DNA from: Candidatus Omnitrophota bacterium
GTDB taxonomy: Bacteria; Omnitrophota; Gorgyraeia; Zapsychrales; Zapsychraceae
Assembly (NCBI GenBank): GCA_022703565.1
Contig: JAKLDK010000001.1
Coordinates: 8,017 to 72,016 of the forward strand
Direction of reading: 5' to 3'
Length of the DNA: 64,000 nucleotides
This document shows positions 1-64,000 of the stretch, piece after piece. How positions within the stretch are numbered: the first letter of the stretch is position 1; the number at the start of each line of letters is the position of its first letter. Under the pieces are notes generated by a model. It searched no databases. It was not told the DNA's origin and saw only the letters and a list, made by a program, of their open reading frames with translations. A program made the translations under genes and the position numbers.

Positions 1-1
1 C

Positions 2-406
2 GGAAAAAGAGTTAGGGCGCCTAAGCTTTTTACGGTTACGCCCTATAAAACGCTTTATCAAATGACTTCGACTGTTAAGGCAAAGACAAAGGACAATGTT
101 TCAATGCGTGAACTCTTCAAGGCGCTCTTTCCGTCGGGTTCGGTAACCGGTGCGCCGAAGATACGGGCGATGCAAATTATTCGCGAATTGGAAAAAGAGG
201 AAAGGAAAATTTATACCGGCGCCATAGTTTATATTACGCCGCAGAATGATTTTTATTTTAATGTTCCGATTAGGACAATTTTGCTTGAAGGGAATAAAGG
301 CGAAATGGGAATTGGCGGCGGGATTGTTTGGGACTCGACACCAGAAGGCGAATGGCAAGAGGGCTTATTAAAGGCCAAATTTTTTACTGATTTGCTAAAA
401 AAATAG
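2..406 (+). CDS. Chorismate-binding enzyme C-terminal fragment (anthranilate/aminodeoxychorismate synthase component I-like); the 5' end lies upstream of the window
   Basis: The frame is open from position 2. The C-terminal motifs SGSVTGAPKIRAMQII, YTGAIVY and GIGGGIVWDS with a terminal EGLLKA are typical of the TrpE/PabB fold. Confidence 0.7.
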   Translation, partial: GKRVRAPKLFTVTPYKTLYQMTSTVKAKTKDNVSMRELFKALFPSGSVTGAPKIRAMQIIRELEKEERKIYTGAIVYITPQNDFYFNVPIRTILLEGNKGEMGIGGGIVWDSTPEGEWQEGLLKAKFFTDLLKK

Positions 407-569
407 GGGCAGACACCATTTATTGAATAAATAAAAGATTCAAGATAAGAAATCAAAGATGCCGGGACACGTTCTGAATATATTTATGAAACATGTCCGC
501 TAGCAGGGACATGAACCAGCAAAATTATAAGTTCGTGTCCCCATTCAATTAAAAGTTGTCCCTATTTTT
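399..569. repeat. Nested inverted-repeat element built on GGGACA/TGTCCC (expanded form of the 50701-50743 hairpin)
   Basis: The outer arms AAAATAGGGGCAGACACCATTTATT (about 402-428) and GTTGTCCCTATTTT (555-568) match the two arms of the terminator at 50701-50743 with 2 mismatches. Here they are separated by about 125 bp containing two further nested hairpins: GGGACACG...CGTGTCCC and CATGTCC-gctagca-GGACATG. Confidence 0.5.
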
Positions 570-996
570 CTTTTTTGTTTATAAACGGCAGAAAGAAGTC
601 GTTAATTGTTAGGCTTTTTACAGCGTGGCAGAATTTTTTGCTATCGACGGGTTTCTTGATGTAGCCATTTACGTGCAGTTTATAAGATTTCATAATATCT
701 TGATCCGAGTCGGATGTGGTTAAAACTATTACCGGAATGTTACTTAGCTCATTGCTAGTTCTAATTTCTCTTAGAACTTCATGGCCGTCTTTTTTGGGCA
801 TATTTAAATCTAAAAGAATAATATCCGGCCGAAAAGCTTCTTGATAAGGGGCTTTTTTGTATAAAAAATCAATAGCATCAACTCCGTCATTAACAACCGA
901 TAGGGTATGTTCTATTCCGCCTTCTTTGAGGGCTCTTTTGGCGATTGCGATATCAGTTTCATTGTCATCAACCAAGAGAATATGAAGTGGATTCAT
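562..996 (-). CDS. Single-domain response regulator (CheY-like receiver)
   Basis: The protein (144 aa) has the acidic pocket ILLVDDNETD, the phospho-acceptor in ILLDLNMP, and conserved T and K in IPVIVLTTS and YIKKP. Confidence 0.85.
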   Translation of the reverse strand: MNPLHILLVDDNETDIAIAKRALKEGGIEHTLSVVNDGVDAIDFLYKKAPYQEAFRPDIILLDLNMPKKDGHEVLREIRTSNELSNIPVIVLTTSDSDQDIMKSYKLHVNGYIKKPVDSKKFCHAVKSLTINDFFLPFINKKEK

Positions 997-1011
997 ACTT
1001 GAATTATAGCA

Positions 1012-1824
1012 TCAATATAAGCAGGAAACCAAGGTTAAAATACCAAAAATTACAACAAAGAATCCAAAGTTAATTTTGCGCAACAATTGAAACAAGAAAT
1101 GAATTGTCATCATTCCGACGAGGAAAGAACTTAAAAGCCCCAGCCAGGAATATTGGGCAAAAACAATTTCTTCTGAATTAGAAAAAGATTCATAAAGCAT
1201 GAGAGCAATGTTCCCTAAAAGAATAACCGGCAGGCTCATTAAATAGCTGATTCTAAGCGCTTGTTCTTTGTCGAATTTAAGAAATATAAATGTAGATACG
1301 GTTAATCCTGAGCGGGATAACCCGGGCAAAGGCGCAAAGGCCTGGACAAATCCCAAAAGGCCGGCGTCGGATATTTTTAAGTCGCTCACGGTTTTTAATC
1401 CTGTCGGCTTGGCTTTCATTTGCAGAAAACCGGTAATGATTAAGCAAGTTCCAATAAGTAGTGTAATGATATTTCCGATAGATGTTTTTTCTAGTGCGTC
1501 GGATAAGGTTTTAAGCACGATGACGCCTAATATCCCGGTAATAAAGGTAGAAACAATTAAAAAGATAAATAGTTTTTTGTTTTCGTCTGATTGTTTTTTA
1601 TAAAAGAGAAGAGTTTTTAAAAGCGATAAAACATCTTTTCGAAAATAAATAGCGGCCGCTAAAAATGTGCCCAAATGCAAGAAAAGGGCGTATTCCATAT
1701 TTTCAAATAATGTTGCCGGTTTATTAAAAAGGTGCGTGCTGGCCAAGACAATAAGCCCGTCGGAACTTAAAGGCAGCCATTCGGCAAAACCCTGGATAAT
1801 CCCCAAAACAATATTTTCTATCAT
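1012..1824 (-). CDS. uppP: Undecaprenyl-diphosphatase (BacA/UppP)
   Basis: N-terminal GIIQGFAEWLPLSSDG motif; polytopic membrane protein of 270 aa. Confidence 0.85.
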   Translation of the reverse strand: MIENIVLGIIQGFAEWLPLSSDGLIVLASTHLFNKPATLFENMEYALFLHLGTFLAAAIYFRKDVLSLLKTLLFYKKQSDENKKLFIFLIVSTFITGILGVIVLKTLSDALEKTSIGNIITLLIGTCLIITGFLQMKAKPTGLKTVSDLKISDAGLLGFVQAFAPLPGLSRSGLTVSTFIFLKFDKEQALRISYLMSLPVILLGNIALMLYESFSNSEEIVFAQYSWLGLLSSFLVGMMTIHFLFQLLRKINFGFFVVIFGILTLVSCLY

Positions 1825-1913
1825 AAATTTTCTTTCTAGTATTGAGTATTTTACCTTGTGATATCATACTCTTTCGTATAAAATGTTATAGTTATTTTAG
1901 TATAATTCCAGAT

Positions 1914-2393
1914 ATGAGCGATAAAATTAATAAGAAATTTATGAAGATGGCAATTGCCAAGGCCAAGGCCGGAATAAGAAAAGGCCAAACGCCTTTTGGG
2001 GCCTGCATTGTCAAAAAAGGTCGAGTAATAAGCTGCGAGCATAATACTGTTTGGAAAAGCTGCGATATTACGTCTCACGCGGAAGTGCATGCAATAAGAA
2101 AAGCCTGTAAAAAGCTTAAAAATATCAGCTTAGAAGGCTGTACAATCTACTCGACGTGTGAACCGTGCCCAATGTGCTTCTCAGCTTGTCACTGGGCGAA
2201 AATTTCAAAGATTGTTTATGGCGCGAGGATTAGCGATGCTAAAAAAAGCGGGTTTAATGAGCTGAATATTTCGAATAAAGTTTTAAAATCAAAAGGAAGA
2301 AGCCGGGTTAAAATTGTGCCGGATTTTATGCGGCGCGAAAATGCCGAGCTTTTTATGTTGTGGCAAAAACTAAATAAAAGCAAAATATATTAA
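1914..2393 (+). CDS. CMP/dCMP-type zinc deaminase, TadA-like tRNA adenosine deaminase
   Basis: HAEVHAI...CEPCPMCFSA zinc-binding signature. Start chosen at the ATG at 1914 (MSDKINKK) rather than the longer ORF-track start. Confidence 0.7.
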   Translation: MSDKINKKFMKMAIAKAKAGIRKGQTPFGACIVKKGRVISCEHNTVWKSCDITSHAEVHAIRKACKKLKNISLEGCTIYSTCEPCPMCFSACHWAKISKIVYGARISDAKKSGFNELNISNKVLKSKGRSRVKIVPDFMRRENAELFMLWQKLNKSKIY

Positions 2394-2407
2394 TCGGAGA
2401 TAAAGAA

Positions 2408-2836
2408 ATGAACAAAGCGTTTTTGTTGTTAAGTTTGGTTTTCCTGGCGGGATGTGTAGTGACAACTCAAGAAGCATCTCTTCCGACGATATCGGAAACA
2501 ACAGCCTTAAGGAATGAAAAGGGTTTGACGAATATTGGTAAGGTTTACGTGGGAATGACATTTAGTGAAGTCAAAACAGTAATGGGCAATGTAACTACTA
2601 TAGGATACGAAAAGAGCCCGTTGAATACCTCCGGAAACGAGGCCATTACGATAAAGAATCCTTACCGGGAAGAGACTCTGGACATTAAAGGAAAGCAATA
2701 CCTGGTAGCTTATTATTTTATTAATGTTCTAAAATCCGACGAGATGGTTTCTGACGACGAATTAATCCCGCTTGTTTTTCTAAACGATTATTTAGTCGGA
2801 AAAGGTTGGGACTTCTTTATAAAGCTTAAAAACTAG
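2408..2836 (+). CDS. Hypothetical lipoprotein
   Basis: Signal peptide with lipobox LVFLAGC; no recognisable domain. Confidence 0.5.
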   Translation: MNKAFLLLSLVFLAGCVVTTQEASLPTISETTALRNEKGLTNIGKVYVGMTFSEVKTVMGNVTTIGYEKSPLNTSGNEAITIKNPYREETLDIKGKQYLVAYYFINVLKSDEMVSDDELIPLVFLNDYLVGKGWDFFIKLKN

Positions 2837-2853
2837 AATGGCCTTGTAATTTA

Positions 2854-3804
2854 GTGAAAGATTTCTTAAGTTTTTCTAATCCGTTAATTTTTTACGATAA
2901 AATCGAGCAAAACCTCAATTGGCAAGAAGAGTTTGGCCGCAAGGCTCCGCTTAATGTTGAGATCGGCTTTGGTATGGGCGAATTCTTAGTCCGGACCGCA
3001 TTAAAGAATCCATCTAATGATTTTGTTGGAATAGAAACCGATTGGGAGAGAATTCATAAAACATTAAAACGAATCAAACGTGAATCTACTGAACAAAAAA
3101 AAGAGCTGAAGAATGTCCGTATTCTAAAAATAGACGCGCGTATTGCATTTTTGTTTTTGTTTTCCAGCCAGGCAATCGATAATATTTTTTGTCTTTTTCC
3201 TTGTCCCTGGCCTAAAAAAGAACATATTAAATATAGACTTTTTACTAATGATTTTCTATCATTAATGAACAACCGTTTGGTCAGTAAAGGCCAAATCCAG
3301 ATTGTGACTGATTCTTTTCCCTTTTATGAATGGATTCTAGGAGAGGTAAAAAATAGCGGATTCTCGGTTAAGACGGAAAAGATATCTCCTAAATTTGACA
3401 CGAAGTATGAAAGGAAATGGCAGGCCGGCGGGCAAAATGAGTTTTATGAAATAGTTTTGATTAAAGAAAAACATATTAAGGTTGAAGAGCAAAAGAGGGT
3501 AAATTTGAAAGCATATAAAATTAATAACTTTAATCCGGATAATTTTCAGTTTGAAGATAAGACTGATGCGGTGTCGGTTATTTTAAAGGATTTTGTTTTT
3601 GATTATAAAAAAGAACGGGGTACGTTTTTGTTTGTTGTCGCGGAGGATAAGCTTACGCAATACTTTAGGGTGTTAATAGATAAAAGAAAAGATGGTTGGC
3701 AAATTTGCCGGGCTGATGGGCAAAATCTTTTTCCAACGCCGGGAATTGAAATGGCCTTACAGCTTACTTTTGAAGCGGTAGAAAAGACAGCGGCTCAAAA
3801 ATGA
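2854..3804 (+). CDS. trmB: tRNA (guanine46-N7)-methyltransferase with C-terminal extension
   Basis: Methyltransf_4 motifs LNVEIGFGMGEF, FVGIE, ILKIDA and FPCPWPKK; GTG start. Confidence 0.8.
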   Translation: MKDFLSFSNPLIFYDKIEQNLNWQEEFGRKAPLNVEIGFGMGEFLVRTALKNPSNDFVGIETDWERIHKTLKRIKRESTEQKKELKNVRILKIDARIAFLFLFSSQAIDNIFCLFPCPWPKKEHIKYRLFTNDFLSLMNNRLVSKGQIQIVTDSFPFYEWILGEVKNSGFSVKTEKISPKFDTKYERKWQAGGQNEFYEIVLIKEKHIKVEEQKRVNLKAYKINNFNPDNFQFEDKTDAVSVILKDFVFDYKKERGTFLFVVAEDKLTQYFRVLIDKRKDGWQICRADGQNLFPTPGIEMALQLTFEAVEKTAAQK

Positions 3805-4616
3805 AAAAGAGCCTAACTACAATATTAATAGCAATCTTTATATTAAATTCTACAATTCTGCATGCTAAAAAAAGTGCCGGGTATAAAATTTCCTGCCGCT
3901 CGGTTATTTTTTCGAATAGTACAAAGAAAAAAAGGCTATATTCCAAAGGCGAAAATAACCGCGTTCTTCCTGCGAGCACGGTTAAGGTCATGACGGCGTT
4001 GATTGTTTTAGAAAAGCTTTCTTTAGACAAGTATGTTCGGGTAAATCAAAGCGCTACTTATGTACAGCCTTCAAAGCTTTATTTAAAGCCAGGGGAGGAA
4101 TATAAGGTAGAAGATTTGCTTTATGCCATTCTTTTAAGTTCTGCTAATGATGCTAGTGTTGTTTTGGCACAAGCAGTGGCTGGGTCGGAGCAAAATTTTG
4201 TTAATCTGATGAACGCTAAAGCCAGGCGCCTGGGTGCAAAACATACGAAGTTTGCTAATTCCAACGGGTTGCCATCAAAAGCAACGCAATATACAACCGC
4301 TTATGATATGTATCTAATCTTTAGAGAGGCTTTAAAAAAGCCTTTTTTTAGAAATGCGATTAAAAAACAATATGCTACGATTTATTCAAAGTCTGGACGG
4401 CAAATTGGACTAGCCAGCCATAATAAAATGTTATTTAAAGGATGGCGGAAACATATTTACGGCAAAACCGGCTGGACCAGAAAAGCGGGGGGATGTTTTA
4501 TTGGCATGGTAGAGAAGAACGGCGATGATTTAATAATTGGCGTTTTTGGCTGTTCCTCGAAAAGATGGAATGACATAAAATATATTACAACGAAGTATGG
4601 CGGGATAAGATTGTAA
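3801..4616 (+). CDS. D-alanyl-D-alanine carboxypeptidase (peptidase S11, PBP5-like), secreted
   Basis: Signal peptide, SxxK active site in LPASTVKVMTAL, and an SAN motif (LSSANDAS). Confidence 0.8.
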   Translation: MKKSLTTILIAIFILNSTILHAKKSAGYKISCRSVIFSNSTKKKRLYSKGENNRVLPASTVKVMTALIVLEKLSLDKYVRVNQSATYVQPSKLYLKPGEEYKVEDLLYAILLSSANDASVVLAQAVAGSEQNFVNLMNAKARRLGAKHTKFANSNGLPSKATQYTTAYDMYLIFREALKKPFFRNAIKKQYATIYSKSGRQIGLASHNKMLFKGWRKHIYGKTGWTRKAGGCFIGMVEKNGDDLIIGVFGCSSKRWNDIKYITTKYGGIRL

Positions 4617-4764
4617 GTATCTTTATATGAATAAGTTTTGATTCTTTCCCGCGTATTATGCCGGTACAAGTTTCGGGTTGAAATAATAGAATTTTGTGGT
4701 ACATTATTGGCATTGCTTTTTAAAGTTTCAGGAAGATATCTCTATATAAAAAGAAAGGAAAGAT

Positions 4765-5613
4765 ATGAACAACAATTTAAAAGTTATTATTGGTGCGGTT
4801 GTTGTTGTTTTGTTGGCGGTTGCGATGTTATATAGTAATATAAAAAGTCCGGCATTGCAGGAAATCATGAAACAGCAGGACGAAATGATTAAAATCCAAA
4901 GCCGCATGGAAGCCAAAATGACAGGTTCCAGCGCCGATAATGCTAAAGTGTATGTTTTAGAAAAGAAAGTAGAAGAATTAGAAAATAAATTAAAAGCACT
5001 CGAAACATTTTTAATGCAAGGAGGCCAGCAGCGGGCACAACAACAGCAACAGCAACAACAACCTCCGGCAGAAGATTTGTCTAAAGTTTATGACCTTCCG
5101 ATCGGTAGTTCTCCGATTCGCGGAAAACAAGACGCTCCGATTACAATTGTTGAATTTAGTGATTTCCAATGTCCGTATTGTTCTCGTTTCCATCCTGTTT
5201 CAATGGAGGTCTTAAAAGCTTTTCCGAATGATGTCAAATATGTCTTAAAGCATTTTCCTTTATCTTTTCATAAGGATGCCAAACCGGCTTCTAAAGCCGC
5301 TTTTGCTGCGAATGAACAAGGTAAATATTGGGAAATGGTCGACGCTTTATACGAAAATAATAAACAGCTAAATGAAGAAAAGTTTAAAGAAATTGCCAAG
5401 GGTTTAGGCATGGATGTTGATAAATTCATGAAAGATTTAAAAGAGAAAGATGCTCAATGGGAAGAAATGATTCAAAAGGATATGAGTTTAGGCTCGCAAT
5501 CCCAGGTACGCGGAACACCGACATTCTTTTTAAACGGCAAAAAAACAATGTCACGTGATTTAAATGGCTTTAAATCAGAGATAGAACAAATATTGCAAGG
5601 AATTAAGAAATAA
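4765..5613 (+). CDS. DsbA-like thioredoxin-fold protein with N-terminal TM anchor, coiled coil and poly-Q linker
   Basis: CxxC motif in FSDFQCPYCSRFHP; N-terminal hydrophobic helix; a run of 8 Q encoded by CAACAG repeats at 5036-5062. Confidence 0.75.
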   Translation: MNNNLKVIIGAVVVVLLAVAMLYSNIKSPALQEIMKQQDEMIKIQSRMEAKMTGSSADNAKVYVLEKKVEELENKLKALETFLMQGGQQRAQQQQQQQQPPAEDLSKVYDLPIGSSPIRGKQDAPITIVEFSDFQCPYCSRFHPVSMEVLKAFPNDVKYVLKHFPLSFHKDAKPASKAAFAANEQGKYWEMVDALYENNKQLNEEKFKEIAKGLGMDVDKFMKDLKEKDAQWEEMIQKDMSLGSQSQVRGTPTFFLNGKKTMSRDLNGFKSEIEQILQGIKK

Positions 5614-5686
5614 TATAAACAAACCAGTGCTTAATTAGCTTTTTCGATTGATAAGTTAATTAATGTCTTTAGGTAAGGAGAATAAG

Positions 5687-5947
5687 ATGGCAAGAAAAGG
5701 CGGCCTATCATCAAAATTTTATCGTGAAACAAAAGGAGTAAAAGTTACCGGTGGAGAACAGGTCACAGCCGGAAAACTTATTACTCGACGGGGAGATAAA
5801 TGGAAGCCGGGATTAAATGTTATCGGCCAGATGCACTTAACGGCAAAATGTGACGGAGAAATTTATTTTACGCGCAAAAGAAATAATTTCAAGAAAGTGG
5901 CAACTTTTGTCAATGTTCGTCCGGCTGCTAAGGCAGAGAAAAAGTAA
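5687..5947 (+). CDS. rpmA: 50S ribosomal protein L27
   Basis: MARKGG...TKGVKVTGGEQVTAGKLITRRGDKWKPGLNVIG...AKCDGEIYF follows the bL27 pattern. An AAGGAG RBS lies 8 nt upstream of the ATG at 5687. There is no upstream rplU. Confidence 0.7.
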   Translation: MARKGGLSSKFYRETKGVKVTGGEQVTAGKLITRRGDKWKPGLNVIGQMHLTAKCDGEIYFTRKRNNFKKVATFVNVRPAAKAEKK

Positions 5948-6050
5948 GTTGTGACCGTTTCTGTTTTTTTTAAGCGAAACCCAGCTCGTAATGTCGTTCA
6001 TTCTATCGGCGGGATAATTTAAGGGTCGTAATAAATTTCAAAAATAAAAT

Positions 6051-7883
6051 ATGTGCGGAATTATAGGCTATATAGGTAAAAAACAAGCAGCCCCAATTCT
6101 TATTGAAAGCCTTAGGAAATTAGAATACCGAGGTTATGACTCAAGTGGAATTGGGGTTATTTCATCTGCGGACGGAAAGATAGTTTTCCGTAAGAACAAA
6201 GGAAAGATTAATGCTTTATGCAATTTATTAAAGTTTTCTCCTTTGCCGAAAACTACCTGTGGTGTTTCGCATACCCGTTGGGCTACTCACGGCGCTCCTA
6301 ACCGTATCAATTCCCATCCCCATGTTGATGAGAGCGGCCAATTCTTGGTTGTACATAATGGTATTATCGAGAATTACGAAGTGCTTAAAGATTCTCTTAT
6401 TAAAAAAGGCCATAAATTTCTTTCCCAAACAGATACAGAAGTTGTGCCGCATTTGATTCAGGAATATTATAAAGGCGACTTTCTTGAAGCAGTTAAAAAA
6501 GCTATTTCAAAATTAAAAGGCGCGTTTGCCTTAGGAATTATTTCTTCAAATCACCCGGATGTGCTAATTGCTGTTCGTGTCGGTTCGCCTTTAATTGTTG
6601 GATTAGGAAAAGATGAGAACTTTATTGCCTCCGATGTTCCGGCGATTTTAGAACATACCAGAAGAATTATTTATCTGAAAGACGAGCAAATAGCTGTCTT
6701 AACTAAAGAGCGGGTGGATGTTTTTAATTTTGACGGGACAAAAGTAAAACCGCAAGTTCATAATGTGGAATTTAAGGTTGATTGTGTTGAGAAACAAGGC
6801 TTTGCGCATTTTATGCTTAAAGAGGTTCATGAGCAACCCCAAGTTATCCAGCACATGATAAATACCAGGATTGTTAGAAATCAGCTCAAGCTTGATGGGA
6901 TTGGCTTGTCGGATAAGCAATTAAAGAGAATTAATAATGTTGTGATTGTCGCTTGCGGTACAGCTTATCATGCGGGAATGGTCGGAAGATACGCGATAGA
7001 GCTTTTAGCAAATGTTCCGGTTGCGGTTGAGTTATCGAGTGAATTTAGGTATAGAAAACCGATAATTTCAAATAAATCATTAGTAATCGCGATCAGCCAG
7101 TCCGGTGAAACCGCGGATACTTTGGCGGCTGTACGCGAAGCCAAAAAAAGAGGCGCAAAAATCCTTTCGATTTGTAATGTTTTGGGTTCTTCTTTGTCGC
7201 GTGAGTCCGAAGGCGTTTTATATACGCATGCTGGGCCGGAAATTGGAGTTGCTTCAACAAAAGCTTATACGGCGCAAATCTGCATGCTTTATCTGTTGTC
7301 TTTGAAGCTATCCTTAGTCCATGGAACCATTCGTAGCGGTGAATTCAAATATCTGGTTAAAAAACTTAAAGAAATTCCAGCGCTATATCATCAAATTTTA
7401 AAAGACAAAAGCAATATTGCCTCAATTGCCAAGAGAAGTTCTCATTTCGGCTGTTTTCTGTTTTTAGGCCGCAATATAAATTATCCTTCTGCCTTAGAAG
7501 GAGCTTTAAAATTAAAAGAAATTTCCTATATTCCAGCAGAAGGTTATGCCGCCGGTGAAATGAAGCATGGGCCCATTGCCTTAATTGACGAATACCGCGC
7601 GGTTGTTTGCGTGGCGACCGAATCGGATATTTACGATAAAATGATTTCCAACATTCAGGAAATTCGTTCCCGAAGAGGAAAAGTAATCGCGATCGCTACC
7701 GCAGGCGACGAGCAAATAAAAAATCATGCCGCGAACGTTATTTATGTTCCTAAGACGGAACAGCTTTTTACCCCATTAACAGTGGCTATCCCGATGCAAT
7801 TGATTGCTTACTATATAGCGGTTAAGCGCGGCTGTGATGTTGACCAGCCAAGAAACCTGGCAAAATCAGTAACGGTTGAATAA
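6051..7883 (+). CDS. glmS: Glutamine--fructose-6-phosphate aminotransferase
   Basis: MCGIIGYIG N-terminal Cys amidotransferase followed by two SIS domains; 610 aa. Confidence 0.95.
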   Translation: MCGIIGYIGKKQAAPILIESLRKLEYRGYDSSGIGVISSADGKIVFRKNKGKINALCNLLKFSPLPKTTCGVSHTRWATHGAPNRINSHPHVDESGQFLVVHNGIIENYEVLKDSLIKKGHKFLSQTDTEVVPHLIQEYYKGDFLEAVKKAISKLKGAFALGIISSNHPDVLIAVRVGSPLIVGLGKDENFIASDVPAILEHTRRIIYLKDEQIAVLTKERVDVFNFDGTKVKPQVHNVEFKVDCVEKQGFAHFMLKEVHEQPQVIQHMINTRIVRNQLKLDGIGLSDKQLKRINNVVIVACGTAYHAGMVGRYAIELLANVPVAVELSSEFRYRKPIISNKSLVIAISQSGETADTLAAVREAKKRGAKILSICNVLGSSLSRESEGVLYTHAGPEIGVASTKAYTAQICMLYLLSLKLSLVHGTIRSGEFKYLVKKLKEIPALYHQILKDKSNIASIAKRSSHFGCFLFLGRNINYPSALEGALKLKEISYIPAEGYAAGEMKHGPIALIDEYRAVVCVATESDIYDKMISNIQEIRSRRGKVIAIATAGDEQIKNHAANVIYVPKTEQLFTPLTVAIPMQLIAYYIAVKRGCDVDQPRNLAKSVTVE

Positions 7884-8548
7884 TGTTATATATTGTTTCC
7901 ACTCCAATTGGAAATCTAGGCGATATTACTTTTCGGGCGGTCGAAATCTTAAAAAATGTTCAATTAATTGCGGCTGAAGACACCCGCCACACCAAGATAC
8001 TCCTCGACAAATATGAAATCAAGACTCCAATGACGAGTTATTTTGAACACAACGAATTTAAAAAGAGCGAAGTTATTTTAAAGGCACTTAAAGAGGGAAG
8101 AGATATTGCTCTTGTAACTGATGCCGGAACGCCGGGCATTAGCGATCCCGGGTATAAATTAATAAAGTTAGCAAAAGAAAATAGTATCCCGATTACGGTT
8201 ATTCCGGGTCCGGCGGCTTTGATTGCGGCTTTAAATTTATCAGGTTTTCCGTCGGATAGCTTTATCTTTGAAGGTTTTATGCCGGTTAAGTGCGGTGCCC
8301 GTCAGAAATTGCTAGATAGTTTTAAGGAGGAATGGCGCACTATAATATTTTACGAATCCCCACACAGGATAGACGAGACAATGGCTGATATCCAAGAGTG
8401 CCTGCCGGATTTTAATGTTGTGATTGCCCGTGAAATTACGAAAAAATTTGAAGAGGTCTTAAGCGGTAAGCCGGCGGAATTATCTGCTATAATCAAAAAC
8501 CACAAATTAAAAGGCGAAATAGTCATCCTTCTTAATAAGGGGAAATAA
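7883..8548 (+). CDS. rsmI: 16S rRNA (cytidine1402-2'-O)-methyltransferase
   Basis: MLYIVSTPIGNLGDITFRAVEIL...AAEDTRHT tetrapyrrole-methylase fold typical of RsmI. Confidence 0.85.
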   Translation: MLYIVSTPIGNLGDITFRAVEILKNVQLIAAEDTRHTKILLDKYEIKTPMTSYFEHNEFKKSEVILKALKEGRDIALVTDAGTPGISDPGYKLIKLAKENSIPITVIPGPAALIAALNLSGFPSDSFIFEGFMPVKCGARQKLLDSFKEEWRTIIFYESPHRIDETMADIQECLPDFNVVIAREITKKFEEVLSGKPAELSAIIKNHKLKGEIVILLNKGK

Positions 8549-8580
8549 AAGGCCTTTAGTTTTATCTGAAAATAACCAAC

Positions 8581-9561
8581 ATGAATCGAAATGAAATTAT
8601 TAAATATTTAAAAGGTGCTGACACAAAAGAGCTTTTTGCTGAGGCTGACCGGGTAAGAAAAGCTTTTGTGGGGGACAGCGTTTATTTGCGCGGGATTATA
8701 GAATTTTCCAATTATTGCTGTCAGGATTGTTTGTATTGCGGGTTAAGGAGAGAAAACAGCAAAATTACCCGTTACCGGATGACATTGGATGAAATTGTTG
8801 CCAGCGCGAAAAAGGCGGTTGAATTAAATATCCCGACGGTAGTATTGCAGTCGGGAGAAGATAATTTTTATTCGGTTGGTGATTTGTGTTCTGTTGTGAA
8901 AGAAATAAAGAAATTTAATTTAGCGGTTACAATGTCTATCGGAGAGCGTTCTTACGATGATTATTGCAAATTAAAGGAGGCCGGGGCTGATAGGTATCTT
9001 TTGCGGTTTGAAACATCGGATGAAGAATTATACGCAAAGTTAAGGCCGGGTAAGAAATTTTCTCAAAGGCTTCAATGCCTTAAATGGCTTAAAGAGCTCA
9101 AATATCAGGCCGGTTCCGGGATTATGGTTGGGCTTCCGGGGCAGTCCATGGAAAGCATTGCTGATGATATCTTGCTTTTTAAGGATTTGGATTTGGACAT
9201 GATTGGTATTGGGCCTTTTTTGCCTCATCCTAATACCCCGCTTGCTCAAAATAAAAGCATAGAATTGGATTTGGTTCTTAAGGTTATTGCCTTAACCAGG
9301 ATTGTTACCGAGAATACCCATATTCCGGCGACAACTGCGGTGGGTACTTTGGATTCCCAGGGGAGGCAAAAGGCTTTAAAATGCGGGGCGAATGTCATAA
9401 TGCCGAATATCACACCAACCAAATACCGCAAGTATTATGAAATTTATCCGGATAAGATTTGTGTTGACGAAGATGCAACCAAATGCCGCGGATGTGTTGA
9501 GGGAATGATACTCGCCTCCGGACGTAAGGTCGGGGTAGGTTTTGGCCATAGTTTAAAATAA
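8581..9561 (+). CDS. Radical SAM protein, BioB/HydE/PylB-like
   Basis: CxxxCxxC in NYCCQDCLYCGL; the ~320-aa size and layout match the biotin-synthase-like subfamily. Confidence 0.6.
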   Translation: MNRNEIIKYLKGADTKELFAEADRVRKAFVGDSVYLRGIIEFSNYCCQDCLYCGLRRENSKITRYRMTLDEIVASAKKAVELNIPTVVLQSGEDNFYSVGDLCSVVKEIKKFNLAVTMSIGERSYDDYCKLKEAGADRYLLRFETSDEELYAKLRPGKKFSQRLQCLKWLKELKYQAGSGIMVGLPGQSMESIADDILLFKDLDLDMIGIGPFLPHPNTPLAQNKSIELDLVLKVIALTRIVTENTHIPATTAVGTLDSQGRQKALKCGANVIMPNITPTKYRKYYEIYPDKICVDEDATKCRGCVEGMILASGRKVGVGFGHSLK

Positions 9562-9590
9562 GCGTATACGACGCCGGTTTAAACAATCCC

Positions 9591-9619
9591 TTGACAAGCT
9601 TTCTATTCGGTGTTATTCT
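9591..9619 (+). promoter_or_regulatory. Sigma70-type promoter of the pyr leader
   Basis: TTGACA (9591-9596), 17-bp spacer, TATTCT (9614-9619). Confidence 0.55.
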
Positions 9620-9642
9620 TTCTAACAACATTAACCTTTAAT

Positions 9643-9660
9643 TTGACCCCGAGAGGTCAA
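9643..9660 (+). promoter_or_regulatory. PyrR-binding stem-loop in the pyr leader
   Basis: TTGACC-CCGAGA-GGTCAA hairpin containing CCCGAGAGG, which resembles the PyrR binding-loop consensus UCCNGNGAGG. It lies about 18 nt after the predicted transcription start. Confidence 0.55.
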
Positions 9661-9908
9661 GAAGGCAAAAATGATGAATGTTATAACAAAAAAGAATCCG
9701 TCCCAAGTACAAGGACGGTATTTTTTTTATCCACCTTCGCAGAAACCCATGGTTTTACCTGTAGATGAATGCATATGGTTTAGGATTTATGCTTTGAGGA
9801 TGTCGCCGTTTTCAGAAAAGGTGGATAGATACCCAGCAACGCTGGGTTTGTTGGTAGGTTCCACGGCTTTAGCCGTGGGGCTCCAGCTAGTGCAAAATTT
9901 AATTTCTA

Positions 9909-9941
9909 CCCCGCAGCTTTATTGGGCTCGCGGGGTTTTTT
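9909..9941 (+). terminator. Intrinsic terminator / attenuator in the pyr leader
   Basis: CCCCGCAGC...GCTCGCGGGG stem followed by TTTTTT, about 90 nt upstream of the pyrR ATG. Confidence 0.6.
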
Positions 9942-10032
9942 GTTGAGAACGCAGTTTACGAAAATACAATGAACGTAAGCTAAGGCTTGAAATAACTCCG
10001 CAAAGCGGGGTTAAAATAACGGGAGGAATAAA

Positions 10033-10581
10033 ATGCCGGAAGATACAAAGATTATGGATAAAGACGATGTTAAGCGGGCAGTTATGCGTATCGCGCATGA
10101 AATCCTGGAGAAAAGTAAAGGCGTTGAAGATTTATGCATTATAGGTATTCGTACCCGCGGGGTAGTTTTGGCCGATAGGATAAACGAATGCATAAAGGAA
10201 ATTGAAGGCAAGAATGTGCCTTGCGGGGTTTTGGATATTACTTTATACCGGGATGATTTAACTCTTGTTGCCAATCAGCCGATTGTCCATGAAACTAAAA
10301 TAGCTTTTGATATTAGCGGTAAAAGGGTGGTTTTGGTCGACGATGTTTTATTTACCGGACGGACAATCCGTGCGGCCTTGGATGCTTTAATCGATTTTGG
10401 GCGTCCGAGCTGCATACAGCTTGCTGTTTTAGTTGACCGCGGGCACAGAGAACTTCCAATCCGTGCGGATTATGTGGGTAAAAACATTCCAACTAACCGT
10501 GACGACAATGTAAAAGTTATTCTAAAAGAAAATGACAAAAAAGAAGATCAAGTTGTAGTCGAAAAAGGAAAAATAAAATGA
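10033..10581 (+). CDS. pyrR: Bifunctional pyrimidine operon regulator / uracil phosphoribosyltransferase
   Basis: PRTase motif [21 protein letters not shown]; 182 aa; first gene of the pyr cluster. Confidence 0.9.
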
Positions 10582-11507
10582 GCCAATGGACTAAACATGA
10601 TTTATTAGATTTGGAAGATTTGTCTAAAGATGAATTGGAATTAATTCTAACAACTGCCAAATCGTTTCGGGAAGTTTCCTCGCGCGATGTCAAAAAAGTT
10701 CCGGCCTTACGAGGAAAAACGGTTGTGATGCTGTTTTTTGAGCCGTCGACGAGGACAAGGATTTCCTTTGAATTAGCGGCTAAAAGACTATCGGCCGATA
10801 CTTTAAATGTTGCGGCAAGCAGCAGCTCTTTATCCAAGGGCGAAACGATTCTTGATACTGCGAAAAATATTGAAGCGATGAATGTTGATGCTATTATCGT
10901 CAGGCATTCTTGTGCCGGGATTCCAAAGGTTTTAGCAGATAATTTAGGGCCTTCCATAATAAATGCCGGTGATGGTTGCCGGGCTCATCCAACACAGGCG
11001 CTCCTAGACATTTTTACAATGAAAGATAAGAAAGGAAGAATTGAAGGATTAAATGTCGGTATTGTCGGCGATATTCTGCATTCGCGTGTTGCCCGATGTA
11101 ATATCACGGCTTTAAATAAATTAGGGGCGAATGTAACCGTTTGTGGTCCGTCGACATTGATGCCGGTTGGAGTTGAAAAACTGGGCGTTCAAGTAAGTTA
11201 TGATGTCGATGATGTTATATCCAAAAGCGATTGCCTGATGCTTTTAAGGATTCAAAAAGAAAGACAGGAAGATAAATTTCTGCCTTCAATCCGTGAATAC
11301 GCAAAGAAATTCGGAATTAATAAAGAACGTCTTAAAAAGGCGAAGAAAGATTTGCTTATAATGCATCCCGGGCCGACGAATAGAGGCGTTGAATTAACCG
11401 CTGATGTTGCTGACGGAGAACAATCAGTCATTTTGGAGCAGGTTACAAACGGGATTGCGGTAAGAATGGCGGTTTTGTTCTTGCTTCTAGGGACAAAAGA
11501 GGAATAA
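10578..11507 (+). CDS. pyrB: Aspartate carbamoyltransferase catalytic subunit
   Basis: STRTRISFE carbamoyl-phosphate-binding motif and HPTQALLD. Confidence 0.95.
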
Positions 11508-11549
11508 ACTTGGATTAAGTTTGAGTGTAATTATTATAAGGAGAAACAA

Positions 11550-12821
11550 ATGGCACTTTTAATCAAGAATGCAATTATAGTTAATGCGGATAAGGTTGAA
11601 AAGAATCCGCAGGACATTTTAATTGAAAAAGGAATAATTGAAAAGATTGCCCCCGCAATTAAAGATACTGGCGCAAAAGTTATTGATGCCGCCGGGAAAA
11701 TGGTTCTGCCGGGGTTTATTGATTTGCATGTTCATCTGCGCGAGCCGGGAAGTGAAGACAAGGAAACTATCGAGTCTGGTTCGAAGGCTGCGGCCAAGGG
11801 TGGCTTTACGACAATTTGTTGTATGCCTAACACCAAACCGGTTTTGGATAACGCCATGGTTGTTGAAGCGGTAAGAAAGGAATCCGAGCGTGTCGGCTTG
11901 GTAAATGTTTTGGTTATAGGCGCAATTACCCGCGGACAGAAAGGCGAAGAGCTGGTTGATATGTTTGAATTAAAGGAAGCCGGATGCATTGCTTTATCTG
12001 ACGACGGATATTCTGTGAACAATGCTCAGTTGCTTCGACTGGCTTTAGAATATTCGAAAATGACTGGTCAGGTAATTATTGAACATTGCCAAGACCCGCA
12101 ATTGTTTGCAAAAGGAGTTATGAACGAAGGCTTAACCTCAACCAAACTTGGGCTTAAGGGCGATCCGGGAATTTCGGAAACTGTTATTATTGCGCGGGAT
12201 ATTGAAATTGCTAATTATCTGAACGCAAGAATTCATTTTGCGCATGTTAGTTTAAAACGTTCGCTAGAGCTAATTAGGCAGGCGAAAAAGGAGAGGATTA
12301 AAGTAACCTGTGAAGTTACGCCACATCATTTTAGTTTAACTGAAGATGAAATGAAATCGTTTAATACCAACGCTAAGGTTAACCCGCCCTTGCGTTCCAA
12401 AGAAGATATTGATGCTATAAAAAAGGCTTTAAAAGATGGTACGATTGACTGTATCGCAACAGACCATGCTCCGCATACGGTTGAAGAAAAAGAGCAGGAT
12501 TTAGACCACGCTCCTTATGGAATGATTGGATTGGAAACTGCCTTCGGCTTGGCTGTTAGCGAATTGGTTGAGACTGGAATATTGTCATGGGCAGATTTGG
12601 CTGAGAAAATGTCTTCTGGGCCAGCAAATATTTTAGGGTTGAGCAAAAAAGGAGCAATAAAAGAAGGTTTTGATGCTGATTTAGTTATAGTAGATCCTAA
12701 GGCCCAATGGATTGTTAAGGAAGAAGAATTTGCTTCTAAATCCAGAAATACTCCGTTTGTAGGCAAAAAGCTTGTTGGGCGAGTTGAAAAGACCATAAAT
12801 GCTGGAAAAGTGGTTTTTTAG
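11550..12821 (+). CDS. pyrC: Dihydroorotase
   Basis: DLHVHLREPG metal-binding motif; 423-aa amidohydrolase. Confidence 0.9.
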   Translation: MALLIKNAIIVNADKVEKNPQDILIEKGIIEKIAPAIKDTGAKVIDAAGKMVLPGFIDLHVHLREPGSEDKETIESGSKAAAKGGFTTICCMPNTKPVLDNAMVVEAVRKESERVGLVNVLVIGAITRGQKGEELVDMFELKEAGCIALSDDGYSVNNAQLLRLALEYSKMTGQVIIEHCQDPQLFAKGVMNEGLTSTKLGLKGDPGISETVIIARDIEIANYLNARIHFAHVSLKRSLELIRQAKKERIKVTCEVTPHHFSLTEDEMKSFNTNAKVNPPLRSKEDIDAIKKALKDGTIDCIATDHAPHTVEEKEQDLDHAPYGMIGLETAFGLAVSELVETGILSWADLAEKMSSGPANILGLSKKGAIKEGFDADLVIVDPKAQWIVKEEEFASKSRNTPFVGKKLVGRVEKTINAGKVVF

Positions 12822-12849
12822 CCAGAAAAAACATACCATATCTGGTGTT

Positions 12850-12919
12850 TTATCCACAGGCTATGCACAATCGGTGGATAAGTTAAAATGTGGGTTATAA
12901 TAAGTGATTATGTGGGTAA
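12850..12919. promoter_or_regulatory. Cluster of DnaA-box-like 9-mers
   Basis: TTATCCACA (perfect, 12850-12858). Reverse-strand matches at 12873-12881 (TTATCCACC), 12889-12897 (TAACCCACA) and 12911-12919 (TTACCCACA). An AT-rich tract with an ATGGTAT...ATACCAT palindrome follows. Confidence 0.4.
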
Positions 12920-13027
12920 TTTATAAATATAGTGGTATGTATATACCATTAAATATACTAAATAAATGGTTGAAGTGGAATGACAGACCAGTAGAAAACG
13001 TTACCTTTTCTTAGGATAGGAGTAGAT

Positions 13028-13504
13028 TTGATGAGAACGCAACAGATAACAATATCGGTAATCGGTGGTCATGACGTAAAGAAGGACGTGGAACAATTAG
13101 CCCATAATATTGGTGAAATAATAGCTAGAGTGGGTGCGGTACTTGTATGTGGAGGTCTTTTTGGCGTTATGGAGGCGGCTGCAAAAGGTGCAAAAAAGGC
13201 TGGAGGAACTACAATTGGCATACTTCCTGGAAAAGAAAAATCTGATGCGAATAAATATATTGACATAGCTCTGCCAACTTCAATAGGTTATTCCAGAAAC
13301 GTGATTGTGGCCTGTTCTGCGGATATCATAATTGCGCTTCCTGGTAGCCATGGTACCCGCTGCGAAATTTCCTACGGGTTTGTTTATAATAGACCGATAT
13401 TGGACATGGGAAATTGGAACATAAAAGGCATGATAAAGCCAAAGGATCTTAAAGATTTGGAAGCTAAATTAAAGAAATTGATAAAGGAATTAAAAAGTGT
13501 TTAA
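13028..13504 (+). CDS. LOG-family / TIGR00725 Rossmann-fold nucleotide-binding protein
   Basis: VCGGLFGVMEAAAKGAKKAGGTTIGILP and the PGSHGTRCE pattern of the LOG superfamily. Confidence 0.65.
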   Translation: MMRTQQITISVIGGHDVKKDVEQLAHNIGEIIARVGAVLVCGGLFGVMEAAAKGAKKAGGTTIGILPGKEKSDANKYIDIALPTSIGYSRNVIVACSADIIIALPGSHGTRCEISYGFVYNRPILDMGNWNIKGMIKPKDLKDLEAKLKKLIKELKSV

Positions 13505-13534
13505 AAAAATGAATGTTTTGTTATATTATAAGCC

Positions 13535-14365
13535 ATGCCGGAATTACCAGAAGTTGAGACAATTAGAAGAGATTTGAAAACAGTTCTTGTTGGCCTAAAA
13601 ATCAAAAAGGTCAATGTTTACGATAAAAGGGTTATTTTCAAAAAAACTCCGCAGCAATTCTCCAGCCTATTAATAAATAAACGAATATTAGATATAGATA
13701 GAAGAGGCAAAGCGTTAATTCTTAAACTTTCTTCCGGGCTTTTTGTGGCGGTTCAATTAAAAATGACTGGGCAGTTAATCTACACCAAAGAAGATTTTAA
13801 AAGTGCTCTTAATTGTAAAGAGACAAAATTAAGCTTAAAGCTTTCAAACGGTAAATTTTTAAACTATAATGACCAAAGGATATTTGGAAAATTTATATTG
13901 GAGCGAGATTTAAGTTCATTGCCATACTTTAGTAAATTAGGAGTTGAACCGCTAGGGGAAAGTTTTACCTTAAAATGGCTGCAAGAAAAATTGCGTGCTA
14001 AAAAAACTCCGATAAAGCATTTTTTGATGGATCAAAGCAATATTGCAGGTATTGGAAATATATATGCTTCGGAAATATTGTTTGAATCTAAGATAAATCC
14101 GAGAAGGTTGGCGAACGGTTTGTCGGCAAAAGAAACAGGGTTAATATTTAAGGCGACAAAAGATATTCTTACTTGTGCGGTTAAAAATCGCGGCACAAGT
14201 TTTCGTGATTACCGTGATGCGTCGGGCAAGAAGGGCAATTATATTAAATATCTTCAGGTGTATGGGCGGGAAAGTGAAAAATGTTTTAGATGTAACGGTG
14301 CAATAAGCAGAATAAGTCAGCAGGGACGCAGCACTTTTTATTGTTCAAAATGCCAAGGAGAATGA
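13535..14365 (+). CDS. mutM: Formamidopyrimidine-DNA glycosylase
   Basis: MPELPEVETIRR N-terminus with the catalytic Pro2 and a C-terminal Cys4 zinc finger (CFRCNG...CSKCQ). Confidence 0.9.
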   Translation: MPELPEVETIRRDLKTVLVGLKIKKVNVYDKRVIFKKTPQQFSSLLINKRILDIDRRGKALILKLSSGLFVAVQLKMTGQLIYTKEDFKSALNCKETKLSLKLSNGKFLNYNDQRIFGKFILERDLSSLPYFSKLGVEPLGESFTLKWLQEKLRAKKTPIKHFLMDQSNIAGIGNIYASEILFESKINPRRLANGLSAKETGLIFKATKDILTCAVKNRGTSFRDYRDASGKKGNYIKYLQVYGRESEKCFRCNGAISRISQQGRSTFYCSKCQGE

Positions 14366-14366
14366 G

Positions 14367-15041
14367 ATGAAAGAAAGAATCAAAATTGATGTTAGTATCT
14401 TGGTTGGCGTAATCCTCGCCTCTTCGTTGCTTTTTTTCTTTAAGGGGCTATATCCGCAAGACAACCTTACGGAAAATGTCTTAGATTTCTTAGGTATAAT
14501 TACAATAATAAAAGGCGTGCTTTTGCGAATGGCGGCCCGCGGGCACAAAATGACCTTCTCGGATAAGAGCGAACAGCTTGTCACGACGGGGCCGTATGCC
14601 TTTACCCGCAATCCGATGTATTTCGGAAGCTTTTTAATCGGATTGGGATTCGTATTGATTCTTTGGCCCTGGTGGATGATGTTTTTATATATGTATCTTT
14701 TTTACATAAGATTTAATAAGGAAATGCTAAAAGAAGAAAAATATTTGAAAGAAAAATTTGGTGCACAATATGAACGTTATTGCAAGGAAGTCCCCAGAAT
14801 TCTTCCTTTAATGGGCAAATGGTTTAAGGTCAAGGCGCGGGAAGTAACAAATCTGGTCGAGGCTTTTAGCACCAAGGAAAAGATGGGCTTATTGACCTGG
14901 CCGATTTTAGCGATTTTCTTAGAGGTGATAAAAGAAATAATAGTTTATGGCAAAGTGGACATTGTAAACACTCTAATAATTTTCTTAGGCGGGTATATCT
15001 TTTTCGCGATAGTTTTTTGTTTAAGATACGTAATTAAATAA
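14367..15041 (+). CDS. Isoprenylcysteine carboxyl methyltransferase (ICMT)/PEMT-family membrane methyltransferase
   Basis: FTRNPMYFGSFLIGLG motif, multiple TM helices, and the ICMT C-terminal pattern. Confidence 0.65.
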   Translation: MKERIKIDVSILVGVILASSLLFFFKGLYPQDNLTENVLDFLGIITIIKGVLLRMAARGHKMTFSDKSEQLVTTGPYAFTRNPMYFGSFLIGLGFVLILWPWWMMFLYMYLFYIRFNKEMLKEEKYLKEKFGAQYERYCKEVPRILPLMGKWFKVKAREVTNLVEAFSTKEKMGLLTWPILAIFLEVIKEIIVYGKVDIVNTLIIFLGGYIFFAIVFCLRYVIK

Positions 15042-15042
15042 A

Positions 15043-15813
15043 ATGTTAAAAGTTCAGTTTAAAACTAAGATTGTTTCAAATAAAAAAATCTGCCCCAAGT
15101 ATTTTTCTTTGGTTTTAGATAAGAAGTTTAGTAAAAAAGAGATATCTGCCGGACAATTTCTTAATATCAAAGTTTCCGACGGATTAAAGCCTTTGTTCCG
15201 CCGGCCGTTCTCAATCTCTCGATTTAAGGATAACCTGGAAGTGTTGTATGAGCCGGTAGGCGAGGGCACAAAAATATTATCGCAAAAAGAGCCGGGAGAA
15301 ATTCTGGATGTTTTAGGCCCGCTCGGAAATAACTTTATCAAACCAGAAAAAGATGTGAAACAGATAGTTTTTATCGCCGGAGGCGTAGGAGTGGCTCCGT
15401 TTATTGGTTTTTCCGATGATTTGAAATCGTTCAAAGGCAATAAAATTATTCTCTTCGGGGTAAGAACAAAAGAACACACGTTTAATTTAGATGTTTTTAG
15501 AAATAACGGATTTAGAGTGTTTATTTCGACGGATGATGGGAGCAAGGGCGTAAAGGGCCGTGTTAGCGAACTATTTAGCAAAATTGATGTAAATGAAAAG
15601 GGAACTATTTGTTATGTTTGCGGACCGAAGCCGATGATGCGCTCGGCGCAAGACTTTGTGATAAAGAATAATTTGTCTGCGCAGGGGTCTTTTGAGGAAG
15701 TTATGGCCTGCGGAATAGGTACATGCCGTGGATGTGTAATAAAAACAAAAAGCGGATTTAAAACAGTTTGTAATGACGGGCCGGTTTTTGATTTAAAAGA
15801 AATTATATTTTAG
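15043..15813 (+). CDS. pyrK: Dihydroorotate dehydrogenase electron-transfer subunit
   Basis: FAD/NAD-binding ferredoxin-reductase fold with a C-terminal 2Fe-2S Cys cluster (CGIGTCRGC...C). Confidence 0.75.
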   Translation: MLKVQFKTKIVSNKKICPKYFSLVLDKKFSKKEISAGQFLNIKVSDGLKPLFRRPFSISRFKDNLEVLYEPVGEGTKILSQKEPGEILDVLGPLGNNFIKPEKDVKQIVFIAGGVGVAPFIGFSDDLKSFKGNKIILFGVRTKEHTFNLDVFRNNGFRVFISTDDGSKGVKGRVSELFSKIDVNEKGTICYVCGPKPMMRSAQDFVIKNNLSAQGSFEEVMACGIGTCRGCVIKTKSGFKTVCNDGPVFDLKEIIF

Positions 15814-15826
15814 AGGAGGCAAGGAA

Positions 15827-16180
15827 ATGTTTAGCGCGATATCTCTTGGAATAGCAACCGGGCTTCTCGGTGGGATATTTGGAATCGGCGGCGGAAGCAT
15901 AATGATTCCGGTGTTGATTATGTTTTGTGGCCTGACCCAACATCAGGCGCAAGGGACATCTTTAGCGGCAATGTTGCCTCCGGTTTTTATTTTAGCTGTG
16001 TGGAAATACCACCAGGCGCATAATATTAAATGGGATGTGGCGATGTGGATTGCCTTAGGAATTGTTTTAGGCGGGTTGATTGGCGGGATGATTGTTCAGG
16101 GCGTGCCGGATGCAAGCTTAAAAAAAGCTTTCGGAATATATTTAGTAATAATTGGAATTAAAATAGCATTCTTCAAATGA
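15827..16180 (+). CDS. Half-size TSUP (TauE/SafE-like) membrane protein, 117 aa
   Basis: GGIFGIGGGSIMIPVL motif. Only one 4-TM repeat is present, whereas TSUP proteins normally have two. Lies between pyrK and pyrD. Confidence 0.55.
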   Translation: MFSAISLGIATGLLGGIFGIGGGSIMIPVLIMFCGLTQHQAQGTSLAAMLPPVFILAVWKYHQAHNIKWDVAMWIALGIVLGGLIGGMIVQGVPDASLKKAFGIYLVIIGIKIAFFK

Positions 16181-17091
16181 AAGAAATAAATTTAAAAGTA
16201 AAAATCGGCGATTTTGAATTTCAGAATCCAATAACAGTGGCTTCCGGAACGTTTGGTTATATCGAGAAATATATGGATGATGCTAAATTAAGGAAGCTTG
16301 GGGCAATTGTTCCGAAAACCATAACTTTAAATCCACAGGATGGCAATCCCGCTCCTAGGATTGTAGAGACAGCGTCGGGGATGATAAATTCAATCGGGAT
16401 TGAAAATGAAGGCGTAGATTCGTTTATTGAAAATAAATTGCCAAAATTACAAAAGATCGGCATACCGATTATTGTCAGTATTTCCGGTAAAACCAAAGAT
16501 GAATTCTTGAGAATTGCCGAAAAGTTAAATAAATGTGATATTGCTTTCCTGGAACTTAATTTGTCTTGTCCCAACCTCGGGCATAAAAAATTAGTTGCGC
16601 AAGATTCCCAGGCAACCTTTGATACAATCAAGGCTGTAAAAGAAGTTTCAAAAGCAAGAATAATTGCTAAGCTATCTCCCAATGTAACTGATATCTCTGA
16701 GATAGCATTGTCGGCAGAGGAAGGAAAGGCCGATGCTTTAAGCTTGGTTAATACTTTCTGGGCGATGGCTATTGATATTAAAAAAAGAATCCCTTTAATT
16801 GGCAATGTTACCGGCGGGCTTAGCGGCCCGGCGATAAAACCGATCGCGCTTTCTATGGTGTATAAGGTAAGGCAGGTTACAAGGATTCCGATTATTGCTA
16901 TGGGCGGGATTATGGATTATAAAGATGCCTTGGAATTTATTATTGCCGGTGCGACTTTTGTCGCAGTTGGAACGGCGAATTTTATTAATCCGAATGCGCC
17001 ATTAGAAATTCTGAAAGGGATAAAAGAATATTTAAAGGAAAACAATATTTCTGATATTAACCAATTAATAGGAAGTCTAAAAACTAAATGA
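16177..17091 (+). CDS. pyrD: Dihydroorotate dehydrogenase catalytic subunit (class 1B)
   Basis: ITVASGTFGY motif and a conserved Cys in NLSCPN; pairs with pyrK. Confidence 0.9.
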   Translation: MKEINLKVKIGDFEFQNPITVASGTFGYIEKYMDDAKLRKLGAIVPKTITLNPQDGNPAPRIVETASGMINSIGIENEGVDSFIENKLPKLQKIGIPIIVSISGKTKDEFLRIAEKLNKCDIAFLELNLSCPNLGHKKLVAQDSQATFDTIKAVKEVSKARIIAKLSPNVTDISEIALSAEEGKADALSLVNTFWAMAIDIKKRIPLIGNVTGGLSGPAIKPIALSMVYKVRQVTRIPIIAMGGIMDYKDALEFIIAGATFVAVGTANFINPNAPLEILKGIKEYLKENNISDINQLIGSLKTK

Positions 17092-17843
17092 ATAGCGCAA
17101 AGGCAAAATTAATTGTCGCTTTGGATGTTGATACTTTTGATGAAGCCAGAAGCTTGGTCGATAAATTAAGCGATGTCGTCGATATCTTTAAGGTTGGAAT
17201 CCAGCTTTTTACTTCGAGTGGGCCGAGCATAGTTTTTTATATTTTGGATAAGGGTAAAGATGTTTTCTTGGATTTGAAGTTTCATGATATTCCTAACACG
17301 GTTGCTAACGCGGTCAAGGCTGTGGTTAATTTAAACCAGATTTCTAACGTCGAAGTTTCCGGCGGAAAAAGTAAAAAGAAAAAACGTGGAAATATTGTTT
17401 TGTGTACATTGCATGTTATGGGCGGAGAAGAAATGCTAAAAAAAGCAGTTGAATCGGTAACCGCTCAAGCAGAGAAAATACAAGCAGTTAAGCCGGCTTT
17501 GGTCGGAATTACTGTCTTGACAAGTGATGCCCAAACCGATAATATTCAAGCTATTATTTTGGAAAGAGCGAGGTTGGCTAAAACCTGCGGGTTAGACGGT
17601 GTTGTGGCTTCAGGCCAGGAGGCATCTTTAATTCGACGAGAAATGGGCGACAATTTTATAATAGTTACTCCGGGAATAAGGCCGTCAGGCGCGGATGTGG
17701 GAGACCAAAAAAGAGTAGTTACTCCTTCTTTGGCGATAAAAGAAGGAAGCAATTATTTGGTTGTCGGCCGTCCGGTTGTAAAAGCAATGGACCCACATGT
17801 GGTCGCATTTGAAATATTAAATGAAATGAAAAAGGCTAATTAA
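17088..17843 (+). CDS. pyrF: Orotidine-5'-phosphate decarboxylase
   Basis: LIVALDV and DLKFHDIPNTV motifs; carries a lysine-rich insertion (GGKSKKKKRG). Confidence 0.85.
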   Translation: MNSAKAKLIVALDVDTFDEARSLVDKLSDVVDIFKVGIQLFTSSGPSIVFYILDKGKDVFLDLKFHDIPNTVANAVKAVVNLNQISNVEVSGGKSKKKKRGNIVLCTLHVMGGEEMLKKAVESVTAQAEKIQAVKPALVGITVLTSDAQTDNIQAIILERARLAKTCGLDGVVASGQEASLIRREMGDNFIIVTPGIRPSGADVGDQKRVVTPSLAIKEGSNYLVVGRPVVKAMDPHVVAFEILNEMKKAN

Positions 17844-17858
17844 TAAAGGGAGCAAAAA

Positions 17859-18470
17859 ATGGCGCAACAAATTCAGGAATTAATTAATAAGATCAAACAA
17901 GAAGGAATTGAGGCGGCGGAGCAGAAAAGTAAAGAGTTAGATCTCCAGGCGCAAGCTAAGGCTCAAAAAATTATCGATGAAGCAAAGATTAATGCCCAAA
18001 AGATTGTCCAGGATGGAAAAAAAGAAATTGAGCAAATGAAAATAACAACGCAAGCCGCGTTAAAACAATCTTCCAGAGATATGCTTTTGACGTTAAAAAA
18101 AGAGATCGAAAATGTTTTAAAGAAAATTACTCAAAAGAATGTAAACGATAGTTTGACGCCAGATAGCCTGTCAAGAATCTTGGGCAGCATTGCGGAAAAA
18201 ACTTTTAGCGAGCAAAAAGAGAACGTAGATATAAAGGTATTGTTATCGCAAACAGATTTGGAAAGCCTTAAGAATGGAATTATTGCTAAATTGCAAAAGG
18301 AGCTTAAGGGAAAAATAGTTTTTCAGTCGCGAGACGATATCTCTAAAGGTTTCGCAATTAGCTTTGATTCTGGAAAATCCAGTTTTGATTTTAGCGATAA
18401 AAGCTTGGCTGATTATATCGCGGGTTTTGTAAATGAAGAAGTAGCCAAAATTATTAAAGAGGCCATATAA
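17859..18470 (+). CDS. atpE: V/A-type ATP synthase subunit E
   Basis: A 203-aa charged helical protein with the subunit-E pattern, in first position of the V-ATPase operon. Confidence 0.65.
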   Translation: MAQQIQELINKIKQEGIEAAEQKSKELDLQAQAKAQKIIDEAKINAQKIVQDGKKEIEQMKITTQAALKQSSRDMLLTLKKEIENVLKKITQKNVNDSLTPDSLSRILGSIAEKTFSEQKENVDIKVLLSQTDLESLKNGIIAKLQKELKGKIVFQSRDDISKGFAISFDSGKSSFDFSDKSLADYIAGFVNEEVAKIIKEAI

Positions 18471-18475
18471 ATAAA

Positions 18476-19036
18476 ATGAGCCGTAAATATTATTATTTTA
18501 TTGCCAGTTTACCTTTGTTGGAATTTGAAGGGAAATTATTGATTAGTGCCGCCGACTTTTTGAACGATAGCAAAAGGATTTTGGTTGAAAAGGATTTTAT
18601 TGTCATTCAGGAGTTGCTCAATAATTCAATCTCCGATAGCTCTTTGGCTAATGATTTTGTTAAGAAGTGGAGCGATTTTCTGCATTTGCTTAATAATGAA
18701 ATGGCTGCTTTTAGGGCGGAACGATGGGGAAAGAATCCGGTAGATTTTGTAAAAGGCGAAAGGAAAAAAGATCCGTATTTTATAAGTTTGTTGAATCAGG
18801 CAGCCGAGGCAATTAACCCTCTTGAGGCAGAAAAAGTTTTAGATAAAGCAAAATGGTTGTTTTTAGATGAAATATCTTTTGGGCATTATTTTGATTTTGA
18901 GGGTGTTATTGCTTATGCTATAAAATTGCAAATATTGTCACGTTACGCAAAGTATAATTCCGAAGAATACAAGCCCTTATATAGTGAATATGAATCTTCG
19001 GCCAAAGAAGAAAAACAATATGAATTATCAGCTTAA
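18476..19036 (+). CDS. Conserved hypothetical protein of minimal V-type ATPase operons (possibly a divergent C or F subunit)
   Basis: A 186-aa protein between subunits E and A, in the same position as the uncharacterised gene in Chlamydia/Spirochaete atpE-x-A-B-D-I-K operons. Confidence 0.4.
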   Translation: MSRKYYYFIASLPLLEFEGKLLISAADFLNDSKRILVEKDFIVIQELLNNSISDSSLANDFVKKWSDFLHLLNNEMAAFRAERWGKNPVDFVKGERKKDPYFISLLNQAAEAINPLEAEKVLDKAKWLFLDEISFGHYFDFEGVIAYAIKLQILSRYAKYNSEEYKPLYSEYESSAKEEKQYELSA

Positions 19037-19050
19037 CTAAGGAGTTAATT

Positions 19051-20799
19051 GTGTCAGAACAAATAAGATTAGGCGAGGTTGTTGGAGTAAACGGAAATAT
19101 GGTTGTTGCTCGTTTTGATGAAAAGGTTATGCAAAACGAAGTTGCCTATGTTGTCGTAGGTAATGAAAAGCTTAAAGCTGAAGTTATCCGGGTAAGAGGA
19201 GATAAAGCTGATTTGCAGGTGTTTGAAGACACGGTGGGGATAAGAATTGGAAGTAAAGTGGAATTTACCAATGCTCTTTTAAGCGTAGAATTGGGGCCGG
19301 GTTTATTAGGGCAGATATTCGACGGATTGCAAAATCCTCTTCCTCGTTTGGCGGAAAAACACGGATTTTTCTTAAAAAGAGGCGAATATTTAGAGGCGCT
19401 TGATTATGCAAAAGAATGGGAGTTCACGCCTTCGGTCAAGGTGAATGACATTGTCCGCTCCGGAGATAAATTAGGAGAAGTTGATGAATTTATATTCAAG
19501 CATTCGATTATGGTACCATTTAATTTTCAAGGAAAGTTTGAGGTGGTTGAGATTGCGAGCAAAAGGAATTATAAAATAAAGGATGTAATCGCCAAGTTAA
19601 AAGATGAGGAAGGCAAAGTACATTCAGTGACAATGGTGCAGAATTGGCCGGTTAAGATTGCGATTAAAGCTTACGCCGAGAAGTTACAGCCAGAAGTTCC
19701 GTTGGTAACAAAAATACGAATTATCGATACTCTTGTGCCTGTTGCCGTCGGAGGGACATTTTGTACCCCGGGGCCGTTTGGCGCGGGAAAAACTGTTTTA
19801 CAGCATCTTTTAAGCCGGCATGCGGAGGTGGATATTGTAATTATTGCGGCTTGCGGAGAACGCGCGGGAGAAGTTGTTGAAATATTAGAAGAATTCCCTC
19901 ATTTGGTTGATCCCAGGACAAAGCGCACTTTAATGGATAGGACAATTATTATTTGCAATACCAGCTCAATGCCTGTTGCTGCCCGGGAATCAAGCGTTTA
20001 TACGGCGGTAACAATGGCTGAATATTATAGGCAAATGGGATTCAATGTGTTTTTGTTGGCCGATTCAACTTCGCGCTGGGCGCAGGCAATGCGGGAGATG
20101 TCCGGCCGTCTTGAAGAAATTCCCGGCGAAGAAGCTTTTCCGGCATATTTGGAATCGCGTATCGCGTCATTTTATGAAAGAGCGGGATTAGTAAGATTGC
20201 GCAACGGCAAGACGGGATCTATTACAATTGGCGGGGCAGTTTCTCCGGCGGGCGGAAATTTTGAAGAACCGGTAACCCAAGCAACACTCAAGGTTGTCGG
20301 GGCTTTTCACGGTCTTTCGCGCGACCGGGCTAATGCCCGGCGTTATCCGGCGGTAGATCCTTTGGAAAGCTGGAGCAAGTATAAAAGCTTTATTGACCAG
20401 AATAAAATCGCTAAAGCCATTAAGACTTTACATAAAGGCCATAGCGTTGAACAGATGATGAAGGTCGTAGGAGAAGAAGGAACGGCTATTGAAGATTTTA
20501 TTACTTACCTCAAAGGCGAGTTTTTTGACAGCGTTTATTTGCAGCAGAATGCTTTTGATAAAACAGATGAAGCGACTAATGCCGAGAGGCAAAGCTATGT
20601 TTTTAACACAATTGAAAAGATTTTAGATAATGAATTTAATTTTGATGGCAAAGATAATGCCCGACGTTATTTTCAGCAATTAAGGCAAATGTTCATTACT
20701 TGGAATTCAAATGAATTCATGTCGAGTGAGTTTAAGAAGCAAGAAGGAATTATAAACGATAAAATTAAGTCCGAAAACGTTGAAGAAATAAAATTGTAA
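19051..20799 (+). CDS. atpA: V/A-type ATP synthase catalytic subunit A
   Basis: Walker A motif GPFGAGKTV and a non-homologous insertion region; 582 aa. Confidence 0.9.
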   Translation: MSEQIRLGEVVGVNGNMVVARFDEKVMQNEVAYVVVGNEKLKAEVIRVRGDKADLQVFEDTVGIRIGSKVEFTNALLSVELGPGLLGQIFDGLQNPLPRLAEKHGFFLKRGEYLEALDYAKEWEFTPSVKVNDIVRSGDKLGEVDEFIFKHSIMVPFNFQGKFEVVEIASKRNYKIKDVIAKLKDEEGKVHSVTMVQNWPVKIAIKAYAEKLQPEVPLVTKIRIIDTLVPVAVGGTFCTPGPFGAGKTVLQHLLSRHAEVDIVIIAACGERAGEVVEILEEFPHLVDPRTKRTLMDRTIIICNTSSMPVAARESSVYTAVTMAEYYRQMGFNVFLLADSTSRWAQAMREMSGRLEEIPGEEAFPAYLESRIASFYERAGLVRLRNGKTGSITIGGAVSPAGGNFEEPVTQATLKVVGAFHGLSRDRANARRYPAVDPLESWSKYKSFIDQNKIAKAIKTLHKGHSVEQMMKVVGEEGTAIEDFITYLKGEFFDSVYLQQNAFDKTDEATNAERQSYVFNTIEKILDNEFNFDGKDNARRYFQQLRQMFITWNSNEFMSSEFKKQEGIINDKIKSENVEEIKL

Positions 20800-20808
20800 G
20801 GAAAAAAC

Positions 20809-22104
20809 ATGCAAAAAGTATACAGCCAAATATCACAAATAGTAGGAGATGTTATTACGGTTGAGGCGGAAGATGTGGGATACCGGGAGCTGGCTGAAGT
20901 AAGGACTCCGCAGGGAATTTCACTCGCGCAAGTAATCCGTCTGGATGGCAAAAAAGTCTATCTGCAGGTTTTAACCGGCAGCCGGGGTATTTCAACCAAT
21001 GACAAGGTAAGGTTCTTGAAGCATCCGATGAAAGTTTCCTGCTCGGAGAATTTAAAAGGGAGAATATTTACCGGAAGCGGTACCCCGCGCGATAATGGCC
21101 CGGAATTAACTGATAATTTAATCGCGATAGGCGGGCCGTCGGTAAATCCGGTAAAGAGAATTGTTCCCCATGAGATGATTCGTACCGGAATACCGATGAT
21201 TGATTTGTTTAATTCTTTGGTTGTTTCGCAAAAACTTCCGATATTCTCAGTTGCGGGCGAGCCGTACAATCCTTTGCTGGCCCGTATCGCGATGCAAGCG
21301 GAGGTTGATTTGATTATTTTAGGCGGAATGGGATTAAAATATGACGACTATTTGTTTTTTAAAAATACATTTGAAAAACACGGGTCGCTATCAAAGACAA
21401 TAATGTTTGTTCATACTGCATCCGACCCGACGGTAGAATGCTTGCTTGTGCCGGACATGGCCTTAGCTGTTGCTGAACAATTTGCTCAGGAAGGAAAAAA
21501 GGTTTTGGTTTTGCTGACCGACATGACAAATTTCTGCGATTCATTAAAAGAAATCGCGATTACGATGGAGCAAATTCCTTCCAATCGCGGTTATCCGGGA
21601 GATCTTTATAGCCAGTTAGCTTCTCGGTATGAAAAAGCAGTTGATTTTAAAGGTTCGGGCTCAATAACAGTTTTAGCGGTAACAACAATGCCGGGAGACG
21701 ATGTTACTCATCCCGTTCCGGATAATACCGGATATATTACCGAGGGGCAGTTTTATTTACGCGGCGGGCACATTGAGCCATTCGGAAGCTTGAGCCGTCT
21801 TAAACAAAAAGTAAATGACCGCACCCGATCTGATCATCGGGCAATTATGGACCGGATGATTCAGTTCTTTGCTGATTACCGTGAAACATTAGAAAAGCGT
21901 TCTTTAGGATTTCGTATGAGCGCTTGGGATAATAAACTTTTAGACTTCGGAAAAAGATTTGAGACGGAATTAATGGATTTATCCGTTAATATTCCAATAG
22001 AGCAAGCCTTAGATATTTGCTGGAAAATATTGTCCGATATATTTGAACCGGCGGCGGTTGGTATTAAAGAATCGTTGCTAAAAGAATATTGGCCGAAGAA
22101 ATAA
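20809..22104 (+). CDS. atpB: V/A-type ATP synthase subunit B
   Basis: A 431-aa non-catalytic subunit with a degenerate P-loop region and strong F1/V1 alpha/beta-fold similarity. Confidence 0.9.
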
Positions 22105-22108
22105 GAAA

Positions 22109-22726
22109 ATGGCGAAAATTAAATATACAAAAGGTGAATTAAAGAAACAAAGAGATGATTTGTCTTTGTTTAGCCATTATCTGCCGACATTGCAGCTTAA
22201 GAAGCAGCAACTGCAGCTAAAGATATTAGAAATCCGTCGGCTGATAGAAGAAAGAAAGGCCGCCTTTGCAGAATCAAATAAGTCAATTTTAAAGTGGATA
22301 GGATTATTATCCGATGCTAGAACGTCGATACTCTCTTGGATCAAGCCGGTCAAGATTTTATATTCCGAGGATAATATTGCCGGAGTTGATGTTTGGGTTT
22401 ACAAAGATGTTGTTTTCAAAGAAAAAGATTACGATTGTTATTCAACGCCTTTCTGGGTAGATAAGGCCATTGAAGCGTTACAGCAAAAGATGAAATTATT
22501 GGTTGAGATAGAACTTTTAAATAAACAAATATCAGTGTTAGGCGAGGAATTACGCATTACAACCCAGCGGGTTAATTTATTTGAAAAAGTAAAAATACCG
22601 GAATCGGTGGATAATATCCGTAAGATTAGAATATATTTGGGTGATCAAATGGCGAATGCTGTCGGTATAAGTAAAGTTGCGAAGAAAAAGACGCAAACGA
22701 GGGAAGCCTTAGAGGCCGCGGTATGA
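22109..22726 (+). CDS. atpD: V/A-type ATP synthase subunit D
   Basis: A 205-aa coiled-coil central stalk protein immediately after subunit B. Confidence 0.7.
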   Translation: MAKIKYTKGELKKQRDDLSLFSHYLPTLQLKKQQLQLKILEIRRLIEERKAAFAESNKSILKWIGLLSDARTSILSWIKPVKILYSEDNIAGVDVWVYKDVVFKEKDYDCYSTPFWVDKAIEALQQKMKLLVEIELLNKQISVLGEELRITTQRVNLFEKVKIPESVDNIRKIRIYLGDQMANAVGISKVAKKKTQTREALEAAV

Positions 22727-24513
22727 TTGTAAAAATGAAGAAAATACATTTAATTGTGCAAGAAAAAGACTCGAAGAGAGCGCTTAAGAATCTTGCTCTC
22801 TTGGGGGTTGTTCACGTCGAGCATTTAGAGGTCTTGACCGGAGAACCCTTGTCTAACATCAATCAGAATATTGACAAAATAAATAAAGCGATACAAATAT
22901 TAGGCCAAATTTCTGAAGCAAAGCCGGTTAAACAGGAAGTGTTGCCCAGAGAGAAAGTTGAATTAACTGTTGATGAAATATTAAAAAATAGCGAGCAAAT
23001 TGAGAAGCTAAAAGATAACCAGCAAAAAAGGCAGAAGCTCATAGATTATTGGAAAGCTTGGGGAGATTTTAATCTGGGGGATATTAATCTCATAAAAGAG
23101 AAAGGTTTAACTGTTTCTTTGTACGAGCTACTGTCCAGCCAGATGAAGCAGATTCCTACAGATGTTTTGGTTGAGAAAATAAGTATTTCCGGTGCGATTC
23201 ATTATTGTCTGGTTGTTTCTCGAGGAGAAATCATATTGCCGGGAGTTGTTGTTAATTTGCCGGCGCAAAGCCTAAATGATATGATTCGCGAACAAAAAGA
23301 AGAGCAAGAATTAATTGTTAATAAAGAAAATGATATTAAAGCGAAGCTGGTTTATAAAGATTTATTGCAAGATGCTTTATTGCAGAACCTTGATTTAAAG
23401 AGCTTTGAAGAAGCAAATGCCGGAATGCAGAAAGATGGGGTTTTAAGTGTGCTTAAAGGCTATTGTCCTATTCACAAAGAAAGTCTTTTGCGCGATGAAG
23501 CTGTAAAGAACAAGTGGGGATTATTGCTCGAAGAGCCAGAGGCTACAGATAATGTCCCGACGCTATTACAGAATAACCGATTTATCGAATTGGTGAAACC
23601 GGTTTTTGATTTTATGGGAATTGTTCCCGGATATCATGAGGCTGATGTTAGCTTTTGTTTTCTTTTGTTCTTCTCGATGTTTTTTGGGATTCTTATCGGA
23701 GACGCCGGGTATGGAGCAATATTTTTTGGCTTGACTTTTTACTTTCATCAGAAATTAAAGAATCAAGTAACAGATAAAAAACCATTTTATTTAGTTTATT
23801 TCTTAAGCTTTTGCGCAATTGCTTGGGGCCTTTTTACCGGAACATTTTTTGGCGCTTCTTTGTTTGGAAAATATGTTAAGCCGGTTATTCCGTGGCTGAC
23901 CGATGAGCGTAAAATGCAGTTTCTTTGTTTTTTAATCGGCTCTATTCATCTAACAATAGCTCATGTGTGGAGGGCTTTAAGAAAAGGCAAGTCACTTTTG
24001 GTTTTGTCTGACGTCGGATGGATTGTAATTATCTGGTCGGCGTTTTTTTATGCCCAGCAATTTATTCTAAATACCGCAGTACCGGCTTTTGTTAATCCGG
24101 CGGTTGGCATAGCTTTCTTAATCATCGTTGCATTTAGTCAAACTTTGGCTGATATTAAAAAAGATATTCCGGCATTTGTTATTGGAATAATGTTAACGGT
24201 TTTATCTGTTATTAGCACATTGATAGATGTAATTTCATATATCCGTCTTTTTGCCGTCGGGCTTGCCGGGTTGTTCTTGGCGGAATCTTTTACTCAAATG
24301 GCGCTGGGGATTGGTTTTAGAAACTTCTTTTTAGGATTGGGAACTATTGCCGTTTTGGTTTTGGGCCATATGCTAAATGTTATTTTGGGTGTTTTAGCGG
24401 TAATGGTGCACGGCCTTCGGCTTAACATCCTTGAGTTTTCCGGGCATTTAGGATTGGAGTGGAGCGGAAGGGCGTACAATCCATTCCGACAACAATATCA
24501 ACAAAAAACGTAA
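22723..24513 (+). CDS. atpI: V/A-type ATP synthase subunit I (a-subunit)
   Basis: Hydrophilic N-terminal half and polytopic C-terminal half; conserved Arg in HGLRLNILEF. Confidence 0.8.
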   Translation: MIVKMKKIHLIVQEKDSKRALKNLALLGVVHVEHLEVLTGEPLSNINQNIDKINKAIQILGQISEAKPVKQEVLPREKVELTVDEILKNSEQIEKLKDNQQKRQKLIDYWKAWGDFNLGDINLIKEKGLTVSLYELLSSQMKQIPTDVLVEKISISGAIHYCLVVSRGEIILPGVVVNLPAQSLNDMIREQKEEQELIVNKENDIKAKLVYKDLLQDALLQNLDLKSFEEANAGMQKDGVLSVLKGYCPIHKESLLRDEAVKNKWGLLLEEPEATDNVPTLLQNNRFIELVKPVFDFMGIVPGYHEADVSFCFLLFFSMFFGILIGDAGYGAIFFGLTFYFHQKLKNQVTDKKPFYLVYFLSFCAIAWGLFTGTFFGASLFGKYVKPVIPWLTDERKMQFLCFLIGSIHLTIAHVWRALRKGKSLLVLSDVGWIVIIWSAFFYAQQFILNTAVPAFVNPAVGIAFLIIVAFSQTLADIKKDIPAFVIGIMLTVLSVISTLIDVISYIRLFAVGLAGLFLAESFTQMALGIGFRNFFLGLGTIAVLVLGHMLNVILGVLAVMVHGLRLNILEFSGHLGLEWSGRAYNPFRQQYQQKT

Positions 24514-24539
24514 TAAACAATAAATTGAAGGAGAGTATT

Positions 24540-25007
24540 ATGGAAACAGTGGGCATGATAAGTAATTTTAAAGATTTAGGGGTTGCGGCGGTGTTAGTTT
24601 TCTCGGCGATGGGTTCATGTTTTGGTGTTTTGGCAGCTGGAACAGCTTCCGTAGGAGCATGGAAAAAAGGTTTTGTCCGCAATAAGCCGGCGCCGTTTAT
24701 TCCATTGTTAGCATTTATCGGCGCACCGTTGTCTCAAACATTTTATGGCATGATCTTAATGAATAAAATTGCTGATGTGGTTTCGCAAGGAGCTTCATAT
24801 TTATGGTTTATTGGGGCTTTGGCTGGAATTGCAATCGGGTTAAGCGCAGCATCTCAAGGAAAAATTGGCGCAGCGGCGGCTGATGCTATGGGAGAATCGG
24901 AAAAGGGTTTTACCAATTATATTGCGGCCTTGGGTATTATTGAATCGGTTGCAATTTTCGTCATGGTTTTTTCTCTGCAAGTTATCAAAAAGTTGGCTGG
25001 GATATAA
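24540..25007 (+). CDS. atpK: V/A-type ATP synthase proteolipid subunit K (c-subunit)
   Basis: Hydrophobic hairpin repeats with GxGxGxG packing motifs. Start set at the ATG at 24540, which follows a GAAGGAGAG RBS; the ORF-track start overlaps atpI. Confidence 0.75.
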   Translation: METVGMISNFKDLGVAAVLVFSAMGSCFGVLAAGTASVGAWKKGFVRNKPAPFIPLLAFIGAPLSQTFYGMILMNKIADVVSQGASYLWFIGALAGIAIGLSAASQGKIGAAAADAMGESEKGFTNYIAALGIIESVAIFVMVFSLQVIKKLAGI

Positions 25008-25295
25008 AGGAGAAGCAGCTCCAAAAAGTTGTTCTTTAGAAAATTTGACTGTGGAAGACTTTTAGTGTAATATATCGCAGCTCTTTTATAATGAATTGTT
25101 TTTTGGGCGGTTATCCCCGTTAAGCTAAAACTTAACGAGGACTCGCCAATATTAAACTTTGATGGGCTCAGCCCTGCTTTTTCAATAAGAAGATGGAAAG
25201 AAAGCAGGATCATTTCTTCCTTTGATTCTTTAGGGAAGAAATGACTGGTAGAGCCGATTCAATATTTGACAATTTAAGATTATTACTAGATTTAT

Positions 25296-25368
25296 GGGCG
25301 GTTAGCTCAGCTGGTAGAGCTCCTGACTTACATTCAGGAGGCCGTAGGTTCGAGTCCTGCACCGCCCA
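25296..25368 (+). tRNA. tRNA-Val (anticodon TAC)
   Basis: A 73-nt cloverleaf: acceptor GGGCGGT/ACCGCCC, D-stem GCTC/GAGC, anticodon stem CCTGA/TCAGG with loop CTTACAT, T-loop TTCGAGT. No CCA is encoded. Confidence 0.9.
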
Positions 25369-25453
25369 TTATTTATATCTTTTGTACGGCAAAGTTTTTC
25401 TTTACAAAGTAAAAGATTTTTAATAAACTAATGCGATTTTTCAATTTAGTTTT

Positions 25454-25528
25454 GGGCTCGTAGTGTAGCTTGGTTAACATGTCAGCTTGTCACGCTGAAG
25501 ATCGCGAGTTCGAATCTCGTCGAGCCCG
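25454..25528 (+). tRNA. tRNA-Asp (anticodon GTC)
   Basis: A 75-nt cloverleaf: acceptor GGGCTCG/CGAGCCC, anticodon stem TCAGC/GCTGA with loop TTGTCAC, T-loop TTCGAAT. Confidence 0.9.
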
Positions 25529-25537
25529 TAAATATTA

Positions 25538-25570
25538 AAGCCCCCATTTTTATGGGGGCTTTTTATTTGT
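25538..25570. terminator. Bidirectional intrinsic terminator
   Basis: AAAGCCCCCAT-TTTT-ATGGGGGCTTTTTATTT hairpin flanked by A/T runs on both sides. It sits between the tRNAs (+) and the convergent membrane-protein gene (-). Confidence 0.8.
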
Positions 25571-25593
25571 AAGATGGTCAACAAGAGGTAAGT

Positions 25594-27213
25594 TTATTTG
25601 TCGGATTTCTTCCTATGTAAGATTTTTATTCCGTAATTCCATGCCCAACCAGGAGGGTTTATCCAGTCTCCGAATTTGGCTACTACTTCGAAATTGTCTT
25701 CAATATATTTACCAATTAAAGGGCAATATGTTTGGCCAAGAACGCCTAAGCCTGTTTCGGCTGAATTGATTCGATTTGATAAAACAATCCAATTAATTTT
25801 ATTTTTTTCGAGCTCTGATAGTATGCCTTTTTCTTGTTCTTCGGTTATTTTAATATGGTCGAAAAAAATTAATTGTTTTGTCGGGCTTCTTTTTTCTAGA
25901 AGATAATATAGCAAAGGATCGTAGGGCAAGGCAAGAAATGAGTCGTTGCTCTTTAGATTAGATTGTAAAAAAAGAGTTGTTACGTTTAAGGTATTTACCC
26001 AAGAAGGGTCATTATAAACAAATACCCGCCCGCGTTTGGCAATGATATAGCGGTCATTGTCTAAGGTTTTCTTGAAATAATTGCCTGTAATAATAAAGTG
26101 GCTAACAAGAATAAGAATAATCGTTGCGAAAGAGAGTTTTTGAATATTTTTTGGAAATGAATTTAAAGCAAAATTAAGAATAATAAAAGAAATCATTATT
26201 CCGACGGCTTCGGACCAGATAGTTCTGTAGGCTACTCCGCTTAACAACAGTTCATGTAACAACACAATATAAAAAATTATAAGTATTGTCAGATAAAGGA
26301 ATATTTTCTTCCCTTCAAGGGAGGCGAGCCTGTCTTTGATTAATAAATAAATACAACGACTTGCAAATAAAGCCAGGGCTAAATGCCAAAGAATGCCGAA
26401 TGAAACATCTTTGGCATTAAATAGCATTACGGCAAAATATGTTTTGATGCCTTGAAATAAACCGATGCTATGCGGTTGGTCGCCGGAAAGATAAGGAAGG
26501 CATTGGCGGATATAATAGATAGGCAGGTTAAAAAAAAGTTTCTTATATCCGAAGAACATGATTAAAGGAGAAACAACGAGTAGGCATAAATAGAACAAGG
26601 GCTTTAATTTGTTTTTTGGAGTTTTGTTGATATGGTCGGTTAAGGCGACTGCAATAAAAGATATAAATAGAGTAGCTAGGCCAAAATTTAATTTTATGAA
26701 AGATAGTGTTAATGTCGATGCCAGGCTAAAAAACAAATATTTCAAATTAGCGCGTTCAATATATAGAAAGATGAAATAAAGAGAAAGCAGGATAAAAACA
26801 ATTGCTCCGTCGTGGTTGTAGGTAAAGAAGAATGTATGCCTAAAAAGATAAAACCAGCATGCGGCGAAAAATCCAATGATTGAGCTAGTAACAAGTTGTA
26901 AGCTAAGAAAGATAAGAACACCAGAAGCGATAACTAAAATTGTTTGTCCTAACAAAATGCTCGATATTTTTATTCCAAAAAGCTTAAAAAACATGCTGTA
27001 GTAATAAGGCATCAAGGGGCCGTATACCCACCAATAATCTTGATAAGCCTTGGCGCCGTGTAAGGTTTGTTCAAAAGCGTACAGATCGCGTCCGTGATCT
27101 CCGGTTGAAAGAATTTGTTGTTGCTCGGTTTGCGGCAGATATACTGCACATCCGACAGCAATAACCAAAATAAAGAAGAATGTTTTTAAGTTAATTCTTT
27201 TGAGAGTTTTCAT
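25594..27213 (-). CDS. Polytopic membrane protein, putative GT-C-fold glycosyltransferase (family uncertain)
   Basis: 539 aa with at least 10 predicted TM helices. The first extracytoplasmic loop has a D/E-rich motif (TGDHGRDLYAFE) and there is a C-terminal soluble domain, as in GT39/GT83-like enzymes. Confidence 0.3.
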   Translation of the reverse strand: MKTLKRINLKTFFFILVIAVGCAVYLPQTEQQQILSTGDHGRDLYAFEQTLHGAKAYQDYWWVYGPLMPYYYSMFFKLFGIKISSILLGQTILVIASGVLIFLSLQLVTSSIIGFFAACWFYLFRHTFFFTYNHDGAIVFILLSLYFIFLYIERANLKYLFFSLASTLTLSFIKLNFGLATLFISFIAVALTDHINKTPKNKLKPLFYLCLLVVSPLIMFFGYKKLFFNLPIYYIRQCLPYLSGDQPHSIGLFQGIKTYFAVMLFNAKDVSFGILWHLALALFASRCIYLLIKDRLASLEGKKIFLYLTILIIFYIVLLHELLLSGVAYRTIWSEAVGIMISFIILNFALNSFPKNIQKLSFATIILILVSHFIITGNYFKKTLDNDRYIIAKRGRVFVYNDPSWVNTLNVTTLFLQSNLKSNDSFLALPYDPLLYYLLEKRSPTKQLIFFDHIKITEEQEKGILSELEKNKINWIVLSNRINSAETGLGVLGQTYCPLIGKYIEDNFEVVAKFGDWINPPGWAWNYGIKILHRKKSDK

Positions 27214-27314
27214 GGATTTAATATCTACATATGTATTAGTTGTATTATATAATGCTATTGACTATAATTAATTAAATTTTAAGATTAATTAATTTCTTAG
27301 GAAAGGAACAGGAA

Positions 27315-27635
27315 ATGGCAACAATTGATGATTTTAGAAAAATAGAGCTTGTGATCGGAGAGGTAAAGGAAGTTAAAGACCATCCCAATGCCGATAAGCT
27401 TTTTGTGGTAAAAGTTGATACGGGAAAAGAAATAAGGCAAGTAGTCGCCGGCATAAAAAAGTCTTATAAGCCGGAAGATTTAGTTGGTCGCCAAGTTGTT
27501 TTGGTCAGCAATTTGGACCCGGCTGTAATTAGAGGCGAAGAATCGCAAGGAATGATTTTAGCGGCGTCTGATGAGAATGGCATTTGTGTTTTGCAGCCGG
27601 ATAAAAAGGTTACCTTAGGTAGTATTGCCAAATAA
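27315..27635 (+). CDS. tRNA-binding domain protein (CsaA/Trbp111/EMAP-like)
   Basis: IELVIGEVKEVKDHPNADKLFVVKVDTG...VVAGI...VLVSNL matches the OB-fold tRNA_bind (Myf) domain; 106 aa. Confidence 0.75.
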   Translation: MATIDDFRKIELVIGEVKEVKDHPNADKLFVVKVDTGKEIRQVVAGIKKSYKPEDLVGRQVVLVSNLDPAVIRGEESQGMILAASDENGICVLQPDKKVTLGSIAK

Positions 27636-27714
27636 ATCATGGTTGTTTTAAGCGAGGCCTTATCTTTGTCCAGTCCAGCCCATAAATTTTCATTACAATT
27701 TATCGGAGAAGAAA

Positions 27715-28203
27715 ATGTATAAAGATTTTCCGGAATTTGTAACATCGGAGGCTTGCCTTCAATGTGACGGCTGCTGCCGATTCTCGGACGATAAAAGTGT
27801 ATGGCGTCCGAAAGTTGGCAAAGAAGAACTGACGGATAGCATAAGGAACGATATTGGCGAAGAATTTTGTTTAAGGACTATTGACAAAAACAATCAAGCG
27901 CAATGTGTTTTCTTCCGTGAAACAAATAACAAATGTTCCATTTATCCGAATCGGCCTTTTGACTGCCGGCTTTATCCGTTTGTTTTGCTAAAAGAAAAGA
28001 ATAGGCGATTTTTATCTGTGCATAAAATGTGCCCGTATGTTTCTTCTAAACATAATTCTGAAGAATTTAAAAAGGCTGTTTGCGAAATAAAAAAGTATAT
28101 GAATGGTAAAAGTATAAAAATTTTTGTTTCTCAGAACCGACACCTCTTCGGTGAATATGTCAACTACAGAAACGAATTAGAAGTGTTATTTGAAATCGAA
28201 TAG
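27715..28203 (+). CDS. YkgJ-family Cys-cluster protein (putative Fe-S/Zn-binding, UPF0153)
   Basis: CLQCDGCC plus CVFF...CSIYPNRPFDCRLYPF, characteristic of the YkgJ CxxCxxCC family. Confidence 0.65.
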   Translation: MYKDFPEFVTSEACLQCDGCCRFSDDKSVWRPKVGKEELTDSIRNDIGEEFCLRTIDKNNQAQCVFFRETNNKCSIYPNRPFDCRLYPFVLLKEKNRRFLSVHKMCPYVSSKHNSEEFKKAVCEIKKYMNGKSIKIFVSQNRHLFGEYVNYRNELEVLFEIE

Positions 28204-29094
28204 ATGCCAAAAGATATTTTAAAAGAAAAGGCGTTGGTTGAGAAATATTTAAAGAAGCACGAGCATAGCTTAGCTGCTTTTTCTTTTGTTAATATTTTTA
28301 TATGGCAGGACTATTTTGCTTTTGATGTTAGAGAACTCGACGGGAATTTATGTGTTTTTGCGAAGAATATTGTCGGCGAATTCTTATATTTGCCGCCTTT
28401 GGGTAATTCTATCAGCCCAAAAGCGGTCGAAGTTTCTTTTGAGCGGATGAGAAAGAATAATAAGAATAGTGGTGTTAGCCGAATTGAGAATTTTGCAGAC
28501 ACAACGCTATTTGATGTAAATCAATATAAGATTTATAAAAAGAGTGAAGACTACATTTATCTTTCCAGCGATATTGCCGATTTGAAAGGGAATGCTTATA
28601 AGTCGAAACGCTCTTCATGTAATCAATTTGTTAAAAATAATAATTATGAGCTTGCGAGTTATGAGGATTCGATGAGGGGCGAGTGTTTGGCCTTGTATCA
28701 AAAGTGGGCAAGGGGAAGAAAGAGTAGCTATTCCGACGGAGTATATCAACAAATGATTGATGAGAATGAAAAAGTACATTCGCTTGTTTTCGATTATCAC
28801 CAGGAGCTTAATATGTTTTCCCGGGTGGTGTTGATTGCCGGGAGAATTGAAGGCTATACTTTCGGATATGAAATAAATAAAGATATGTTTTGTATTTTGC
28901 TTGAGGTCACAAATCTGAAGATAAACGGATTGGCGACATTCATATTTTCTAGCACTTGCCAATTGTTAGGCAAAAAATATAAATATATTAATGCGATGGA
29001 TGATTTTGGGATGGATAATATTAAAAAAGTTAAGATGTCTTTTCACCCGGTAAAATTATTGCCGGCCTATAACATGACAGAAAGTAAATGTTAA
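28204..29094 (+). CDS. DUF2156 / MprF C-terminal-domain-like protein (putative aminoacyl-tRNA-dependent aminoacyltransferase)
   Basis: A 296-aa standalone protein with size and motif distribution consistent with the tandem-GNAT fold of aminoacyl-PG synthase C-domains and VlmA-type transferases. Assigned by pattern only. Confidence 0.35.
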   Translation: MPKDILKEKALVEKYLKKHEHSLAAFSFVNIFIWQDYFAFDVRELDGNLCVFAKNIVGEFLYLPPLGNSISPKAVEVSFERMRKNNKNSGVSRIENFADTTLFDVNQYKIYKKSEDYIYLSSDIADLKGNAYKSKRSSCNQFVKNNNYELASYEDSMRGECLALYQKWARGRKSSYSDGVYQQMIDENEKVHSLVFDYHQELNMFSRVVLIAGRIEGYTFGYEINKDMFCILLEVTNLKINGLATFIFSSTCQLLGKKYKYINAMDDFGMDNIKKVKMSFHPVKLLPAYNMTESKC

Positions 29095-29906
29095 TGACAG
29101 GGGTTAATGAAACAGAATTCTTCTTTTTCGATGTGGAAACAACTGGTTTAGCGCCGGATTTTGGAGATAGAGTGGTTGAGTTTGCGTTTATCCGTACGCT
29201 CGGGAAGAAGGAAATAGAACGGTTTGAAACGCTAATAAACCCAATGCGTCCGATTTCTTGGCAAGCTTCTTTAGTTAACGGAATAACGGATACGATGGTG
29301 TCTTCTTCGCCACAGGCCGGCGACGTAATAAATAGAATTCTCAAGGGATTGCGCGGAGCGTGCTTGGTTGGGCATAATCTAAGATTTGATTTGAACTTTT
29401 TAAAAGCCGAATTCGCTCATGCCAAAAAAGAATTTATTTTAGAGGAGCATACAATCGATACAGTCAAATTATCTCGCGGGATATTGCCGCAATTGGGGCG
29501 GTATTCTTTGTCTCATGTTGCGTCATTCTTGGGAATCAACGACGCGCAGAAACATCGGGCTATGGCCGATGTTGTTATGACTAAAGATATCTTTTTCCGA
29601 TTATTGGAAATCGCGAAAGAGAAGAATATCGAATCTTTAGCGCAGATAATAAACTTGTTTGGCACGCAAAAAACCATTCGGCAGCGTAAAAAAGAAAAAG
29701 AAGAAATTATTAATAAAGCGATTAAGTCAAATTTTGATGTTGAAATTATATATTTTGGTACAACCAACGGAGCAACTGTTCGAAAGGTAAAGCCGCTCGA
29801 TATTTGTGGTTCGGGTAGAGAAAAGGCAATGATCGGTTTTTGCCACTTGCGCAATGAAGAGAGAAGTTTTAGGCTGGATAGGATAATTCAGGTAAAAGCG
29901 GGTTAA
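29088..29906 (+). CDS. DEDDh 3'-5' exonuclease (DnaQ/RNase T-like) fused to a C-terminal WYL domain
   Basis: Exo I FFDVETTGL, Exo II VGHNLRFDLNFL, Exo III HRAMADV. The C-terminal ~90 aa (VEIIYFGTTNGATVRKVKPLDI...AMIGFCHLRNEERSFRLDRIIQVK) match the WYL domain, including the RxFRLDRI hallmark. Confidence 0.7.
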   Translation: MLMTGVNETEFFFFDVETTGLAPDFGDRVVEFAFIRTLGKKEIERFETLINPMRPISWQASLVNGITDTMVSSSPQAGDVINRILKGLRGACLVGHNLRFDLNFLKAEFAHAKKEFILEEHTIDTVKLSRGILPQLGRYSLSHVASFLGINDAQKHRAMADVVMTKDIFFRLLEIAKEKNIESLAQIINLFGTQKTIRQRKKEKEEIINKAIKSNFDVEIIYFGTTNGATVRKVKPLDICGSGREKAMIGFCHLRNEERSFRLDRIIQVKAG

Positions 29907-29980
29907 GTGAAAAGAACTTTCTTGGCTTTAATGGGACGAAATGCCATGCTGTTCTGTTTTATAATTAAACAAATATAGGA

Positions 29981-30009
29981 TTGCCGTTAACAGGACTTCT
30001 TTGTATAAT
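29981..30009 (+). promoter_or_regulatory. Sigma70-type promoter
   Basis: TTGCCG, 17-bp spacer, TATAAT (30004-30009), upstream of the coiled-coil protein gene. Confidence 0.5.
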
Positions 30010-30018
30010 TAATTTATT

Positions 30019-31017
30019 ATGAATTCCAAATTAATACTTTTATTAATAATATTCCTTCTCATCGTAATTTCTCCATCTTTAATTTTTTCTCAAGAAACAA
30101 ACACCGATTTATTGCTAAGAGAGCAGAGTTTAGCGGTTGACTCAAGCCCTGTTGGATTAGAAGATTTTAGCATGATGAAAATTCAAGTCGGTGAATTGCT
30201 GCAGGAGAACCAAACATTAGAAGTGCAATATAAATGGCTTAAGGAAGAAATAGAAAACTTAGATAAAGCAATAAAAGATGAAACGGAGAATCTAGGGCGG
30301 ATTAAGAATGATTTTGGGTTGAAAAATGCTTCCGGTGAAACCATCGTGCCTACTACGTACGATCAGGTTGAAACCGAGCTGCTTTTGCAGGAAAGCCAGA
30401 AAAATGCCTTAAATCTCAAGGCGATCGATTCTGATAGCGTTAGTAAGCTTTGGGAATTAAAATTGGCTGATTTACAGTATCAGAAAAGGCAATTGGAATT
30501 AGAAGTAAAAATGGCTTCGTTGACTTGTAAAGAAAATCTGGATAAGCGGAAAGAGGAATTAACTGCTTTAAATAAGATTTTGCAGGATAATTTATCCCAG
30601 GCGGAGGCATTAAAAAAGCAAATTAGCGAGATGGAAAAGAAAGCGGATGTTTCTCCGCAACAGTTAAGCGAATATAAAATAATCAACAAAAGGTTAGAAG
30701 CGCAAATTGAAGAAAAGAAGCGCGAGATTGGTTATTTTGAGCGTGAGAATAAATTATTTGAGGATAAAAAGAATTATATTGCGAAGTCACTAGATTATGA
30801 TTTAGAAAAAGTAAAAGAGCAGAAACTGATTTTAGAGAATTTAATTAAAGATTTAGAAAAACAATATAAGGGTATAAATCAAATGGTTAAAGCTTCAATC
30901 GTTAATCAAAAGCAAATCAATGACTATACCCAAGAATTTATCAATATTGATAAAGAAAATCAAAAATTACGCCAAGAGATAGAAGCTGCGCAGAAGAAAA
31001 TTGACGAGTCAAAATAA
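30019..31017 (+). CDS. Secreted coiled-coil protein
   Basis: Signal peptide followed by about 300 aa of heptad-rich, E/K/Q-rich sequence. Confidence 0.5.
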   Translation: MNSKLILLLIIFLLIVISPSLIFSQETNTDLLLREQSLAVDSSPVGLEDFSMMKIQVGELLQENQTLEVQYKWLKEEIENLDKAIKDETENLGRIKNDFGLKNASGETIVPTTYDQVETELLLQESQKNALNLKAIDSDSVSKLWELKLADLQYQKRQLELEVKMASLTCKENLDKRKEELTALNKILQDNLSQAEALKKQISEMEKKADVSPQQLSEYKIINKRLEAQIEEKKREIGYFERENKLFEDKKNYIAKSLDYDLEKVKEQKLILENLIKDLEKQYKGINQMVKASIVNQKQINDYTQEFINIDKENQKLRQEIEAAQKKIDESK

Positions 31018-31166
31018 TCTTGGTATGGGCATTATGGTAAGGTTACAGGGATATATCGCAAGATGTATCCCTAAATTATTTTGGCTTTTTAAGGTAAAAT
31101 AAGATACAATTGTTATCTAATAATATAAGTATTAATTTATATTCCTAATTTTTAAAGGAGATTGCT

Positions 31167-31652
31167 ATGGATGAAATTTTAGAAGTCCTATCGAACGACG
31201 CAAGAATTACACCGGCAGAAATTGCTAAATTGACTAAAAGAAATGTTAATGATGTTAAGAAGGCAATAAAAAATTATGAAAAGAACGGGACTATCGTAAA
31301 GTATAAGGCGATTATCAATCAAGGAATGCTAAAGGAAGAAAAAGAGCGGGTCAGGGCTTTAATTGAGGTCAGTATTCTTCCGCAAAAAGACGTAGGTTTT
31401 GATTATATCTCGGAGAGGATTTATAGTTTTCCGGAAGTGTCCAGCTGTTATTTGGTTTCCGGAACGTATGATTTATTGGTTGTTGTTGAAGGAAGTAGCC
31501 TGCAAGATGTTTCGGAATTTATTTCCTCAAAATTAGCTCCAATGCAAAATGTTAGAAGTACCGCGACGCATTTCTTACTCAAGAAATATAAAGAGGACGG
31601 ACAAATATTTAAAAGAAGCACACAAAGTAAACGATTAAATATCTCATTTTAA
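31167..31652 (+). CDS. Lrp/AsnC-family transcriptional regulator
   Basis: N-terminal HTH (LDEILEVLSNDARITPAEIAK) plus a C-terminal RAM domain; 161 aa. Confidence 0.8.
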   Translation: MDEILEVLSNDARITPAEIAKLTKRNVNDVKKAIKNYEKNGTIVKYKAIINQGMLKEEKERVRALIEVSILPQKDVGFDYISERIYSFPEVSSCYLVSGTYDLLVVVEGSSLQDVSEFISSKLAPMQNVRSTATHFLLKKYKEDGQIFKRSTQSKRLNISF

Positions 31653-31654
31653 AA

Positions 31655-32815
31655 ATGGAAATTAAATTATCAAAAAAAGTTGAACAGTTAGCTCCCTCAG
31701 GAATCCGCGCATTCTTTGATTTGGTTTTGGGAATGAAGGACGTTATTTCTTTGGGCGTGGGTGAGCCGGATTTTGTTACGCCCTGGAATATCCGGGAAAA
31801 AGCTATTTTTTCGCTCGAGCAAGGGTATACCTCTTATACCTCGAATAAAGGGATGATTGAGCTAAGAAAACAAATCGCATTGTTCTTGGAAAATCGTTAT
31901 GGGGTAAGATATGACCCGGAAGAAGAAATTCTAATCACGGTGGGGGTGAGCGAAGCATTAGATTTAGCAATGCGCGCTTTAATTAACCCAGGCGACAAGG
32001 TTATAATTCCTGAGCCTGCTTATGTTGCTTATACGGCCGATGTTGATTTGGCATATGGTAAAGCGGTTAGGATTGAAACAGAATCTCCCAATGGTTTTAA
32101 ATTAACTCCGCAAATGATTTCTAAAGAAGCGAAAAAGGGAGTTAAAGGTTTGTTGCTGAATTATCCTGCAAATCCGACGGGTGTTTCTTATACCAAAACA
32201 GAATTGGAAGATATTGCGAAAATAATTAAGAAATATAACATGTTCATTATTACCGACGAAGTTTATGACGAGCTTACTTATGATTTTTCGCATACACCAT
32301 TTCCTTCGCTTAAGGGAATGAAAGAGCATACTGTCTATATGAATGGTTTTTCCAAGGCTTACGCGATGACTGGTTTTCGTATTGGTTATGTTTGTGGCCC
32401 CAAGAAAGTTATTTCAGCGATGACTAAAATTCATCAATATACAATGCTCTGTGTTCCGATAACAGCACAGATGGCGGCAATGGAGGCTTTGAAAAACGGG
32501 TATAAAAGTGTTCAGGAAATGAAAAGAGAATATAGAAGAAGGCGGGAATTCATCGTCGATGCTTTAAATGGCCTTGGGTTAAAATGCCATATGCCGCAAG
32601 GCGCTTTTTATGTCTTCCCGTCGATTAAATCAACGAAAGAAAGTTCAGTTGATTTTGCTAAAAATCTATTGTTAAGTCAAAAGGTCGCGGTAGTTCCGGG
32701 TACTGCTTTCGGGGCAGCTTATGACGGATATGTCCGCATGGCTTATGCTGCGAGTTATGATAATTTAAAGGAAGTAGCCGTGAGAATAAAGAAATACCTT
32801 GATTCCAAGAAATAA
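31655..32815 (+). CDS. PLP-dependent aminotransferase class I (aspartate/aromatic aminotransferase family)
   Basis: PLP-lysine motif SKAYAMTGFRIGY; 386 aa; adjacent to the Lrp regulator. Confidence 0.85.
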   Translation: MEIKLSKKVEQLAPSGIRAFFDLVLGMKDVISLGVGEPDFVTPWNIREKAIFSLEQGYTSYTSNKGMIELRKQIALFLENRYGVRYDPEEEILITVGVSEALDLAMRALINPGDKVIIPEPAYVAYTADVDLAYGKAVRIETESPNGFKLTPQMISKEAKKGVKGLLLNYPANPTGVSYTKTELEDIAKIIKKYNMFIITDEVYDELTYDFSHTPFPSLKGMKEHTVYMNGFSKAYAMTGFRIGYVCGPKKVISAMTKIHQYTMLCVPITAQMAAMEALKNGYKSVQEMKREYRRRREFIVDALNGLGLKCHMPQGAFYVFPSIKSTKESSVDFAKNLLLSQKVAVVPGTAFGAAYDGYVRMAYAASYDNLKEVAVRIKKYLDSKK

Positions 32816-32820
32816 TTATT

Positions 32821-33219
32821 ATGCAAAACGACATTGAATTAAAAAACATGGACTTTGAAATTAGTTTTTATGAGAAAATAATTTCATTTAGCCCGAATTT
32901 TACTGAGGCCCTAATAGCTTTAGGTGATTTGTATACTAAAAAAGGCTTGTATTTAAAAGGCCTTACAATCGACCAGAAATTAGCGTCGCTTTGTCCGGAT
33001 GATCCGATTGTTTTGTATAATTTGGGCTGCAGCTATTCGTTATTAAACGAGGTTGATAAAGCGCTTTTGGTTATAAAAGAGGCGATTAAAATAGGTTATG
33101 ATGATTTTGAATTCCTTTCAAAAGACGAAGATTTGGGTAATTTACAAAAAGACGAACGATTTGTCCAATACTTCCTTTCCTTGAAGAAAAAAAGAACTGT
33201 TAAGCAAAAGAAGACATGA
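32821..33219 (+). CDS. TPR-repeat protein
   Basis: TPR signatures (ALIALGDLYTKKGLY, LYNLGCSYSLLNEVDKAL). Confidence 0.6.
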   Translation: MQNDIELKNMDFEISFYEKIISFSPNFTEALIALGDLYTKKGLYLKGLTIDQKLASLCPDDPIVLYNLGCSYSLLNEVDKALLVIKEAIKIGYDDFEFLSKDEDLGNLQKDERFVQYFLSLKKKRTVKQKKT

Positions 33220-35123
33220 GTTCTATTTCCAAATCCGAAGATGTTAGCGTAAAATTTGTGGCCAAAGGTATTTATGACGAGAAAAGACAATATATCCGCC
33301 TTTCCAGTGTCTTTCCGGTAGCTTTTCGTATAATTCTTCCTGATAAAAAGAAAAACGAGATGAATTGGCAGCAGGGATATACCTGTAATGTCAGTAACGG
33401 TGGAATCTGCGTTGAAACAAATGCGGTTGATAATATTACTGAGAAATTATTAAATGCGGCTGAAAATTATGTTGATATCCGGCTTAGCATTCCTCTAAGG
33501 CAAGCTCCGATTGAAGCAAGTGCTAAGCTTATATGGAGCAGGTGTGATATAGTACACGATACAAAAAAGTATTTCTTCGGGTTAAAGTTTGAAGAAATTT
33601 CTCCACGGGATTTAAGAAAAGTTGTTTGGCATGCCAAAGTGCATAAATATGCGGCTCGAGCGTCATTTTTATTAGGAATAATATTGGTGATTAGTTTATC
33701 TGCCAGTTTCTTATATAATCAAAAATTGCGGTACGAAAATAAGATGATAGTATCAGCCTTGGTTAATCTAGAGGAGAAGACGGGCCGGATGGCCCAGAGT
33801 TACGAGGTGACACAAAAGCAAGCTTTAGACAAAGAAAAAGAGTTACAGTCGGTAAGCGAAAGCGATTTAACCAGCAAGAAAAGATTAGAGAATGAATATG
33901 AAGATTTAGTAAAAAGATTAAATCAGCAGGCAGATAGCATGGATATCCTGGATAGGAAAAAGCAGGGCTTGCAAAAAACAATTTCGCAAAAAATGTATTT
34001 GTGGTTAAAAAATCACCAAAGTTATACGACGGGATTGGTCTTGAGCTTTGAAGGTAAAGATAAGATTGTTAAAGACTGGTCCTTTATTTATGACCAAGCT
34101 TTGGCGGTTTGCGTCTTTCTACTTTATGATGATACCAAAAGTGCTCGGGATATTTTGAATTTCTTTACGCGTGAATTAACCAACGATTTTAACGGATTTA
34201 ATAATGCGTTCTTTTACGATTCTGGCGATATCTCGGAATTTACCGTTCATTGCGGGCCGAATATTTGGCTGGGGATTGCAGCCTTGCAGTATGTGAAAAA
34301 AACATCGGATTACTATTACCTTGATTTAGCGAAAAGAATTGCCGATTGGCTTATTGAAATTCAAGAGGGTGATCCCGAAGGTGGGCTTAAAGGTGGCCCA
34401 ACTGTTTTTTGGTTTTCAACCGAGCATAATTTAGACGCGTATGCTTTTTTAAATATGCTTTATAATGAAACAGAAGAAGAGAAATACGGAATTGCCCGGG
34501 ATAAAATAAAGTCCTGGCTTAACAATCATGCCATGGTTCCGCATGACAGAGATTACAGCTCACCGCCTATAAATCGAGGCCGAGGCGATGCCACAATTGC
34601 AACCGATACTTTTGCCTGGGCTTTGGCTTCATTGGGCCCGCAGGAGTTGAAAGATATGGGAATGGACCCGGAAGAGATAATGAAGTTTGCCGAGGAGAAT
34701 TGCAGTGTTGCGACGAATTATGTCCGGCCCAGCGGAATAGTTGTGAATGTTAAAGGTTTTGATTTCTCAAAAGTGGCGAATATGCCCCGTGGCGGGCTTG
34801 TTTCTCCGGAATGGACATCGCAAATGATTGTGTCATTTAGGATGCTGAGCCGTTATTTTAAGAAAAACGGAGATGATTTAAAAGCAGAATATTATGCCCA
34901 AAAAGCAAATATTTATTTAAATGAATTAAATAAAATAGTTATTTCTAGTGCGTCGCCGACGGGTCGTGGCGAAGGATGCCTTCCTTATGCGACCAAGGAA
35001 AATGCTGATACCGGGCATGGTTGGAATACTCCCAACGGGAATAATACTTGCTCGATTGCCGGAACAGCTTATATGGTAATGGCGATAAAAGATTTCAATC
35101 CGCTCTCGTTAGAGCAAAATTAA
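33216..35123 (+). CDS. PilZ domain - TM - coiled coil - (alpha/alpha)6-barrel-like domain protein
   Basis: N-terminal PilZ motifs RQYIR and NVSNGGICV; a TM helix (ASFLLGIILVISL); a coiled coil; and a C-terminal ~400 aa with a W/G/A-rich six-hairpin glycosidase/epimerase-like pattern (GPNIWLGIAALQY, DQALAV). Confidence 0.55.
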   Translation: MSSISKSEDVSVKFVAKGIYDEKRQYIRLSSVFPVAFRIILPDKKKNEMNWQQGYTCNVSNGGICVETNAVDNITEKLLNAAENYVDIRLSIPLRQAPIEASAKLIWSRCDIVHDTKKYFFGLKFEEISPRDLRKVVWHAKVHKYAARASFLLGIILVISLSASFLYNQKLRYENKMIVSALVNLEEKTGRMAQSYEVTQKQALDKEKELQSVSESDLTSKKRLENEYEDLVKRLNQQADSMDILDRKKQGLQKTISQKMYLWLKNHQSYTTGLVLSFEGKDKIVKDWSFIYDQALAVCVFLLYDDTKSARDILNFFTRELTNDFNGFNNAFFYDSGDISEFTVHCGPNIWLGIAALQYVKKTSDYYYLDLAKRIADWLIEIQEGDPEGGLKGGPTVFWFSTEHNLDAYAFLNMLYNETEEEKYGIARDKIKSWLNNHAMVPHDRDYSSPPINRGRGDATIATDTFAWALASLGPQELKDMGMDPEEIMKFAEENCSVATNYVRPSGIVVNVKGFDFSKVANMPRGGLVSPEWTSQMIVSFRMLSRYFKKNGDDLKAEYYAQKANIYLNELNKIVISSASPTGRGEGCLPYATKENADTGHGWNTPNGNNTCSIAGTAYMVMAIKDFNPLSLEQN

Positions 35124-35150
35124 AATGATGTTGATATCAAAAGGACAGAG

Positions 35151-35567
35151 ATGAAGTCATATCGGGAAGAGTTAGTTTTTGAGACACCTCATCGGCGGGA
35201 TTATATTAATATTACCTCTCAGGTTGAGAAGGCTTTACAAAAAAGTAAAATCAAAGAAGGTTTATGTTTGGTCAACGCGATGCACATAACGGCGAGTGTT
35301 TATATTAATGATGATGAAGACGGCTTGATTCATGATTATGATGAATGGCTAGAGAAATTAGCCCCGCACGAGCCGGTGTCAAAATACCGGCATAATACCG
35401 GAGAAGACAATGCCGATGCTCATATGAAAAGGCAGGTTATGGGGCGGGAAGTTGTGGTGGCGATAACCGACGGAAAACTTGACTTCGGGCCGTGGGAGCA
35501 GATATTTTATGGTGAATTCGACGGACGGAGGAAAAAGAGGGTTCTAATTAAGATTATTGGCGAATAG
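35151..35567 (+). CDS. yjbQ: YjbQ-family protein (UPF0047; secondary thiamine-phosphate synthase-like)
   Basis: 138 aa with the [15 protein letters not shown] and [11 protein letters not shown] motifs. Confidence 0.8.
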
Positions 35568-35577
35568 ATTGTGGTGG

Positions 35578-35607
35578 TCCCGACGCTCGCTTGTGCTTCG
35601 GTCGGGA
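35578..35607 (+). terminator. Possible terminator hairpin after yjbQ
   Basis: TCCCGAC, 16-nt loop, GTCGGGA; the downstream U-tract is weak. Confidence 0.35.
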
Positions 35608-35664
35608 TTAATTCGGCCAAATGATTTATGTTCGTTACCGCTCCATAAATCATGGCCTCATTAA

Positions 35665-35733
35665 CAGATATTTTACGGTGAATTTGACGGCCGCCGCAAG
35701 AAACGGGTATTAATAAAAATTATCGGAGAATAA
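35665..35733 (+). pseudogene. Relic of the 3' end of a second yjbQ allele (22 codons plus stop, no start)
   Basis: Encodes [22 protein letters not shown], identical to the intact yjbQ C-terminus 166 nt upstream, yet 15 of 23 codons differ and every change is synonymous. It is preceded by an in-frame TAA. Confidence 0.75.
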
Positions 35734-35758
35734 TTTCTAATAATCAGGAGAGGAAAAG

Positions 35759-36664
35759 ATGAGTATAATTGCGTTGGGAACAATTGCTATTGATAACATA
35801 AAAGTTGATTCTATCGACAAAAGAAATCTTTTAGGCGGGTCAGCCGCGCACTTTGCGATGAGCGCTAGATTTTTTACTAAAGTAAGTTTAGCCGGTATTG
35901 TTGGGACGGATTTTCCAAAAGAACATTTTAAGTTATTTGCGGATAAAAAGATTGATATCTCGGCGGTAGTCAGAAAAGAAGGTAAAACGTTTTGCTGGCA
36001 TGGCGAATATAAAAAAGGTGATTATAATCACGCAATTACGTTAAAGACCGAGCTGGGGGTTATTACCGAGTACAAGCCCAAATTAACTTTAGTGCAAAAA
36101 AATATGCCAAATGTTTTTTTAGCGAATCTGGACCCGGAAAGCCAGTTAGCTTTTTTAAGCGAAATGAAAAATCCGAAAATGGTCGGGTTAGACAGCATGA
36201 ATTTGTGGATTGCCAATAACCGTCCGACTCTGATGAAATTAATCAAAAAAGTTGATATATTTTTTGTTAACGACGGAGAAGCTTGCCAATTGACCAATGA
36301 GCACAATTGCATAAAAGCTATAAATGCATTAAGAAAGCTGGGGCCTAAATATATTATTCTTAAAAAAGGCGAACATGGTGTTTTGGTTTGTGGGAATAAA
36401 ACTTTATTTTCTTTTCCGGCCTATCATGTCGAGCGGGTTATTGACCCAACCGGAGCCGGAGATACTTTTGCCGGTGGAGTAATGGGGTATTTAAGTAAAG
36501 CCGGGAAGATAAATGAAAAAATATTAAAAGAAGCAACTCTTTATGCGACCACGTTCTCTTCTTTTAATGTTGAAGGCTTCGGAATGGAACGGACAGCACG
36601 GTTGAGCCCAAAGGACGTTAAGGCTCGTCTAAACAAATTGATAAAATTTATTTCGCCTAAATAA
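35759..36664 (+). CDS. PfkB-family carbohydrate/nucleoside kinase
   Basis: DPTGAGDTFAGGVMGYL PfkB signature 2 and an N-terminal GG motif; 301 aa. Confidence 0.8.
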   Translation: MSIIALGTIAIDNIKVDSIDKRNLLGGSAAHFAMSARFFTKVSLAGIVGTDFPKEHFKLFADKKIDISAVVRKEGKTFCWHGEYKKGDYNHAITLKTELGVITEYKPKLTLVQKNMPNVFLANLDPESQLAFLSEMKNPKMVGLDSMNLWIANNRPTLMKLIKKVDIFFVNDGEACQLTNEHNCIKAINALRKLGPKYIILKKGEHGVLVCGNKTLFSFPAYHVERVIDPTGAGDTFAGGVMGYLSKAGKINEKILKEATLYATTFSSFNVEGFGMERTARLSPKDVKARLNKLIKFISPK

Positions 36665-36674
36665 AGGAAAAATA

Positions 36675-37598
36675 ATGGGAAAAAAAGAAACTATTAAAAC
36701 ACGCTCCGGAGTTGTAGCTATCGTCGGGAGGCCTAATTCCGGGAAATCGACTTTATTAAATAATATTCTAGGTGAAAAAGTAGCGATTGTATCTAAAGTC
36801 CCGCAAACAACCCGAAATCAAGTGCGCGGGATTTATACTGATGAGCGCGGGCAAATTGTTTTTATTGATACCCCGGGGGTGCATAGTTCACGGGATAATC
36901 TCGATAAATTTATGAACAAGGCCTCTATGTCTACCTTGGATGATGCGGATTGTATTATTTATCTGGTTGATGTTAGCCGCCGTATCGGGGATGAAGAAAT
37001 GCGGATTTTAGAAAAAGTAAAAGAGGTCAAGAAACCGGTAATTTTAGCTTTGAATAAGGTTGATTTAGGACAAGATAGAATTACAGATTATATTTCGATG
37101 TGGGAAGAGGCCAAAGGTATGATTGTTCAGGAAATGAAGAAGTTCTCATTAATTATTATATCCGGCGAGAAGAAACGAAATCTTGATACTTTGTTGGATG
37201 TTATTTTTAGCCATTTGCCCGAGGGTCCATTACTGTATCCGGAAGATATTGTTTGTGATGTTCCGCAAAAAATGGTTATGGCCGATATTATCCGCGAAAA
37301 GCTATTTCAAGAATTGCGAGAGGAAGTTCCGCATTCTCTGGGCGTTTTAATTGAGCAGGTGCAGCCGCGTAAAAAAAAGACGCTTTTTGTTAAGGCTTTG
37401 GTTTTGGTTGAAAGGGCGAACCAGAAAGAAATTGTTATTGGCAAAAACGGCCAGATGTTAAAGAAAATCGGAACGCAAGCCCGAGTGGAATTAGAAGAGC
37501 TTTTAGATTCCAAGGTTTTTCTGGAAATTTATGTGAAGGTTCATGAAAAGTGGCGTGATGATACGTATATGTTAAAAGATTCCGGATACTCTCTTTAA
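36675..37598 (+). CDS. era: GTPase Era
   Basis: G1 GRPNSGKST, G3 DTPG, G4 NKVD, and a C-terminal KH domain (KVFLEIYVKV). Confidence 0.9.
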   Translation: MGKKETIKTRSGVVAIVGRPNSGKSTLLNNILGEKVAIVSKVPQTTRNQVRGIYTDERGQIVFIDTPGVHSSRDNLDKFMNKASMSTLDDADCIIYLVDVSRRIGDEEMRILEKVKEVKKPVILALNKVDLGQDRITDYISMWEEAKGMIVQEMKKFSLIIISGEKKRNLDTLLDVIFSHLPEGPLLYPEDIVCDVPQKMVMADIIREKLFQELREEVPHSLGVLIEQVQPRKKKTLFVKALVLVERANQKEIVIGKNGQMLKKIGTQARVELEELLDSKVFLEIYVKVHEKWRDDTYMLKDSGYSL

Positions 37599-37633
37599 AG
37601 AACGAAAAACATCTAAATTGCGCGAAAAAAAAT

Positions 37634-38296
37634 ATGGCACGAATCTTATCTGCAAGGCAAATAAAGAAGCTGGACGAAATAGCGATGGAGAAATGCAGTA
37701 TCCCCTCAATTGTGTTAATGGAAAATGCTGGTAGAAAAGTTGCAGAAGAAATGTTTAACCTAGCGAAGAAAGTAAAAAATGTTTGTGTTTTTTGTGGTGT
37801 AGGAAATAATGGCGGGGATGGTTTTGTTGCTGCCCGGTATTTAGGGGAAAAAGATATTAAGGCGGACTGTTTTGTAATTGGGAAAGTAAAAGACCTAAAA
37901 AGTGATGCGGCAACAAATTATAGGATATTAAAGAAGTTAGGTTATAAAACATTTGCAATTGATTCGGCCGCCCGTTTTGTGCTCGAAAAATTAAAGAAAG
38001 CCGATGTTATTGTTGATGCGATATTTGGCGTGGGATTAAATCGAGAGGTTGGCGAGCCATTTAAAAGTATTATTAATTTGATAAACAAATCGAAAAAGAA
38101 AGTTATTTCGATTGATGTTCCTTCGGGATTAGATGCGACAACCGGAAAGCTATGGGGCGCTTGCGTGAAGGCTGATAGAACAATAACCTTTTCTTGTGCC
38201 AAAAAAGGGTTCTATATTAATTCCGGGAGGCAATATACCGGAAAAGTAATAATTGCAGATATAGGAATTCCGAAGAAGTTATATTTTAAGGTTTGA
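37634..38296 (+). CDS. NAD(P)H-hydrate epimerase (YjeF N-terminal domain)
   Basis: VFCGVGNNGGDGFVAARYL motif; 220 aa; no fused C-terminal dehydratase domain. Confidence 0.8.
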   Translation: MARILSARQIKKLDEIAMEKCSIPSIVLMENAGRKVAEEMFNLAKKVKNVCVFCGVGNNGGDGFVAARYLGEKDIKADCFVIGKVKDLKSDAATNYRILKKLGYKTFAIDSAARFVLEKLKKADVIVDAIFGVGLNREVGEPFKSIINLINKSKKKVISIDVPSGLDATTGKLWGACVKADRTITFSCAKKGFYINSGRQYTGKVIIADIGIPKKLYFKV

Positions 38297-38297
38297 T

Positions 38298-38960
38298 ATG
38301 GCTGTTACAAATAAAAACATTGGTGTCGTGATAAAGCTTTTAAGAAAAGGGATTGAACGATTTGAGGATCCGTCGGTAACTATGGTCGGGAGAAAATATC
38401 GTGATCCTTATTTGGTTTTGATTTCATGTATTTTGAGTTTGCGGACCAAAGACGAAACAACCATTCCGGCTTCGATGAGATTGTTTAATTTGGCAAAAGA
38501 CCCTAGAGCTATGTTAACCTTATCTGCTGAAAGAATTGAGAAGGCTATTTATCCGGTTGGATTTTTTCGCGTTAAAACGAGAAATATTTTAAGTATCAGC
38601 CAGAGCATTGTCCATGATTTTGGCGGAAAAGTTCCGGATGACTTGGATAAATTGCTTACTTTAAAAGGAGTGGGAAGAAAGACGGCCAACTTGGTTTTGA
38701 CCGAAGGCTTTAACAAGCTCGGCATTTGCGTCGACACTCACGTACATAGGATTTCTAACCGGATGGGCTATGTTAAGACAAAAACTCCTAATGAGACAGA
38801 GAATATATTAAGAAAACAATTGGCAGAGCAGTATTGGATTGAGTATAATGCGCTCTTAGTGGTATGGGGACAGAATATTTGCCGGCCTATTTCACCTTTT
38901 TGTTCAAAATGTCTTATTGAAAAATATTGCAAAAAAGAAGGCGTTATAAATAGCCGATAG
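38298..38960 (+). CDS. nth: Endonuclease III
   Basis: HhH-GPD LKGVGRKTANLVL, catalytic Asp (VDTHVHR), and a C-terminal 4Fe-4S cluster CX6CX2CX5C. Confidence 0.85.
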   Translation: MAVTNKNIGVVIKLLRKGIERFEDPSVTMVGRKYRDPYLVLISCILSLRTKDETTIPASMRLFNLAKDPRAMLTLSAERIEKAIYPVGFFRVKTRNILSISQSIVHDFGGKVPDDLDKLLTLKGVGRKTANLVLTEGFNKLGICVDTHVHRISNRMGYVKTKTPNETENILRKQLAEQYWIEYNALLVVWGQNICRPISPFCSKCLIEKYCKKEGVINSR

Positions 38961-38970
38961 AGTATTTTTT

Positions 38971-40269
38971 ATGAAATTCTTTATTTATTTTTCAGAATTA
39001 CTTGACTATAAGGTTTATGATTCCAAGGGAATGTATTTAGGGCAAATCCATGATTTGTCAATGCACATTACCGAGGAAATTTTCCCCCGCACGATAGGTG
39101 TTGTTGTCCGGCGGGGATTTTTGTTTAAAGAATATGTTAATGTCCCGATTGAGGTTGTTGAGCCGTATTATGAAGGTAAAATAAAGCTAAAGATAAAAAC
39201 GGCTGATTTAAAGTTTGTGAAAAAACAAATTCGTTGTGATTTTTCTCTCTCCCGGGATATCCTGGATCAACAAGTGGTTGATACTGACGGCCATAAGGTA
39301 GTCCGGGTTAATGATGTTCATTTGTTGATTGTTGAGAATATATTATACTTGGCGCATGTTGATGTGGGGACAAAAGGAATAATCCGCCGTCTGGGGTGGA
39401 CTAATGTAGTCAGAGGTGTCGTCGAATTCTTTATTCCCAATACTAATTATTTTAAGCAAGAAAAATTGATTTCTTGGAAAAACACCCATCCGATTCATAT
39501 TGGCCCCAAAAAGAATCTTTTACAAACTGATATTGCCCGTCAGAAATTAGCGCGCATACCGGTTGCTGAACTCGCGGATATTATGGAAGAGCTGGATATT
39601 TTTGAGAAATTGGCTTTATTTAAAACTTTTAGTGTGGAAATGCAGCGGGTTGTTTTCGCGGATATGTCGATACAGGAGAAAGAAGAGTTGATTGACCAGC
39701 TTGATGACCGGGAAGCGAGCAGCCTTTTGGAAAATATCCCTTCGGATGAAGCAACTGACCTTTTGCACAGTATCTCGCGAGATAAATCTACAAATTTAAT
39801 GCGATTAATGCATTCCCAATCTTCAAAAAAGCTACATAAGCTTTTGGGCTTTGAACAAAATACTGCCGGCGGGTTAATGACGACCGAATATTTATCTTTA
39901 CCGCAAAATGCATTGGTTAAAGACGCACTAGATAAAATAAAAGAGAATGCCGACCAGAGTAAATTTCCGGGAAATATAAATAGTATATATTTGGTGGATG
40001 AACAGAGTAGGCTTGTTGGGACGACAATTCTCCGCAGGTTTATTAATTCTGACCCGCAATCGTCACTGAGCAGCACTTGCCTTAATTCTAATGTTTCGGT
40101 TAAGACCGAAGATACGATTGAGGAAATAGCGTTGTTGATAGAAAAATATAAGTTTATATCAATCCCGGTTGTTGATGAAAACAATATTTTACAAGGGGTT
40201 ATAACTACCGACGATGTTATGGAAGAGCTGATTTCTTTGGCTTGGAAGAAATACAAAGATCAATTATAA
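38971..40269 (+). CDS. Soluble 2xPRC-barrel - MgtE_N - CBS-pair protein (MgtE cytoplasmic sensor module without a pore domain)
   Basis: Two PRC-barrel-like repeats (KVYDSKGMYLGQIHDL and QVVDTDGHKVVRVNDV), then the MgtE_N helical domain (ELADIMEELD...), then tandem CBS (TAGGLMTTEY..., ITTDDVMEEL). No TM segments. Confidence 0.7.
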   Translation: MKFFIYFSELLDYKVYDSKGMYLGQIHDLSMHITEEIFPRTIGVVVRRGFLFKEYVNVPIEVVEPYYEGKIKLKIKTADLKFVKKQIRCDFSLSRDILDQQVVDTDGHKVVRVNDVHLLIVENILYLAHVDVGTKGIIRRLGWTNVVRGVVEFFIPNTNYFKQEKLISWKNTHPIHIGPKKNLLQTDIARQKLARIPVAELADIMEELDIFEKLALFKTFSVEMQRVVFADMSIQEKEELIDQLDDREASSLLENIPSDEATDLLHSISRDKSTNLMRLMHSQSSKKLHKLLGFEQNTAGGLMTTEYLSLPQNALVKDALDKIKENADQSKFPGNINSIYLVDEQSRLVGTTILRRFINSDPQSSLSSTCLNSNVSVKTEDTIEEIALLIEKYKFISIPVVDENNILQGVITTDDVMEELISLAWKKYKDQL

Positions 40270-40271
40270 AA

Positions 40272-41534
40272 ATGTTCAAAAACATATTAAATAAAATTAA
40301 AAGTTCAAAAATATTTAGGAACCTATTTTTCTTTTTTGCTGTTATGGGCCCTGGGGTAATTACGGCTAATGTTGATAATGATGCCGGCGGTATCGCTACC
40401 TATTCTTTGGCCGGAGCCCATTTTGGATATTCTTTGGTGTGGTCTATTCTGCCGATTACAATCGCGTTAATTATCGTGCAGGAGATGTGCGCTCGAATGG
40501 CAGTTGCCACAGGGAAAGGATTGGCTGATCTTATTCGCGAGAATTACGGGGTGAAGGTAACGTTTTATCTCATGGTTGTTTTGTTTTTTGTTAATTTGTC
40601 GAACGTAATGGCTGAGTTTGCCGGAATAGCTATAAGTTTGGAAATATTTAATGTCAGCCGATGGTTTTCTGTTCCTATCTCGGCGTTTTTGGTGTGGATT
40701 TTAATTGTTAAAGGAAATTATAAGTCGGTTGAAAAAATATTTTTGTTTGCCTGCCTTTTTTATGTTGCCTATATTATTTCCGGATTTTTAGCCAAGCCCG
40801 ACTGGAATAATGTTATTCACCAGTCAGTCTCGCCGACAATTGATTGGAATGTCGCTTATCTTGTGATGTTGGTCGGGCTCGTTGGAACAACGATAGCCCC
40901 CTGGATGCAGTTTTATCTGCAATCTTCCGTTGTGGAAAAAGGCGTTACCGCCGAAGAATACAAAAATACGAAACTGGATGTTATTGAGGGCGGAATAATC
41001 GCACCGTTAGTTGCGTTTTTTATTGTTCTTTCTTGTGCGGCGACATTGTTTAATTCGGGAATAAAAATTGAATCTGCGGCTGATGCCGCTTTGGCCTTAA
41101 AACCTTTGGCTGGGAAATATGCCAGTTGGCTTTTCGCTTATGGTCTTTTCAATGCTTCAATATTCGCCGCATCCGTTTTACCGTTGTCAACTTCTTACAG
41201 CATTTGCGAAGGTATGGGCTGGGATACTGGGATTGATAAAAGGTTTAATGAAGCTCCGCATTTCTTTTGGCTGTATACGATAATGATTGTAATTGGTGCG
41301 AGCGTAATTCTAATTCCTAATTTTCCTTTACTTAAGGTTATGTATTTTTCGCAAGTAGGAAACGGTGTTCTTTTGCCTGTTATTTTAATTTATATGGCTC
41401 GGCTAATAAATAATAAAGAGATAATGGGTGATTTTGTTAATTCCCGCCGGATGAATATTATAACTTGGATTACGGTATGGCTCGTAATTATATTAACTCT
41501 TGCCATGGTTTTCTTCACGCTGACTCAAGGTTAA
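40272..41534 (+). CDS. NRAMP/SLC11-family transporter with NRMT-type (Mg2+) binding-site substitutions
   Basis: Start taken at the ATG at 40272 (MFKN...); the ORF-track TTG start at 40242 overlaps the upstream CDS. NRAMP TM1 GPG...TYSLAGAHFGY. Canonical DPGN is replaced by DAGG. Canonical TM6 GA(T/V)VMPHN is replaced by GTTIAPWM, so the selectivity Met becomes Ala and the Ala becomes Thr. Confidence 0.7.
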   Translation: MFKNILNKIKSSKIFRNLFFFFAVMGPGVITANVDNDAGGIATYSLAGAHFGYSLVWSILPITIALIIVQEMCARMAVATGKGLADLIRENYGVKVTFYLMVVLFFVNLSNVMAEFAGIAISLEIFNVSRWFSVPISAFLVWILIVKGNYKSVEKIFLFACLFYVAYIISGFLAKPDWNNVIHQSVSPTIDWNVAYLVMLVGLVGTTIAPWMQFYLQSSVVEKGVTAEEYKNTKLDVIEGGIIAPLVAFFIVLSCAATLFNSGIKIESAADAALALKPLAGKYASWLFAYGLFNASIFAASVLPLSTSYSICEGMGWDTGIDKRFNEAPHFFWLYTIMIVIGASVILIPNFPLLKVMYFSQVGNGVLLPVILIYMARLINNKEIMGDFVNSRRMNIITWITVWLVIILTLAMVFFTLTQG

Positions 41535-41583
41535 ACGCGTAATTTTATAAAAAACAATAAAAAAATTTGCATTATTAATTTAA

Positions 41584-41605
41584 TTGTGATAAAAATGTAT
41601 CACAA
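41584..41605. promoter_or_regulatory. Perfect 8-6-8 palindrome TTGTGATA-aaaatg-TATCACAA (candidate operator)
   Basis: Exact inverted repeat containing TGTGA...TCACA half-sites, in an AT-rich gap between the NRAMP gene and a downstream terminator. Confidence 0.4.
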
Positions 41606-41688
41606 TATAAATATTAAATTTGTAAGTTAAAATAATTTGTCGCAAAGAAAGGAAGAAAGAAGAGAATAAAATGAGATTTTAATTTCAA

Positions 41689-41727
41689 GGAGCCAGTAAC
41701 CATAGATTTTTGGGGCTCCTTTTTTTA
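41689..41727 (+). terminator. Intrinsic terminator
   Basis: GGAGCC, 17-nt loop, GGGCTCC, followed by TTTTTTTATTT. Confidence 0.8.
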
Positions 41728-41756
41728 TTTCTTTTTTGCTTTATAAAAGGTCAGAA

Positions 41757-42755
41757 ATGGGAAAAATAGTTGGAATAACATATGATTTAAAAGAGGACTG
41801 GAAGTTTAAAGAGGGCGATCCTAAGGATGCCAATGCCGAATTAGACCAGCCCAAAACAATCGATGCTATCGAAAAAGCATTGATTTCCAGCGGGCATAAA
41901 GTAAAACGCCTCGGAAATGCCTTTAATCTTTTAAAGCAAATAAATGATTTGGGAGTCGATATTGTTTTTAATATCGCCGAAGGGCATCGTGGGCGCAACC
42001 GTGAGTCGCAAGTCCCGAATATTTTAGAGATGTATGACATTCCTTTTGTCGGAGCAGACGCTTTAACGCTGGGGTTGACGCTGGATAAGATTGTAGCGAA
42101 AAAAATGTTTATTTCTGAAGGAATTCCCACTCCTAAGTTTTTTGCGGCTACAGGAAAAGAAGATTTGAAGAAATTAAATACAATTGGATATCCGTTGATT
42201 GTAAAAACAAAACACGAAGGCTCGTCAAAAGGTATTGATAAAAATGCCCGAGTCGAGAGTTTGGAGGCTTTAAAGGCTCGTGTAAAATATATTAATGAAA
42301 ATTATCATCAGGTGGCATTAGTTGAGGAATTTATCCGCGGTACGGAGGTAACTGTTCCGGTTATGGGTAATGATAATCCGGAAGCGATGCCGGTTGTTCA
42401 AGTCTGCATGGACAATAGCGTTGAGCTCGGCGACAAATTCTATTCTTTTGAAAGATTAAGCGTGCAAGCCGCAACTTTAACTTATGTTTGTCCTGCAAAA
42501 ATATCAAAAAAATTAGAAAAACAACTACAAGAAATTGCATTAAGAGTCTATAATTGTGTTGGATGCAGAGATTTTGGCAGAGTTGATTTTAGGATTGATG
42601 AAAAAAACAATCCTTACGTTTTGGAAATAAATCCTTTGCCATGCTTAATTCCGGAAGATACTTTTGGTATTTTCCCGCCGACAATCGGCTTGACATATAA
42701 TGATATTGTGAACAAGATTTTAGATAATGCTTTAAAGCGTTACAATATTTTATAG
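41757..42755 (+). CDS. ATP-grasp ligase of the D-alanine--D-alanine ligase family
   Basis: Ddl-like N-domain. ATP-grasp motifs IGYPLIVKTKHEGSSKGI, EEFIRGTEVTVPVMGN and GRVDFRID...PYVLEINPLPCL. Start at the ATG at 41757. Confidence 0.75.
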   Translation: MGKIVGITYDLKEDWKFKEGDPKDANAELDQPKTIDAIEKALISSGHKVKRLGNAFNLLKQINDLGVDIVFNIAEGHRGRNRESQVPNILEMYDIPFVGADALTLGLTLDKIVAKKMFISEGIPTPKFFAATGKEDLKKLNTIGYPLIVKTKHEGSSKGIDKNARVESLEALKARVKYINENYHQVALVEEFIRGTEVTVPVMGNDNPEAMPVVQVCMDNSVELGDKFYSFERLSVQAATLTYVCPAKISKKLEKQLQEIALRVYNCVGCRDFGRVDFRIDEKNNPYVLEINPLPCLIPEDTFGIFPPTIGLTYNDIVNKILDNALKRYNIL

Positions 42756-42762
42756 GAGAATA

Positions 42763-43950
42763 ATGGGCCCGTTAAAAGGATTTAATAATAAAACTCAGGA
42801 AAGCATCCCCGCAGAAAGAAACACAATAAACCTTACCAGAAAAGAATCCCGTTTTATTGATTTTTACGAAGAAGCAACAGCGCTTGATTGGGAAGATTGG
42901 CGTTGGCAACTTAGAAATAGAATTACGACCGAAGAACAGCTTTCTAAAATAGTTGGCTTGGTCGATGAAGAAAAAGCCGGGATAGAAGGCTGCGGTAAAA
43001 AGCTTAACATGGCGATTACCCCATATTTTGCATCACTCATGGATCCTAAAAACCCTAATTGTCCGGTTCGATTGCAATGTGTCCCCCGAGGTGCGGAGTT
43101 ACAAGTGGCCGAGGATGAAATGATTGACCCTTGCGGAGAAGAAAAAGATTCTCCCGTAGAGGGATTGGTGCACCGTTATCCGGACCGTGTTTTATTCCTG
43201 GTTAGTGAAATGTGTGCGACATATTGCCGTCATTGTACCCGCTCCAGAATTGTTGGCGAAGGAAAAAGAAAGCTTGGCCCCAAAACATATAAAAAAGCTT
43301 ATGATTATATACGCGCAAACAAAAATATCCGCGATGTCTTAATTTCCGGCGGAGATCCTCTTTTATTAAGCGATGAAGTATTGGAAGATATCATTAAAAA
43401 TATCAAAGAAATTCCGCATGTTGAAATGGTTAGAATCGGTACTCGAGTGCCGGTTACTTTGCCGCAGAGAATCACGGAAGATTTAGTTAAGATGCTTAAG
43501 AAATATTCTCCGATTTGGATGAGCATTCATTTTAATCATTATAAAGAAATTACCAAGCGTGTTAAATATGCCTGTGAAATGTTGGCTGATAACGGGATTC
43601 CTTTAGGAAGCCAAACAGTTTTGTTAAAAGGCATTAATGATGCTCCGTCGGTAATGAAGAAATTAATGCATGAACTTTTGCAGATTAGGGTTAGGCCGTA
43701 TTATATTTATCAATGTGACCCTATTGTTGGCTCAAAACACTTCAGGACGAAAGTTTCGACCGGAATTAATATTATGGAAAACCTTCGTGGACATACTACC
43801 GGCTATGGCGTTCCTACCTATGTAATTGATGGCCCTGGCGGAGGGGGCAAAATTCCCATAGCTCCGAATTATATCGTTTCTTATGAAAAAGGGCATTGTA
43901 TTATAAGAAACTTTAAGGGTGAGCAGTATCATTATAACGACCCGCTTTAA
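42763..43950 (+). CDS. kamA: Lysine 2,3-aminomutase (KamA-family radical SAM)
   Basis: Radical SAM CATYCRHCTRS, GGDPLLL motif, KamA-type N-terminal WEDWRWQLRNRI. At 395 aa it is full-length KamA rather than the shorter EpmB. Confidence 0.8.
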   Translation: MGPLKGFNNKTQESIPAERNTINLTRKESRFIDFYEEATALDWEDWRWQLRNRITTEEQLSKIVGLVDEEKAGIEGCGKKLNMAITPYFASLMDPKNPNCPVRLQCVPRGAELQVAEDEMIDPCGEEKDSPVEGLVHRYPDRVLFLVSEMCATYCRHCTRSRIVGEGKRKLGPKTYKKAYDYIRANKNIRDVLISGGDPLLLSDEVLEDIIKNIKEIPHVEMVRIGTRVPVTLPQRITEDLVKMLKKYSPIWMSIHFNHYKEITKRVKYACEMLADNGIPLGSQTVLLKGINDAPSVMKKLMHELLQIRVRPYYIYQCDPIVGSKHFRTKVSTGINIMENLRGHTTGYGVPTYVIDGPGGGGKIPIAPNYIVSYEKGHCIIRNFKGEQYHYNDPL

Positions 43951-43995
43951 GTATTAGATATAATATAAGCCATACCTATTGTTAAAATCAAATCG

Positions 43996-44026
43996 TTGAC
44001 AAAAAAACTATCCCTATGCTATTATA
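43996..44026 (+). promoter_or_regulatory. Sigma70-type promoter of rpsU
   Basis: TTGACA (43996-44001), 18-bp spacer with a TGc extended element, TATTAT (44020-44025). Confidence 0.5.
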
Positions 44027-44163
44027 TCCCGTCTTTAAGGCATAAAAGCTGGGCAAAAATTGAAGTTATTGCCAGAGAACATTATAAAAAAGATTTACTT
44101 TCGGTTTAAACCTAATATAATATTGGCGCATTTAAGATAAAAAGAAAAAGGCGGTGAATTTAA

Positions 44164-44328
44164 ATGATAGAAGTAAAAATATCGGACAGTATGAATTTTG
44201 AAAAGGCAATGCGCATTTTCAAAAAAGCTTGTCAGAAAGACGGTTTTATGATGGAACTAAAAGATCGTAGATATTACAGCAAGCCATCTGAAAAAAAACG
44301 TCATAAGATGAAGAAAAAAATCAGATAA
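44164..44328 (+). CDS. rpsU: 30S ribosomal protein S21
   Basis: A 54-aa basic protein, MIEVKISDSMNFEKAMRIFKKACQKDGFMMELKDRRYYSKPSEKKRHKMKKKIR, matching the bS21 pattern (FK+aC.K.G...E...R.YEKPS..+R). Not in the ORF track because it is under 60 aa. Confidence 0.75.
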   Translation: MIEVKISDSMNFEKAMRIFKKACQKDGFMMELKDRRYYSKPSEKKRHKMKKKIR

Positions 44329-44332
44329 TTAA

Positions 44333-44361
44333 CGGGGAGCCTTAGGCTCCCTTATTTTTTT
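44333..44361 (+). terminator. Intrinsic terminator after rpsU
   Basis: GGGGAGCC-TTA-GGCTCCC followed by TTATTTTTTT. Confidence 0.8.
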
Positions 44362-44412
44362 CAATTCGTTTTTCCCACGAGAAGAATATAACCACAAAAT
44401 AAGGGCAATTTT

Positions 44413-45969
44413 ATGCTAAAGGTAAAAAGGGCTTTAATCAGTGTTTCTGATAAAACAGGTATAATTAAATTTGCGCAAGGCTTACAATCTTTAGGGGTAG
44501 AGATTTTATCTACCGGCGGTACAGCCAGCAAATTGCGAGAAAGCGGAATAAAAGTTATTGATGTTTCTGACTATACCGGATTTCCGGAAATGATGGATGG
44601 GCGGGTTAAAACACTACATCCCAAGGTTCATGCCGGAATATTAGCCGTACGTGATAATCCGGAGCATATGGCGAAGCTGAAAGAATTAAACATCGGATTG
44701 ATTGATATGGTGGTTGTAAATTTGTATCCCTTTGAAAGTGTGATTCAAAAGAAAAAAGTAAGTTTAGATGAAGCAATTGAAAATATTGACATCGGTGGTC
44801 CGGCGATGTTGCGTTCAGCCGCTAAGAATTTTAAACATGTCGCGGTTATTTGCAATCCGTTGCGTTATCAAAGCACATTAGATGAGTTAAATAAAAATAA
44901 CGGTCTTTTATCTGACTCGGTTTTATTTAATTTGTCGGTCGAAGCGTTTCAGCATACCGCTCGTTATGACGGAATTATTTCCAGCTTTTTAAGCAAGCGT
45001 TTAGGCGGGGATGAATTTTCCAGCCTGCCTAAAGAGATTCAGCTTAAATTTGCCAAGGTGCAAGATTTGCGCTATGGCGAGAATCCGCACCAAAAAGCCT
45101 CATTCTACCGTGATTTCGAAAGCAAGAAAGGTTTGGCTGATTTAAAGCAATTAAACGGAAAAGAATTGTCTTACAATAATATCTTAGATTTGAATGCTGC
45201 CATTGATTGTGTCAAAGATTTTGAAAACCCGGTCGCGGTTGTTATTAAACATAATAATCCTACTGGGATTTGTGAAGATAAGAATTTAGCTTCGGCTTTT
45301 AAAAAAGCTTTAGCTTGTGACCCGATTTCAGCGTTTGGCGGGATTATTGGATTTAATAAACAGGTTGATTTGCCGACTGCGCAAGCAATTTTCAAGAGCG
45401 GTTTCATGGAATGCGTAATTGCCCCGTCTTTCGATAAGGATGCTTTAGAAGTTTTAAAGGGAAAAAAGAATCTAAGGGTTGTTGAGGTTGATTTCAGCTC
45501 TTTGTCGGATAAGGATTTTGATTTTAAGCGAGTGCATGGCGGAATGTTGCTGCAGGAAAAAGACGCGCTACTTATTACTCAAAAAGAATTAAAGCCTGTG
45601 ACTAAGAGTAAACCGACGAAGAAACAAATTGAAGATATATTATTTGGCTGGAAGGTAATAAAGAATATTAAGTCTAACGCGATTGTTTTAGTTAAAGATA
45701 AAAAGGCTGTTGGAATCGGTTGCGGAAACACGTCAAGAGTAGAAAGTGTTAATGTCGCAATCAGGAAAGCCGGCAAATTGGCCAAAGATTCTATTTTGGT
45801 CTCAGAGGCGTTTATTCCGAAAATGGACAATGTCCAATTGGCGGTAAAAGCCAAGGTGAAAGTAATTGTGCAAACCGGCGGATCTATTGCTGATGAGGAA
45901 GTTATAAAGGCCGCGGACAAAGCGAAACTGGTCATGGTTTTTACCGGAGTTAGGCATTTTAAGCATTAA
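44413..45969 (+). CDS. purH: Bifunctional AICAR transformylase / IMP cyclohydrolase
   Basis: MGS-like N-domain (ALISVSDKTGI) plus the AICARFT domain; 518 aa. Confidence 0.9.
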   Translation: MLKVKRALISVSDKTGIIKFAQGLQSLGVEILSTGGTASKLRESGIKVIDVSDYTGFPEMMDGRVKTLHPKVHAGILAVRDNPEHMAKLKELNIGLIDMVVVNLYPFESVIQKKKVSLDEAIENIDIGGPAMLRSAAKNFKHVAVICNPLRYQSTLDELNKNNGLLSDSVLFNLSVEAFQHTARYDGIISSFLSKRLGGDEFSSLPKEIQLKFAKVQDLRYGENPHQKASFYRDFESKKGLADLKQLNGKELSYNNILDLNAAIDCVKDFENPVAVVIKHNNPTGICEDKNLASAFKKALACDPISAFGGIIGFNKQVDLPTAQAIFKSGFMECVIAPSFDKDALEVLKGKKNLRVVEVDFSSLSDKDFDFKRVHGGMLLQEKDALLITQKELKPVTKSKPTKKQIEDILFGWKVIKNIKSNAIVLVKDKKAVGIGCGNTSRVESVNVAIRKAGKLAKDSILVSEAFIPKMDNVQLAVKAKVKVIVQTGGSIADEEVIKAADKAKLVMVFTGVRHFKH

Positions 45970-45978
45970 GTTTTTTAT

Positions 45979-47346
45979 ATGAAGCTTCAGGAAATTGATT
46001 CTTATTTAAATTCTTTCGTTAATTTTGAACGGCAATTACATTGCCTTTCCGGAAAAGATTTTTGTTTTGAAAGAATTTGCGCTCTTCTTAATCTGCTCAA
46101 TAACCCTCAGCAAAATTTTAATTGTGTCCATGTCGCTGGGTCAAAAGGCAAGGGTTCGACCGCTGTTTTTATTGCCAATATTTTATCAGCCGCCGGATAC
46201 AAAGTTGGGTTGTTTACATCTCCACATCTGTATGATTACAAAGAAAGAATTAGGATCTTGGATAAAAAGAGATCGTGTCCAGACAACAATGCTTTTTGCG
46301 GACTAATTCAGAATAAAGGATTGCTAAGAATATTGAATGACATCAGCCCTATTGTAGATAAATTTATTAAAACAAAGCTCGGGCAGGGGCTGACTTATTT
46401 TGAGATGTTAACTGCAATTGCTTTTGTTTATTTTTCCAAGGAAAGAATTGATATCGCTGTGCTGGAAACAGGGCTAGGGGGCAGGCTAGATGCAACCAAC
46501 GTCGGTAATTCAATTGTTTGTGCCATAACTCCAATAGGATTGGAACATACATCAATTTTAGGGCAGAACATATCAATGATTGCAAAAGAAAAAGCGGCAA
46601 TCATTAAATCAACGACGAAGAAAGCCGTTATTGCTCCGCAGAAAAAGGAAGCTTTGAGAGTAATTTTGAACCGATGCAAGCTTTTTAAAATTAAGCCGAA
46701 GCTTGTCGGGAAAAACATAAAGACGGCTTTAATTAAGCGTGATTTAAAAGAGCAAACTTTTAGCTATAAAAATCAAAATACTAATTATTCCAAACTAGTT
46801 ATAAAACTTTTAGGCCCGCATCAAATAAGCAACGCTAGTGTCGCAGTAGGAGTTATTGATGAACTTAAGTCTTTAGGATATAAAATTAGAGAAAAAGACA
46901 TTCCCGTCGGGTTAAAGCAGGCTATTTGGCCGTTGCGCTATGAAATTGTTTGGGGCAAAAGAATGTTTGTTTTAGATTCGGCGCACACAACAGAATCGGC
47001 CCGAAGTCTAAGCGAAACATTCAGGGAAATATTACCCGGGAAATTAGTCACGCTTGTTTTTGGTACTTCAGCCGATAAAGACGTAAAAGGCATTTGCTGG
47101 AATTTAAATAATATTGTAAAAAGGGTTATTGTGACCAAGGCGCATCATCCGCGGGCACTTGATTTTAGCTTAAAAGAATTAAAAGGATATTTTAAGGAAA
47201 AACTTATTTTGAAAACGGATGATTTAAGTGAGGCCATAAGAACTGCTTTAGAAAATACTCCCAAAGAAGACGTGATCCTAATTACCGGTTCAATATATTT
47301 TGCGGCGGAAGCAAGGAAAGTTTTAAAAAAGACCTATCATGTATAA
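45979..47346 (+). CDS. folC: Folylpolyglutamate synthase / dihydrofolate synthase (Mur-ligase family)
   Basis: P-loop VAGSKGKGST and Mur ligase middle/C domains; 455 aa. Confidence 0.8.
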   Translation: MKLQEIDSYLNSFVNFERQLHCLSGKDFCFERICALLNLLNNPQQNFNCVHVAGSKGKGSTAVFIANILSAAGYKVGLFTSPHLYDYKERIRILDKKRSCPDNNAFCGLIQNKGLLRILNDISPIVDKFIKTKLGQGLTYFEMLTAIAFVYFSKERIDIAVLETGLGGRLDATNVGNSIVCAITPIGLEHTSILGQNISMIAKEKAAIIKSTTKKAVIAPQKKEALRVILNRCKLFKIKPKLVGKNIKTALIKRDLKEQTFSYKNQNTNYSKLVIKLLGPHQISNASVAVGVIDELKSLGYKIREKDIPVGLKQAIWPLRYEIVWGKRMFVLDSAHTTESARSLSETFREILPGKLVTLVFGTSADKDVKGICWNLNNIVKRVIVTKAHHPRALDFSLKELKGYFKEKLILKTDDLSEAIRTALENTPKEDVILITGSIYFAAEARKVLKKTYHV

Positions 47347-48739
47347 ATATAAAAATTTTGACGATACTATTGCGGCAATTTCTACTCCGTCGGGAATAGG
47401 CGGGATTGGAATTGTCCGTTTGAGCGGAAAAGAAGCGGTAGCTATTACGGATAAAGTTTATTTTTCTGCGAAAGGAAAATTATCAAAATTTCCAACGCAT
47501 ACTGTGCATTGGGGCAATATTGTTGATAAAGGCAAAGGGGGCGAAAATATAATTGATGAAGTTCTGGTTACAATTATGCGCGCACCTCGCAGCTATACCA
47601 AGGAGAATGTCGTCGAGATAAGTTGCCATGGTGGCACAGCGGTATTAAGAAGCATACTTAATTTGATAGTAAGAAATGGCGCTAGGTTGGCCGAGCCGGG
47701 CGAATTTACGAAAAGGGCCTTTCTTAACGGGCGGATTGATTTAACTCAAGCTGAGGCTGTTTTAGATATTATACAAGCGAAGAGCGACGCTTTCTTGCGG
47801 TTAAGCAATAATCAGCTTAAAGGAGAATTGGCTCAGGAAATAGATGCTTTAAGAGAAAAGCTTTTGAGCGCTTATACGGATATTGAAGCCTTTGTAAACT
47901 TTCCCGAGGAAGAAATTGATAAGAAGCAGAAAACACAAATAGCAAAAGAAATCAAAGATGTTAAAAGCAGAATCGAAGAGCTTTTGGCTACTTCCCGGCA
48001 AGGGCAGCTTTTAAAAGAGGGGGTTCGCATTGTTATTTGTGGCAAGCCGAATGTCGGAAAGTCTTCGCTTTTAAATGTTTTGTTAAGGCATCAACGGGCA
48101 ATCGTCTCTGACATTCCCGGCACCACGCGGGATATTATTGAGGAAACAGCACAAATCAAAGGGATCCCTTTTCAGATTATTGATACCGCCGGAATTTTAA
48201 ATCCGAGGAATGCTGTCGAGCGCGAAGCAATTAAAAGAAGCCATTTGAATATTGAATCTGCTGATTTGTTGTTGGCCATGTTTGATATTAATGGCAAGCT
48301 AACAAAAGAAGATGAAAATATTATCAAAAAAGTGCGGGGAAAGAATTTCTTAATTGTTTTAAATAAATGTGATTTACCGGTAAAGTTTAACCTTTCTAAA
48401 ATTGAAGAAATATTTGGTAAAGATAAAATTGTTAAAATATCTGCCCTTAAAAAGTCCAATATCTCTCAACTGCAAAACAAGATTGTTTCTTTGGTTTTGC
48501 AGGGAGAAGAAATTGACAGCCATAAAGTATATGTTAGCAACTTAAGGCATGTTGAATCGCTGCAAAAAAGCGACAATGCAGTAAATCAGGCTTTAGTTGC
48601 CCTCGAGGGAGAAATGCCTCTGGAGTTTGTTTCGGAGGAAATTAAGGCGGCGGTAAACTACTTGGACAATATTACCGGGCGTAACATTGATATTGATTTA
48701 TTAGATAATATATTTTCCCGTTTTTGTATCGGAAAATAA
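47339..48739 (+). CDS. mnmE: tRNA modification GTPase MnmE
   Basis: N-terminal formyl-THF-binding domain (AAISTPSGIGGIGIVRLSG), G domain GKPNVGKSSLLN, and a C-terminal CIGK motif. Confidence 0.9.
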   Translation: MYKYKNFDDTIAAISTPSGIGGIGIVRLSGKEAVAITDKVYFSAKGKLSKFPTHTVHWGNIVDKGKGGENIIDEVLVTIMRAPRSYTKENVVEISCHGGTAVLRSILNLIVRNGARLAEPGEFTKRAFLNGRIDLTQAEAVLDIIQAKSDAFLRLSNNQLKGELAQEIDALREKLLSAYTDIEAFVNFPEEEIDKKQKTQIAKEIKDVKSRIEELLATSRQGQLLKEGVRIVICGKPNVGKSSLLNVLLRHQRAIVSDIPGTTRDIIEETAQIKGIPFQIIDTAGILNPRNAVEREAIKRSHLNIESADLLLAMFDINGKLTKEDENIIKKVRGKNFLIVLNKCDLPVKFNLSKIEEIFGKDKIVKISALKKSNISQLQNKIVSLVLQGEEIDSHKVYVSNLRHVESLQKSDNAVNQALVALEGEMPLEFVSEEIKAAVNYLDNITGRNIDIDLLDNIFSRFCIGK

Positions 48740-48743
48740 GAAA

Positions 48744-49529
48744 TTATTTTGTTTCTTCGGTTTCTTGCGGCTCTTCGGGGCTGTCTTCTGGCTCGTTTTC
48801 TATTTTTGGTAAATTCATCTCACCGCTAATAATCGCCTTTTCCAGAGAAAGAAGTTTCTTGGCCAAATCTTTATTTCCCATCACTGCTTTAAATTTCTCG
48901 TTTTTCATCAGGGCCGGGAAGTCTTTATTGACTATTTGCTGGCGAGTCATTTCGTCTTGCATTAAACTTTGCAATGATTCGTCATTTATTAAGTCTTTAA
49001 TTTCTTCATTCTTTTCTAAGTTGGCGCGCATTTGCGGATTCTCTAAAGCAACGAGAAGAGTGTCTAGGTCTTTTGTCGCAGAAGTTATTTTGTCTCCAGT
49101 CATAGCGTCGATAAAAGCATAGCTTCTTGATTGTGTTATATTGGACTTAATTATATTCAGCCAATTATTGTTTAAAGGTATCAAGGTGATTAATACTAAT
49201 GTTAGCCCCAGCATTGCACCTGACCATAAAACGCTGAATATGGCACCGCCCAAACGGCTTAACCAGGAAATAAAACTTTCTTTAGCTAAATATTTCTTAT
49301 ACATTCCGTAAGAAATCAGAAAGAGAATATTTAAAATAATGGGCGCGAAAATACTAATAACTAAGGCTATAAAAATATTGTTGGTTTTAGAGTAATAAAA
49401 GAAGCTGGCAATTACGCCGATTGTAAGAGAAACAGGCCCTATCAGGCTATAAATAAAACCCTTGAATGCGCCGATTGCAAAAAATATCGATAAACAAATT
49501 ACTACAACTGTATCAGTAATTGAACCCAA
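48744..49529 (-). CDS. cvpA: CvpA-family membrane protein with an acidic C-terminal tail
   Basis: The N-terminal ~170 aa have four TM helices with the CvpA pattern (FAIGAFKGFI). The C-terminal half is coiled-coil and ends in an EPEDSPEEPQETEE tail. Confidence 0.6.
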   Translation of the reverse strand: MGSITDTVVVICLSIFFAIGAFKGFIYSLIGPVSLTIGVIASFFYYSKTNNIFIALVISIFAPIILNILFLISYGMYKKYLAKESFISWLSRLGGAIFSVLWSGAMLGLTLVLITLIPLNNNWLNIIKSNITQSRSYAFIDAMTGDKITSATKDLDTLLVALENPQMRANLEKNEEIKDLINDESLQSLMQDEMTRQQIVNKDFPALMKNEKFKAVMGNKDLAKKLLSLEKAIISGEMNLPKIENEPEDSPEEPQETEETK

Positions 49530-49985
49530 AGCAACCCTCCTTTAAGTATTATTTCTATTATATTTTTTAGTATAACATTGGTTTTTTAGGTAAGCAATAC
49601 CCTTTATTTAATTGAAATTGCAGGTGTATTTTTATAAAGAATTGCGAACAAAGGAGATACGTTATTGGTTGTTGTTATTAATTTATTTATTAATATTTTT
49701 GCCCGAGGCATTGCTTTTATTACTTTTATGTTTGTAATGCAAGAAAGCGGTTCCTTTGAAAAGAAACACAATGCCACGGTGTTATTTGTCAGGAGCTTTC
49801 AAAAATTATCCTGAGGATAGATTTCCTTATATATCTCCCATGGGAAAGATTAAAAGTCTTTTTCAGCGAATAATAAAAATTAAAGAAGAAAGAATTTTAT
49901 TTGATATTTAAACATTTAGTAATACAATAAACCTAGCAATATCAGAAATTATTATATTTTTAGACAAAACGGAATTTTAAGAAAA

Positions 49986-50318
49986 ATGCCAACCCTAACA
50001 GTATCAGATAAAAGAAGAGAAGAACGAGTCGGTTGCTTTGTCCCGGTAGTCGGAAAAGAAGGCAGTGTTTTTGATCAGACTCAGACAGTAGATTTTAGCC
50101 GCGGCGGATTAGGTTTTATCTCCAAGAAAGAAATTCCTTTAAATAAAGAAATAGCGATTGAAATTAATTTAGGCGCAGAAGAAGATCCTGTTTTCGTAAT
50201 TGGCCAGGTTTGTTGGATTCGTCCGGTATTGAATTCTGATAGATTTAGGATAGGAATTAATTTTAAGGATGTTTTGCGCGGTTCTAAGGCTCGGCTTAAA
50301 GAGTATTTTGACAGATAA
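49986..50318 (+). CDS. Single-domain PilZ protein
   Basis: RREERV (RxxxR) and DFSRGGLGF (DxSxGG) c-di-GMP-binding motifs; 110 aa. Confidence 0.75.
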   Translation: MPTLTVSDKRREERVGCFVPVVGKEGSVFDQTQTVDFSRGGLGFISKKEIPLNKEIAIEINLGAEEDPVFVIGQVCWIRPVLNSDRFRIGINFKDVLRGSKARLKEYFDR

Positions 50319-50336
50319 AATTAAGGGAGAATTTTA

Positions 50337-50684
50337 ATGGCGGTAGATGCTAATAAGGTTGAAGATAAGCGTTTTTTTGAGAGATTTCCTGCTAGTTATC
50401 CTGCCCGGGTAAAAGGTACTTTAGACCAATTTGGAGATAATGTTTATTTAAGGGATGCCTCAGCCCAAGGCGCACATATTAGCGCCCGAGGGCCTTTTTA
50501 TTTTAACGACAATGTTACTGTTGAAGTTGATTTGATGGATGGCAAAGATCCGATGACAATAAGAGGCAAAGTTGTTTGGGCTAAACCAAGCAGCAATGAG
50601 TATTGGGATATCGGTTTAAAATTCCACGAAATAAGCTTAATGAATATGTCTAGGGTTTACGGGCAATTCATGAGTTCCACATAG
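50337..50684 (+). CDS. Single-domain PilZ protein
   Basis: KRFFERF (RxxxR) and DASAQGAHI motifs; 115 aa; paralogue of the preceding gene. Confidence 0.75.
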   Translation: MAVDANKVEDKRFFERFPASYPARVKGTLDQFGDNVYLRDASAQGAHISARGPFYFNDNVTVEVDLMDGKDPMTIRGKVVWAKPSSNEYWDIGLKFHEISLMNMSRVYGQFMSST

Positions 50685-50700
50685 TTTTTTGAATATAAAA

Positions 50701-50743
50701 AATAGGGACAGACACCATTTATTAAATAGTGTCTGTCCCTATT
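50701..50743 (+). terminator. Intrinsic terminator with a 15-bp perfect stem
   Basis: AATAGGGACAGACAC, 13-nt loop, GTGTCTGTCCCTATT, then a T-rich tail. The same sequence is the compact form of the element at 399-569. Confidence 0.8.
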
Positions 50744-50822
50744 TATTTAATAAAGTTTTTTGTCTTGAGGTAATAATTTTTCTAAGCTAGAATAGCTCGT
50801 TAAATAATAAATCAAACAGCCT

Positions 50823-53537
50823 ATGCCAGTAAAAAATAATCTTTATTCATATCGTTCAGACGGAATTAGTTTTGTATCCAAAAAAGGTACGCAATTAAGG
50901 ACGCTATATTTCCCTTTGTGCGGGACTAGCGCGAAAAGCCTTAAGTCTTCGATAACGCCTCTTCTTTCCGGTGATATTAAAACTGACAAGAATCATTTCT
51001 TGACCAAGCCTTTATCGACGGAAGACTTGCGAAATACTGTGCGGAATTTTTATGTTAATGTCGCGGACAAAGGCGCGGTGTCATTGTCTCAAATTGGAGA
51101 GATTGAAAATGCTACGATTGAAGCCGGCCAGCTCTGGCATAAGTTGATTAGAAAATTCCCGAAGGAAGGAATAAGGATAGAGGCCGTTAATTTTGTGCCG
51201 GTAACGGATGATAACGTTGAATTAATGCGAGTTAAAATTACCAATATCTCGTCAGATAAAATAAAAATTAACCCTACGGCCAGTATTCCGATTTTTGCCC
51301 GGACATTAGCCAATAAACATGACCACGAAAATGTCACGTCTCTTTTAAACCGAATCGAACAGCTTTCAATTGGCGTTGTTGTCGAGCCGACGATGATTTT
51401 TAACGAAGAAGGCCACCGGGCGGCGGATAGTATTTATTATGTCTTTGGTGCTACTGAATCTGGTGAACTGCCCAAGGGAACTTTTCCGACGGTTAATTCG
51501 TTTTATGGCGATAGCGGAACAGCGGATAGCCCGGAAGCTATTGTAAAAAATAGTATTCCTATGAGCTTATCTAGCGAGGAATTACATGGCCGTGAAGCTA
51601 TGGGAGCTGTTTGTTTTAACCCGGTACAATTATTAGCCAATGAATCGAGAGAATATTTTATTATCATCGGTATTGCCAGGAATAAAGAAGAAGCAATCCA
51701 AGTGTTTGAGAAATATAATTCGCTTGAGAAGCATGACCGAGAGCTTGAGGTATGCAAGGATTTCTGGTTGAATAAATCAAAAGCGATTTCCTTTGAAACT
51801 GGTAATAAAGAATTCAATAGCTGGATGCGCTGGGTTTGCTTGCAGCCGATACTAAGGAGAATATTCGGCTGTTCTTTTTTGCCCGACCATGATTATGGCA
51901 AAGGCGGACGCGGTTGGCGCGATATTTGGCAGGATTTGCTTTCGTTGATTCTAATTGAACCGGAAAATATCCGCACAACATTAATAAATAATTTTGCTGG
52001 TATTAGAATCGACGGGACAAACGCCACAATTATTGGCGCAGAGCCGGGGGAATTTATCGCCGACAGGAATAATATTGTCCGGGTCTGGATGGACCATGGA
52101 GTTTGGCCCTTCTTAACAACTCTTTTATATATTGATCAGACCGGTGATTTTGATATCTTGCTTGAAGAACAGACATATTTTCGCGATAGGCAGCTTTCGC
52201 GTACTCTTAAAAAAGATGAGAGTTGGAATCCGCGTTATATCAACCGCTTAACTGATGAAAATAAACAGATTTATAAGGCAACTATCCTCGAGCATTTGAT
52301 TTTGCAAAATATTGTGCAGTTCTTTAATGTCGGCGAGCATAATATTACCCGTTTGGAAGGTGCGGATTGGAATGACGGATTGGATATGGCATATGAACGG
52401 GGCGAGAGCATTGCTTTTATGAGTTTTTATGGCGGAAATCTTTTAAGAATTGCGGATTTGCTTGAGAATTTGGCGAAAGCTAAGAAAATTGATTCCATAT
52501 CTTTGACGGAAGAAATGGCTGTTTTGTTTGATTCTTTAAATGAGGGAATTGATTACGATAATATTGAGGAAAAGAAGAAATTGTTATTTGAGAAGTATTT
52601 TAATTCGGTCGAGCCTTATGTGAGCGGGCGAAAAAAGGAAATAAAGATTAGCGCTTTGGTAAGCGATTTAAGGAAAAAGGGAACTTGGGTTTTTGAGCAT
52701 ATTCGAAAGAATGAAAAAATAAAGCTTAAAATAGACGGCCGTGAATACGTCTGGTTTAATGGTTATTATGATAACAAAGGTTCTCGGGTTGAGGGTAAGG
52801 TCTATGAAAGCATTCGCATGACTTTGACCGGCCAGGTTTTTCCGATAATGAGCATGCTCGCGAATGAAGAAGAAATAAAACAAGTCGTAGATAGTGTTGA
52901 TAAATTGCTTAAAGATAAGAATTTATCCGGGATTAGATTAAACACTGATTTCAAATTAACGCATTATTTAAATTTAGGCCGAGCTTTTGGTTTTGCTTAT
53001 GGGACAAAAGAAAATGGTTCATTTTTTAGCCATATGAATGTGATGTATGCTTATGGCTTATATTCTCGGGGATTTGCTCATGAAGGTTATAAAATATTGA
53101 AATCAATTTACGAAATGTGCATGGATACGGATAGAAGTAAAATTTATCCCGGAATTCCGGAATACTTTGATTCTCTGGGACGTGGGATGTACCATTATTT
53201 AACCGGTTCGGCCAGTTGGTTTGTTTTAACAAAATTAACACAGAGCTTTGGTATGCGCGGAGAAAAGGGCGATTTGATTATTAACCCTAAACTGGTCAAA
53301 GAAGAATTCGGCGATAAAGGAATTGCATCCATTACAACAAAGTTTGCCGGAAAGAAAATAACGGTTGAATTTGTTAATAAAGAGAAATTGGATTATGGCG
53401 ATTATAACATTGCTGAGGTCAAACTAAACGGTAGCAAAATAGATTTTGAGCGGATAGATCCTAATTGTATCAGAATTTCCCGCAGCATAATCCTCAAAGA
53501 AGAAACAAGCTGTAAATTTACTGTAATTTTGTCTTAG
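50823..53537 (+). CDS. Cytoplasmic (alpha/alpha)6-barrel glycoside phosphorylase/hydrolase, GH94-like
   Basis: 904 aa with no signal peptide. GADWNDGLD at about residue 515 matches the position and sequence of the GH94 catalytic-acid motif. The size matches laminaribiose/cellodextrin phosphorylases. Family assigned by pattern only. Confidence 0.5.
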   Translation: MPVKNNLYSYRSDGISFVSKKGTQLRTLYFPLCGTSAKSLKSSITPLLSGDIKTDKNHFLTKPLSTEDLRNTVRNFYVNVADKGAVSLSQIGEIENATIEAGQLWHKLIRKFPKEGIRIEAVNFVPVTDDNVELMRVKITNISSDKIKINPTASIPIFARTLANKHDHENVTSLLNRIEQLSIGVVVEPTMIFNEEGHRAADSIYYVFGATESGELPKGTFPTVNSFYGDSGTADSPEAIVKNSIPMSLSSEELHGREAMGAVCFNPVQLLANESREYFIIIGIARNKEEAIQVFEKYNSLEKHDRELEVCKDFWLNKSKAISFETGNKEFNSWMRWVCLQPILRRIFGCSFLPDHDYGKGGRGWRDIWQDLLSLILIEPENIRTTLINNFAGIRIDGTNATIIGAEPGEFIADRNNIVRVWMDHGVWPFLTTLLYIDQTGDFDILLEEQTYFRDRQLSRTLKKDESWNPRYINRLTDENKQIYKATILEHLILQNIVQFFNVGEHNITRLEGADWNDGLDMAYERGESIAFMSFYGGNLLRIADLLENLAKAKKIDSISLTEEMAVLFDSLNEGIDYDNIEEKKKLLFEKYFNSVEPYVSGRKKEIKISALVSDLRKKGTWVFEHIRKNEKIKLKIDGREYVWFNGYYDNKGSRVEGKVYESIRMTLTGQVFPIMSMLANEEEIKQVVDSVDKLLKDKNLSGIRLNTDFKLTHYLNLGRAFGFAYGTKENGSFFSHMNVMYAYGLYSRGFAHEGYKILKSIYEMCMDTDRSKIYPGIPEYFDSLGRGMYHYLTGSASWFVLTKLTQSFGMRGEKGDLIINPKLVKEEFGDKGIASITTKFAGKKITVEFVNKEKLDYGDYNIAEVKLNGSKIDFERIDPNCIRISRSIILKEETSCKFTVILS

Positions 53538-53688
53538 AAATAATTTATAAAACAAAAAATAGGTGCTAAAGCGAGTGCTTTAATCTCTTTGGCAAATAAA
53601 TATATTATATGTTATACTTCAATTCCAACAGAAGAAAACGCTTTCTTTGGATTAAAAAATAAAAAACAATATTTTAGGAGGAAAAGAG

Positions 53689-56600
53689 ATGTTTAAGAAA
53701 GTAATTTTATTGGTTTTAGGGTTAGTTTTACTTTTATCGGCCAATGTTTTTGCCCAAAACATGTTTTCAAATGCTGATTTCTCTAACGGCGTAAATGGTT
53801 GGTCAACAGTTGGATATCCGTTTTATGCTATTGTCAGAGCGCCAAATTATGCTGCGGAAAACACAATAACAACAGTTTCTGACCGCGATTATTTCGCAGA
53901 AATTTATCAGGTAATTACTCCTTTTACCGCCGGCGATCCGGTTTATATGACCGCTGAAATAAAAACACAGCTAGATCCAGGTTCAAGTGCTAGCGGTGGA
54001 ATTATCGTTGAATTTCTAAATGCTTCAAATAATGTTTTAAATACAATTACAACATCTGTTGTTGGCAATACGAATTGGAATACAGTTTATGTTACCGGAA
54101 CAGCTCCGGCGGGAACTGTTAAAATCAGAGCTGGTGCTTTTGTTTTTGCGGCGGAAGATGATAGTGCTGCTTTAAACGGAAAAGTTAGTGTTGATAATTT
54201 ATTTATTGATAATATTCAAGCTCCGGGCGGCGGGCTTATTACAAACCCAGGTTTTGAATCACAAATAAGCGGATGGACAACAGGCGTTGGCTCGTATCCC
54301 TTTATTGCTTCAACCGCACAAACTCATTCCGGAGTTTATTCTGCATATGATGCTGTTAATAGTGTGAGTGGAGATTATTGGGGATTTATTTATCAAACTC
54401 CGACGGTTCCAGTGGGCGGTACGATTTATGCTTCAGCGTGGGGAAAAACCGAGATTAGCCCTCTTTCATCAGCAGTTGGCGGATTAATAGTTCAATTTTT
54501 AAATTCAAGCGGAGTTCTAATTTCAAAATTAGAATCAAAAATTGGCGGAAATACTGATTGGCATCAGCTTTATGTTTCAGGAACAGTGCCTGTTGGTACC
54601 GTAACAATTAAAGTTGGTGGATATCTTTGGGCCGCAAATGGTGATAGCGCCGCTCTTGGCGGTAAAGTATATATTGATGATTTCGCGGTCTCAACAACTC
54701 CAATTCCTCCGCCGCAGCAACCGCAGGAATTAATTAATTCTGATTTTGAAAATGGAGTTAATGATTGGGCTTGGATTTACCGTCCTTTTGTGGCAAGCAC
54801 AACTGCGCATACTGGAATTTATTCAGCAAAACATAATATTGGCAACACGACGGGCCCGAATGATTATTTAGCCGAAATTTATCAGGAAATTCCTTTTACT
54901 GCCGGAAATGTTGCTTATTTGACCGGCTGGGTTAAGACAAATATAAATCCTGCAAGGACTGCGGTAGGTGGTATTAAGGTTCAATTTGTTGATGCTGCTG
55001 GTACGTTAATTGGTGCGGCTTCTCAGGCTGATCGTGACGGAATCAATGATTGGACGCTTCTTTACGTAAATGCTGTAGCTCCGACTGGAACAGCTAAGGT
55101 TAGAATTAGTGCCTTTGCTTGGGCGGATAACAATCAAGGCACAGTTAACGGGGATGTTTTTATAGACGGCCTGGCATTCTCCAATACTCCGCCGAGTTCA
55201 CTGCTTCTAAATTCAAGCTTTGAAAGCGATATGGCAGGATGGACACAAGATGCAACCGGATATCCGATGACAGCTGTAACCGAAGAACATCGTACTGGCG
55301 CAAAATCAGCAAAGACAACGATTCAGCTTCCCGGGGGAAGTTCTGATTTCTGGTCGAGAATCTATCAGGAATTTACAATTGTTCCGGGACAAGCTTTATA
55401 CGCAACAGCTTGGGCGAAGACCGCGATTAATCCGTCTTCGACGGGAACTGCTGGCTTGAAAATAGAATTCTTTAACGGTACTACTCCGACGGGATCGGTT
55501 ACTTCAAATACTGTTGGTGGGCAAGCCGGATGGACATATCTTTATGCTTTTGCAACCGCACCAGCTGGAACAACAAAGGCTCGCATCAGCCCTTTTGTTA
55601 GTTGCCCTCGCGCAACAGCAAATTTAGGCGGAAATGTTTATTTTGATGATGTTTATGGTTCATTCGACCAGCTTCCTCCCCCGGCATTTAGGACAGCTTT
55701 GATCAACGCTAGTTTTGATGACGGAAGTGGGCTAGGAGGATGGACGGACCTTTATGGTTTACCGACGACGCTAGATTCTATAAATTCTTATTCAATTCCA
55801 TATTCGGCAAAAAAGACATTCGCGCAAATTCCGGATCAGGATTATTACACTACTGTCTATCAAGATATTTACTATAATGCAAATGGTACGCCATTTCCGA
55901 CGGCAAGAAATGTGTATTTAGCTGCTTATATTAAGACGGCAATTAATCCTTTGGCAAATGCTTCGGGTGGAATTGCGCTTGAATATTTTGATGAAAGCGG
56001 CGAAGCTTACACAATAGATACTGATCAGGTTAGTGCAAACAATGATTGGCGGCAGCTTTATGTTTCCGGAACGATTCCAGCGGGGGCAACCAAAGTGAGA
56101 GTTTTGGGATTTGCGTTTGCTCCGTTAGGTGAAACTTTAGCTGATAACGGAATTGTTAATTTTGATAATTTTAACTTTTCCTATAACTACATTCCGGAAC
56201 AAGTTCAAACATCGTTGTTGAATGTTGGATTTGAAAACGGATTGAATGATTGGGATCAGTTAAATCGTTTAGCCGGAATTACACAAGCTCCGGTTCATGG
56301 AGGGAACTATTCTTCATATTTTGACATTCAGGTTGATTTAGTAGATCCTCAAGATTATTATGGAACATTGTCACAAGATATTGCTGTTTTACCTGGGAAG
56401 ATAGTAGAAGCCAGCGCTTGGGTTAGTACGGATATTTACCCGCTTACAAATGCTCAAGCCGGTATAAAATTACAATTTATTGACGGCAATGGACAGGCAA
56501 TTGGTCCGGAATATACAAACGGAATTGGCGGCAATACCGGGTGGACTCAACTAAGTTTGGTCCGAACTGCTCCGGCACAAACAGCTAAAGTTCGGTATAT

Positions 56601-57135
56601 TTTATTCTTGTATGCGGAAGGCCTTTCGGCAATTAACGGAGATAGGGCTTACTATGATGACGCTTCTTTGCTTATCCGTAATGCTCCTGGCCCAGGATGC
56701 TTTTTAGCTGAAACTCCGATTACCTTATCAGATGGCTCAACTAAGCCTATTGAAGAAATAAAAATAGGCGATATGGTTATGGCTTACAATGAAGAGACAA
56801 AGACATTAGAAACTAATGAAGTAACAACAATTTTCAATCATGACAAGGAAGATGTTTATTTGCTGGTCAACGGTACTCTTAAGGTTACTCCGGTTCACCG
56901 TGTTTTAACTAAAGGCGAGTGGAAGGAAATCGGTACATTGGCTGTAGGCGATACCTTAACCGATATGAAAGGCAATGATGTTCTTATTGCTTCAATAGAA
57001 AAAGTTAACGAAAAGGTCGATATCTATAATTTTGAAGTATCGCCTCTTCATACCTACATAGCTGGCGGATTTATAGTTCACAATAGAAAACTAAACTATA
57101 CAATAGCTTTTGGCGATGGGAATGGAACTCGTTAA
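53689..57135 (+). CDS. Secreted protein with six tandem CBM4/9-like carbohydrate-binding modules and a C-terminal Hint (bacterial intein-like) domain
   Basis: Signal peptide. Six ~165-aa repeats each open with N-x-x-F-E/S-x-G-x-x-G/D-W and close with a V-x-h-D-D/N-h motif. The final 145 aa are CFLAETPITLSDG...VTPVHRVL...GGFIVHN followed by a 16-aa tail: Cys1, a TxxH-like block, and terminal His-Asn with no +1 nucleophile. Confidence 0.75.
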   Translation: MFKKVILLVLGLVLLLSANVFAQNMFSNADFSNGVNGWSTVGYPFYAIVRAPNYAAENTITTVSDRDYFAEIYQVITPFTAGDPVYMTAEIKTQLDPGSSASGGIIVEFLNASNNVLNTITTSVVGNTNWNTVYVTGTAPAGTVKIRAGAFVFAAEDDSAALNGKVSVDNLFIDNIQAPGGGLITNPGFESQISGWTTGVGSYPFIASTAQTHSGVYSAYDAVNSVSGDYWGFIYQTPTVPVGGTIYASAWGKTEISPLSSAVGGLIVQFLNSSGVLISKLESKIGGNTDWHQLYVSGTVPVGTVTIKVGGYLWAANGDSAALGGKVYIDDFAVSTTPIPPPQQPQELINSDFENGVNDWAWIYRPFVASTTAHTGIYSAKHNIGNTTGPNDYLAEIYQEIPFTAGNVAYLTGWVKTNINPARTAVGGIKVQFVDAAGTLIGAASQADRDGINDWTLLYVNAVAPTGTAKVRISAFAWADNNQGTVNGDVFIDGLAFSNTPPSSLLLNSSFESDMAGWTQDATGYPMTAVTEEHRTGAKSAKTTIQLPGGSSDFWSRIYQEFTIVPGQALYATAWAKTAINPSSTGTAGLKIEFFNGTTPTGSVTSNTVGGQAGWTYLYAFATAPAGTTKARISPFVSCPRATANLGGNVYFDDVYGSFDQLPPPAFRTALINASFDDGSGLGGWTDLYGLPTTLDSINSYSIPYSAKKTFAQIPDQDYYTTVYQDIYYNANGTPFPTARNVYLAAYIKTAINPLANASGGIALEYFDESGEAYTIDTDQVSANNDWRQLYVSGTIPAGATKVRVLGFAFAPLGETLADNGIVNFDNFNFSYNYIPEQVQTSLLNVGFENGLNDWDQLNRLAGITQAPVHGGNYSSYFDIQVDLVDPQDYYGTLSQDIAVLPGKIVEASAWVSTDIYPLTNAQAGIKLQFIDGNGQAIGPEYTNGIGGNTGWTQLSLVRTAPAQTAKVRYILFLYAEGLSAINGDRAYYDDASLLIRNAPGPGCFLAETPITLSDGSTKPIEEIKIGDMVMAYNEETKTLETNEVTTIFNHDKEDVYLLVNGTLKVTPVHRVLTKGEWKEIGTLAVGDTLTDMKGNDVLIASIEKVNEKVDIYNFEVSPLHTYIAGGFIVHNRKLNYTIAFGDGNGTR

Positions 57136-57159
57136 GAGTATTTTGTAGCGATTGGCAAA

Positions 57160-57188
57160 GGAGGCTTGAAAAAGCCTCCTTTTTTTTG
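57160..57188 (+). terminator. Intrinsic terminator
   Basis: GGAGGCTT-gaaa-AAGCCTCC followed by TTTTTTTTT. Confidence 0.85.
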
Positions 57189-57231
57189 GCTAAATAAGGC
57201 TTTAATAGGCGCCTATAAGTATAATTATTAG

Positions 57232-57260
57232 TTGACTTAAGATATATAAGACCTTATAAT
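57232..57260 (+). promoter_or_regulatory. Consensus sigma70 promoter of the ABC transporter operon
   Basis: TTGACT, 17-bp spacer, TATAAT (57255-57260). Confidence 0.65.
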
Positions 57261-57336
57261 TGCGCGTAAATATTTTTTGGCGCATTGTTGTCCATTTTTT
57301 TTATTAGGAATATATCTTTTTGAAATAAAGGATGTT

Positions 57337-58659
57337 ATGAAAAAAATAGTCAGTATAATTATTGTTTTTATTCTGTTTGTTAGTCTTGCCATTTTTCTCA
57401 ACAAAGGTAATAAAAAAGATAATCAAAAAAGAATAGTCTTGTGGCATTGGATGACTGACCGCGACAAAGCCCTGCAGGAATTATCCAGACAATATAAAGA
57501 ACTAACTGGCGTCGAAATCGATGTCGAATTATACGCCCCTTCAAAAGTTTATGCCCGAAAAATTACTGCTGCTGCTCAAGCTAAAGTCCTGCCGGATATA
57601 TACGGGATTCTAGATACAAAAGAAACTTTTGCAAATTATATTAAAAGCGGGCTTGTGGCTGATTTAACTGAGGAATTTAAGAAAAATAATTCAGCTTTGG
57701 AAAAAACATTCTTTCCTAAAGCGCTCGATGTTAACAGGTTTAAAGAGGGGAATATTTATGATATTTCTCCCGGTATTTACGGAGTGCCGCTAGATATAAC
57801 CATTATTCAGATGTTATATAACAAGAATCTTTTAGCTAAGGCTGGATTTAAGAACCCTCCGAATAATTTTGCTGAATTCGTAACGCAGTTGAAAGCTTTA
57901 AAGCGAATCGGAATAAACGGTCTGGTTTCCGGTTGGGGTGAATTATGGTTAATTGATTGCTTCGCTTTAAATTATGCTTTTAACATTATGGGCGAAGAAA
58001 AGATTATGGCTACCTTTAGAGGCGAAATCCCGTATACTGACCCGGACTGGATAACGGTTTTCGGTTTGTTTAAAACTCTCAAAGATATCGGCGGGTTGGC
58101 GGAAGGAATTATTACCAAGGAAAATAAATATGCCGAACAAGATTTTGCTTTAGAACGCGCGGCTTTTGCTTTTAATGGTTCCTGGTGTTTAAATGTTTAC
58201 AATAAAATGAATCCCAGCCTTGTTTATAGCGCAATGCTTCCTCCGGCGATAAATGCGGATAAACCGATGATGATTTGGGGTGGAGCCGGATCTTCTTTTG
58301 TTGTGAACAATAATTCTAAGAGCAAAGAAAAAGCCATTACTTTCTTAAAATGGTTATCGGCTAAAGATCAGCAGGCTTATTTGTCAAAAGAAACGCAAAA
58401 TTTGCCGGCGAATAAAGATTCTTTGGTCGACATTCCGGATGTATTGGCTGGTTTTGCAAAAGTAATGGATAATACCACTCATCCGACAATATGGAAATAC
58501 AATGAAAATTCTCTTGTTGCCGAGCGGTTTGATAAGGGAATCCAGTCTATAATTTTAGGGGATAAAACTCCTGAGCAGGTTGGACAAGAAGTTCAAGAAG
58601 AAAAAGAAAAGCAAATAGCGAGAGAAAAACGTCGGCAGCAAAGAAAACAAAATAATTAA
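57337..58659 (+). CDS. ABC transporter substrate-binding protein (carbohydrate, SBP family 1)
   Basis: N-terminal signal anchor plus the family-1 extracellular solute-binding fold (MalE-like). Start at the ATG at 57337. Confidence 0.75.
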   Translation: MKKIVSIIIVFILFVSLAIFLNKGNKKDNQKRIVLWHWMTDRDKALQELSRQYKELTGVEIDVELYAPSKVYARKITAAAQAKVLPDIYGILDTKETFANYIKSGLVADLTEEFKKNNSALEKTFFPKALDVNRFKEGNIYDISPGIYGVPLDITIIQMLYNKNLLAKAGFKNPPNNFAEFVTQLKALKRIGINGLVSGWGELWLIDCFALNYAFNIMGEEKIMATFRGEIPYTDPDWITVFGLFKTLKDIGGLAEGIITKENKYAEQDFALERAAFAFNGSWCLNVYNKMNPSLVYSAMLPPAINADKPMMIWGGAGSSFVVNNNSKSKEKAITFLKWLSAKDQQAYLSKETQNLPANKDSLVDIPDVLAGFAKVMDNTTHPTIWKYNENSLVAERFDKGIQSIILGDKTPEQVGQEVQEEKEKQIAREKRRQQRKQNN

Positions 58660-59579
58660 TGAAATACGAAAAAGTAAGAAATTTAGTAATCCGGGACTAT
58701 CTAATAAATTTCTCTTTTGCTTTGCCGGCAATTGCGATCTTCAGCATTTTTTATATTATTCCTTTCTTTGAAGTTTTCCGCCTATCTTTGATGGACTGGA
58801 ACGGAACTTTCCCTCCGGCCGAATTTATTGGCCTGGAAAATTTTAGCGAGCAATTTCATGATAATCTTTGGTGGGGCTCGATGCTTCACGCGGGATTTAT
58901 TACGCTTATTGCTTTGACCTTGCAAAATGTTTTAGCTTTTGCCTTAGCCTTGGCTTGTGACCGGGAAATAAAAGCAAAACGATTTTATCAGGTAATGTTT
59001 TTTATCCCGCCGGTCTTATCGGAAGTTGTCGTCGGGCTTATTTGGCAATGGATTCTTTATTTCGGGATGCAGGGCGGCGAGCATATCGGGCTTTTAAACC
59101 ACTTTTTGGCAAAGACCGGTTTACCGAATTTGGTGCATAACTGGCTTTCTGACCCGAAAACCGCATTGCCTTGTATTGCGATTGTGCACGCTTGGAAAGG
59201 TTTCGGTTGGGGATTTATTATGTTGTTGGCGGGATTGCAAACAATTGATAAGCAGCTTTATGAAGCGGCTAAGGTTGATGGCGCTGGTAATTGGCACGTT
59301 TTTCGTCATATTACCGTGCCGATGATGATGCCGATTATTGTGGTTGTTATGATTCTTACAGTTTTAGGCTCGATGCAGGTGTTTGTTTTGATTCTAGCAA
59401 TGGTGGGAGAAGGCGGATTGGCGGATTATACCAGCGTCCCAGTCTTAAAAATTCTGGGCTCGATGAATGGCGCGAAAAGATTTGGTTATGCTTGCTCGCA
59501 AGCTATATCGTTTGGGTTAATTTTGGTTTGTGTTTCGGCATTTTTTAAAATTATTTCTAACAGGACTAAACAGGCATAA
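58659..59579 (+). CDS. ABC transporter permease (MalF-like)
   Basis: 6-TM BPD_transp_1 fold with an EAA-type loop (AAKVDGAGNWHVFRHITVPMM). Confidence 0.8.
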   Translation: MKYEKVRNLVIRDYLINFSFALPAIAIFSIFYIIPFFEVFRLSLMDWNGTFPPAEFIGLENFSEQFHDNLWWGSMLHAGFITLIALTLQNVLAFALALACDREIKAKRFYQVMFFIPPVLSEVVVGLIWQWILYFGMQGGEHIGLLNHFLAKTGLPNLVHNWLSDPKTALPCIAIVHAWKGFGWGFIMLLAGLQTIDKQLYEAAKVDGAGNWHVFRHITVPMMMPIIVVVMILTVLGSMQVFVLILAMVGEGGLADYTSVPVLKILGSMNGAKRFGYACSQAISFGLILVCVSAFFKIISNRTKQA

Positions 59580-59581
59580 GA

Positions 59582-60427
59582 ATGAGAACAGTAAATTATC
59601 AGGCGATTAATACTTTGAAATCAGTTGTTATTCATTCTTTTTTGATTTCGGTTGCGATGACCTGTATTTTTCCTATTTTCTGGATGGTGCGTTCTTCTTT
59701 GATGACACCGTCTACAATATTCTCGGATAAGTCTTTTATTCCCAAGGAAATACATTTTGAGAATTATTATTTTGCTTGGATGGAGGGCGGTTTTGGAGCG
59801 TACTTCCTAAATAGTGTTTTATATACTACAACCGTTGTTGTGGGGATTGTTATTATTGCTTCATTAGCGGCATATGCGTTTTCTCGCCTACAATTTCCGG
59901 GGAAGAACTTCTTTTTTTATATGTTTGTCGGCGCGATGATGATTCCACTCCCGGGGAGTTTCGTTCCGCTTTATGTGTTAATGAATAAGCTGGGGTTGCT
60001 TAATTCCCGGCTAGGTTATATACTTTGTATGATTAATGTCGGACTTTCCTTAAGCATCCTTATTTTAAAAACATTTTTTGATAAGATGCCTTCTGATTTA
60101 GAGGAAGTGGCAAAAATCGACGGTTGCAGCCGTTTGGGGATTTGGTGGCATGTGGTGCTTCCTTTGGCTCGGCCGGCAATTGCGGTAATTGTTATTTTTA
60201 ATTCTTTGAATGTTTGGAACGAATATATCTTGGCAATGCTTTTGTTAAATGACAAAGCCAAGATGCCTCTACAGATTGGTATAATGCAGTTTCAAGGTGC
60301 ATATAGCGTCGATTATCATCTTTTGATGGCCGGACTGACAATCGCGGCTGTGCCGATAGTTTTGATATATCTAGCTATGCAAAAACATATTATTAAAGTA
60401 CTAGCCTCAGGAGCGGATCTCGGTTGA
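59582..60427 (+). CDS. ABC transporter permease (MalG-like)
   Basis: EAA loop EVAKIDGCSRLGIWWHVVLPLARPAI. No ATPase gene is adjacent. Confidence 0.8.
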   Translation: MRTVNYQAINTLKSVVIHSFLISVAMTCIFPIFWMVRSSLMTPSTIFSDKSFIPKEIHFENYYFAWMEGGFGAYFLNSVLYTTTVVVGIVIIASLAAYAFSRLQFPGKNFFFYMFVGAMMIPLPGSFVPLYVLMNKLGLLNSRLGYILCMINVGLSLSILILKTFFDKMPSDLEEVAKIDGCSRLGIWWHVVLPLARPAIAVIVIFNSLNVWNEYILAMLLLNDKAKMPLQIGIMQFQGAYSVDYHLLMAGLTIAAVPIVLIYLAMQKHIIKVLASGADLG

Positions 60428-62832
60428 GACAACAAAAACATAAAATCATAATTCTCGCGTTTCTTTTCTTAACCTTTTCTAATTTTGTACTTGCCGAAGA
60501 AAAACCAGAAAAAAAAGAAGACGTTATTACTAGGGCGACTCCTAAGGTTAACCTAGACAAAGGCCTGCAGACTCCGGAAGGCCAAGATATTCCTAAGGAG
60601 CCGGAAATTTCTTCTCAAGAATTAATTAAACAATTATGGGAAGCTAATGCTAAAAACGATTTGGCTCAGGTCGAAGAACTAACTGCAAAATGTTTAAGCA
60701 TTTTTGATAAGACTGCCCGAGAGCAGCAGGCTCTTTTAAAAGGTTTTCCGGCTAGAGGCGAAGAAAGTTTTTATCAAGAATTAAATGATACAGGAGGGTG
60801 TTTATTCGTTCATGCCGAAGAATTAAGAGATTTTGGGAAAAAAGATGAGGCTATTAAAGAATGCCAAAATGTGATTGATAATTATGGCTGGTCGCAGCAA
60901 TGGGACCCTTCCCGCGGGGCTTGGTGGTCGGTTGCTGAAAAATGTTCGGAACTAATCGCCGATTATAATTACGACGAGAAAACAGAAGAAGCTAAGGAAG
61001 TGAAACAGATAATTGTAAAGCCGGTTCTTTATAATTACGGCAAAACCCAGGTTGTTGACTATACAAAATATGGCCGTTTTAAAGATGTCGGAAAACCTAC
61101 CTACAAATATTCTATCGCTGATATCGAAGGGTTGTCTGCCGCAGCAGGAGAGGGTATTTACCCTAATACTAGTGATATTTATAACAATCCTCGCTACAAG
61201 GAAGTTAAGGCCGCTGGCAGGTTGGAAGGTTCCCAGTGGGATTATGTTCGTACGCCGGATTTAGAAGCGGCATATTTTAAGTGGGCTACAGCTCCGGAGC
61301 CTTGGGGAGTTAAGCTTTTTTATATGGGATTGATTTTTGAGAAGGCACAGATGTGGCACGAAGCCTTAAAGGCTTATCATGCGATTGTAGTACATTTTCC
61401 AAAGACGATTGCCTGGACTTATTGGCAGACGCCGTGGTATCCTGCCCAAGCCGCGATTGCTAAAATAAGATATTTGTTGAGAATCCATCCGGAATTAAAT
61501 TTGCAAGAAAAATGGATGAAAGTTGAAGTGGTAAACGGTTTTGATAATGATTCGCAAAATGATATTTTTATAACTTATCCCGGAAAAATAATTAAAAAGA
61601 ATTTAATCGAAATAGCAAAAGAGAAATTTAACATTGGGCGAAAAGTTTTTCTGGGTAAAGTAAAGAGAAGATTAGGCGAAGGAAAAGTCCGGCTGGTGCA
61701 ATACGAAAATAATCACTGGCAGCTTATTGTTGATGGGAAGCCGTATATTGTTAAGGGAATTACTTATGCCCCAACAAAGATAGGAGAATCTCCCGACAAA
61801 GGTACTCTAAAGAATTGGATGGACCAGGATACCAATAATAATGGCAAAGCCGATGGCCCTTATGATGCTTGGGTTGATCAAAACAAAAACAATATTCAAG
61901 ATGATAATGAGCCTACTGTCGGTGATTTTAAAATCATGAAAGATATGGGGGCAAACACCATCCGTGTTTATGAGCAGCCGAATTTTAAAATTAATAAGAA
62001 GTTAATGAATGAAATGTTCGCGAATTATGGTATCAGGGTTATTTTGGGTAATTTCTTGGGTAAATATGCGATTGGGTCAGGAGCGAGTTGGAGTGAAGGG
62101 ACCGATTACGATAATCCGGAGCATAAAAAAAATATGATGGAAGATGTTAGGAAAATGGTTATGGACCATAAAGATGAACCATATTTGCTGATGTGGTTGC
62201 TTGGCAATGAAAATAATTATGGAGTCGCAAGCAACGCTGATAAAAAACCGGAAAGTTATTTTAAATTTGTTAATGAAGTTGCACAAATGATAAAAACAAT
62301 TGATCCTAATCATCCGGTTGCAGTAAACAATGGGGATACTCTTTATTTGGATGTATTCGCCAGGCATTGCCCAGATGTTGATATTTTTGCTGGAAATATT
62401 TATCGTGGTGACTATGGTTTCGGTTCTTTCTGGGAACAAGTTTTTGGCTCGAGTGGAAAAGCGGCTTTGGTTACAGAATATGGTTGCCCGGCTTTTGCCA
62501 AACATTTATTGCCCGAAGAAAGGGAAGAAGCCCAGGCAGAATATCACCGCGGGAATTGGCTGGATATTGTTGATAATAGTGCCGGTTATAAAAATGGCGT
62601 TGGTAATGCTTTAGGTGGAGTTGCTTTTGAATGGCTGGATGAGTGGTGGAAAAATTATCAGCCTTTTAGGCATGATCGAAAAAGCGATGCTATCGGGCCT
62701 TTCCCTGGGGGGTATTATTTTGAGGAATGGTTTGGATTGATTGGCCAGGGGAATGGACAGAATAGCCCATTTTTGCGTCAGCCAAGAAAAGTGTTTTATA
62801 CCTATAAGGAGCTTTGGAATACTGACAATTAA
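60424..62832 (+). CDS. Secreted clan GH-A TIM-barrel glycosidase (GH5/GH2-like) with an N-terminal helical repeat domain
   Basis: Signal peptide. Beta1 motif DFKIMKDMGANTIRVY; acid/base LLGNENNYG; nucleophile ALVTEYGCP about 90 aa downstream. A D-x-D-x-N-G-x-x-D Ca-loop-like segment (DQDTNNNGKADGPYD). The N-terminal ~125 aa are homologous to the repeats in the next gene. Confidence 0.6.
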   Translation: MRQQKHKIIILAFLFLTFSNFVLAEEKPEKKEDVITRATPKVNLDKGLQTPEGQDIPKEPEISSQELIKQLWEANAKNDLAQVEELTAKCLSIFDKTAREQQALLKGFPARGEESFYQELNDTGGCLFVHAEELRDFGKKDEAIKECQNVIDNYGWSQQWDPSRGAWWSVAEKCSELIADYNYDEKTEEAKEVKQIIVKPVLYNYGKTQVVDYTKYGRFKDVGKPTYKYSIADIEGLSAAAGEGIYPNTSDIYNNPRYKEVKAAGRLEGSQWDYVRTPDLEAAYFKWATAPEPWGVKLFYMGLIFEKAQMWHEALKAYHAIVVHFPKTIAWTYWQTPWYPAQAAIAKIRYLLRIHPELNLQEKWMKVEVVNGFDNDSQNDIFITYPGKIIKKNLIEIAKEKFNIGRKVFLGKVKRRLGEGKVRLVQYENNHWQLIVDGKPYIVKGITYAPTKIGESPDKGTLKNWMDQDTNNNGKADGPYDAWVDQNKNNIQDDNEPTVGDFKIMKDMGANTIRVYEQPNFKINKKLMNEMFANYGIRVILGNFLGKYAIGSGASWSEGTDYDNPEHKKNMMEDVRKMVMDHKDEPYLLMWLLGNENNYGVASNADKKPESYFKFVNEVAQMIKTIDPNHPVAVNNGDTLYLDVFARHCPDVDIFAGNIYRGDYGFGSFWEQVFGSSGKAALVTEYGCPAFAKHLLPEEREEAQAEYHRGNWLDIVDNSAGYKNGVGNALGGVAFEWLDEWWKNYQPFRHDRKSDAIGPFPGGYYFEEWFGLIGQGNGQNSPFLRQPRKVFYTYKELWNTDN

Positions 62833-62972
62833 CTGCCTTATTTTGTAGTTTAAACCATTTTTCTGCGTTAAAATGTTTCCAAATTAAGCTATTGGCAAAA
62901 TACAAAAAAATGTTGTATACTTCTTTTTATAGTAAACTGTTATTAATATCATAAATAGATAGGAGGAGTTTT

Positions 62973-63821
62973 ATGAAGAAAATTCTAACGGTCCTGGCAT
63001 TGTGTTTATTTGTCGCGACTATGGCTCAAGCCGCGGTTAATTTCGGAGATTATCGCTCAGAGACATTAACCACAAAAGCTTGGGGAGCTTTAGCCCAAGG
63101 TGACACACAAGCCGTGCTTGCTTACACCAACAAATGCCTTGAATTATATGCCGAGCAAGCAAAAAAAATGCAAGATAGCCTTACCGAATATCCTGCCGGA
63201 GAAAAAGATAAAATTTTTAGTTTTTGGGCCTTAAATGATGTGGCTACGTCTCTTTTTGTCCAGGGAGAGGCTTTCCGTCGAGCGAACATGAAGAATGAAG
63301 CTGTAGAAGCCTTCAAGAAAATTGTAAACGAATATTCTTACGGACAAACTTGGGATACAAATGGATGGTTTTGGAAGCCGGCTGAAGCAGCGAAAGAAAA
63401 GTTAGCGATGCTGGAATCAGGCGTTTTCTTAGATTTCGGCGATTATACTTCGTCTTTTATTACTGGCCAAGCCTGGAAAGCTTTAGAAGAAAATAAATTG
63501 GATGCAGTATTATCTTATACTAATAAGGTAATTGAACTTTATGCCCCAAAAGCAAAAGAAATGCAAGCGTCTTTGACCGAATATCCTTGGCAATCCCGCG
63601 AGCAAATATTTAATTTTTGGGCATTGAATGATGTCGGCACATCTTATTTTATTCAAGGAAAAGCTTTTGATGCCGCTGGAAAAAAAGCAGAAGCAAAAAC
63701 TGCTTATCAAACGTTAATTGATAATTATTTTTACGCACAATGCTGGGATCCAAAAGGATGGTTCTGGAAGCCTGCAGAAGCAGCACAAGAAGCAATTGAC
63801 GCGATCGGCGAAGTTAAATAA
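62973..63821 (+). CDS. Secreted protein composed of two tandem copies of a ~125-aa TPR-like helical domain
   Basis: Signal peptide. The two repeats share YTNK(C/V), LTEYP, FWALNDV(A/G)TS, NY(S/F)Y(G/A)Q(T/C)WD and GWFWKPAEAA. A third copy is at the N-terminus of the upstream glycosidase. Confidence 0.6.
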   Translation: MKKILTVLALCLFVATMAQAAVNFGDYRSETLTTKAWGALAQGDTQAVLAYTNKCLELYAEQAKKMQDSLTEYPAGEKDKIFSFWALNDVATSLFVQGEAFRRANMKNEAVEAFKKIVNEYSYGQTWDTNGWFWKPAEAAKEKLAMLESGVFLDFGDYTSSFITGQAWKALEENKLDAVLSYTNKVIELYAPKAKEMQASLTEYPWQSREQIFNFWALNDVGTSYFIQGKAFDAAGKKAEAKTAYQTLIDNYFYAQCWDPKGWFWKPAEAAQEAIDAIGEVK

Positions 63822-63841
63822 AAGTTGACATCGTTAAAATT

Positions 63842-63890
63842 TTGGTCTAACATCTTATCTCATTGATTTGATGTTAGACCAATTTTTTTT
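63842..63890 (+). terminator. Intrinsic terminator with a 13-bp perfect stem
   Basis: TTGGTCTAACATC, 15-nt loop, GATGTTAGACCAA, then TTTTTTTT. Confidence 0.85.
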
Positions 63891-63933
63891 GAAAAATTCC
63901 GCTGAAAATAAATTATTAAGGAAAGGTTTTGGT

Positions 63934-64000
63934 ATGAAGAAGTGTGCAATTGCAGCATTTTTATTATTATTTCTAGTCGGATGTAAAGGGCAAGCCGGAG
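63934..64000 (+). CDS. Lipoprotein, N-terminal fragment (continues beyond the window)
   Basis: MKKCAIAAFLLLFLVGCKG lipobox after a GGAAAGG RBS. Confidence 0.45.
   Translation, partial: MKKCAIAAFLLLFLVGCKGQAG

Follow-up and report, generated by a model that had tools for sequence, protein, structure and literature searches.

An open reading frame at 53689-57135, read directly on the forward strand of the 64,000-nucleotide window (the whole stretch of DNA analysed here, from an uncultured Omnitrophota-type bacterium), encodes a protein of 1148 residues, and the coordinates and length given for it in a preliminary description were exact. From the N-terminus, the protein consists of a signal peptide, six modules of about 160 residues from the carbohydrate-binding module (CBM) superfamily, a 129-residue Hint domain, and a tail of 16 residues (Table 1). 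The N-termini of the orthologues are equivalent to this signal peptide, and a promoter-like site is found about 70 nt 5' of the start codon. The gene order PilZ-PilZ-GH94-gene-SBP-permeases-GH2/TPR (SBP, substrate-binding protein) is conserved in the orthologues P0002, P0009, and P0013, and the synteny extends to orthologues of both Hint subtypes. Together these genes form a conserved sugar-uptake and carbohydrate-utilisation cluster.

Table 1. Features of the gene and its surroundings, in window coordinates.
Feature	Position	Strand	Basis or remark
Two PilZ-domain genes	49986-50318, 50337-50684	+	Pfam
GH94-like gene	50823-53537	+	Pfam
Promoter-like site, TTGGCA-18-TATACT plus extended TG	53589-53618	+	Consensus scan, 10/12, pattern match only
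Sec-type signal peptide, aa 1-22, putative cleavage site MFKKVILLVLGLVLLLSANVFA↓QN	53689-53754	+	Sequence reading
CBM-like repeat 1, aa 25-182	53761-54234	+	Repeat alignment, repeat HMM boundaries
CBM-like repeat 2, aa 183-343	54235-54717	+	AlphaFold2 model, Foldseek
CBM-like repeat 3, aa 347-504	54727-55200	+	Repeat alignment, repeat HMM
CBM-like repeat 4, aa 505-666	55201-55686	+	Repeat alignment, repeat HMM
CBM-like repeat 5, aa 670-839	55696-56205	+	Repeat alignment, repeat HMM
CBM-like repeat 6, aa 842-1003	56212-56697	+	Repeat alignment, repeat HMM
Hint domain, type-A BIL / PT-HINT kind, aa 1004-1132	56698-57084	+	Pfam, PDB, Foldseek
Cys1004, first Hint residue (CFLAETPI)	56698-56700	+	
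Thr1067...His1070, block-B T-x-x-H (VTPVHRVL)	56887-56898	+	
His1131-Asn1132, Hint end (GGFIVHN)	57079-57084	+	
Tail RKLNYTIAFGDGNGTR, aa 1133-1148, and stop codon	57085-57135	+	
Intrinsic-terminator-like hairpin, 11-bp stem then T-run	57157-57182	+	22 nt past the stop codon
Promoter-like site, 11/12	57232-57260		Ahead of the SBP gene, 3' of the terminator-like hairpin
Sugar ABC substrate-binding protein, two permeases, GH2-like/TPR protein	57277-62832	+	Pfam, NCBIfam

All six repeats matched a repeat profile derived from the repeats themselves (E = 5e-65 to 2e-71), and six to eight copies of the same repeat were found with this profile in 17 homologues. The AlphaFold2 model of repeat 2 (pLDDT 97.1, pTM 0.90) adopted a beta-jelly-roll CBM fold, and its best Foldseek matches were CBM16 (2ZEY, E = 3.9e-9), CBM61, CBM4-2, and CBM22, with E-values across the four ranging from 4e-9 to 1e-6. 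The preliminary description had called the repeats CBM4/9-type; their number and the superfamily fold stood. The Pfam scan gave no match of the window protein to the family CBM_4_9 (PF02018) at E <= 0.1. Across the family, PF02018 was matched at E <= 0.01 by 4 of 32 repeats (best 3.6e-6), and precomputed matches, faint where their strength is stated, are on record for the orthologues P0002, P0004, P0008, and P0009. A search of the PDB with the repeat profile gave a weak match to CBM16 (E = 1.6e-3), while in the protein itself a sub-threshold NTTRR-F1 match (aa 348-474) fell on repeat 3 and a weak Mann_GBD_bact match (aa 510-558) on repeat 4. The assignment to the CBMs rests on the modelled fold together with weak profile matches, and the repeats probably form a distinct, unclassified CBM family. 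Repeat 6 terminates in a Gly-rich linker, NAPGPG, placing Gly1003 at position -1 of the Hint domain.

The C-terminal region had been described as a 145-residue module; a Hint domain does end the protein, but its true extent is 129 residues, the remaining 16 being the tail. The profile scan proposed for this region placed it in the Hint family PF07591 (pretoxin HINT, PT-HINT; aa 1018-1128, E = 2.2e-14; score 54.3 bits, gathering cutoff 27.7 bits). The closest sequence match in the PDB was 2LWY, a 'bacterial intein-like domain' (BIL; E = 1e-11), with inteins (1e-7) and Hedgehog (0.04) both weaker. The core of the AlphaFold2 model (pLDDT > 90) matched BIL and intein structures at E = 5e-12 to 1e-9 in Foldseek; the top five matches were BILs throughout, led by BIL2 (6Y75), and among the 50 listed of the 65 PDB matches at E <= 1e-3, only BIL, intein, Vint, or Hedgehog Hint domains were seen. 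These results bear out the Hint/BIL assignment made beforehand, as well as the Cys start, the TxxH-like block, and the His-Asn end on which it was founded: all three are present, the agreement lies well past what chance would give, and alignments showed the three features to be invariant in 10 orthologues (29-61% identity) and in 49 more distant terminal-Hint relatives. Such invariance of catalytic residues is hard to explain without catalysis, and from the conserved residues we infer that the Hint domain is catalytically intact.

Type-A BILs are defined by a terminal His-Asn and the lack of a +1 nucleophile (PMC4031507, PMC7765530), and BIL reviews place BILs within hypervariable regions of secreted proteins (PMC4031507, PMC7664689, PMC7765530). 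Judged from its sequence, the present domain matches the type-A kind in its His-Asn end, its +1 residue, and its position in the variable C-terminal region of a secreted protein, its nearness to BILs being a proxy taken from PDB and Foldseek rankings and not from an A-type-specific profile. Given this match, autoprocessing of the protein is predicted at both junctions. Two other assignments were tried and rejected. A canonical class 1 intein does not suit a domain with Arg at +1 and only a non-conserved 16-residue tail behind it; the Hedgehog/Hog Hint family (PF01079), with a score of 25.9 bits, fell short of its cutoff of 29.7, and its match was confined to aa 1003-1056.

The tail, predicted to be disordered (AlphaFold2, pLDDT < 50), agrees with the preliminary reading of a non-nucleophilic Arg and a short extension after the Asn: Arg1133 (+1) and Lys1134 (+2) open a stretch of 16 residues, the Arg included, that runs to the stop codon. 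At +1, all 10 orthologues have Lys or Arg, and the tails of the Hint-bearing orthologues (n = 10) measure 7-20 residues, save for a scar in P0004. A similar tail motif was observed on Hint domains of unrelated cargo (RKLNFTIAVDGNGSNY in P0069, RKLPYTIYDPGGGP in P0037). In junction statistics taken from the best 150 of 15,912 matches and from 79 genome loci, whose sequences are related and non-independent, Gly was the commonest -1 residue of the terminal-Hint clade (40/87), Lys occurred at +1/+2 in 83% of terminal against 60% of non-terminal Hints, and Cys, Ser, or Thr at +1 in 2% of 94 terminal against 16% of non-terminal Hints. Strict conservation of His-Asn, and of Lys at +1/+2, shows that the C-terminal junction is important as well, something for which a transfer of the purely Hedgehog kind has no need.

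Short tails extend well beyond the orthologues. They were at most 25 residues long in 54 of 66 representative close single-Hint relatives, and 4-19 residues at genome loci of Omnitrophota, Planctomycetota, Acidobacteriota, CPR, and DPANN. In actinomycete PT-HINT proteins, by contrast, 96-140 residues come after the Hint, and +1 is often Cys, Ser, or Thr. Terminal Hints are borne by many kinds of secreted protein, prepilin-like ones included, and the toxin-less terminal layout is common across several little-studied phyla. With P0002, both the Hint and the cargo are 63% identical; Hints that are 54-64% identical to one another occur on unrelated cargo, while those of orthologous CBM arrays can be only 36-45% identical. 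The scar in P0004 stems from one Hint cassette inserted into another, the orthologues P0011 and P0014 lack the Hint and finish at the same place, and in P0010 a type I dockerin replaces it at the same position. P0025-type proteins display five tandem Hints as an ectodomain. The GC3 of the Hint is indistinguishable from that of its host gene. In Omnitrophota, Planctomycetota, and other phyla, many secreted proteins share the Hint-plus-tail unit, which behaves as a C-terminal cassette that can be exchanged.

We consider it fairly probable that the gene encodes a secreted, multivalent glycan-binder of the sugar-uptake locus that is capped by a toxin-less, self-removing Hint domain of the type-A BIL kind. 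Following the established chemistry of the Hint family, the Gly1003-Cys1004 bond would be converted to a thioester after export and folding, through an N-S acyl shift assisted by Thr1067 and His1070, and Asn1132 would cyclise with the help of His1131 and sever the Hint from the 16-residue tail. Water would then resolve the thioester and yield a free CBM array ending in Gly1003; alternatively, an amine (the alpha-amine of Arg1133 or the epsilon-amine of Lys1134) may resolve it, joining the tail to the array. Through thioester resolution and cleavage at Asn1132, the Hint would remove itself in a single turnover. The preliminary statement that a BIL cannot splice was too strong: N- and C-cleavage products predominate with type-A BILs, yet these domains can also splice, the freed alpha-amine attacking the thioester (PMC4031507, PMC7664689). 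The mature array would most probably capture glycan, possibly beta-glucan; the ABC transporter next to the gene would take up the fragments, and the GH94-like and GH2-like enzymes would process them. Support for carbohydrate binding is contextual and comes from these neighbouring genes.

Since an anchor is missing from both the Hint and the tail, it is not obvious what 'release' of the CBM array would mean, and by itself it would achieve little, which speaks for an alternative in which the thioester goes to an amine or hydroxyl of another molecule and the array is fixed covalently to the cell surface. The acceptor could be an envelope lipid such as phosphatidylethanolamine, peptidoglycan, a surface glycan, or a lysine of a partner protein, and prokaryotes would in this way have an analogue of Hedgehog cholesteroylation and of the ubiquitin-like conjugation mediated by BIL2. 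The same cassette sits on many surface proteins, the prepilin-like ones among them, and the dockerin found in place of the Hint in P0010 is itself an anchoring module, although a non-covalent one; P0010 lies outside the syntenic locus, however, so that the swap may reflect a different role. The -1 Gly in a Gly-rich linker is reminiscent of the Hedgehog cleavage site, G↓CF, but the Hint is followed by no region for sterol or ligand recognition, and a conserved partner gene was not found. BIL2, which ranked first by structure, is reported to pass its N-flank to lysines of other proteins (PMC8616854), a precedent by which covalent transfer of the CBM array may be possible; the invariant His-Asn and the enriched Lys at +1/+2, by contrast, indicate an intramolecular chemistry at the C-junction that external transfer would not need. 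Overall, surface anchoring of this protein appears unlikely. We are similarly doubtful of the broader proposal that the terminal Hint cassette is a general, energy-independent, single-use ligation device of Omnitrophota, Planctomycetota, CPR, and DPANN that anchors its cargo covalently, the cargo C-terminus passing as a thioester to an amine on the cell envelope or on a partner protein. If true, the device would parallel Hedgehog lipidation, sortase anchoring, and BIL2 ubiquitin-like conjugation in prokaryotes, and its covalently anchored cargo would include secreted glycan-binding proteins, hydrolases, and pilin-like proteins.

A self-removing Hint on a glycan-binder also has to be weighed against readings in which the Hint serves a toxin, serves nothing, or does no chemistry. 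The best-scoring Pfam family is named 'Pretoxin HINT', and NCBI calls P0002 a 'polymorphic toxin-type HINT domain-containing protein'; the Hint could accordingly be a pre-toxin release module whose toxin has been lost or whose effector is the 16-residue tail. Cassette exchange and the displacement scar of P0004 recall polymorphic-toxin dynamics, and distant actinomycete relatives bear modules of about 100-140 residues after the Hint. Here, however, just 16 disordered residues follow, a terminator-like hairpin lies beyond the stop codon, and what comes next is the gene of a sugar-binding protein instead of an immunity gene; short tails are kept in the 10 Hint-bearing orthologues and the 54 close relatives counted above, the surrounding genes make up a conserved cluster for carbohydrate utilisation, and the Pfam scan of the protein found no toxin-delivery domains, whether Rhs/YD, TPS, or others. 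A polymorphic toxin is ruled out for this gene by the missing toxin module, and the reading as a whole is highly improbable. As a selfish or neutral intein-like passenger, the cassette would spread by recombination and excise harmlessly, without service to its host protein. Hint identity is indeed decoupled from cargo identity, a cassette was inserted into a cassette in P0004, the orthologues P0011 and P0014 do without a Hint, and tandem Hint arrays suggest duplication-prone elements. Yet the domain has no homing endonuclease and sits at the end of the protein instead of in a conserved essential site, it is kept at the same position in syntenic orthologues of both subtypes, its GC3 is that of the host gene, and the clade-wide combination of secreted cargo, Gly(-1), Hint, and Lys-tail argues for a selected function; we judge a passenger to be distinctly unlikely. 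A last reading, for which no specific observation speaks, takes the fold as a catalytically silent structural or binding module that undergoes no processing; it arises only because Hint folds can lose activity and because a five-Hint ectodomain of the P0025 type would break up if all its Hints were active. Set against the invariant Cys1, block-B Thr/His, and His-Asn in the 10 orthologues and 49 relatives, this explanation has very little likelihood.

A literature search found no description of a CBM array with a terminal Hint, in keeping with the novelty claimed at the outset, but that claim needs qualifying, for partial precedents exist in the label of P0002 and in a cellulosomal scaffoldin reported to have a BIL domain (PMC4582956). 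In 2014, PF07591, PF13403, and PilZ were noted to co-occur genome-wide with cohesin/dockerin families, and the relevance was called unknown (PMC4189754). The BIL reviews in which the work of Amitai 2003, Dassa 2004, and Aranko 2013 is summarised (PMC4031507, PMC7664689, PMC7765530) make no mention of a terminal, toxin-less class. What is new is an architectural variant of a known domain, namely a toxin-less terminal Hint on a CBM array.

Among known systems, the repeats share the fold of CBM16 from the ManA-type endoglucanase of C. polysaccharolyticus (2ZEY/2ZEX/3OEA) and show the N-terminal L-x-N-P-G-F-E...W motif of CBM4/9/16/22 (PF02018 clan), but are only 18-22% identical to these modules (TM 0.6-0.75), a fold resemblance that the distal domains of phage tailspikes match equally well. 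The Hint resembles the C. thermocellum BIL (2LWY) in its fold (Foldseek TM-target 0.87, rmsd 1.6 Å against the model, near the top of the ranking), Cys1, T-x-x-H, terminal His-Asn, and a +1 residue other than Cys, Ser, or Thr. Like type-A BILs in general, it belongs to a secreted protein that is not conserved, and lies in a variable part of it; it differs from them in its place at the very C-terminus, where only 16 residues remain behind it, and in capping a CBM array of a sugar-uptake locus. Pretoxin HINT (PF07591, Zhang/Aravind; PMC3417536) is its best-scoring Pfam family, with which it shares the recombining of C-terminal cassettes, but the toxin released by the Hint and the linked immunity gene are absent, and +1 is Arg or Lys where toxin-bearing actinomycete relatives frequently have Cys, Ser, or Thr. 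The parallel with Hedgehog/Hog lies in a secreted N-terminal cargo followed by a C-terminal Hint beginning G↓CF, and in a Cys1 thioester as a route to covalent modification of the new C-terminus of the cargo. Sequence similarity to Hedgehog is marginal, however (1AT0 E = 0.04; Foldseek rank 34), the residues left after the Hint are too few for a sterol-recognition region, and none is present; the Hint described here retains the intein-type His-Asn, which, to our knowledge, the Hedgehog Hint lacks. The top Foldseek match was BIL2 of Tetrahymena thermophila BUBL (6Y75/6TMM; E = 5e-12, sequence E = 1e-7), in which Cys1 and a terminal Asn are present and the thioester is resolved by a lysine amine to an isopeptide, so that the N-flank becomes joined to Lys epsilon-amines (PMC8616854). 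Unlike the present Hint, which is flanked by a secreted CBM array and a 16-residue peptide, BIL2 is intracellular, comes from a eukaryote, and lies between ubiquitin-like domains; the abundance of Lys at +1/+2 in the clade (83% of terminal members) is a likeness, with Lys1134 as a hypothetical nucleophile.

Several independent lines of evidence showed that the C-terminal module of the window protein, the product of the 3' part of a secreted carbohydrate-binding module (CBM)-like array gene, is a Hint domain. In Pfam, it matched PF07591 (Pretoxin HINT; E = 2.2e-14, 54.3 bits against a gathering cutoff of 27.7), with weaker matches to Vint, Intein_splicing, Hint, and Hom_end_hint overlapping the same region, and the NCBIfam intein N- and C-terminal splicing models scored near or below threshold. 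The preliminary description had called for a profile search, which placed the region firmly in Hint and not in an unrelated beta-sandwich family. Among solved structures, the top sequence match was 2LWY, a "bacterial intein-like domain" (BIL; E = 1e-11), and behind it came Tetrahymena BUBL BIL2, the RecA and DnaB mini-inteins (about 1e-7), and Hedgehog (0.04). An AlphaFold2 model made from ten orthologous Hints had a core pLDDT above 90 and a disordered tail. Using Foldseek against the PDB, BIL2 6Y75 (E = 5e-12) and the C. thermocellum BIL 2LWY (TM-target 0.87, rmsd 1.6 Å) came first, and mini-inteins, Vint, and Hedgehog ranked after the BILs. The domain is a Hint superfamily member, type-A BIL-like in every feature tested, with predicted autoprocessing. 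The window sequence bore out every sequence feature described previously (ORF, six repeats, Cys start, VTPVHRVL block, His-Asn end, and Arg after it); the "145-aa module" comprises a 129-aa domain and a 16-aa tail.

Features of the window gene, its product, and the flanking DNA (nt, window coordinates; aa, residues of the window protein)
Feature	Position	Detail
PilZ gene pair	nt 49986-50684	adjacent, small, single-domain; 110 and 115 aa
Inverted repeat	nt 50700-50744	perfect 20-bp stem (AAATAGGGACAGACACTATTT...AAATGGTGTCTGTCCCTATTT), T-runs
Upstream neighbours		two PilZ-domain genes, one GH94-like gene
Promoter-like site	upstream of window gene	pattern scan
Window gene	nt 53689..57135 (+)	uninterrupted ORF; product 1148 aa
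Strong hairpin and T-run	nt 57157-57182	22 nt past the stop codon
Near-consensus promoter-like site	between hairpin and next gene downstream	
Downstream neighbours		sugar ABC substrate-binding protein, two permeases, GH2-like/TPR protein
Sec signal peptide	N-terminus	MFKKVILLVLGLVLLLSANVFA/QN; typical form
Six tandem repeats	aa 25-182, 183-343, 347-504, 505-666, 670-839, 842-1003	~160 aa each
Gly-rich linker	directly before Cys1004	NAPGPG
Hint key residues	Cys1004; T1067, H1070; H1131, N1132	Cys1004-FLAETPI; V-T1067-P-V-H1070-RVL; GGFIV-H1131-N1132
C-terminal tail	after N1132	RKLNYTIAFGDGNGTR; 16 residues, Arg counted in

The six repeats were 28-41% identical in pairwise comparisons, with invariant N, F, W, Q, W, and D positions. 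Their earlier designation as CBM4/9-type was appropriate for fold and superfamily. The window protein had no match to Pfam CBM_4_9, and Pfam and NCBIfam returned only weak matches to Mann_GBD_bact, NTTRR-F1, and Mep72 C-terminal. A profile built from 32 of the family's repeats matched CBM16 modules weakly (E = 1.6e-3), as it did CBM22, a mannanase CBM, and phage fibre tips, and 4 of the 32 repeats matched PF02018. The AlphaFold2 model of repeat 2 was very confident (pLDDT 97.1) and superposed best on CBM16, CBM61, CBM4-2, and CBM22 (E = 4e-9 to 1e-6, TM 0.6-0.75), with phage tailspike distal domains also among the best superpositions. The repeats look like a divergent, unclassified CBM family, and we infer that they bind carbohydrate.

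The window gene lies in a carbohydrate-utilisation locus whose sugar-uptake context is conserved. The order PilZ-(PilZ)-GH94-[CBM array-Hint]-SBP-permease-permease-GH2/TPR was kept around the orthologues P0002 (61% identical, labelled Candidatus Omnitrophota by NCBI), P0009, and P0013, whose contigs range from 18 kb to more than 1 Mb. For the GH94-like neighbour, NCBIfam had no informative name. At least three other genomes keep the PilZ pair syntenic with the GH94/CBM-Hint/ABC cluster, which hints at c-di-GMP control of the locus. The inverted repeat separating the second PilZ gene from the GH94-like gene resembles a terminator on the - strand and, being palindromic, may act on both strands. 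Giant genes were found directly upstream of the PilZ-GH94-[CBM-Hint] block at 1-4179 of locus L001 (P0002 contig) and 1-5131 of locus L083 (P0009 contig); they were called at 85,803 and 13,491 residues, and both extend beyond the fetched locus. The window has no giant gene at the equivalent place, and a CvpA-like gene, MnmE, a Mur ligase, and PurH are located upstream there.

The Hint cassette is modular. Orthologous CBM arrays carried two Hint subtypes, a and b, only 36-45% identical to one another, and unrelated proteins, such as the GH2-like hydrolase P0069 and the BNR/PKD protein P0040, had Hints 54-64% identical to the window Hint, with near-identical tails (RKLNFTIAVDGNGSNY versus RKLNYTIAFGDGNGTR in the window protein). 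In orthologue P0004 (aa 1028-1262), a subtype-a Hint and 16 further residues precede the C-terminal half of a subtype-b Hint that closely matches the Hint of P0007; this looks like a scar left when one C-terminal cassette displaced another. At the window-gene Hint, no compositional break, tested as a sign of recent acquisition, was seen (GC3 of 0.32 versus 0.23-0.33 in the repeats). In P0011 and P0014, the Hint is absent and the protein simply ends, and in P0012 and P0015-P0018 a long unrelated C-terminal region takes its place. The latter proteins are 1.1-1.9 k aa long and have 4-8 repeats; their C-terminal region combines a long low-complexity stretch with a conserved domain of ~100 aa that ends LVWSRxFKTSRFHPS[WY][EK]V; a Pfam scan of one member, P0018, gave no significant match. 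In P0010, a type I dockerin was located exactly at the Hint position (4DH2_B, E = 3e-5, PDB sequence search); Pfam did not recognise this C-terminus. P0010 (L082 9001-12243) belongs to the six-repeat CBM family, comes from a Planctomycetales-labelled genome, and ends in a duplicated type I dockerin segment; it lies outside the syntenic locus, next to gyrase and HTH genes.

An exhaustive HMMER search using the Hint plus tail returned 15,912 representative proteins at E <= 1e-3, and a word-indexed search using the Hint alone returned only 4. Within the best 150 of the 15,912, 84 had at least two Hint matches and 66 had a single Hint, which in 54 cases was followed by 25 residues or fewer after His-Asn (terminal Hints), forming a widespread class. 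In species-representative genomes, the tails of the closest relatives had 4-19 aa, and short-tail relatives came from Omnitrophota, Planctomycetota, Acidobacteriota, Dadabacteria, Saccharibacteria, and Woesearchaeota. Actinomycete relatives had 96-140 aa beyond the Hint and often Cys/Ser/Thr at +1 (the residue after the terminal Asn), as expected for genuine polymorphic toxins, and some proteins of Alphaproteobacteria and CPR had an internal Hint. Among 49 terminal-Hint proteins, the cargo was diverse but consistently extracytoplasmic (Ig-like, PKD, FG-GAP, cadherin-like, beta-helix, subtilase, papain, GH2, BNR, and pilin-like N-methyl domains), and a simple heuristic found an N-terminal hydrophobic region, of the Sec-type signal peptide kind, in 52 of 76 checked. 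Prepilin-type leaders (GFTLVEI...) and N_methyl / ComP_DUS matches were observed in P0023, P0031, P0085, P0091, P0103, P0113, P0148, and P0080, which are type IV pilin- or pseudopilin-like proteins with a C-terminal Hint cap.

When examining the junctions of 94 non-identical terminal Hints, 87 were scorable by pattern search for Cys1 and the residue before it (-1), and 7 were unscorable. Position 1 was Cys in 78/87, and Gly, inside a Gly-rich linker, was the commonest -1 residue (40/87). Lys occurred at +1 or +2 in 83% of the 94 terminal compared to 60% of 252 non-terminal Hints (Fisher's test, P = 4e-5, on sequences that are related and not independent), and Cys/Ser/Thr occurred at +1 in 2% compared to 16%. 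Most of the 14 multi-Hint proteins with the highest number of matches were arrays of Hints arranged head to tail with no more than K-G(n) between them (...VHN-KG-CF...), and this accounts for the preference for Gly at -1 and Lys at +1/+2. Arrays of 4-8 Hints were found in P0025, P0047, P0067, P0073, P0090, P0159, and others; P0025 has five Hints between a signal peptide and a transmembrane segment, with ~400 further residues beyond, and its ectodomain would take itself apart if all its Hints were active. Paired cysteines (e.g. GGGYCGKKGCYAQ, CPGGGGCSK, PPCDPLCDP, CAEGDPGYPQCP) or Pro-rich KAAPP motifs are found in many short tails elsewhere in the clade; the window-protein tail has neither.

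In type-A BILs, His-Asn is present but a +1 nucleophile is not, and N- and C-terminal cleavage predominates; they can nevertheless splice, with Asn cyclisation releasing the C-flank α-amine to attack the N-terminal thioester (PMC4031507, PMC7664689, PMC7765530). The earlier statement that a BIL cannot splice was therefore too strong. We considered that, after export, the window Hint would form a Gly1003~Cys1004 thioester, Asn1132 would cyclise, and the Hint would excise itself; the thioester would be resolved by water or by the amine of Arg1133 (α) or Lys1134 (ε), and the mature CBM array would capture glycan for the adjacent transporter and enzymes. This combined reading is probably correct; its weakest point is the purpose of the Hint, because mere self-removal explains nothing. 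In the leading alternative, an external nucleophile would take up the thioester, and the cargo would become covalently anchored. This alternative is favoured by the window Hint having no anchor of its own, the dockerin in its place in P0010, Gly at -1, and the precedent of BIL2, which reportedly joins its N-flank to a lysine ε-amine as an isopeptide and conjugates a ubiquitin-like domain to other proteins without ATP (PMC8616854). However, His-Asn is strictly conserved, as is Lys at +1/+2, and a recognition region after the Hint is absent. We regard anchoring as unlikely.

In ten orthologues (29-61% identity in the Hint region), Cys1, the block-B Thr and His, and the terminal His-Asn were all invariant, and +1 was Arg or Lys without exception; 49 more distant proteins, sharing the Hint only, kept the same Cys1, Thr/His, and His-Asn residues invariant. 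This is the pattern expected from purifying selection on catalysis, and activity is predicted on these grounds. With the closest orthologue, the Hint and the rest of the protein were equally conserved (63% versus 63%). Three further explanations are each less likely than anchoring. A catalytically silent fold is very improbable, and we give a low probability to a selfish or neutral passenger. A degenerate polymorphic toxin would agree with the name of the PF07591 family, but no toxin, immunity, Rhs, or two-partner-secretion genes were present in the window-gene neighbourhood, and this origin appears highly unlikely. A truncated toxin gene or frameshift was rejected because tail length and motif are common to relatives (R-K-[LV]-N-[YF]-T-I...DG-x-G, shared with P0003, P0037, and P0069) and a terminator follows the stop codon. 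The window Hint lacks the defining contextual features of a polymorphic toxin, a canonical intein, or a Hedgehog domain: a canonical intein was rejected for want of a +1 nucleophile and of an extein continuing after the Hint, and a Hedgehog-type domain for its sub-threshold match and the absence of an SRR after the Hint.

Three settings have been known for Hint domains: inteins as selfish elements, polymorphic toxins that rely on them for toxin release, and the lipidation of Hedgehog. The window gene and its many relatives represent a fourth recurrent setting, in which an apparently active BIL-type Hint ends ordinary secreted proteins with nothing substantial to release, and the automatic label "polymorphic toxin-type" is misleading for such genes. 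The thioester of terminal Hints may be used for ligation or anchoring; this would account for the surface decoration of ultra-small, uncultured bacteria and would provide a natural C-terminal ligation tag for protein engineering. If the Hint only removes itself, the class would still be well suited to studying why self-excising domains are retained outside essential genes. The toxin-less terminal arrangement is easy to test.

The Hint domain and its chemistry are already known and auto-annotated, which limits the novelty claimed in the preliminary description; the claim holds for the CBM array with a terminal Hint, of which our literature search found no description, nor of a toxin-less terminal-Hint class. 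We rate the combination as a new architecture for a known domain. The recurrent toxin-less terminal layout, the flank signature, and the glycan-binding link are not explained by current models; in the standard view, bacterial HINT domains release toxins (PMC3417536). A BIL domain is present in the C. clariflavum scaffoldin ScaO (PMC4582956), and statistics from 2014 showed that, among plant-biomass degraders, cohesin and dockerin co-occur with PF07591, PF13403, and PilZ, "of unknown relevance" (PMC4189754). The Hint and PilZ elements of this association are physically adjacent in the window locus, which lends physical meaning to the link between these families and cellulosome components. Among known systems, the top structural match of the window Hint is the reportedly isopeptide-forming BIL2.

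What the first reader, a model, noticed from the sequence alone, without database searches (positions are those of the whole stretch)
60424..63821. Uncharacterised ~125-aa helical domain present three times: once on the GH-A glycosidase and twice in a dedicated secreted protein
Pairwise comparison shows that the N-terminal region of the 802-aa glycosidase and both halves of the 282-aa downstream protein share a conserved signature: YTNKC, LTEYP, FWALNDV-TS-F-QG-AF, NY-Y-Q-WD and GWFWKPAEAA. The pattern is TPR-like (compare YbgF/BamD) but does not match any named CBM I recognise. Its presence both as an appendage to a catalytic domain and as a stand-alone tandem protein in the same operon is how substrate-binding or cell-surface-anchoring modules are typically distributed. 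The GH-A protein also carries a DxDxNGxxD calcium-loop-like segment reminiscent of a dockerin repeat.
Basis: seen in the sequence. Interest (0 to 1): 0.5.

Follow-up and report, generated by a model that had tools for sequence, protein, structure and literature searches.

The report
TPR-hairpin module of β-1,3-glucan loci
A previously undescribed ~125-residue helical (TPR-type) domain with a tryptophan-rich hairpin recurs on two unrelated families of β-1,3-glucan-cutting enzymes and as a stand-alone tandem protein in a conserved laminarin-type sugar-uptake operon of Omnitrophota, so it is probably a new kind of accessory, possibly glucan-binding, module, though binding has not been shown.

Summary

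The locus is a β-1,3-glucan system: a laminaribiose phosphorylase orthologue (E 4e-271), an ABC importer, a GH158-like glycosidase with both catalytic Glu conserved, the tandem-domain protein, two uncharacterised envelope proteins and LacI. This order recurs in nearly all of 80 Omnitrophota species genomes.

The domain forms about 1,400 clusters, with 1-7 copies per protein. In Verrucomicrobiota and Kiritimatiellia it is fused to GH128 β-1,3-glucanases (118 of 119 clusters). Rarer fusions are to a GT2, a Ser/Thr kinase and an RHS protein. One Omnitrophota-type locus splits it from the glycosidase.

My best reading is a separable accessory module of β-1,3-glucan degradation that probably binds the glucan. 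This is inferred, not shown. The dockerin idea is not supported. Interest is moderate to good: it may be a new all-helical CBM-like family.

The parts
50823..53537 (+). GH94 laminaribiose phosphorylase orthologue (904 aa). It sets the substrate theme of the locus.
   Evidence: phmmer against PDB: 6ggy laminaribiose phosphorylase, E 3.6e-271, residues 27-890 of 904. Pfam GH94 domains. A GH94 gene lies upstream of the operon in about half of related loci.
57277..60427 (+). ABC sugar importer: solute-binding protein (57277-58659) and two permeases (58659-59579, 59582-60427).
   Evidence: Pfam SBP_bac_1/8. PDB relatives are oligosaccharide-binding proteins. BPD_transp_1 permeases in orthologous loci. 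Conserved order in 80 species loci.
60424..62832 (+). 802-aa exported GH158-like (clan GH-A) glycosidase that carries the domain.
   Evidence: Signal peptide MRQQKHKIIILAFLFLTFSNFVLA, read from the sequence.
60610..60969 (+). Full copy of the TPR-hairpin domain on the glycosidase (aa 63-182).
   Evidence: BLASTP E 7e-16 to the 282-aa protein. HMM hit at 63-178. Modelled helices 64-76, 80-104, 114-136 and 140-153, hairpin 158-169, helix 170-182. Present in all 121 glycosidase homologues.
61303..61485 (+). Degenerate half copy (aa 294-354: TPR_6 repeat, hairpin AWTYWQTPWYP and a capping helix).
   Evidence: HMM hit at 295-350 to profile positions about 60-129. Pfam TPR_6 at 298-328. Model helices 294-307, 311-324 and 340-354.
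61765..62829 (+). (beta/alpha)8 catalytic domain (aa ~448-802), preceded by a beta-sandwich (aa 360-447, nt 61501-61764). Predicted acid/base E596 (62209-62211) and nucleophile E685 (62476-62478).
   Evidence: phmmer to GH158 9oro_A, E 3.8e-13. Foldseek to GH158 9p25/6pal, E ~1e-12 to 1e-11. E596 and E685 are invariant in 45 homologues and align with GH158(Pro) Glu143/Glu229 (together with PMC13195107).
61816..61914 (+). Asp/Asn-rich, calcium-loop-like insertion (aa 465-497) in the catalytic domain. It is not a dockerin.
   Evidence: Sequence. Conserved in homologues (D469, D477, D485 and N487 invariant). Coil with pLDDT 54-82. No Dockerin Pfam hit at E<=1.
62892..62921 (+). Promoter-like site (TTGGCA-18-TATACT) in the 140-nt gap before the 282-aa gene. 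AGGAGG ribosome-binding site at 62961-62966.
   Evidence: (consensus match only).
62973..63821 (+). 282-aa secreted protein: signal peptide (aa 1-20) plus two tandem copies of the domain.
   Evidence: 2313 homologues with 2 or 3 copies.
63033..63422 (+). Domain copy 1 (aa 21-150).
63423..63818 (+). Domain copy 2 (aa 151-282).
63842..63890 (+). Strong hairpin followed by U8: an intrinsic-terminator-like element directly after the 282-aa gene.
   Evidence: RNA fold dG -25.8 kcal/mol, z -6.25, 0 of 200 shuffles as good.
63935..64000 (+). Start of the next conserved operon gene, a ~210-aa lipoprotein of unknown family (MKKCAIAAFLLLFLVGC lipobox), cut by the window end.
   Evidence: Orthologues follow the tandem-domain gene in 87 loci. 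No Pfam or PDB match.

Best explanation
The ~125-aa unit is a distinct, previously unnamed domain family. It consists of a short TPR array (five helices, one of them a bona fide TPR_6 repeat) with a conserved Trp-rich beta-hairpin (QxWD..GWxW) between the last two helices. It is a separable, exported accessory module of beta-1,3-glucan degradation systems in PVC-group bacteria. In this Omnitrophota locus, a GH158-like glycosidase bearing one copy probably cuts laminarin-type beta-1,3-glucan in the periplasm or at the cell surface into laminaribiose or short oligosaccharides. An ABC transporter then imports them, and a GH94 laminaribiose phosphorylase splits them into glucose and glucose-1-phosphate under LacI control. 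My preferred mechanism for the domain is that each copy binds the beta-1,3-glucan chain through the conserved polar/aromatic cluster formed by the hairpin and the start of helix 3. On the enzyme it would target or hold the substrate. In the stand-alone 2- or 3-copy protein it would act as a multivalent glucan-retaining protein next to the transporter, working like a CBM or SusD-type binding protein. What is shown: the repeat, its fold class, the family size, the fusions, the operon conservation and the beta-1,3-glucan theme. What is inferred: ligand binding, the binding site and cellular location.
Against: No binding data exist. TPR domains typically bind proteins or peptides, and the nearest structure (YbgF/CpoB) is a protein-binding periplasmic scaffold. 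I could not map conserved residues onto coordinates, so the conserved N/D/Q/W cluster may simply hold the hairpin in place. The operon also encodes a lipoprotein whose C-terminal domain looks CBM-like by motif, and that protein could be the real glycan binder. Some family members are fused to non-CAZyme partners (Ser/Thr kinase, RHS, coiled coil), and one locus has domain-only proteins with no CAZyme nearby (L010). The substrate assignment rests on about 20% identity to GH158. GH2_C and GH72 Pfam models also hit weakly.
Confidence: 0.45

Rival explanations
1. Protein-protein docking module. As in most TPR domains, the copies bind a peptide or protein. The tandem protein would be a periplasmic scaffold that recruits the glycosidase (through like-with-like or shared-partner contacts) and the downstream lipoprotein and coiled-coil anchor into an envelope-bound complex next to the ABC transporter. 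This would work like a cohesin-dockerin or PelB/PgaA-TPR scaffold.
For: TPR fold, with best hits to protein-binding scaffolds YbgF, BamD, YfgM and LpoP. Strict co-conservation of the tandem protein with a lipoprotein and a membrane-anchored coiled-coil protein. TPR scaffolds that organise periplasmic glycan-processing enzymes are known (PgaA TPR, PMC9384988, listed).
Against: GH128 fusions in Verrucomicrobiota and Kiritimatiellia lack the tandem protein, lipoprotein and coiled-coil neighbours. The same conserved surface motif in 1-7 tandem copies fits a repetitive ligand better than a single protein partner. The domain can be encoded with no operon partners (L010).
Confidence: 0.25
2. Cell-envelope anchoring module. 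The domain binds a generic envelope polymer (peptidoglycan, an outer-membrane or S-layer component) and so retains exported enzymes and sensors at the cell, in the manner of SLH, LysM or PASTA modules.
For: Tandem copy-number variation. Fusions to a Ser/Thr kinase (PASTA-like architecture), an RHS protein, a GT2 and large surface-type proteins as well as to GHs. All members examined have signal peptides.
Against: The strongest and most frequent fusions, and the whole Omnitrophota operon, are specific to beta-1,3-glucan catabolism. A soluble protein made only of anchor modules has no obvious role. The hairpin motif tracks the glucanase-linked subfamilies.
Confidence: 0.15
3. Regulatory or chaperone role for the glycosidase. 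The N-terminal helical region and the free tandem protein would modulate (inhibit, activate or fold) the catalytic domain rather than bind substrate.
For: The whole-chain model has pTM 0.80, which suggests the helical region packs against the rest of the enzyme. The degenerate half copy (294-354) is retained even in the fission variant, so it may be structural.
Against: The full N-terminal copy is separable and joins a different catalytic family. Nothing indicates a propeptide or a cleavage site.
Confidence: 0.08

Closest known systems
YbgF/CpoB C-terminal TPR domain (PDB 2xev; Pfam TPR_6)
   Different: Only 14% identity. The window proteins have no N-terminal coiled coil and are not in a tol-pal context. 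They have an inserted Trp-rich beta-hairpin and an extended second helix. They occur as self-contained tandem units fused to glycosidases.
Carbohydrate-binding modules (CAZy CBMs) appended to beta-1,3-glucanases, e.g. the CBM6 on a GH128 curdlanase (PMC10956234)
   Same: Discrete non-catalytic module N-terminal to catalytic domains of two GH families. Variable tandem copy number. Also occurs as module-only proteins in the same locus.
   Different: All-helical TPR fold, whereas to my knowledge known beta-glucan CBMs are beta-sandwich or beta-trefoil. Carbohydrate binding has not been shown.
SusD-like surface glycan-binding proteins of Bacteroidota PULs
   Same: A TPR-based helical protein encoded next to the transporter and glycosidase of a glycan-utilisation locus. 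It sets a precedent for TPR scaffolds binding glycans, and the BuGH158 locus is such a PUL (PMC7157763, listed).
TPR scaffolds of synthase-dependent exopolysaccharide systems (PgaA, PelB, BcsC, AlgK)
   Same: Periplasmic TPR domains that work with glycoside hydrolases. The PgaA TPR domain is reported to bind PNAG (PMC9384988 title and abstract).
   Different: Those are long TPR superhelices fused to outer-membrane porins in biosynthetic operons. Here the operon is catabolic (phosphorylase, importer, LacI).
GH158 beta-1,3-glucanases (BuGH158 6pal; GH158(Pro) 9p25/9oro)
   Same: Closest relatives of the catalytic domain by sequence and by fold. The GNE and TE(Y/F)G catalytic motifs align.
   Different: About 20% identity. 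The solved GH158 enzymes are about 400 aa (barrel plus Ig-like domain) and lack the ~440-aa N-terminal TPR/beta-sandwich region and the Asp/Asn-rich insertion.

Membership tests
TPR superfamily (Pfam clan TPR; TPR_6) | Helix-turn-helix repeats of ~34 residues that match a TPR profile above threshold | tested here: met
   TPR_6 E 1.9e-10, 41.1 bits against a cutoff of 26.3, two stretches on the 282-aa protein. On the glycosidase it scores 24.6 bits, just below the cutoff.
TPR superfamily (Pfam clan TPR; TPR_6) | Right-handed antiparallel helical-repeat fold | tested here: met
YbgF/CpoB | N-terminal trimerising coiled coil plus C-terminal TPR domain, encoded in the tol-pal cluster | tested here: not met
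   No coiled coil: each protein is a signal peptide followed by domain copies. The operon is ABC importer, GH and LacI.
CAZy carbohydrate-binding module | Contiguous, independently folding non-catalytic module found within carbohydrate-active enzymes | tested here: met
   Fused to GH158-like enzymes (121/121) and GH128 enzymes (118/119). Separable in L011. Discrete fold.
CAZy carbohydrate-binding module | Demonstrated carbohydrate-binding activity | not testable with these tools
   Requires affinity gel, ITC or a crystal complex.
CAZy carbohydrate-binding module | Sequence match to an existing CBM family | tested here: not met
   No CBM Pfam hit at E<=1. No NCBIfam hit. No PDB sequence hit below E 0.1.
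Dockerin (type I/II) | About 70-aa module with two 22-residue Ca-binding loop-helix (F-hand) segments, recognised by Pfam Dockerin_1 | tested here: not met
   No Dockerin hit at E<=1. The segment 465-497 is coil inserted inside the catalytic domain.
GH158 | (beta/alpha)8 barrel with acid/base Glu (GNE) and nucleophile Glu (TEFG) equivalent to Glu143/Glu229 of GH158(Pro) | tested here: met
   E596 and E685 align to them (numbering offset of 8 checked against PMC13195107). Both are invariant in 45 homologues.
GH158 | Significant full-domain sequence similarity to family members (CAZy-style assignment) | tested here: inconclusive
   phmmer E 3.8e-13, but only over query residues 557-687. Foldseek gives 20% identity with TM to target 0.46-0.57. 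It could be a distant GH158 subfamily or a new GH-A family.
GH158 | Beta-1,3-glucanase activity | not testable with these tools
   Supported only by context: the laminaribiose phosphorylase orthologue.
SusD-like | About 500-aa lipoprotein with a TPR core, paired with a SusC TonB-dependent transporter | tested here: not met
   282 aa with a type-I signal peptide (AQA/A). No SusC gene; the transporter is ABC-type.

The most novel reading that the evidence does not exclude
The TPR-hairpin domain is the founding member of a new, all-alpha-helical carbohydrate-binding module family specific for beta-1,3-glucan. PVC bacteria use it both on enzymes (GH158-like, GH128) and as multivalent stand-alone glucan-capture proteins. 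In Omnitrophota, it and two further uncharacterised envelope proteins would form a new type of laminarin-capture apparatus feeding an ABC importer, a non-Bacteroidota counterpart of the Sus paradigm.
Probability: 0.35. Interest if true: 0.75.

Novelty: new variant of a known kind. Interest (0 to 1): 0.58.

Why it matters
Laminarin-type β-1,3-glucan is one of the largest marine and aquatic carbon pools. Omnitrophota are abundant, uncultured and poorly understood.

This work identifies a near-universal Omnitrophota operon as a probable β-1,3-glucan uptake system. It also flags a large unnamed domain family (about 1,400 clusters at 50% identity) that travels with β-1,3-glucanases of two GH families in three PVC lineages.

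If the domain binds glucan, it would be a structurally new CBM class, helical repeat rather than β-sandwich. That would be useful for CAZyme annotation, for probes of β-1,3-glucan and for enzyme engineering. If instead it is a docking module, it would define a new way of assembling periplasmic glycan-degrading complexes.

Either outcome can be tested directly with one small soluble recombinant protein.

Tried and rejected
- **Dockerin reading of the DxDxNG segment.** Rejected: no Pfam hit, a coil insertion inside the barrel, and too short.
- **Exopolysaccharide-export scaffold (PgaA, PelB or BcsC type).** Rejected as membership: the operon is catabolic and there is no porin or synthase, although one rare family member is fused to a GT2.
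- **Solved or curated relatives.** phmmer against PDB, NCBIfam and Foldseek against PDB found nothing specific.
- **AFDB fold search.** The library was unavailable.
- **The search for related loci with the single-domain alignment.** It failed for lack of a conserved 7-10 column stretch, so I used the two-copy alignment instead.
- **Context of single-domain proteins P0293 and P0297.** The contigs are only 1-1.6 kb and are uninformative.
- **Mapping conservation onto the 3D model.** Not possible, because model coordinates are not exposed. The proposed binding site is therefore inferred from helix and hairpin topology only.
- **Literature searches on Omnitrophota, GH158, GH128 and TPR.** No description of this domain was found.
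Full report
**1. The observation**

The region holds two + strand ORFs. One encodes 802 aa (60424-62832; its TTG start overlaps the stop of the upstream permease). The other encodes 282 aa (62973-63821; AGGAGG ribosome-binding site 7 nt upstream).

- Residues 21-150 and 151-282 of the 282-aa protein align without gaps at 55% identity, E 1e-50.
- Residues 63-178 of the 802-aa protein align with both halves: 35% identity with E 7e-16, and 29% with E about 1e-12.
- An HMM of the repeat also detects a weaker half copy at residues 295-350 of the 802-aa protein.
- In an alignment of 39 copies from many proteins, the invariant residues are W18, L51, N69, Q106, W108, D109, G112 and W115. L68, D70, T73, A91 and A118 are conserved at 90% or more.

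**2. What the domain looks like**

- An AlphaFold2 model of the 282-aa protein, built on 41 orthologues, has mean pLDDT 88.
- After a cleavable signal peptide (…ATMAQA/AVNF) there are two equivalent units.
- Each unit has a short helix, a long helix, a loop with a one-turn helix, two more helices, a two-stranded β-hairpin (Q-x-W-D … G-W-F-W) and a capping helix.
- Pfam places helices 3-4 in TPR_6 above threshold (41 bits against 26).
- Foldseek against the PDB gives only generic TPR matches, none at E ≤ 0.001.
- phmmer against PDB sequences and NCBIfam give nothing.

The hairpin and the self-contained ~125-aa unit are what set the domain apart.

**3. What the glycosidase and the locus are**

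- The 802-aa protein has a signal peptide and a low-complexity linker, followed by the full domain copy (63-182).
- A mixed region comes next, ending in the degenerate half copy (294-354). It is followed by a β-sandwich (360-447) and a (β/α)8 barrel (model pLDDT 81, pTM 0.80).
- By sequence, the only solved relatives are GH158 β-1,3-glucanases (9oro E 3.8e-13, 6pal E 2.5e-9).
- By fold, the same GH158 enzymes rank first, ahead of GH2 and GH35.
- In the phmmer alignment, E596 (LLGNENNYG) and E685 (LVTEYG) pair with the GNE and TEFG glutamates. [quoted passage not shown] Both are invariant in 45 homologues.
- That paper reports that GH158(Pro) is processive and releases mainly laminaribiose.
- The window's 904-aa GH94 protein (50823-53537) matches laminaribiose phosphorylase 6ggy over its full length at E 3.6e-271.
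- Between the GH94 gene and the glycosidase lie a sugar-type solute-binding protein and two permeases.

The simplest reading is a β-1,3-glucan pathway: exported GH158-like glucanase, then ABC import of laminaribiose or oligosaccharides, then phosphorolysis. Substrate identity is inferred from homology and context, not shown.

**4. Conservation of the locus**

- The 282-aa protein has 2313 relatives in the 5.8-billion-protein collection. Those that carry a name are labelled Omnitrophota (one Aureabacteria). They carry two copies (~285 aa, 64-80% identical) or three copies (~415-455 aa).
- The glycosidase has more than 1000 relatives at about 60% identity. All 121 examined carry the N-terminal copy.
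- A scan of one genome per GTDB species found 452 loci. The best 80 are labelled Omnitrophota, apart from bins labelled 'uncultured Planctomycetales' and a few generic or odd labels, which are likely the same phylum.
- In those 80, the order solute-binding protein, permease, permease, glycosidase (1 copy), tandem-domain protein, ~210-aa lipoprotein, ~440-aa membrane-anchored coiled-coil protein, LacI, GidA is present wherever the contig reaches. GH94 lies upstream in about half.
- Exceptions are informative:
  - L009 has four tandem paralogues of the domain protein.
  - L010 has domain-only proteins with no CAZyme nearby.
  - In L011 the orthologous glycosidase matches the family profile only from position 204 onward (860 bits). 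It lacks the N-terminal copy, while 168-aa and 276-aa domain-only genes and a three-copy protein sit in the same cluster. The full copy is thus a separable module that is sometimes encoded apart.

**5. The family beyond this operon**

- A profile of 39 copies, searched against 1.84 billion representative proteins, finds 1436 clusters at E ≤ 0.001 and 920 at E ≤ 1e-10.
- Among the best 148, proteins have 1 (94), 2 (39), 3 (7), 4 (5) or 5 (3) full copies, and up to 7 stretches.
- Members with extra sequence include the following:
  - two copies plus Glyco_hydro_cc/PF11790 (P0282);
  - four diverged copies on a GH72/GH2_C-like enzyme (P0295);
  - two copies plus a cellulose-synthase-like GT2 (P0292);
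  - four copies plus chitobiase-C/Fn3-associated domains (P0257);
  - a Ser/Thr kinase plus two copies (P0357);
  - an RHS protein (P0326).
- PF11790 is the GH128 β-1,3-glucanase family (PMC11046878; PMC13526803). The catalytic part of P0282 matches Glyco_hydro_cc structures 6uaq and related entries at E 1e-26.
- The fusion is not a one-off. A search with P0282 returned 264 clusters. Of the 119 retrieved, 118 have one copy (107) or two copies (11) N-terminal to the GH128 core. They have signal peptides and are labelled Kiritimatiellia, Opitutae or Verrucomicrobiota.
- Their genomic contexts lack the Omnitrophota tandem protein, lipoprotein and coiled-coil protein.
- The hairpin motif QxWD..G..W is retained in 264/273 copies of the tandem proteins, 113/121 GH158-like copies and 128/129 GH128 copies. 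It is retained in only 132/228 copies in the general representative set. The diverged GT2, chitobiase-C and P0295 copies have lost the tryptophans while keeping the helical core.

**6. Interpretation**

What is shown:
- a new, large, exported domain family of TPR fold with a hairpin;
- recurrent N-terminal fusion to two different β-1,3-glucanase families in different phyla;
- fission and fusion with the glycosidase;
- tandem copy-number variation;
- strict residence in a β-1,3-glucan-type catabolic operon in Omnitrophota.

What I infer: the domain binds the glucan. The reasons are these.
- The same conserved residues occur in every copy, whether on GH158-like enzymes, on GH128 enzymes or free. 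This points to a common ligand that is available in all those settings, and the substrate is the obvious candidate.
- Multivalency suits a polymer.
- The invariant polar and aromatic residues are N, D at the start of helix 3 and Q, W, D, G, W in the hairpin. By TPR topology these should lie together at one end of the helices.
- Their loss in non-glucanase members suggests a specificity element.
- TPR scaffolds that bind glycans have precedents in SusD and in the PgaA TPR domain (PMC9384988).

Against this:
- TPRs usually bind proteins.
- I could not inspect coordinates.
- The conserved cluster may be purely structural.
- The downstream lipoprotein has a CBM-like motif pattern and could be the glycan binder.
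- Some members are fused to non-CAZyme proteins.

I put glucan binding at about 0.45, a protein-docking scaffold at about 0.25, envelope anchoring at about 0.15, and a regulatory or chaperone role below 0.1.

**7. The dockerin remark**

- The segment D467-P497 (DTNNNGKADGPYDAWVDQNKNNIQDDNEP) is real and conserved. It looks like one or two calcium-binding loops.
- It is a coil insertion within the catalytic domain. It lacks the F-hand helices and gives no Dockerin hit at E ≤ 1.
- It is better described as a probable structural Ca²⁺ site of the barrel, and even that is untested.

**8. Expression signals**

- A 140-nt gap with a promoter-like site (62892-62921) precedes the 282-aa gene.
- A strong hairpin plus U8 follows it (63842-63890; ΔG -25.8 kcal/mol, z -6.25).
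- This suggests the tandem protein can be expressed on its own and that read-through into the lipoprotein gene is limited.

**9. Novelty**

- The fold is known, and the role (accessory module of CAZymes) is a known kind.
- The domain family itself is unnamed. It is annotated everywhere only as 'tetratricopeptide repeat protein' or 'hypothetical'. It was not found in the literature searched.
- If it binds glucan, a helical-repeat CBM would be new to my knowledge.
- I rate it a new variant of a known kind, with interest about 0.58.

Noticed in passing
window 63935-64000 (continues beyond the window); orthologues e.g. L001 10902-11675, L005 11005-11643: A conserved ~210-aa lipoprotein (lipobox LVGC) always follows the tandem-domain gene. 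Its ~150-aa C-terminal domain (…NHYVPSGFMP.GKC…WAGIYWLNP.NNWG..KGGFNL.GA.KL.FWAKGE…FYLD.I.FE) has no Pfam or PDB match. By motif it resembles a CBM-type beta-sandwich, so it may be the operon's glycan binder.
   Followed up: partly
L001 12119-13465 and orthologues in 76 loci (beyond the window end): A conserved ~440-aa protein with an N-terminal membrane anchor, a long coiled coil and a C-terminal FlgT_C-like segment (Pfam E 3e-4, below cutoff) lies between the lipoprotein and LacI. Its role is unknown.
   Followed up: partly
window 53689-57135: A 1148-aa secreted protein with about six ~170-aa CBM-like repeats (weak Mann_GBD_bact and NTTRR-F1 hits) and a C-terminal Hint/PT-HINT autoprocessing-type domain is inserted between GH94 and the solute-binding protein. 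The same insertion is seen in L034, L045 and L055.
   Followed up: partly
window 50823-53537: The GH94 protein is a full-length orthologue of laminaribiose phosphorylase (6ggy, E 3.6e-271). NCBIfam has no model for it.
   Followed up: yes
window 63842-63890: A 13-bp perfect stem with an inner stem, followed by U8 (dG -25.8 kcal/mol, z -6.25), was missed by the simple terminator scan because its loop is longer than 8 nt.
   Followed up: yes
L009 1672-6664: One Omnitrophota-type contig carries four consecutive paralogues (417, 412, 429 and 297 aa; 3+3+3+2 copies) of the domain protein in place of the usual single gene.
   Followed up: partly
L001 3535-4229; L008 1-213: Two small PilZ-domain genes lie just upstream of the operon or GH94 in several loci. 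A possible c-di-GMP link was not examined.
   Followed up: no
window 61816-61914 (aa 465-497 of the glycosidase): A conserved Asp/Asn-rich double loop (DTNxNGxxDGPYD…DxNxNNxQDxDEP) is inserted in the barrel. It is a likely Ca2+ site and is absent from the ~400-aa solved GH158 enzymes, judging by their length.
   Followed up: partly
P0342 (5953 aa), P0356 (1998 aa), P0295 (1939 aa): Diverged copies of the domain occur inside very large proteins, of the kind reported for Omnitrophota 'giant genes'. P0342 could not be scanned because it exceeds the length limit.
   Followed up: no
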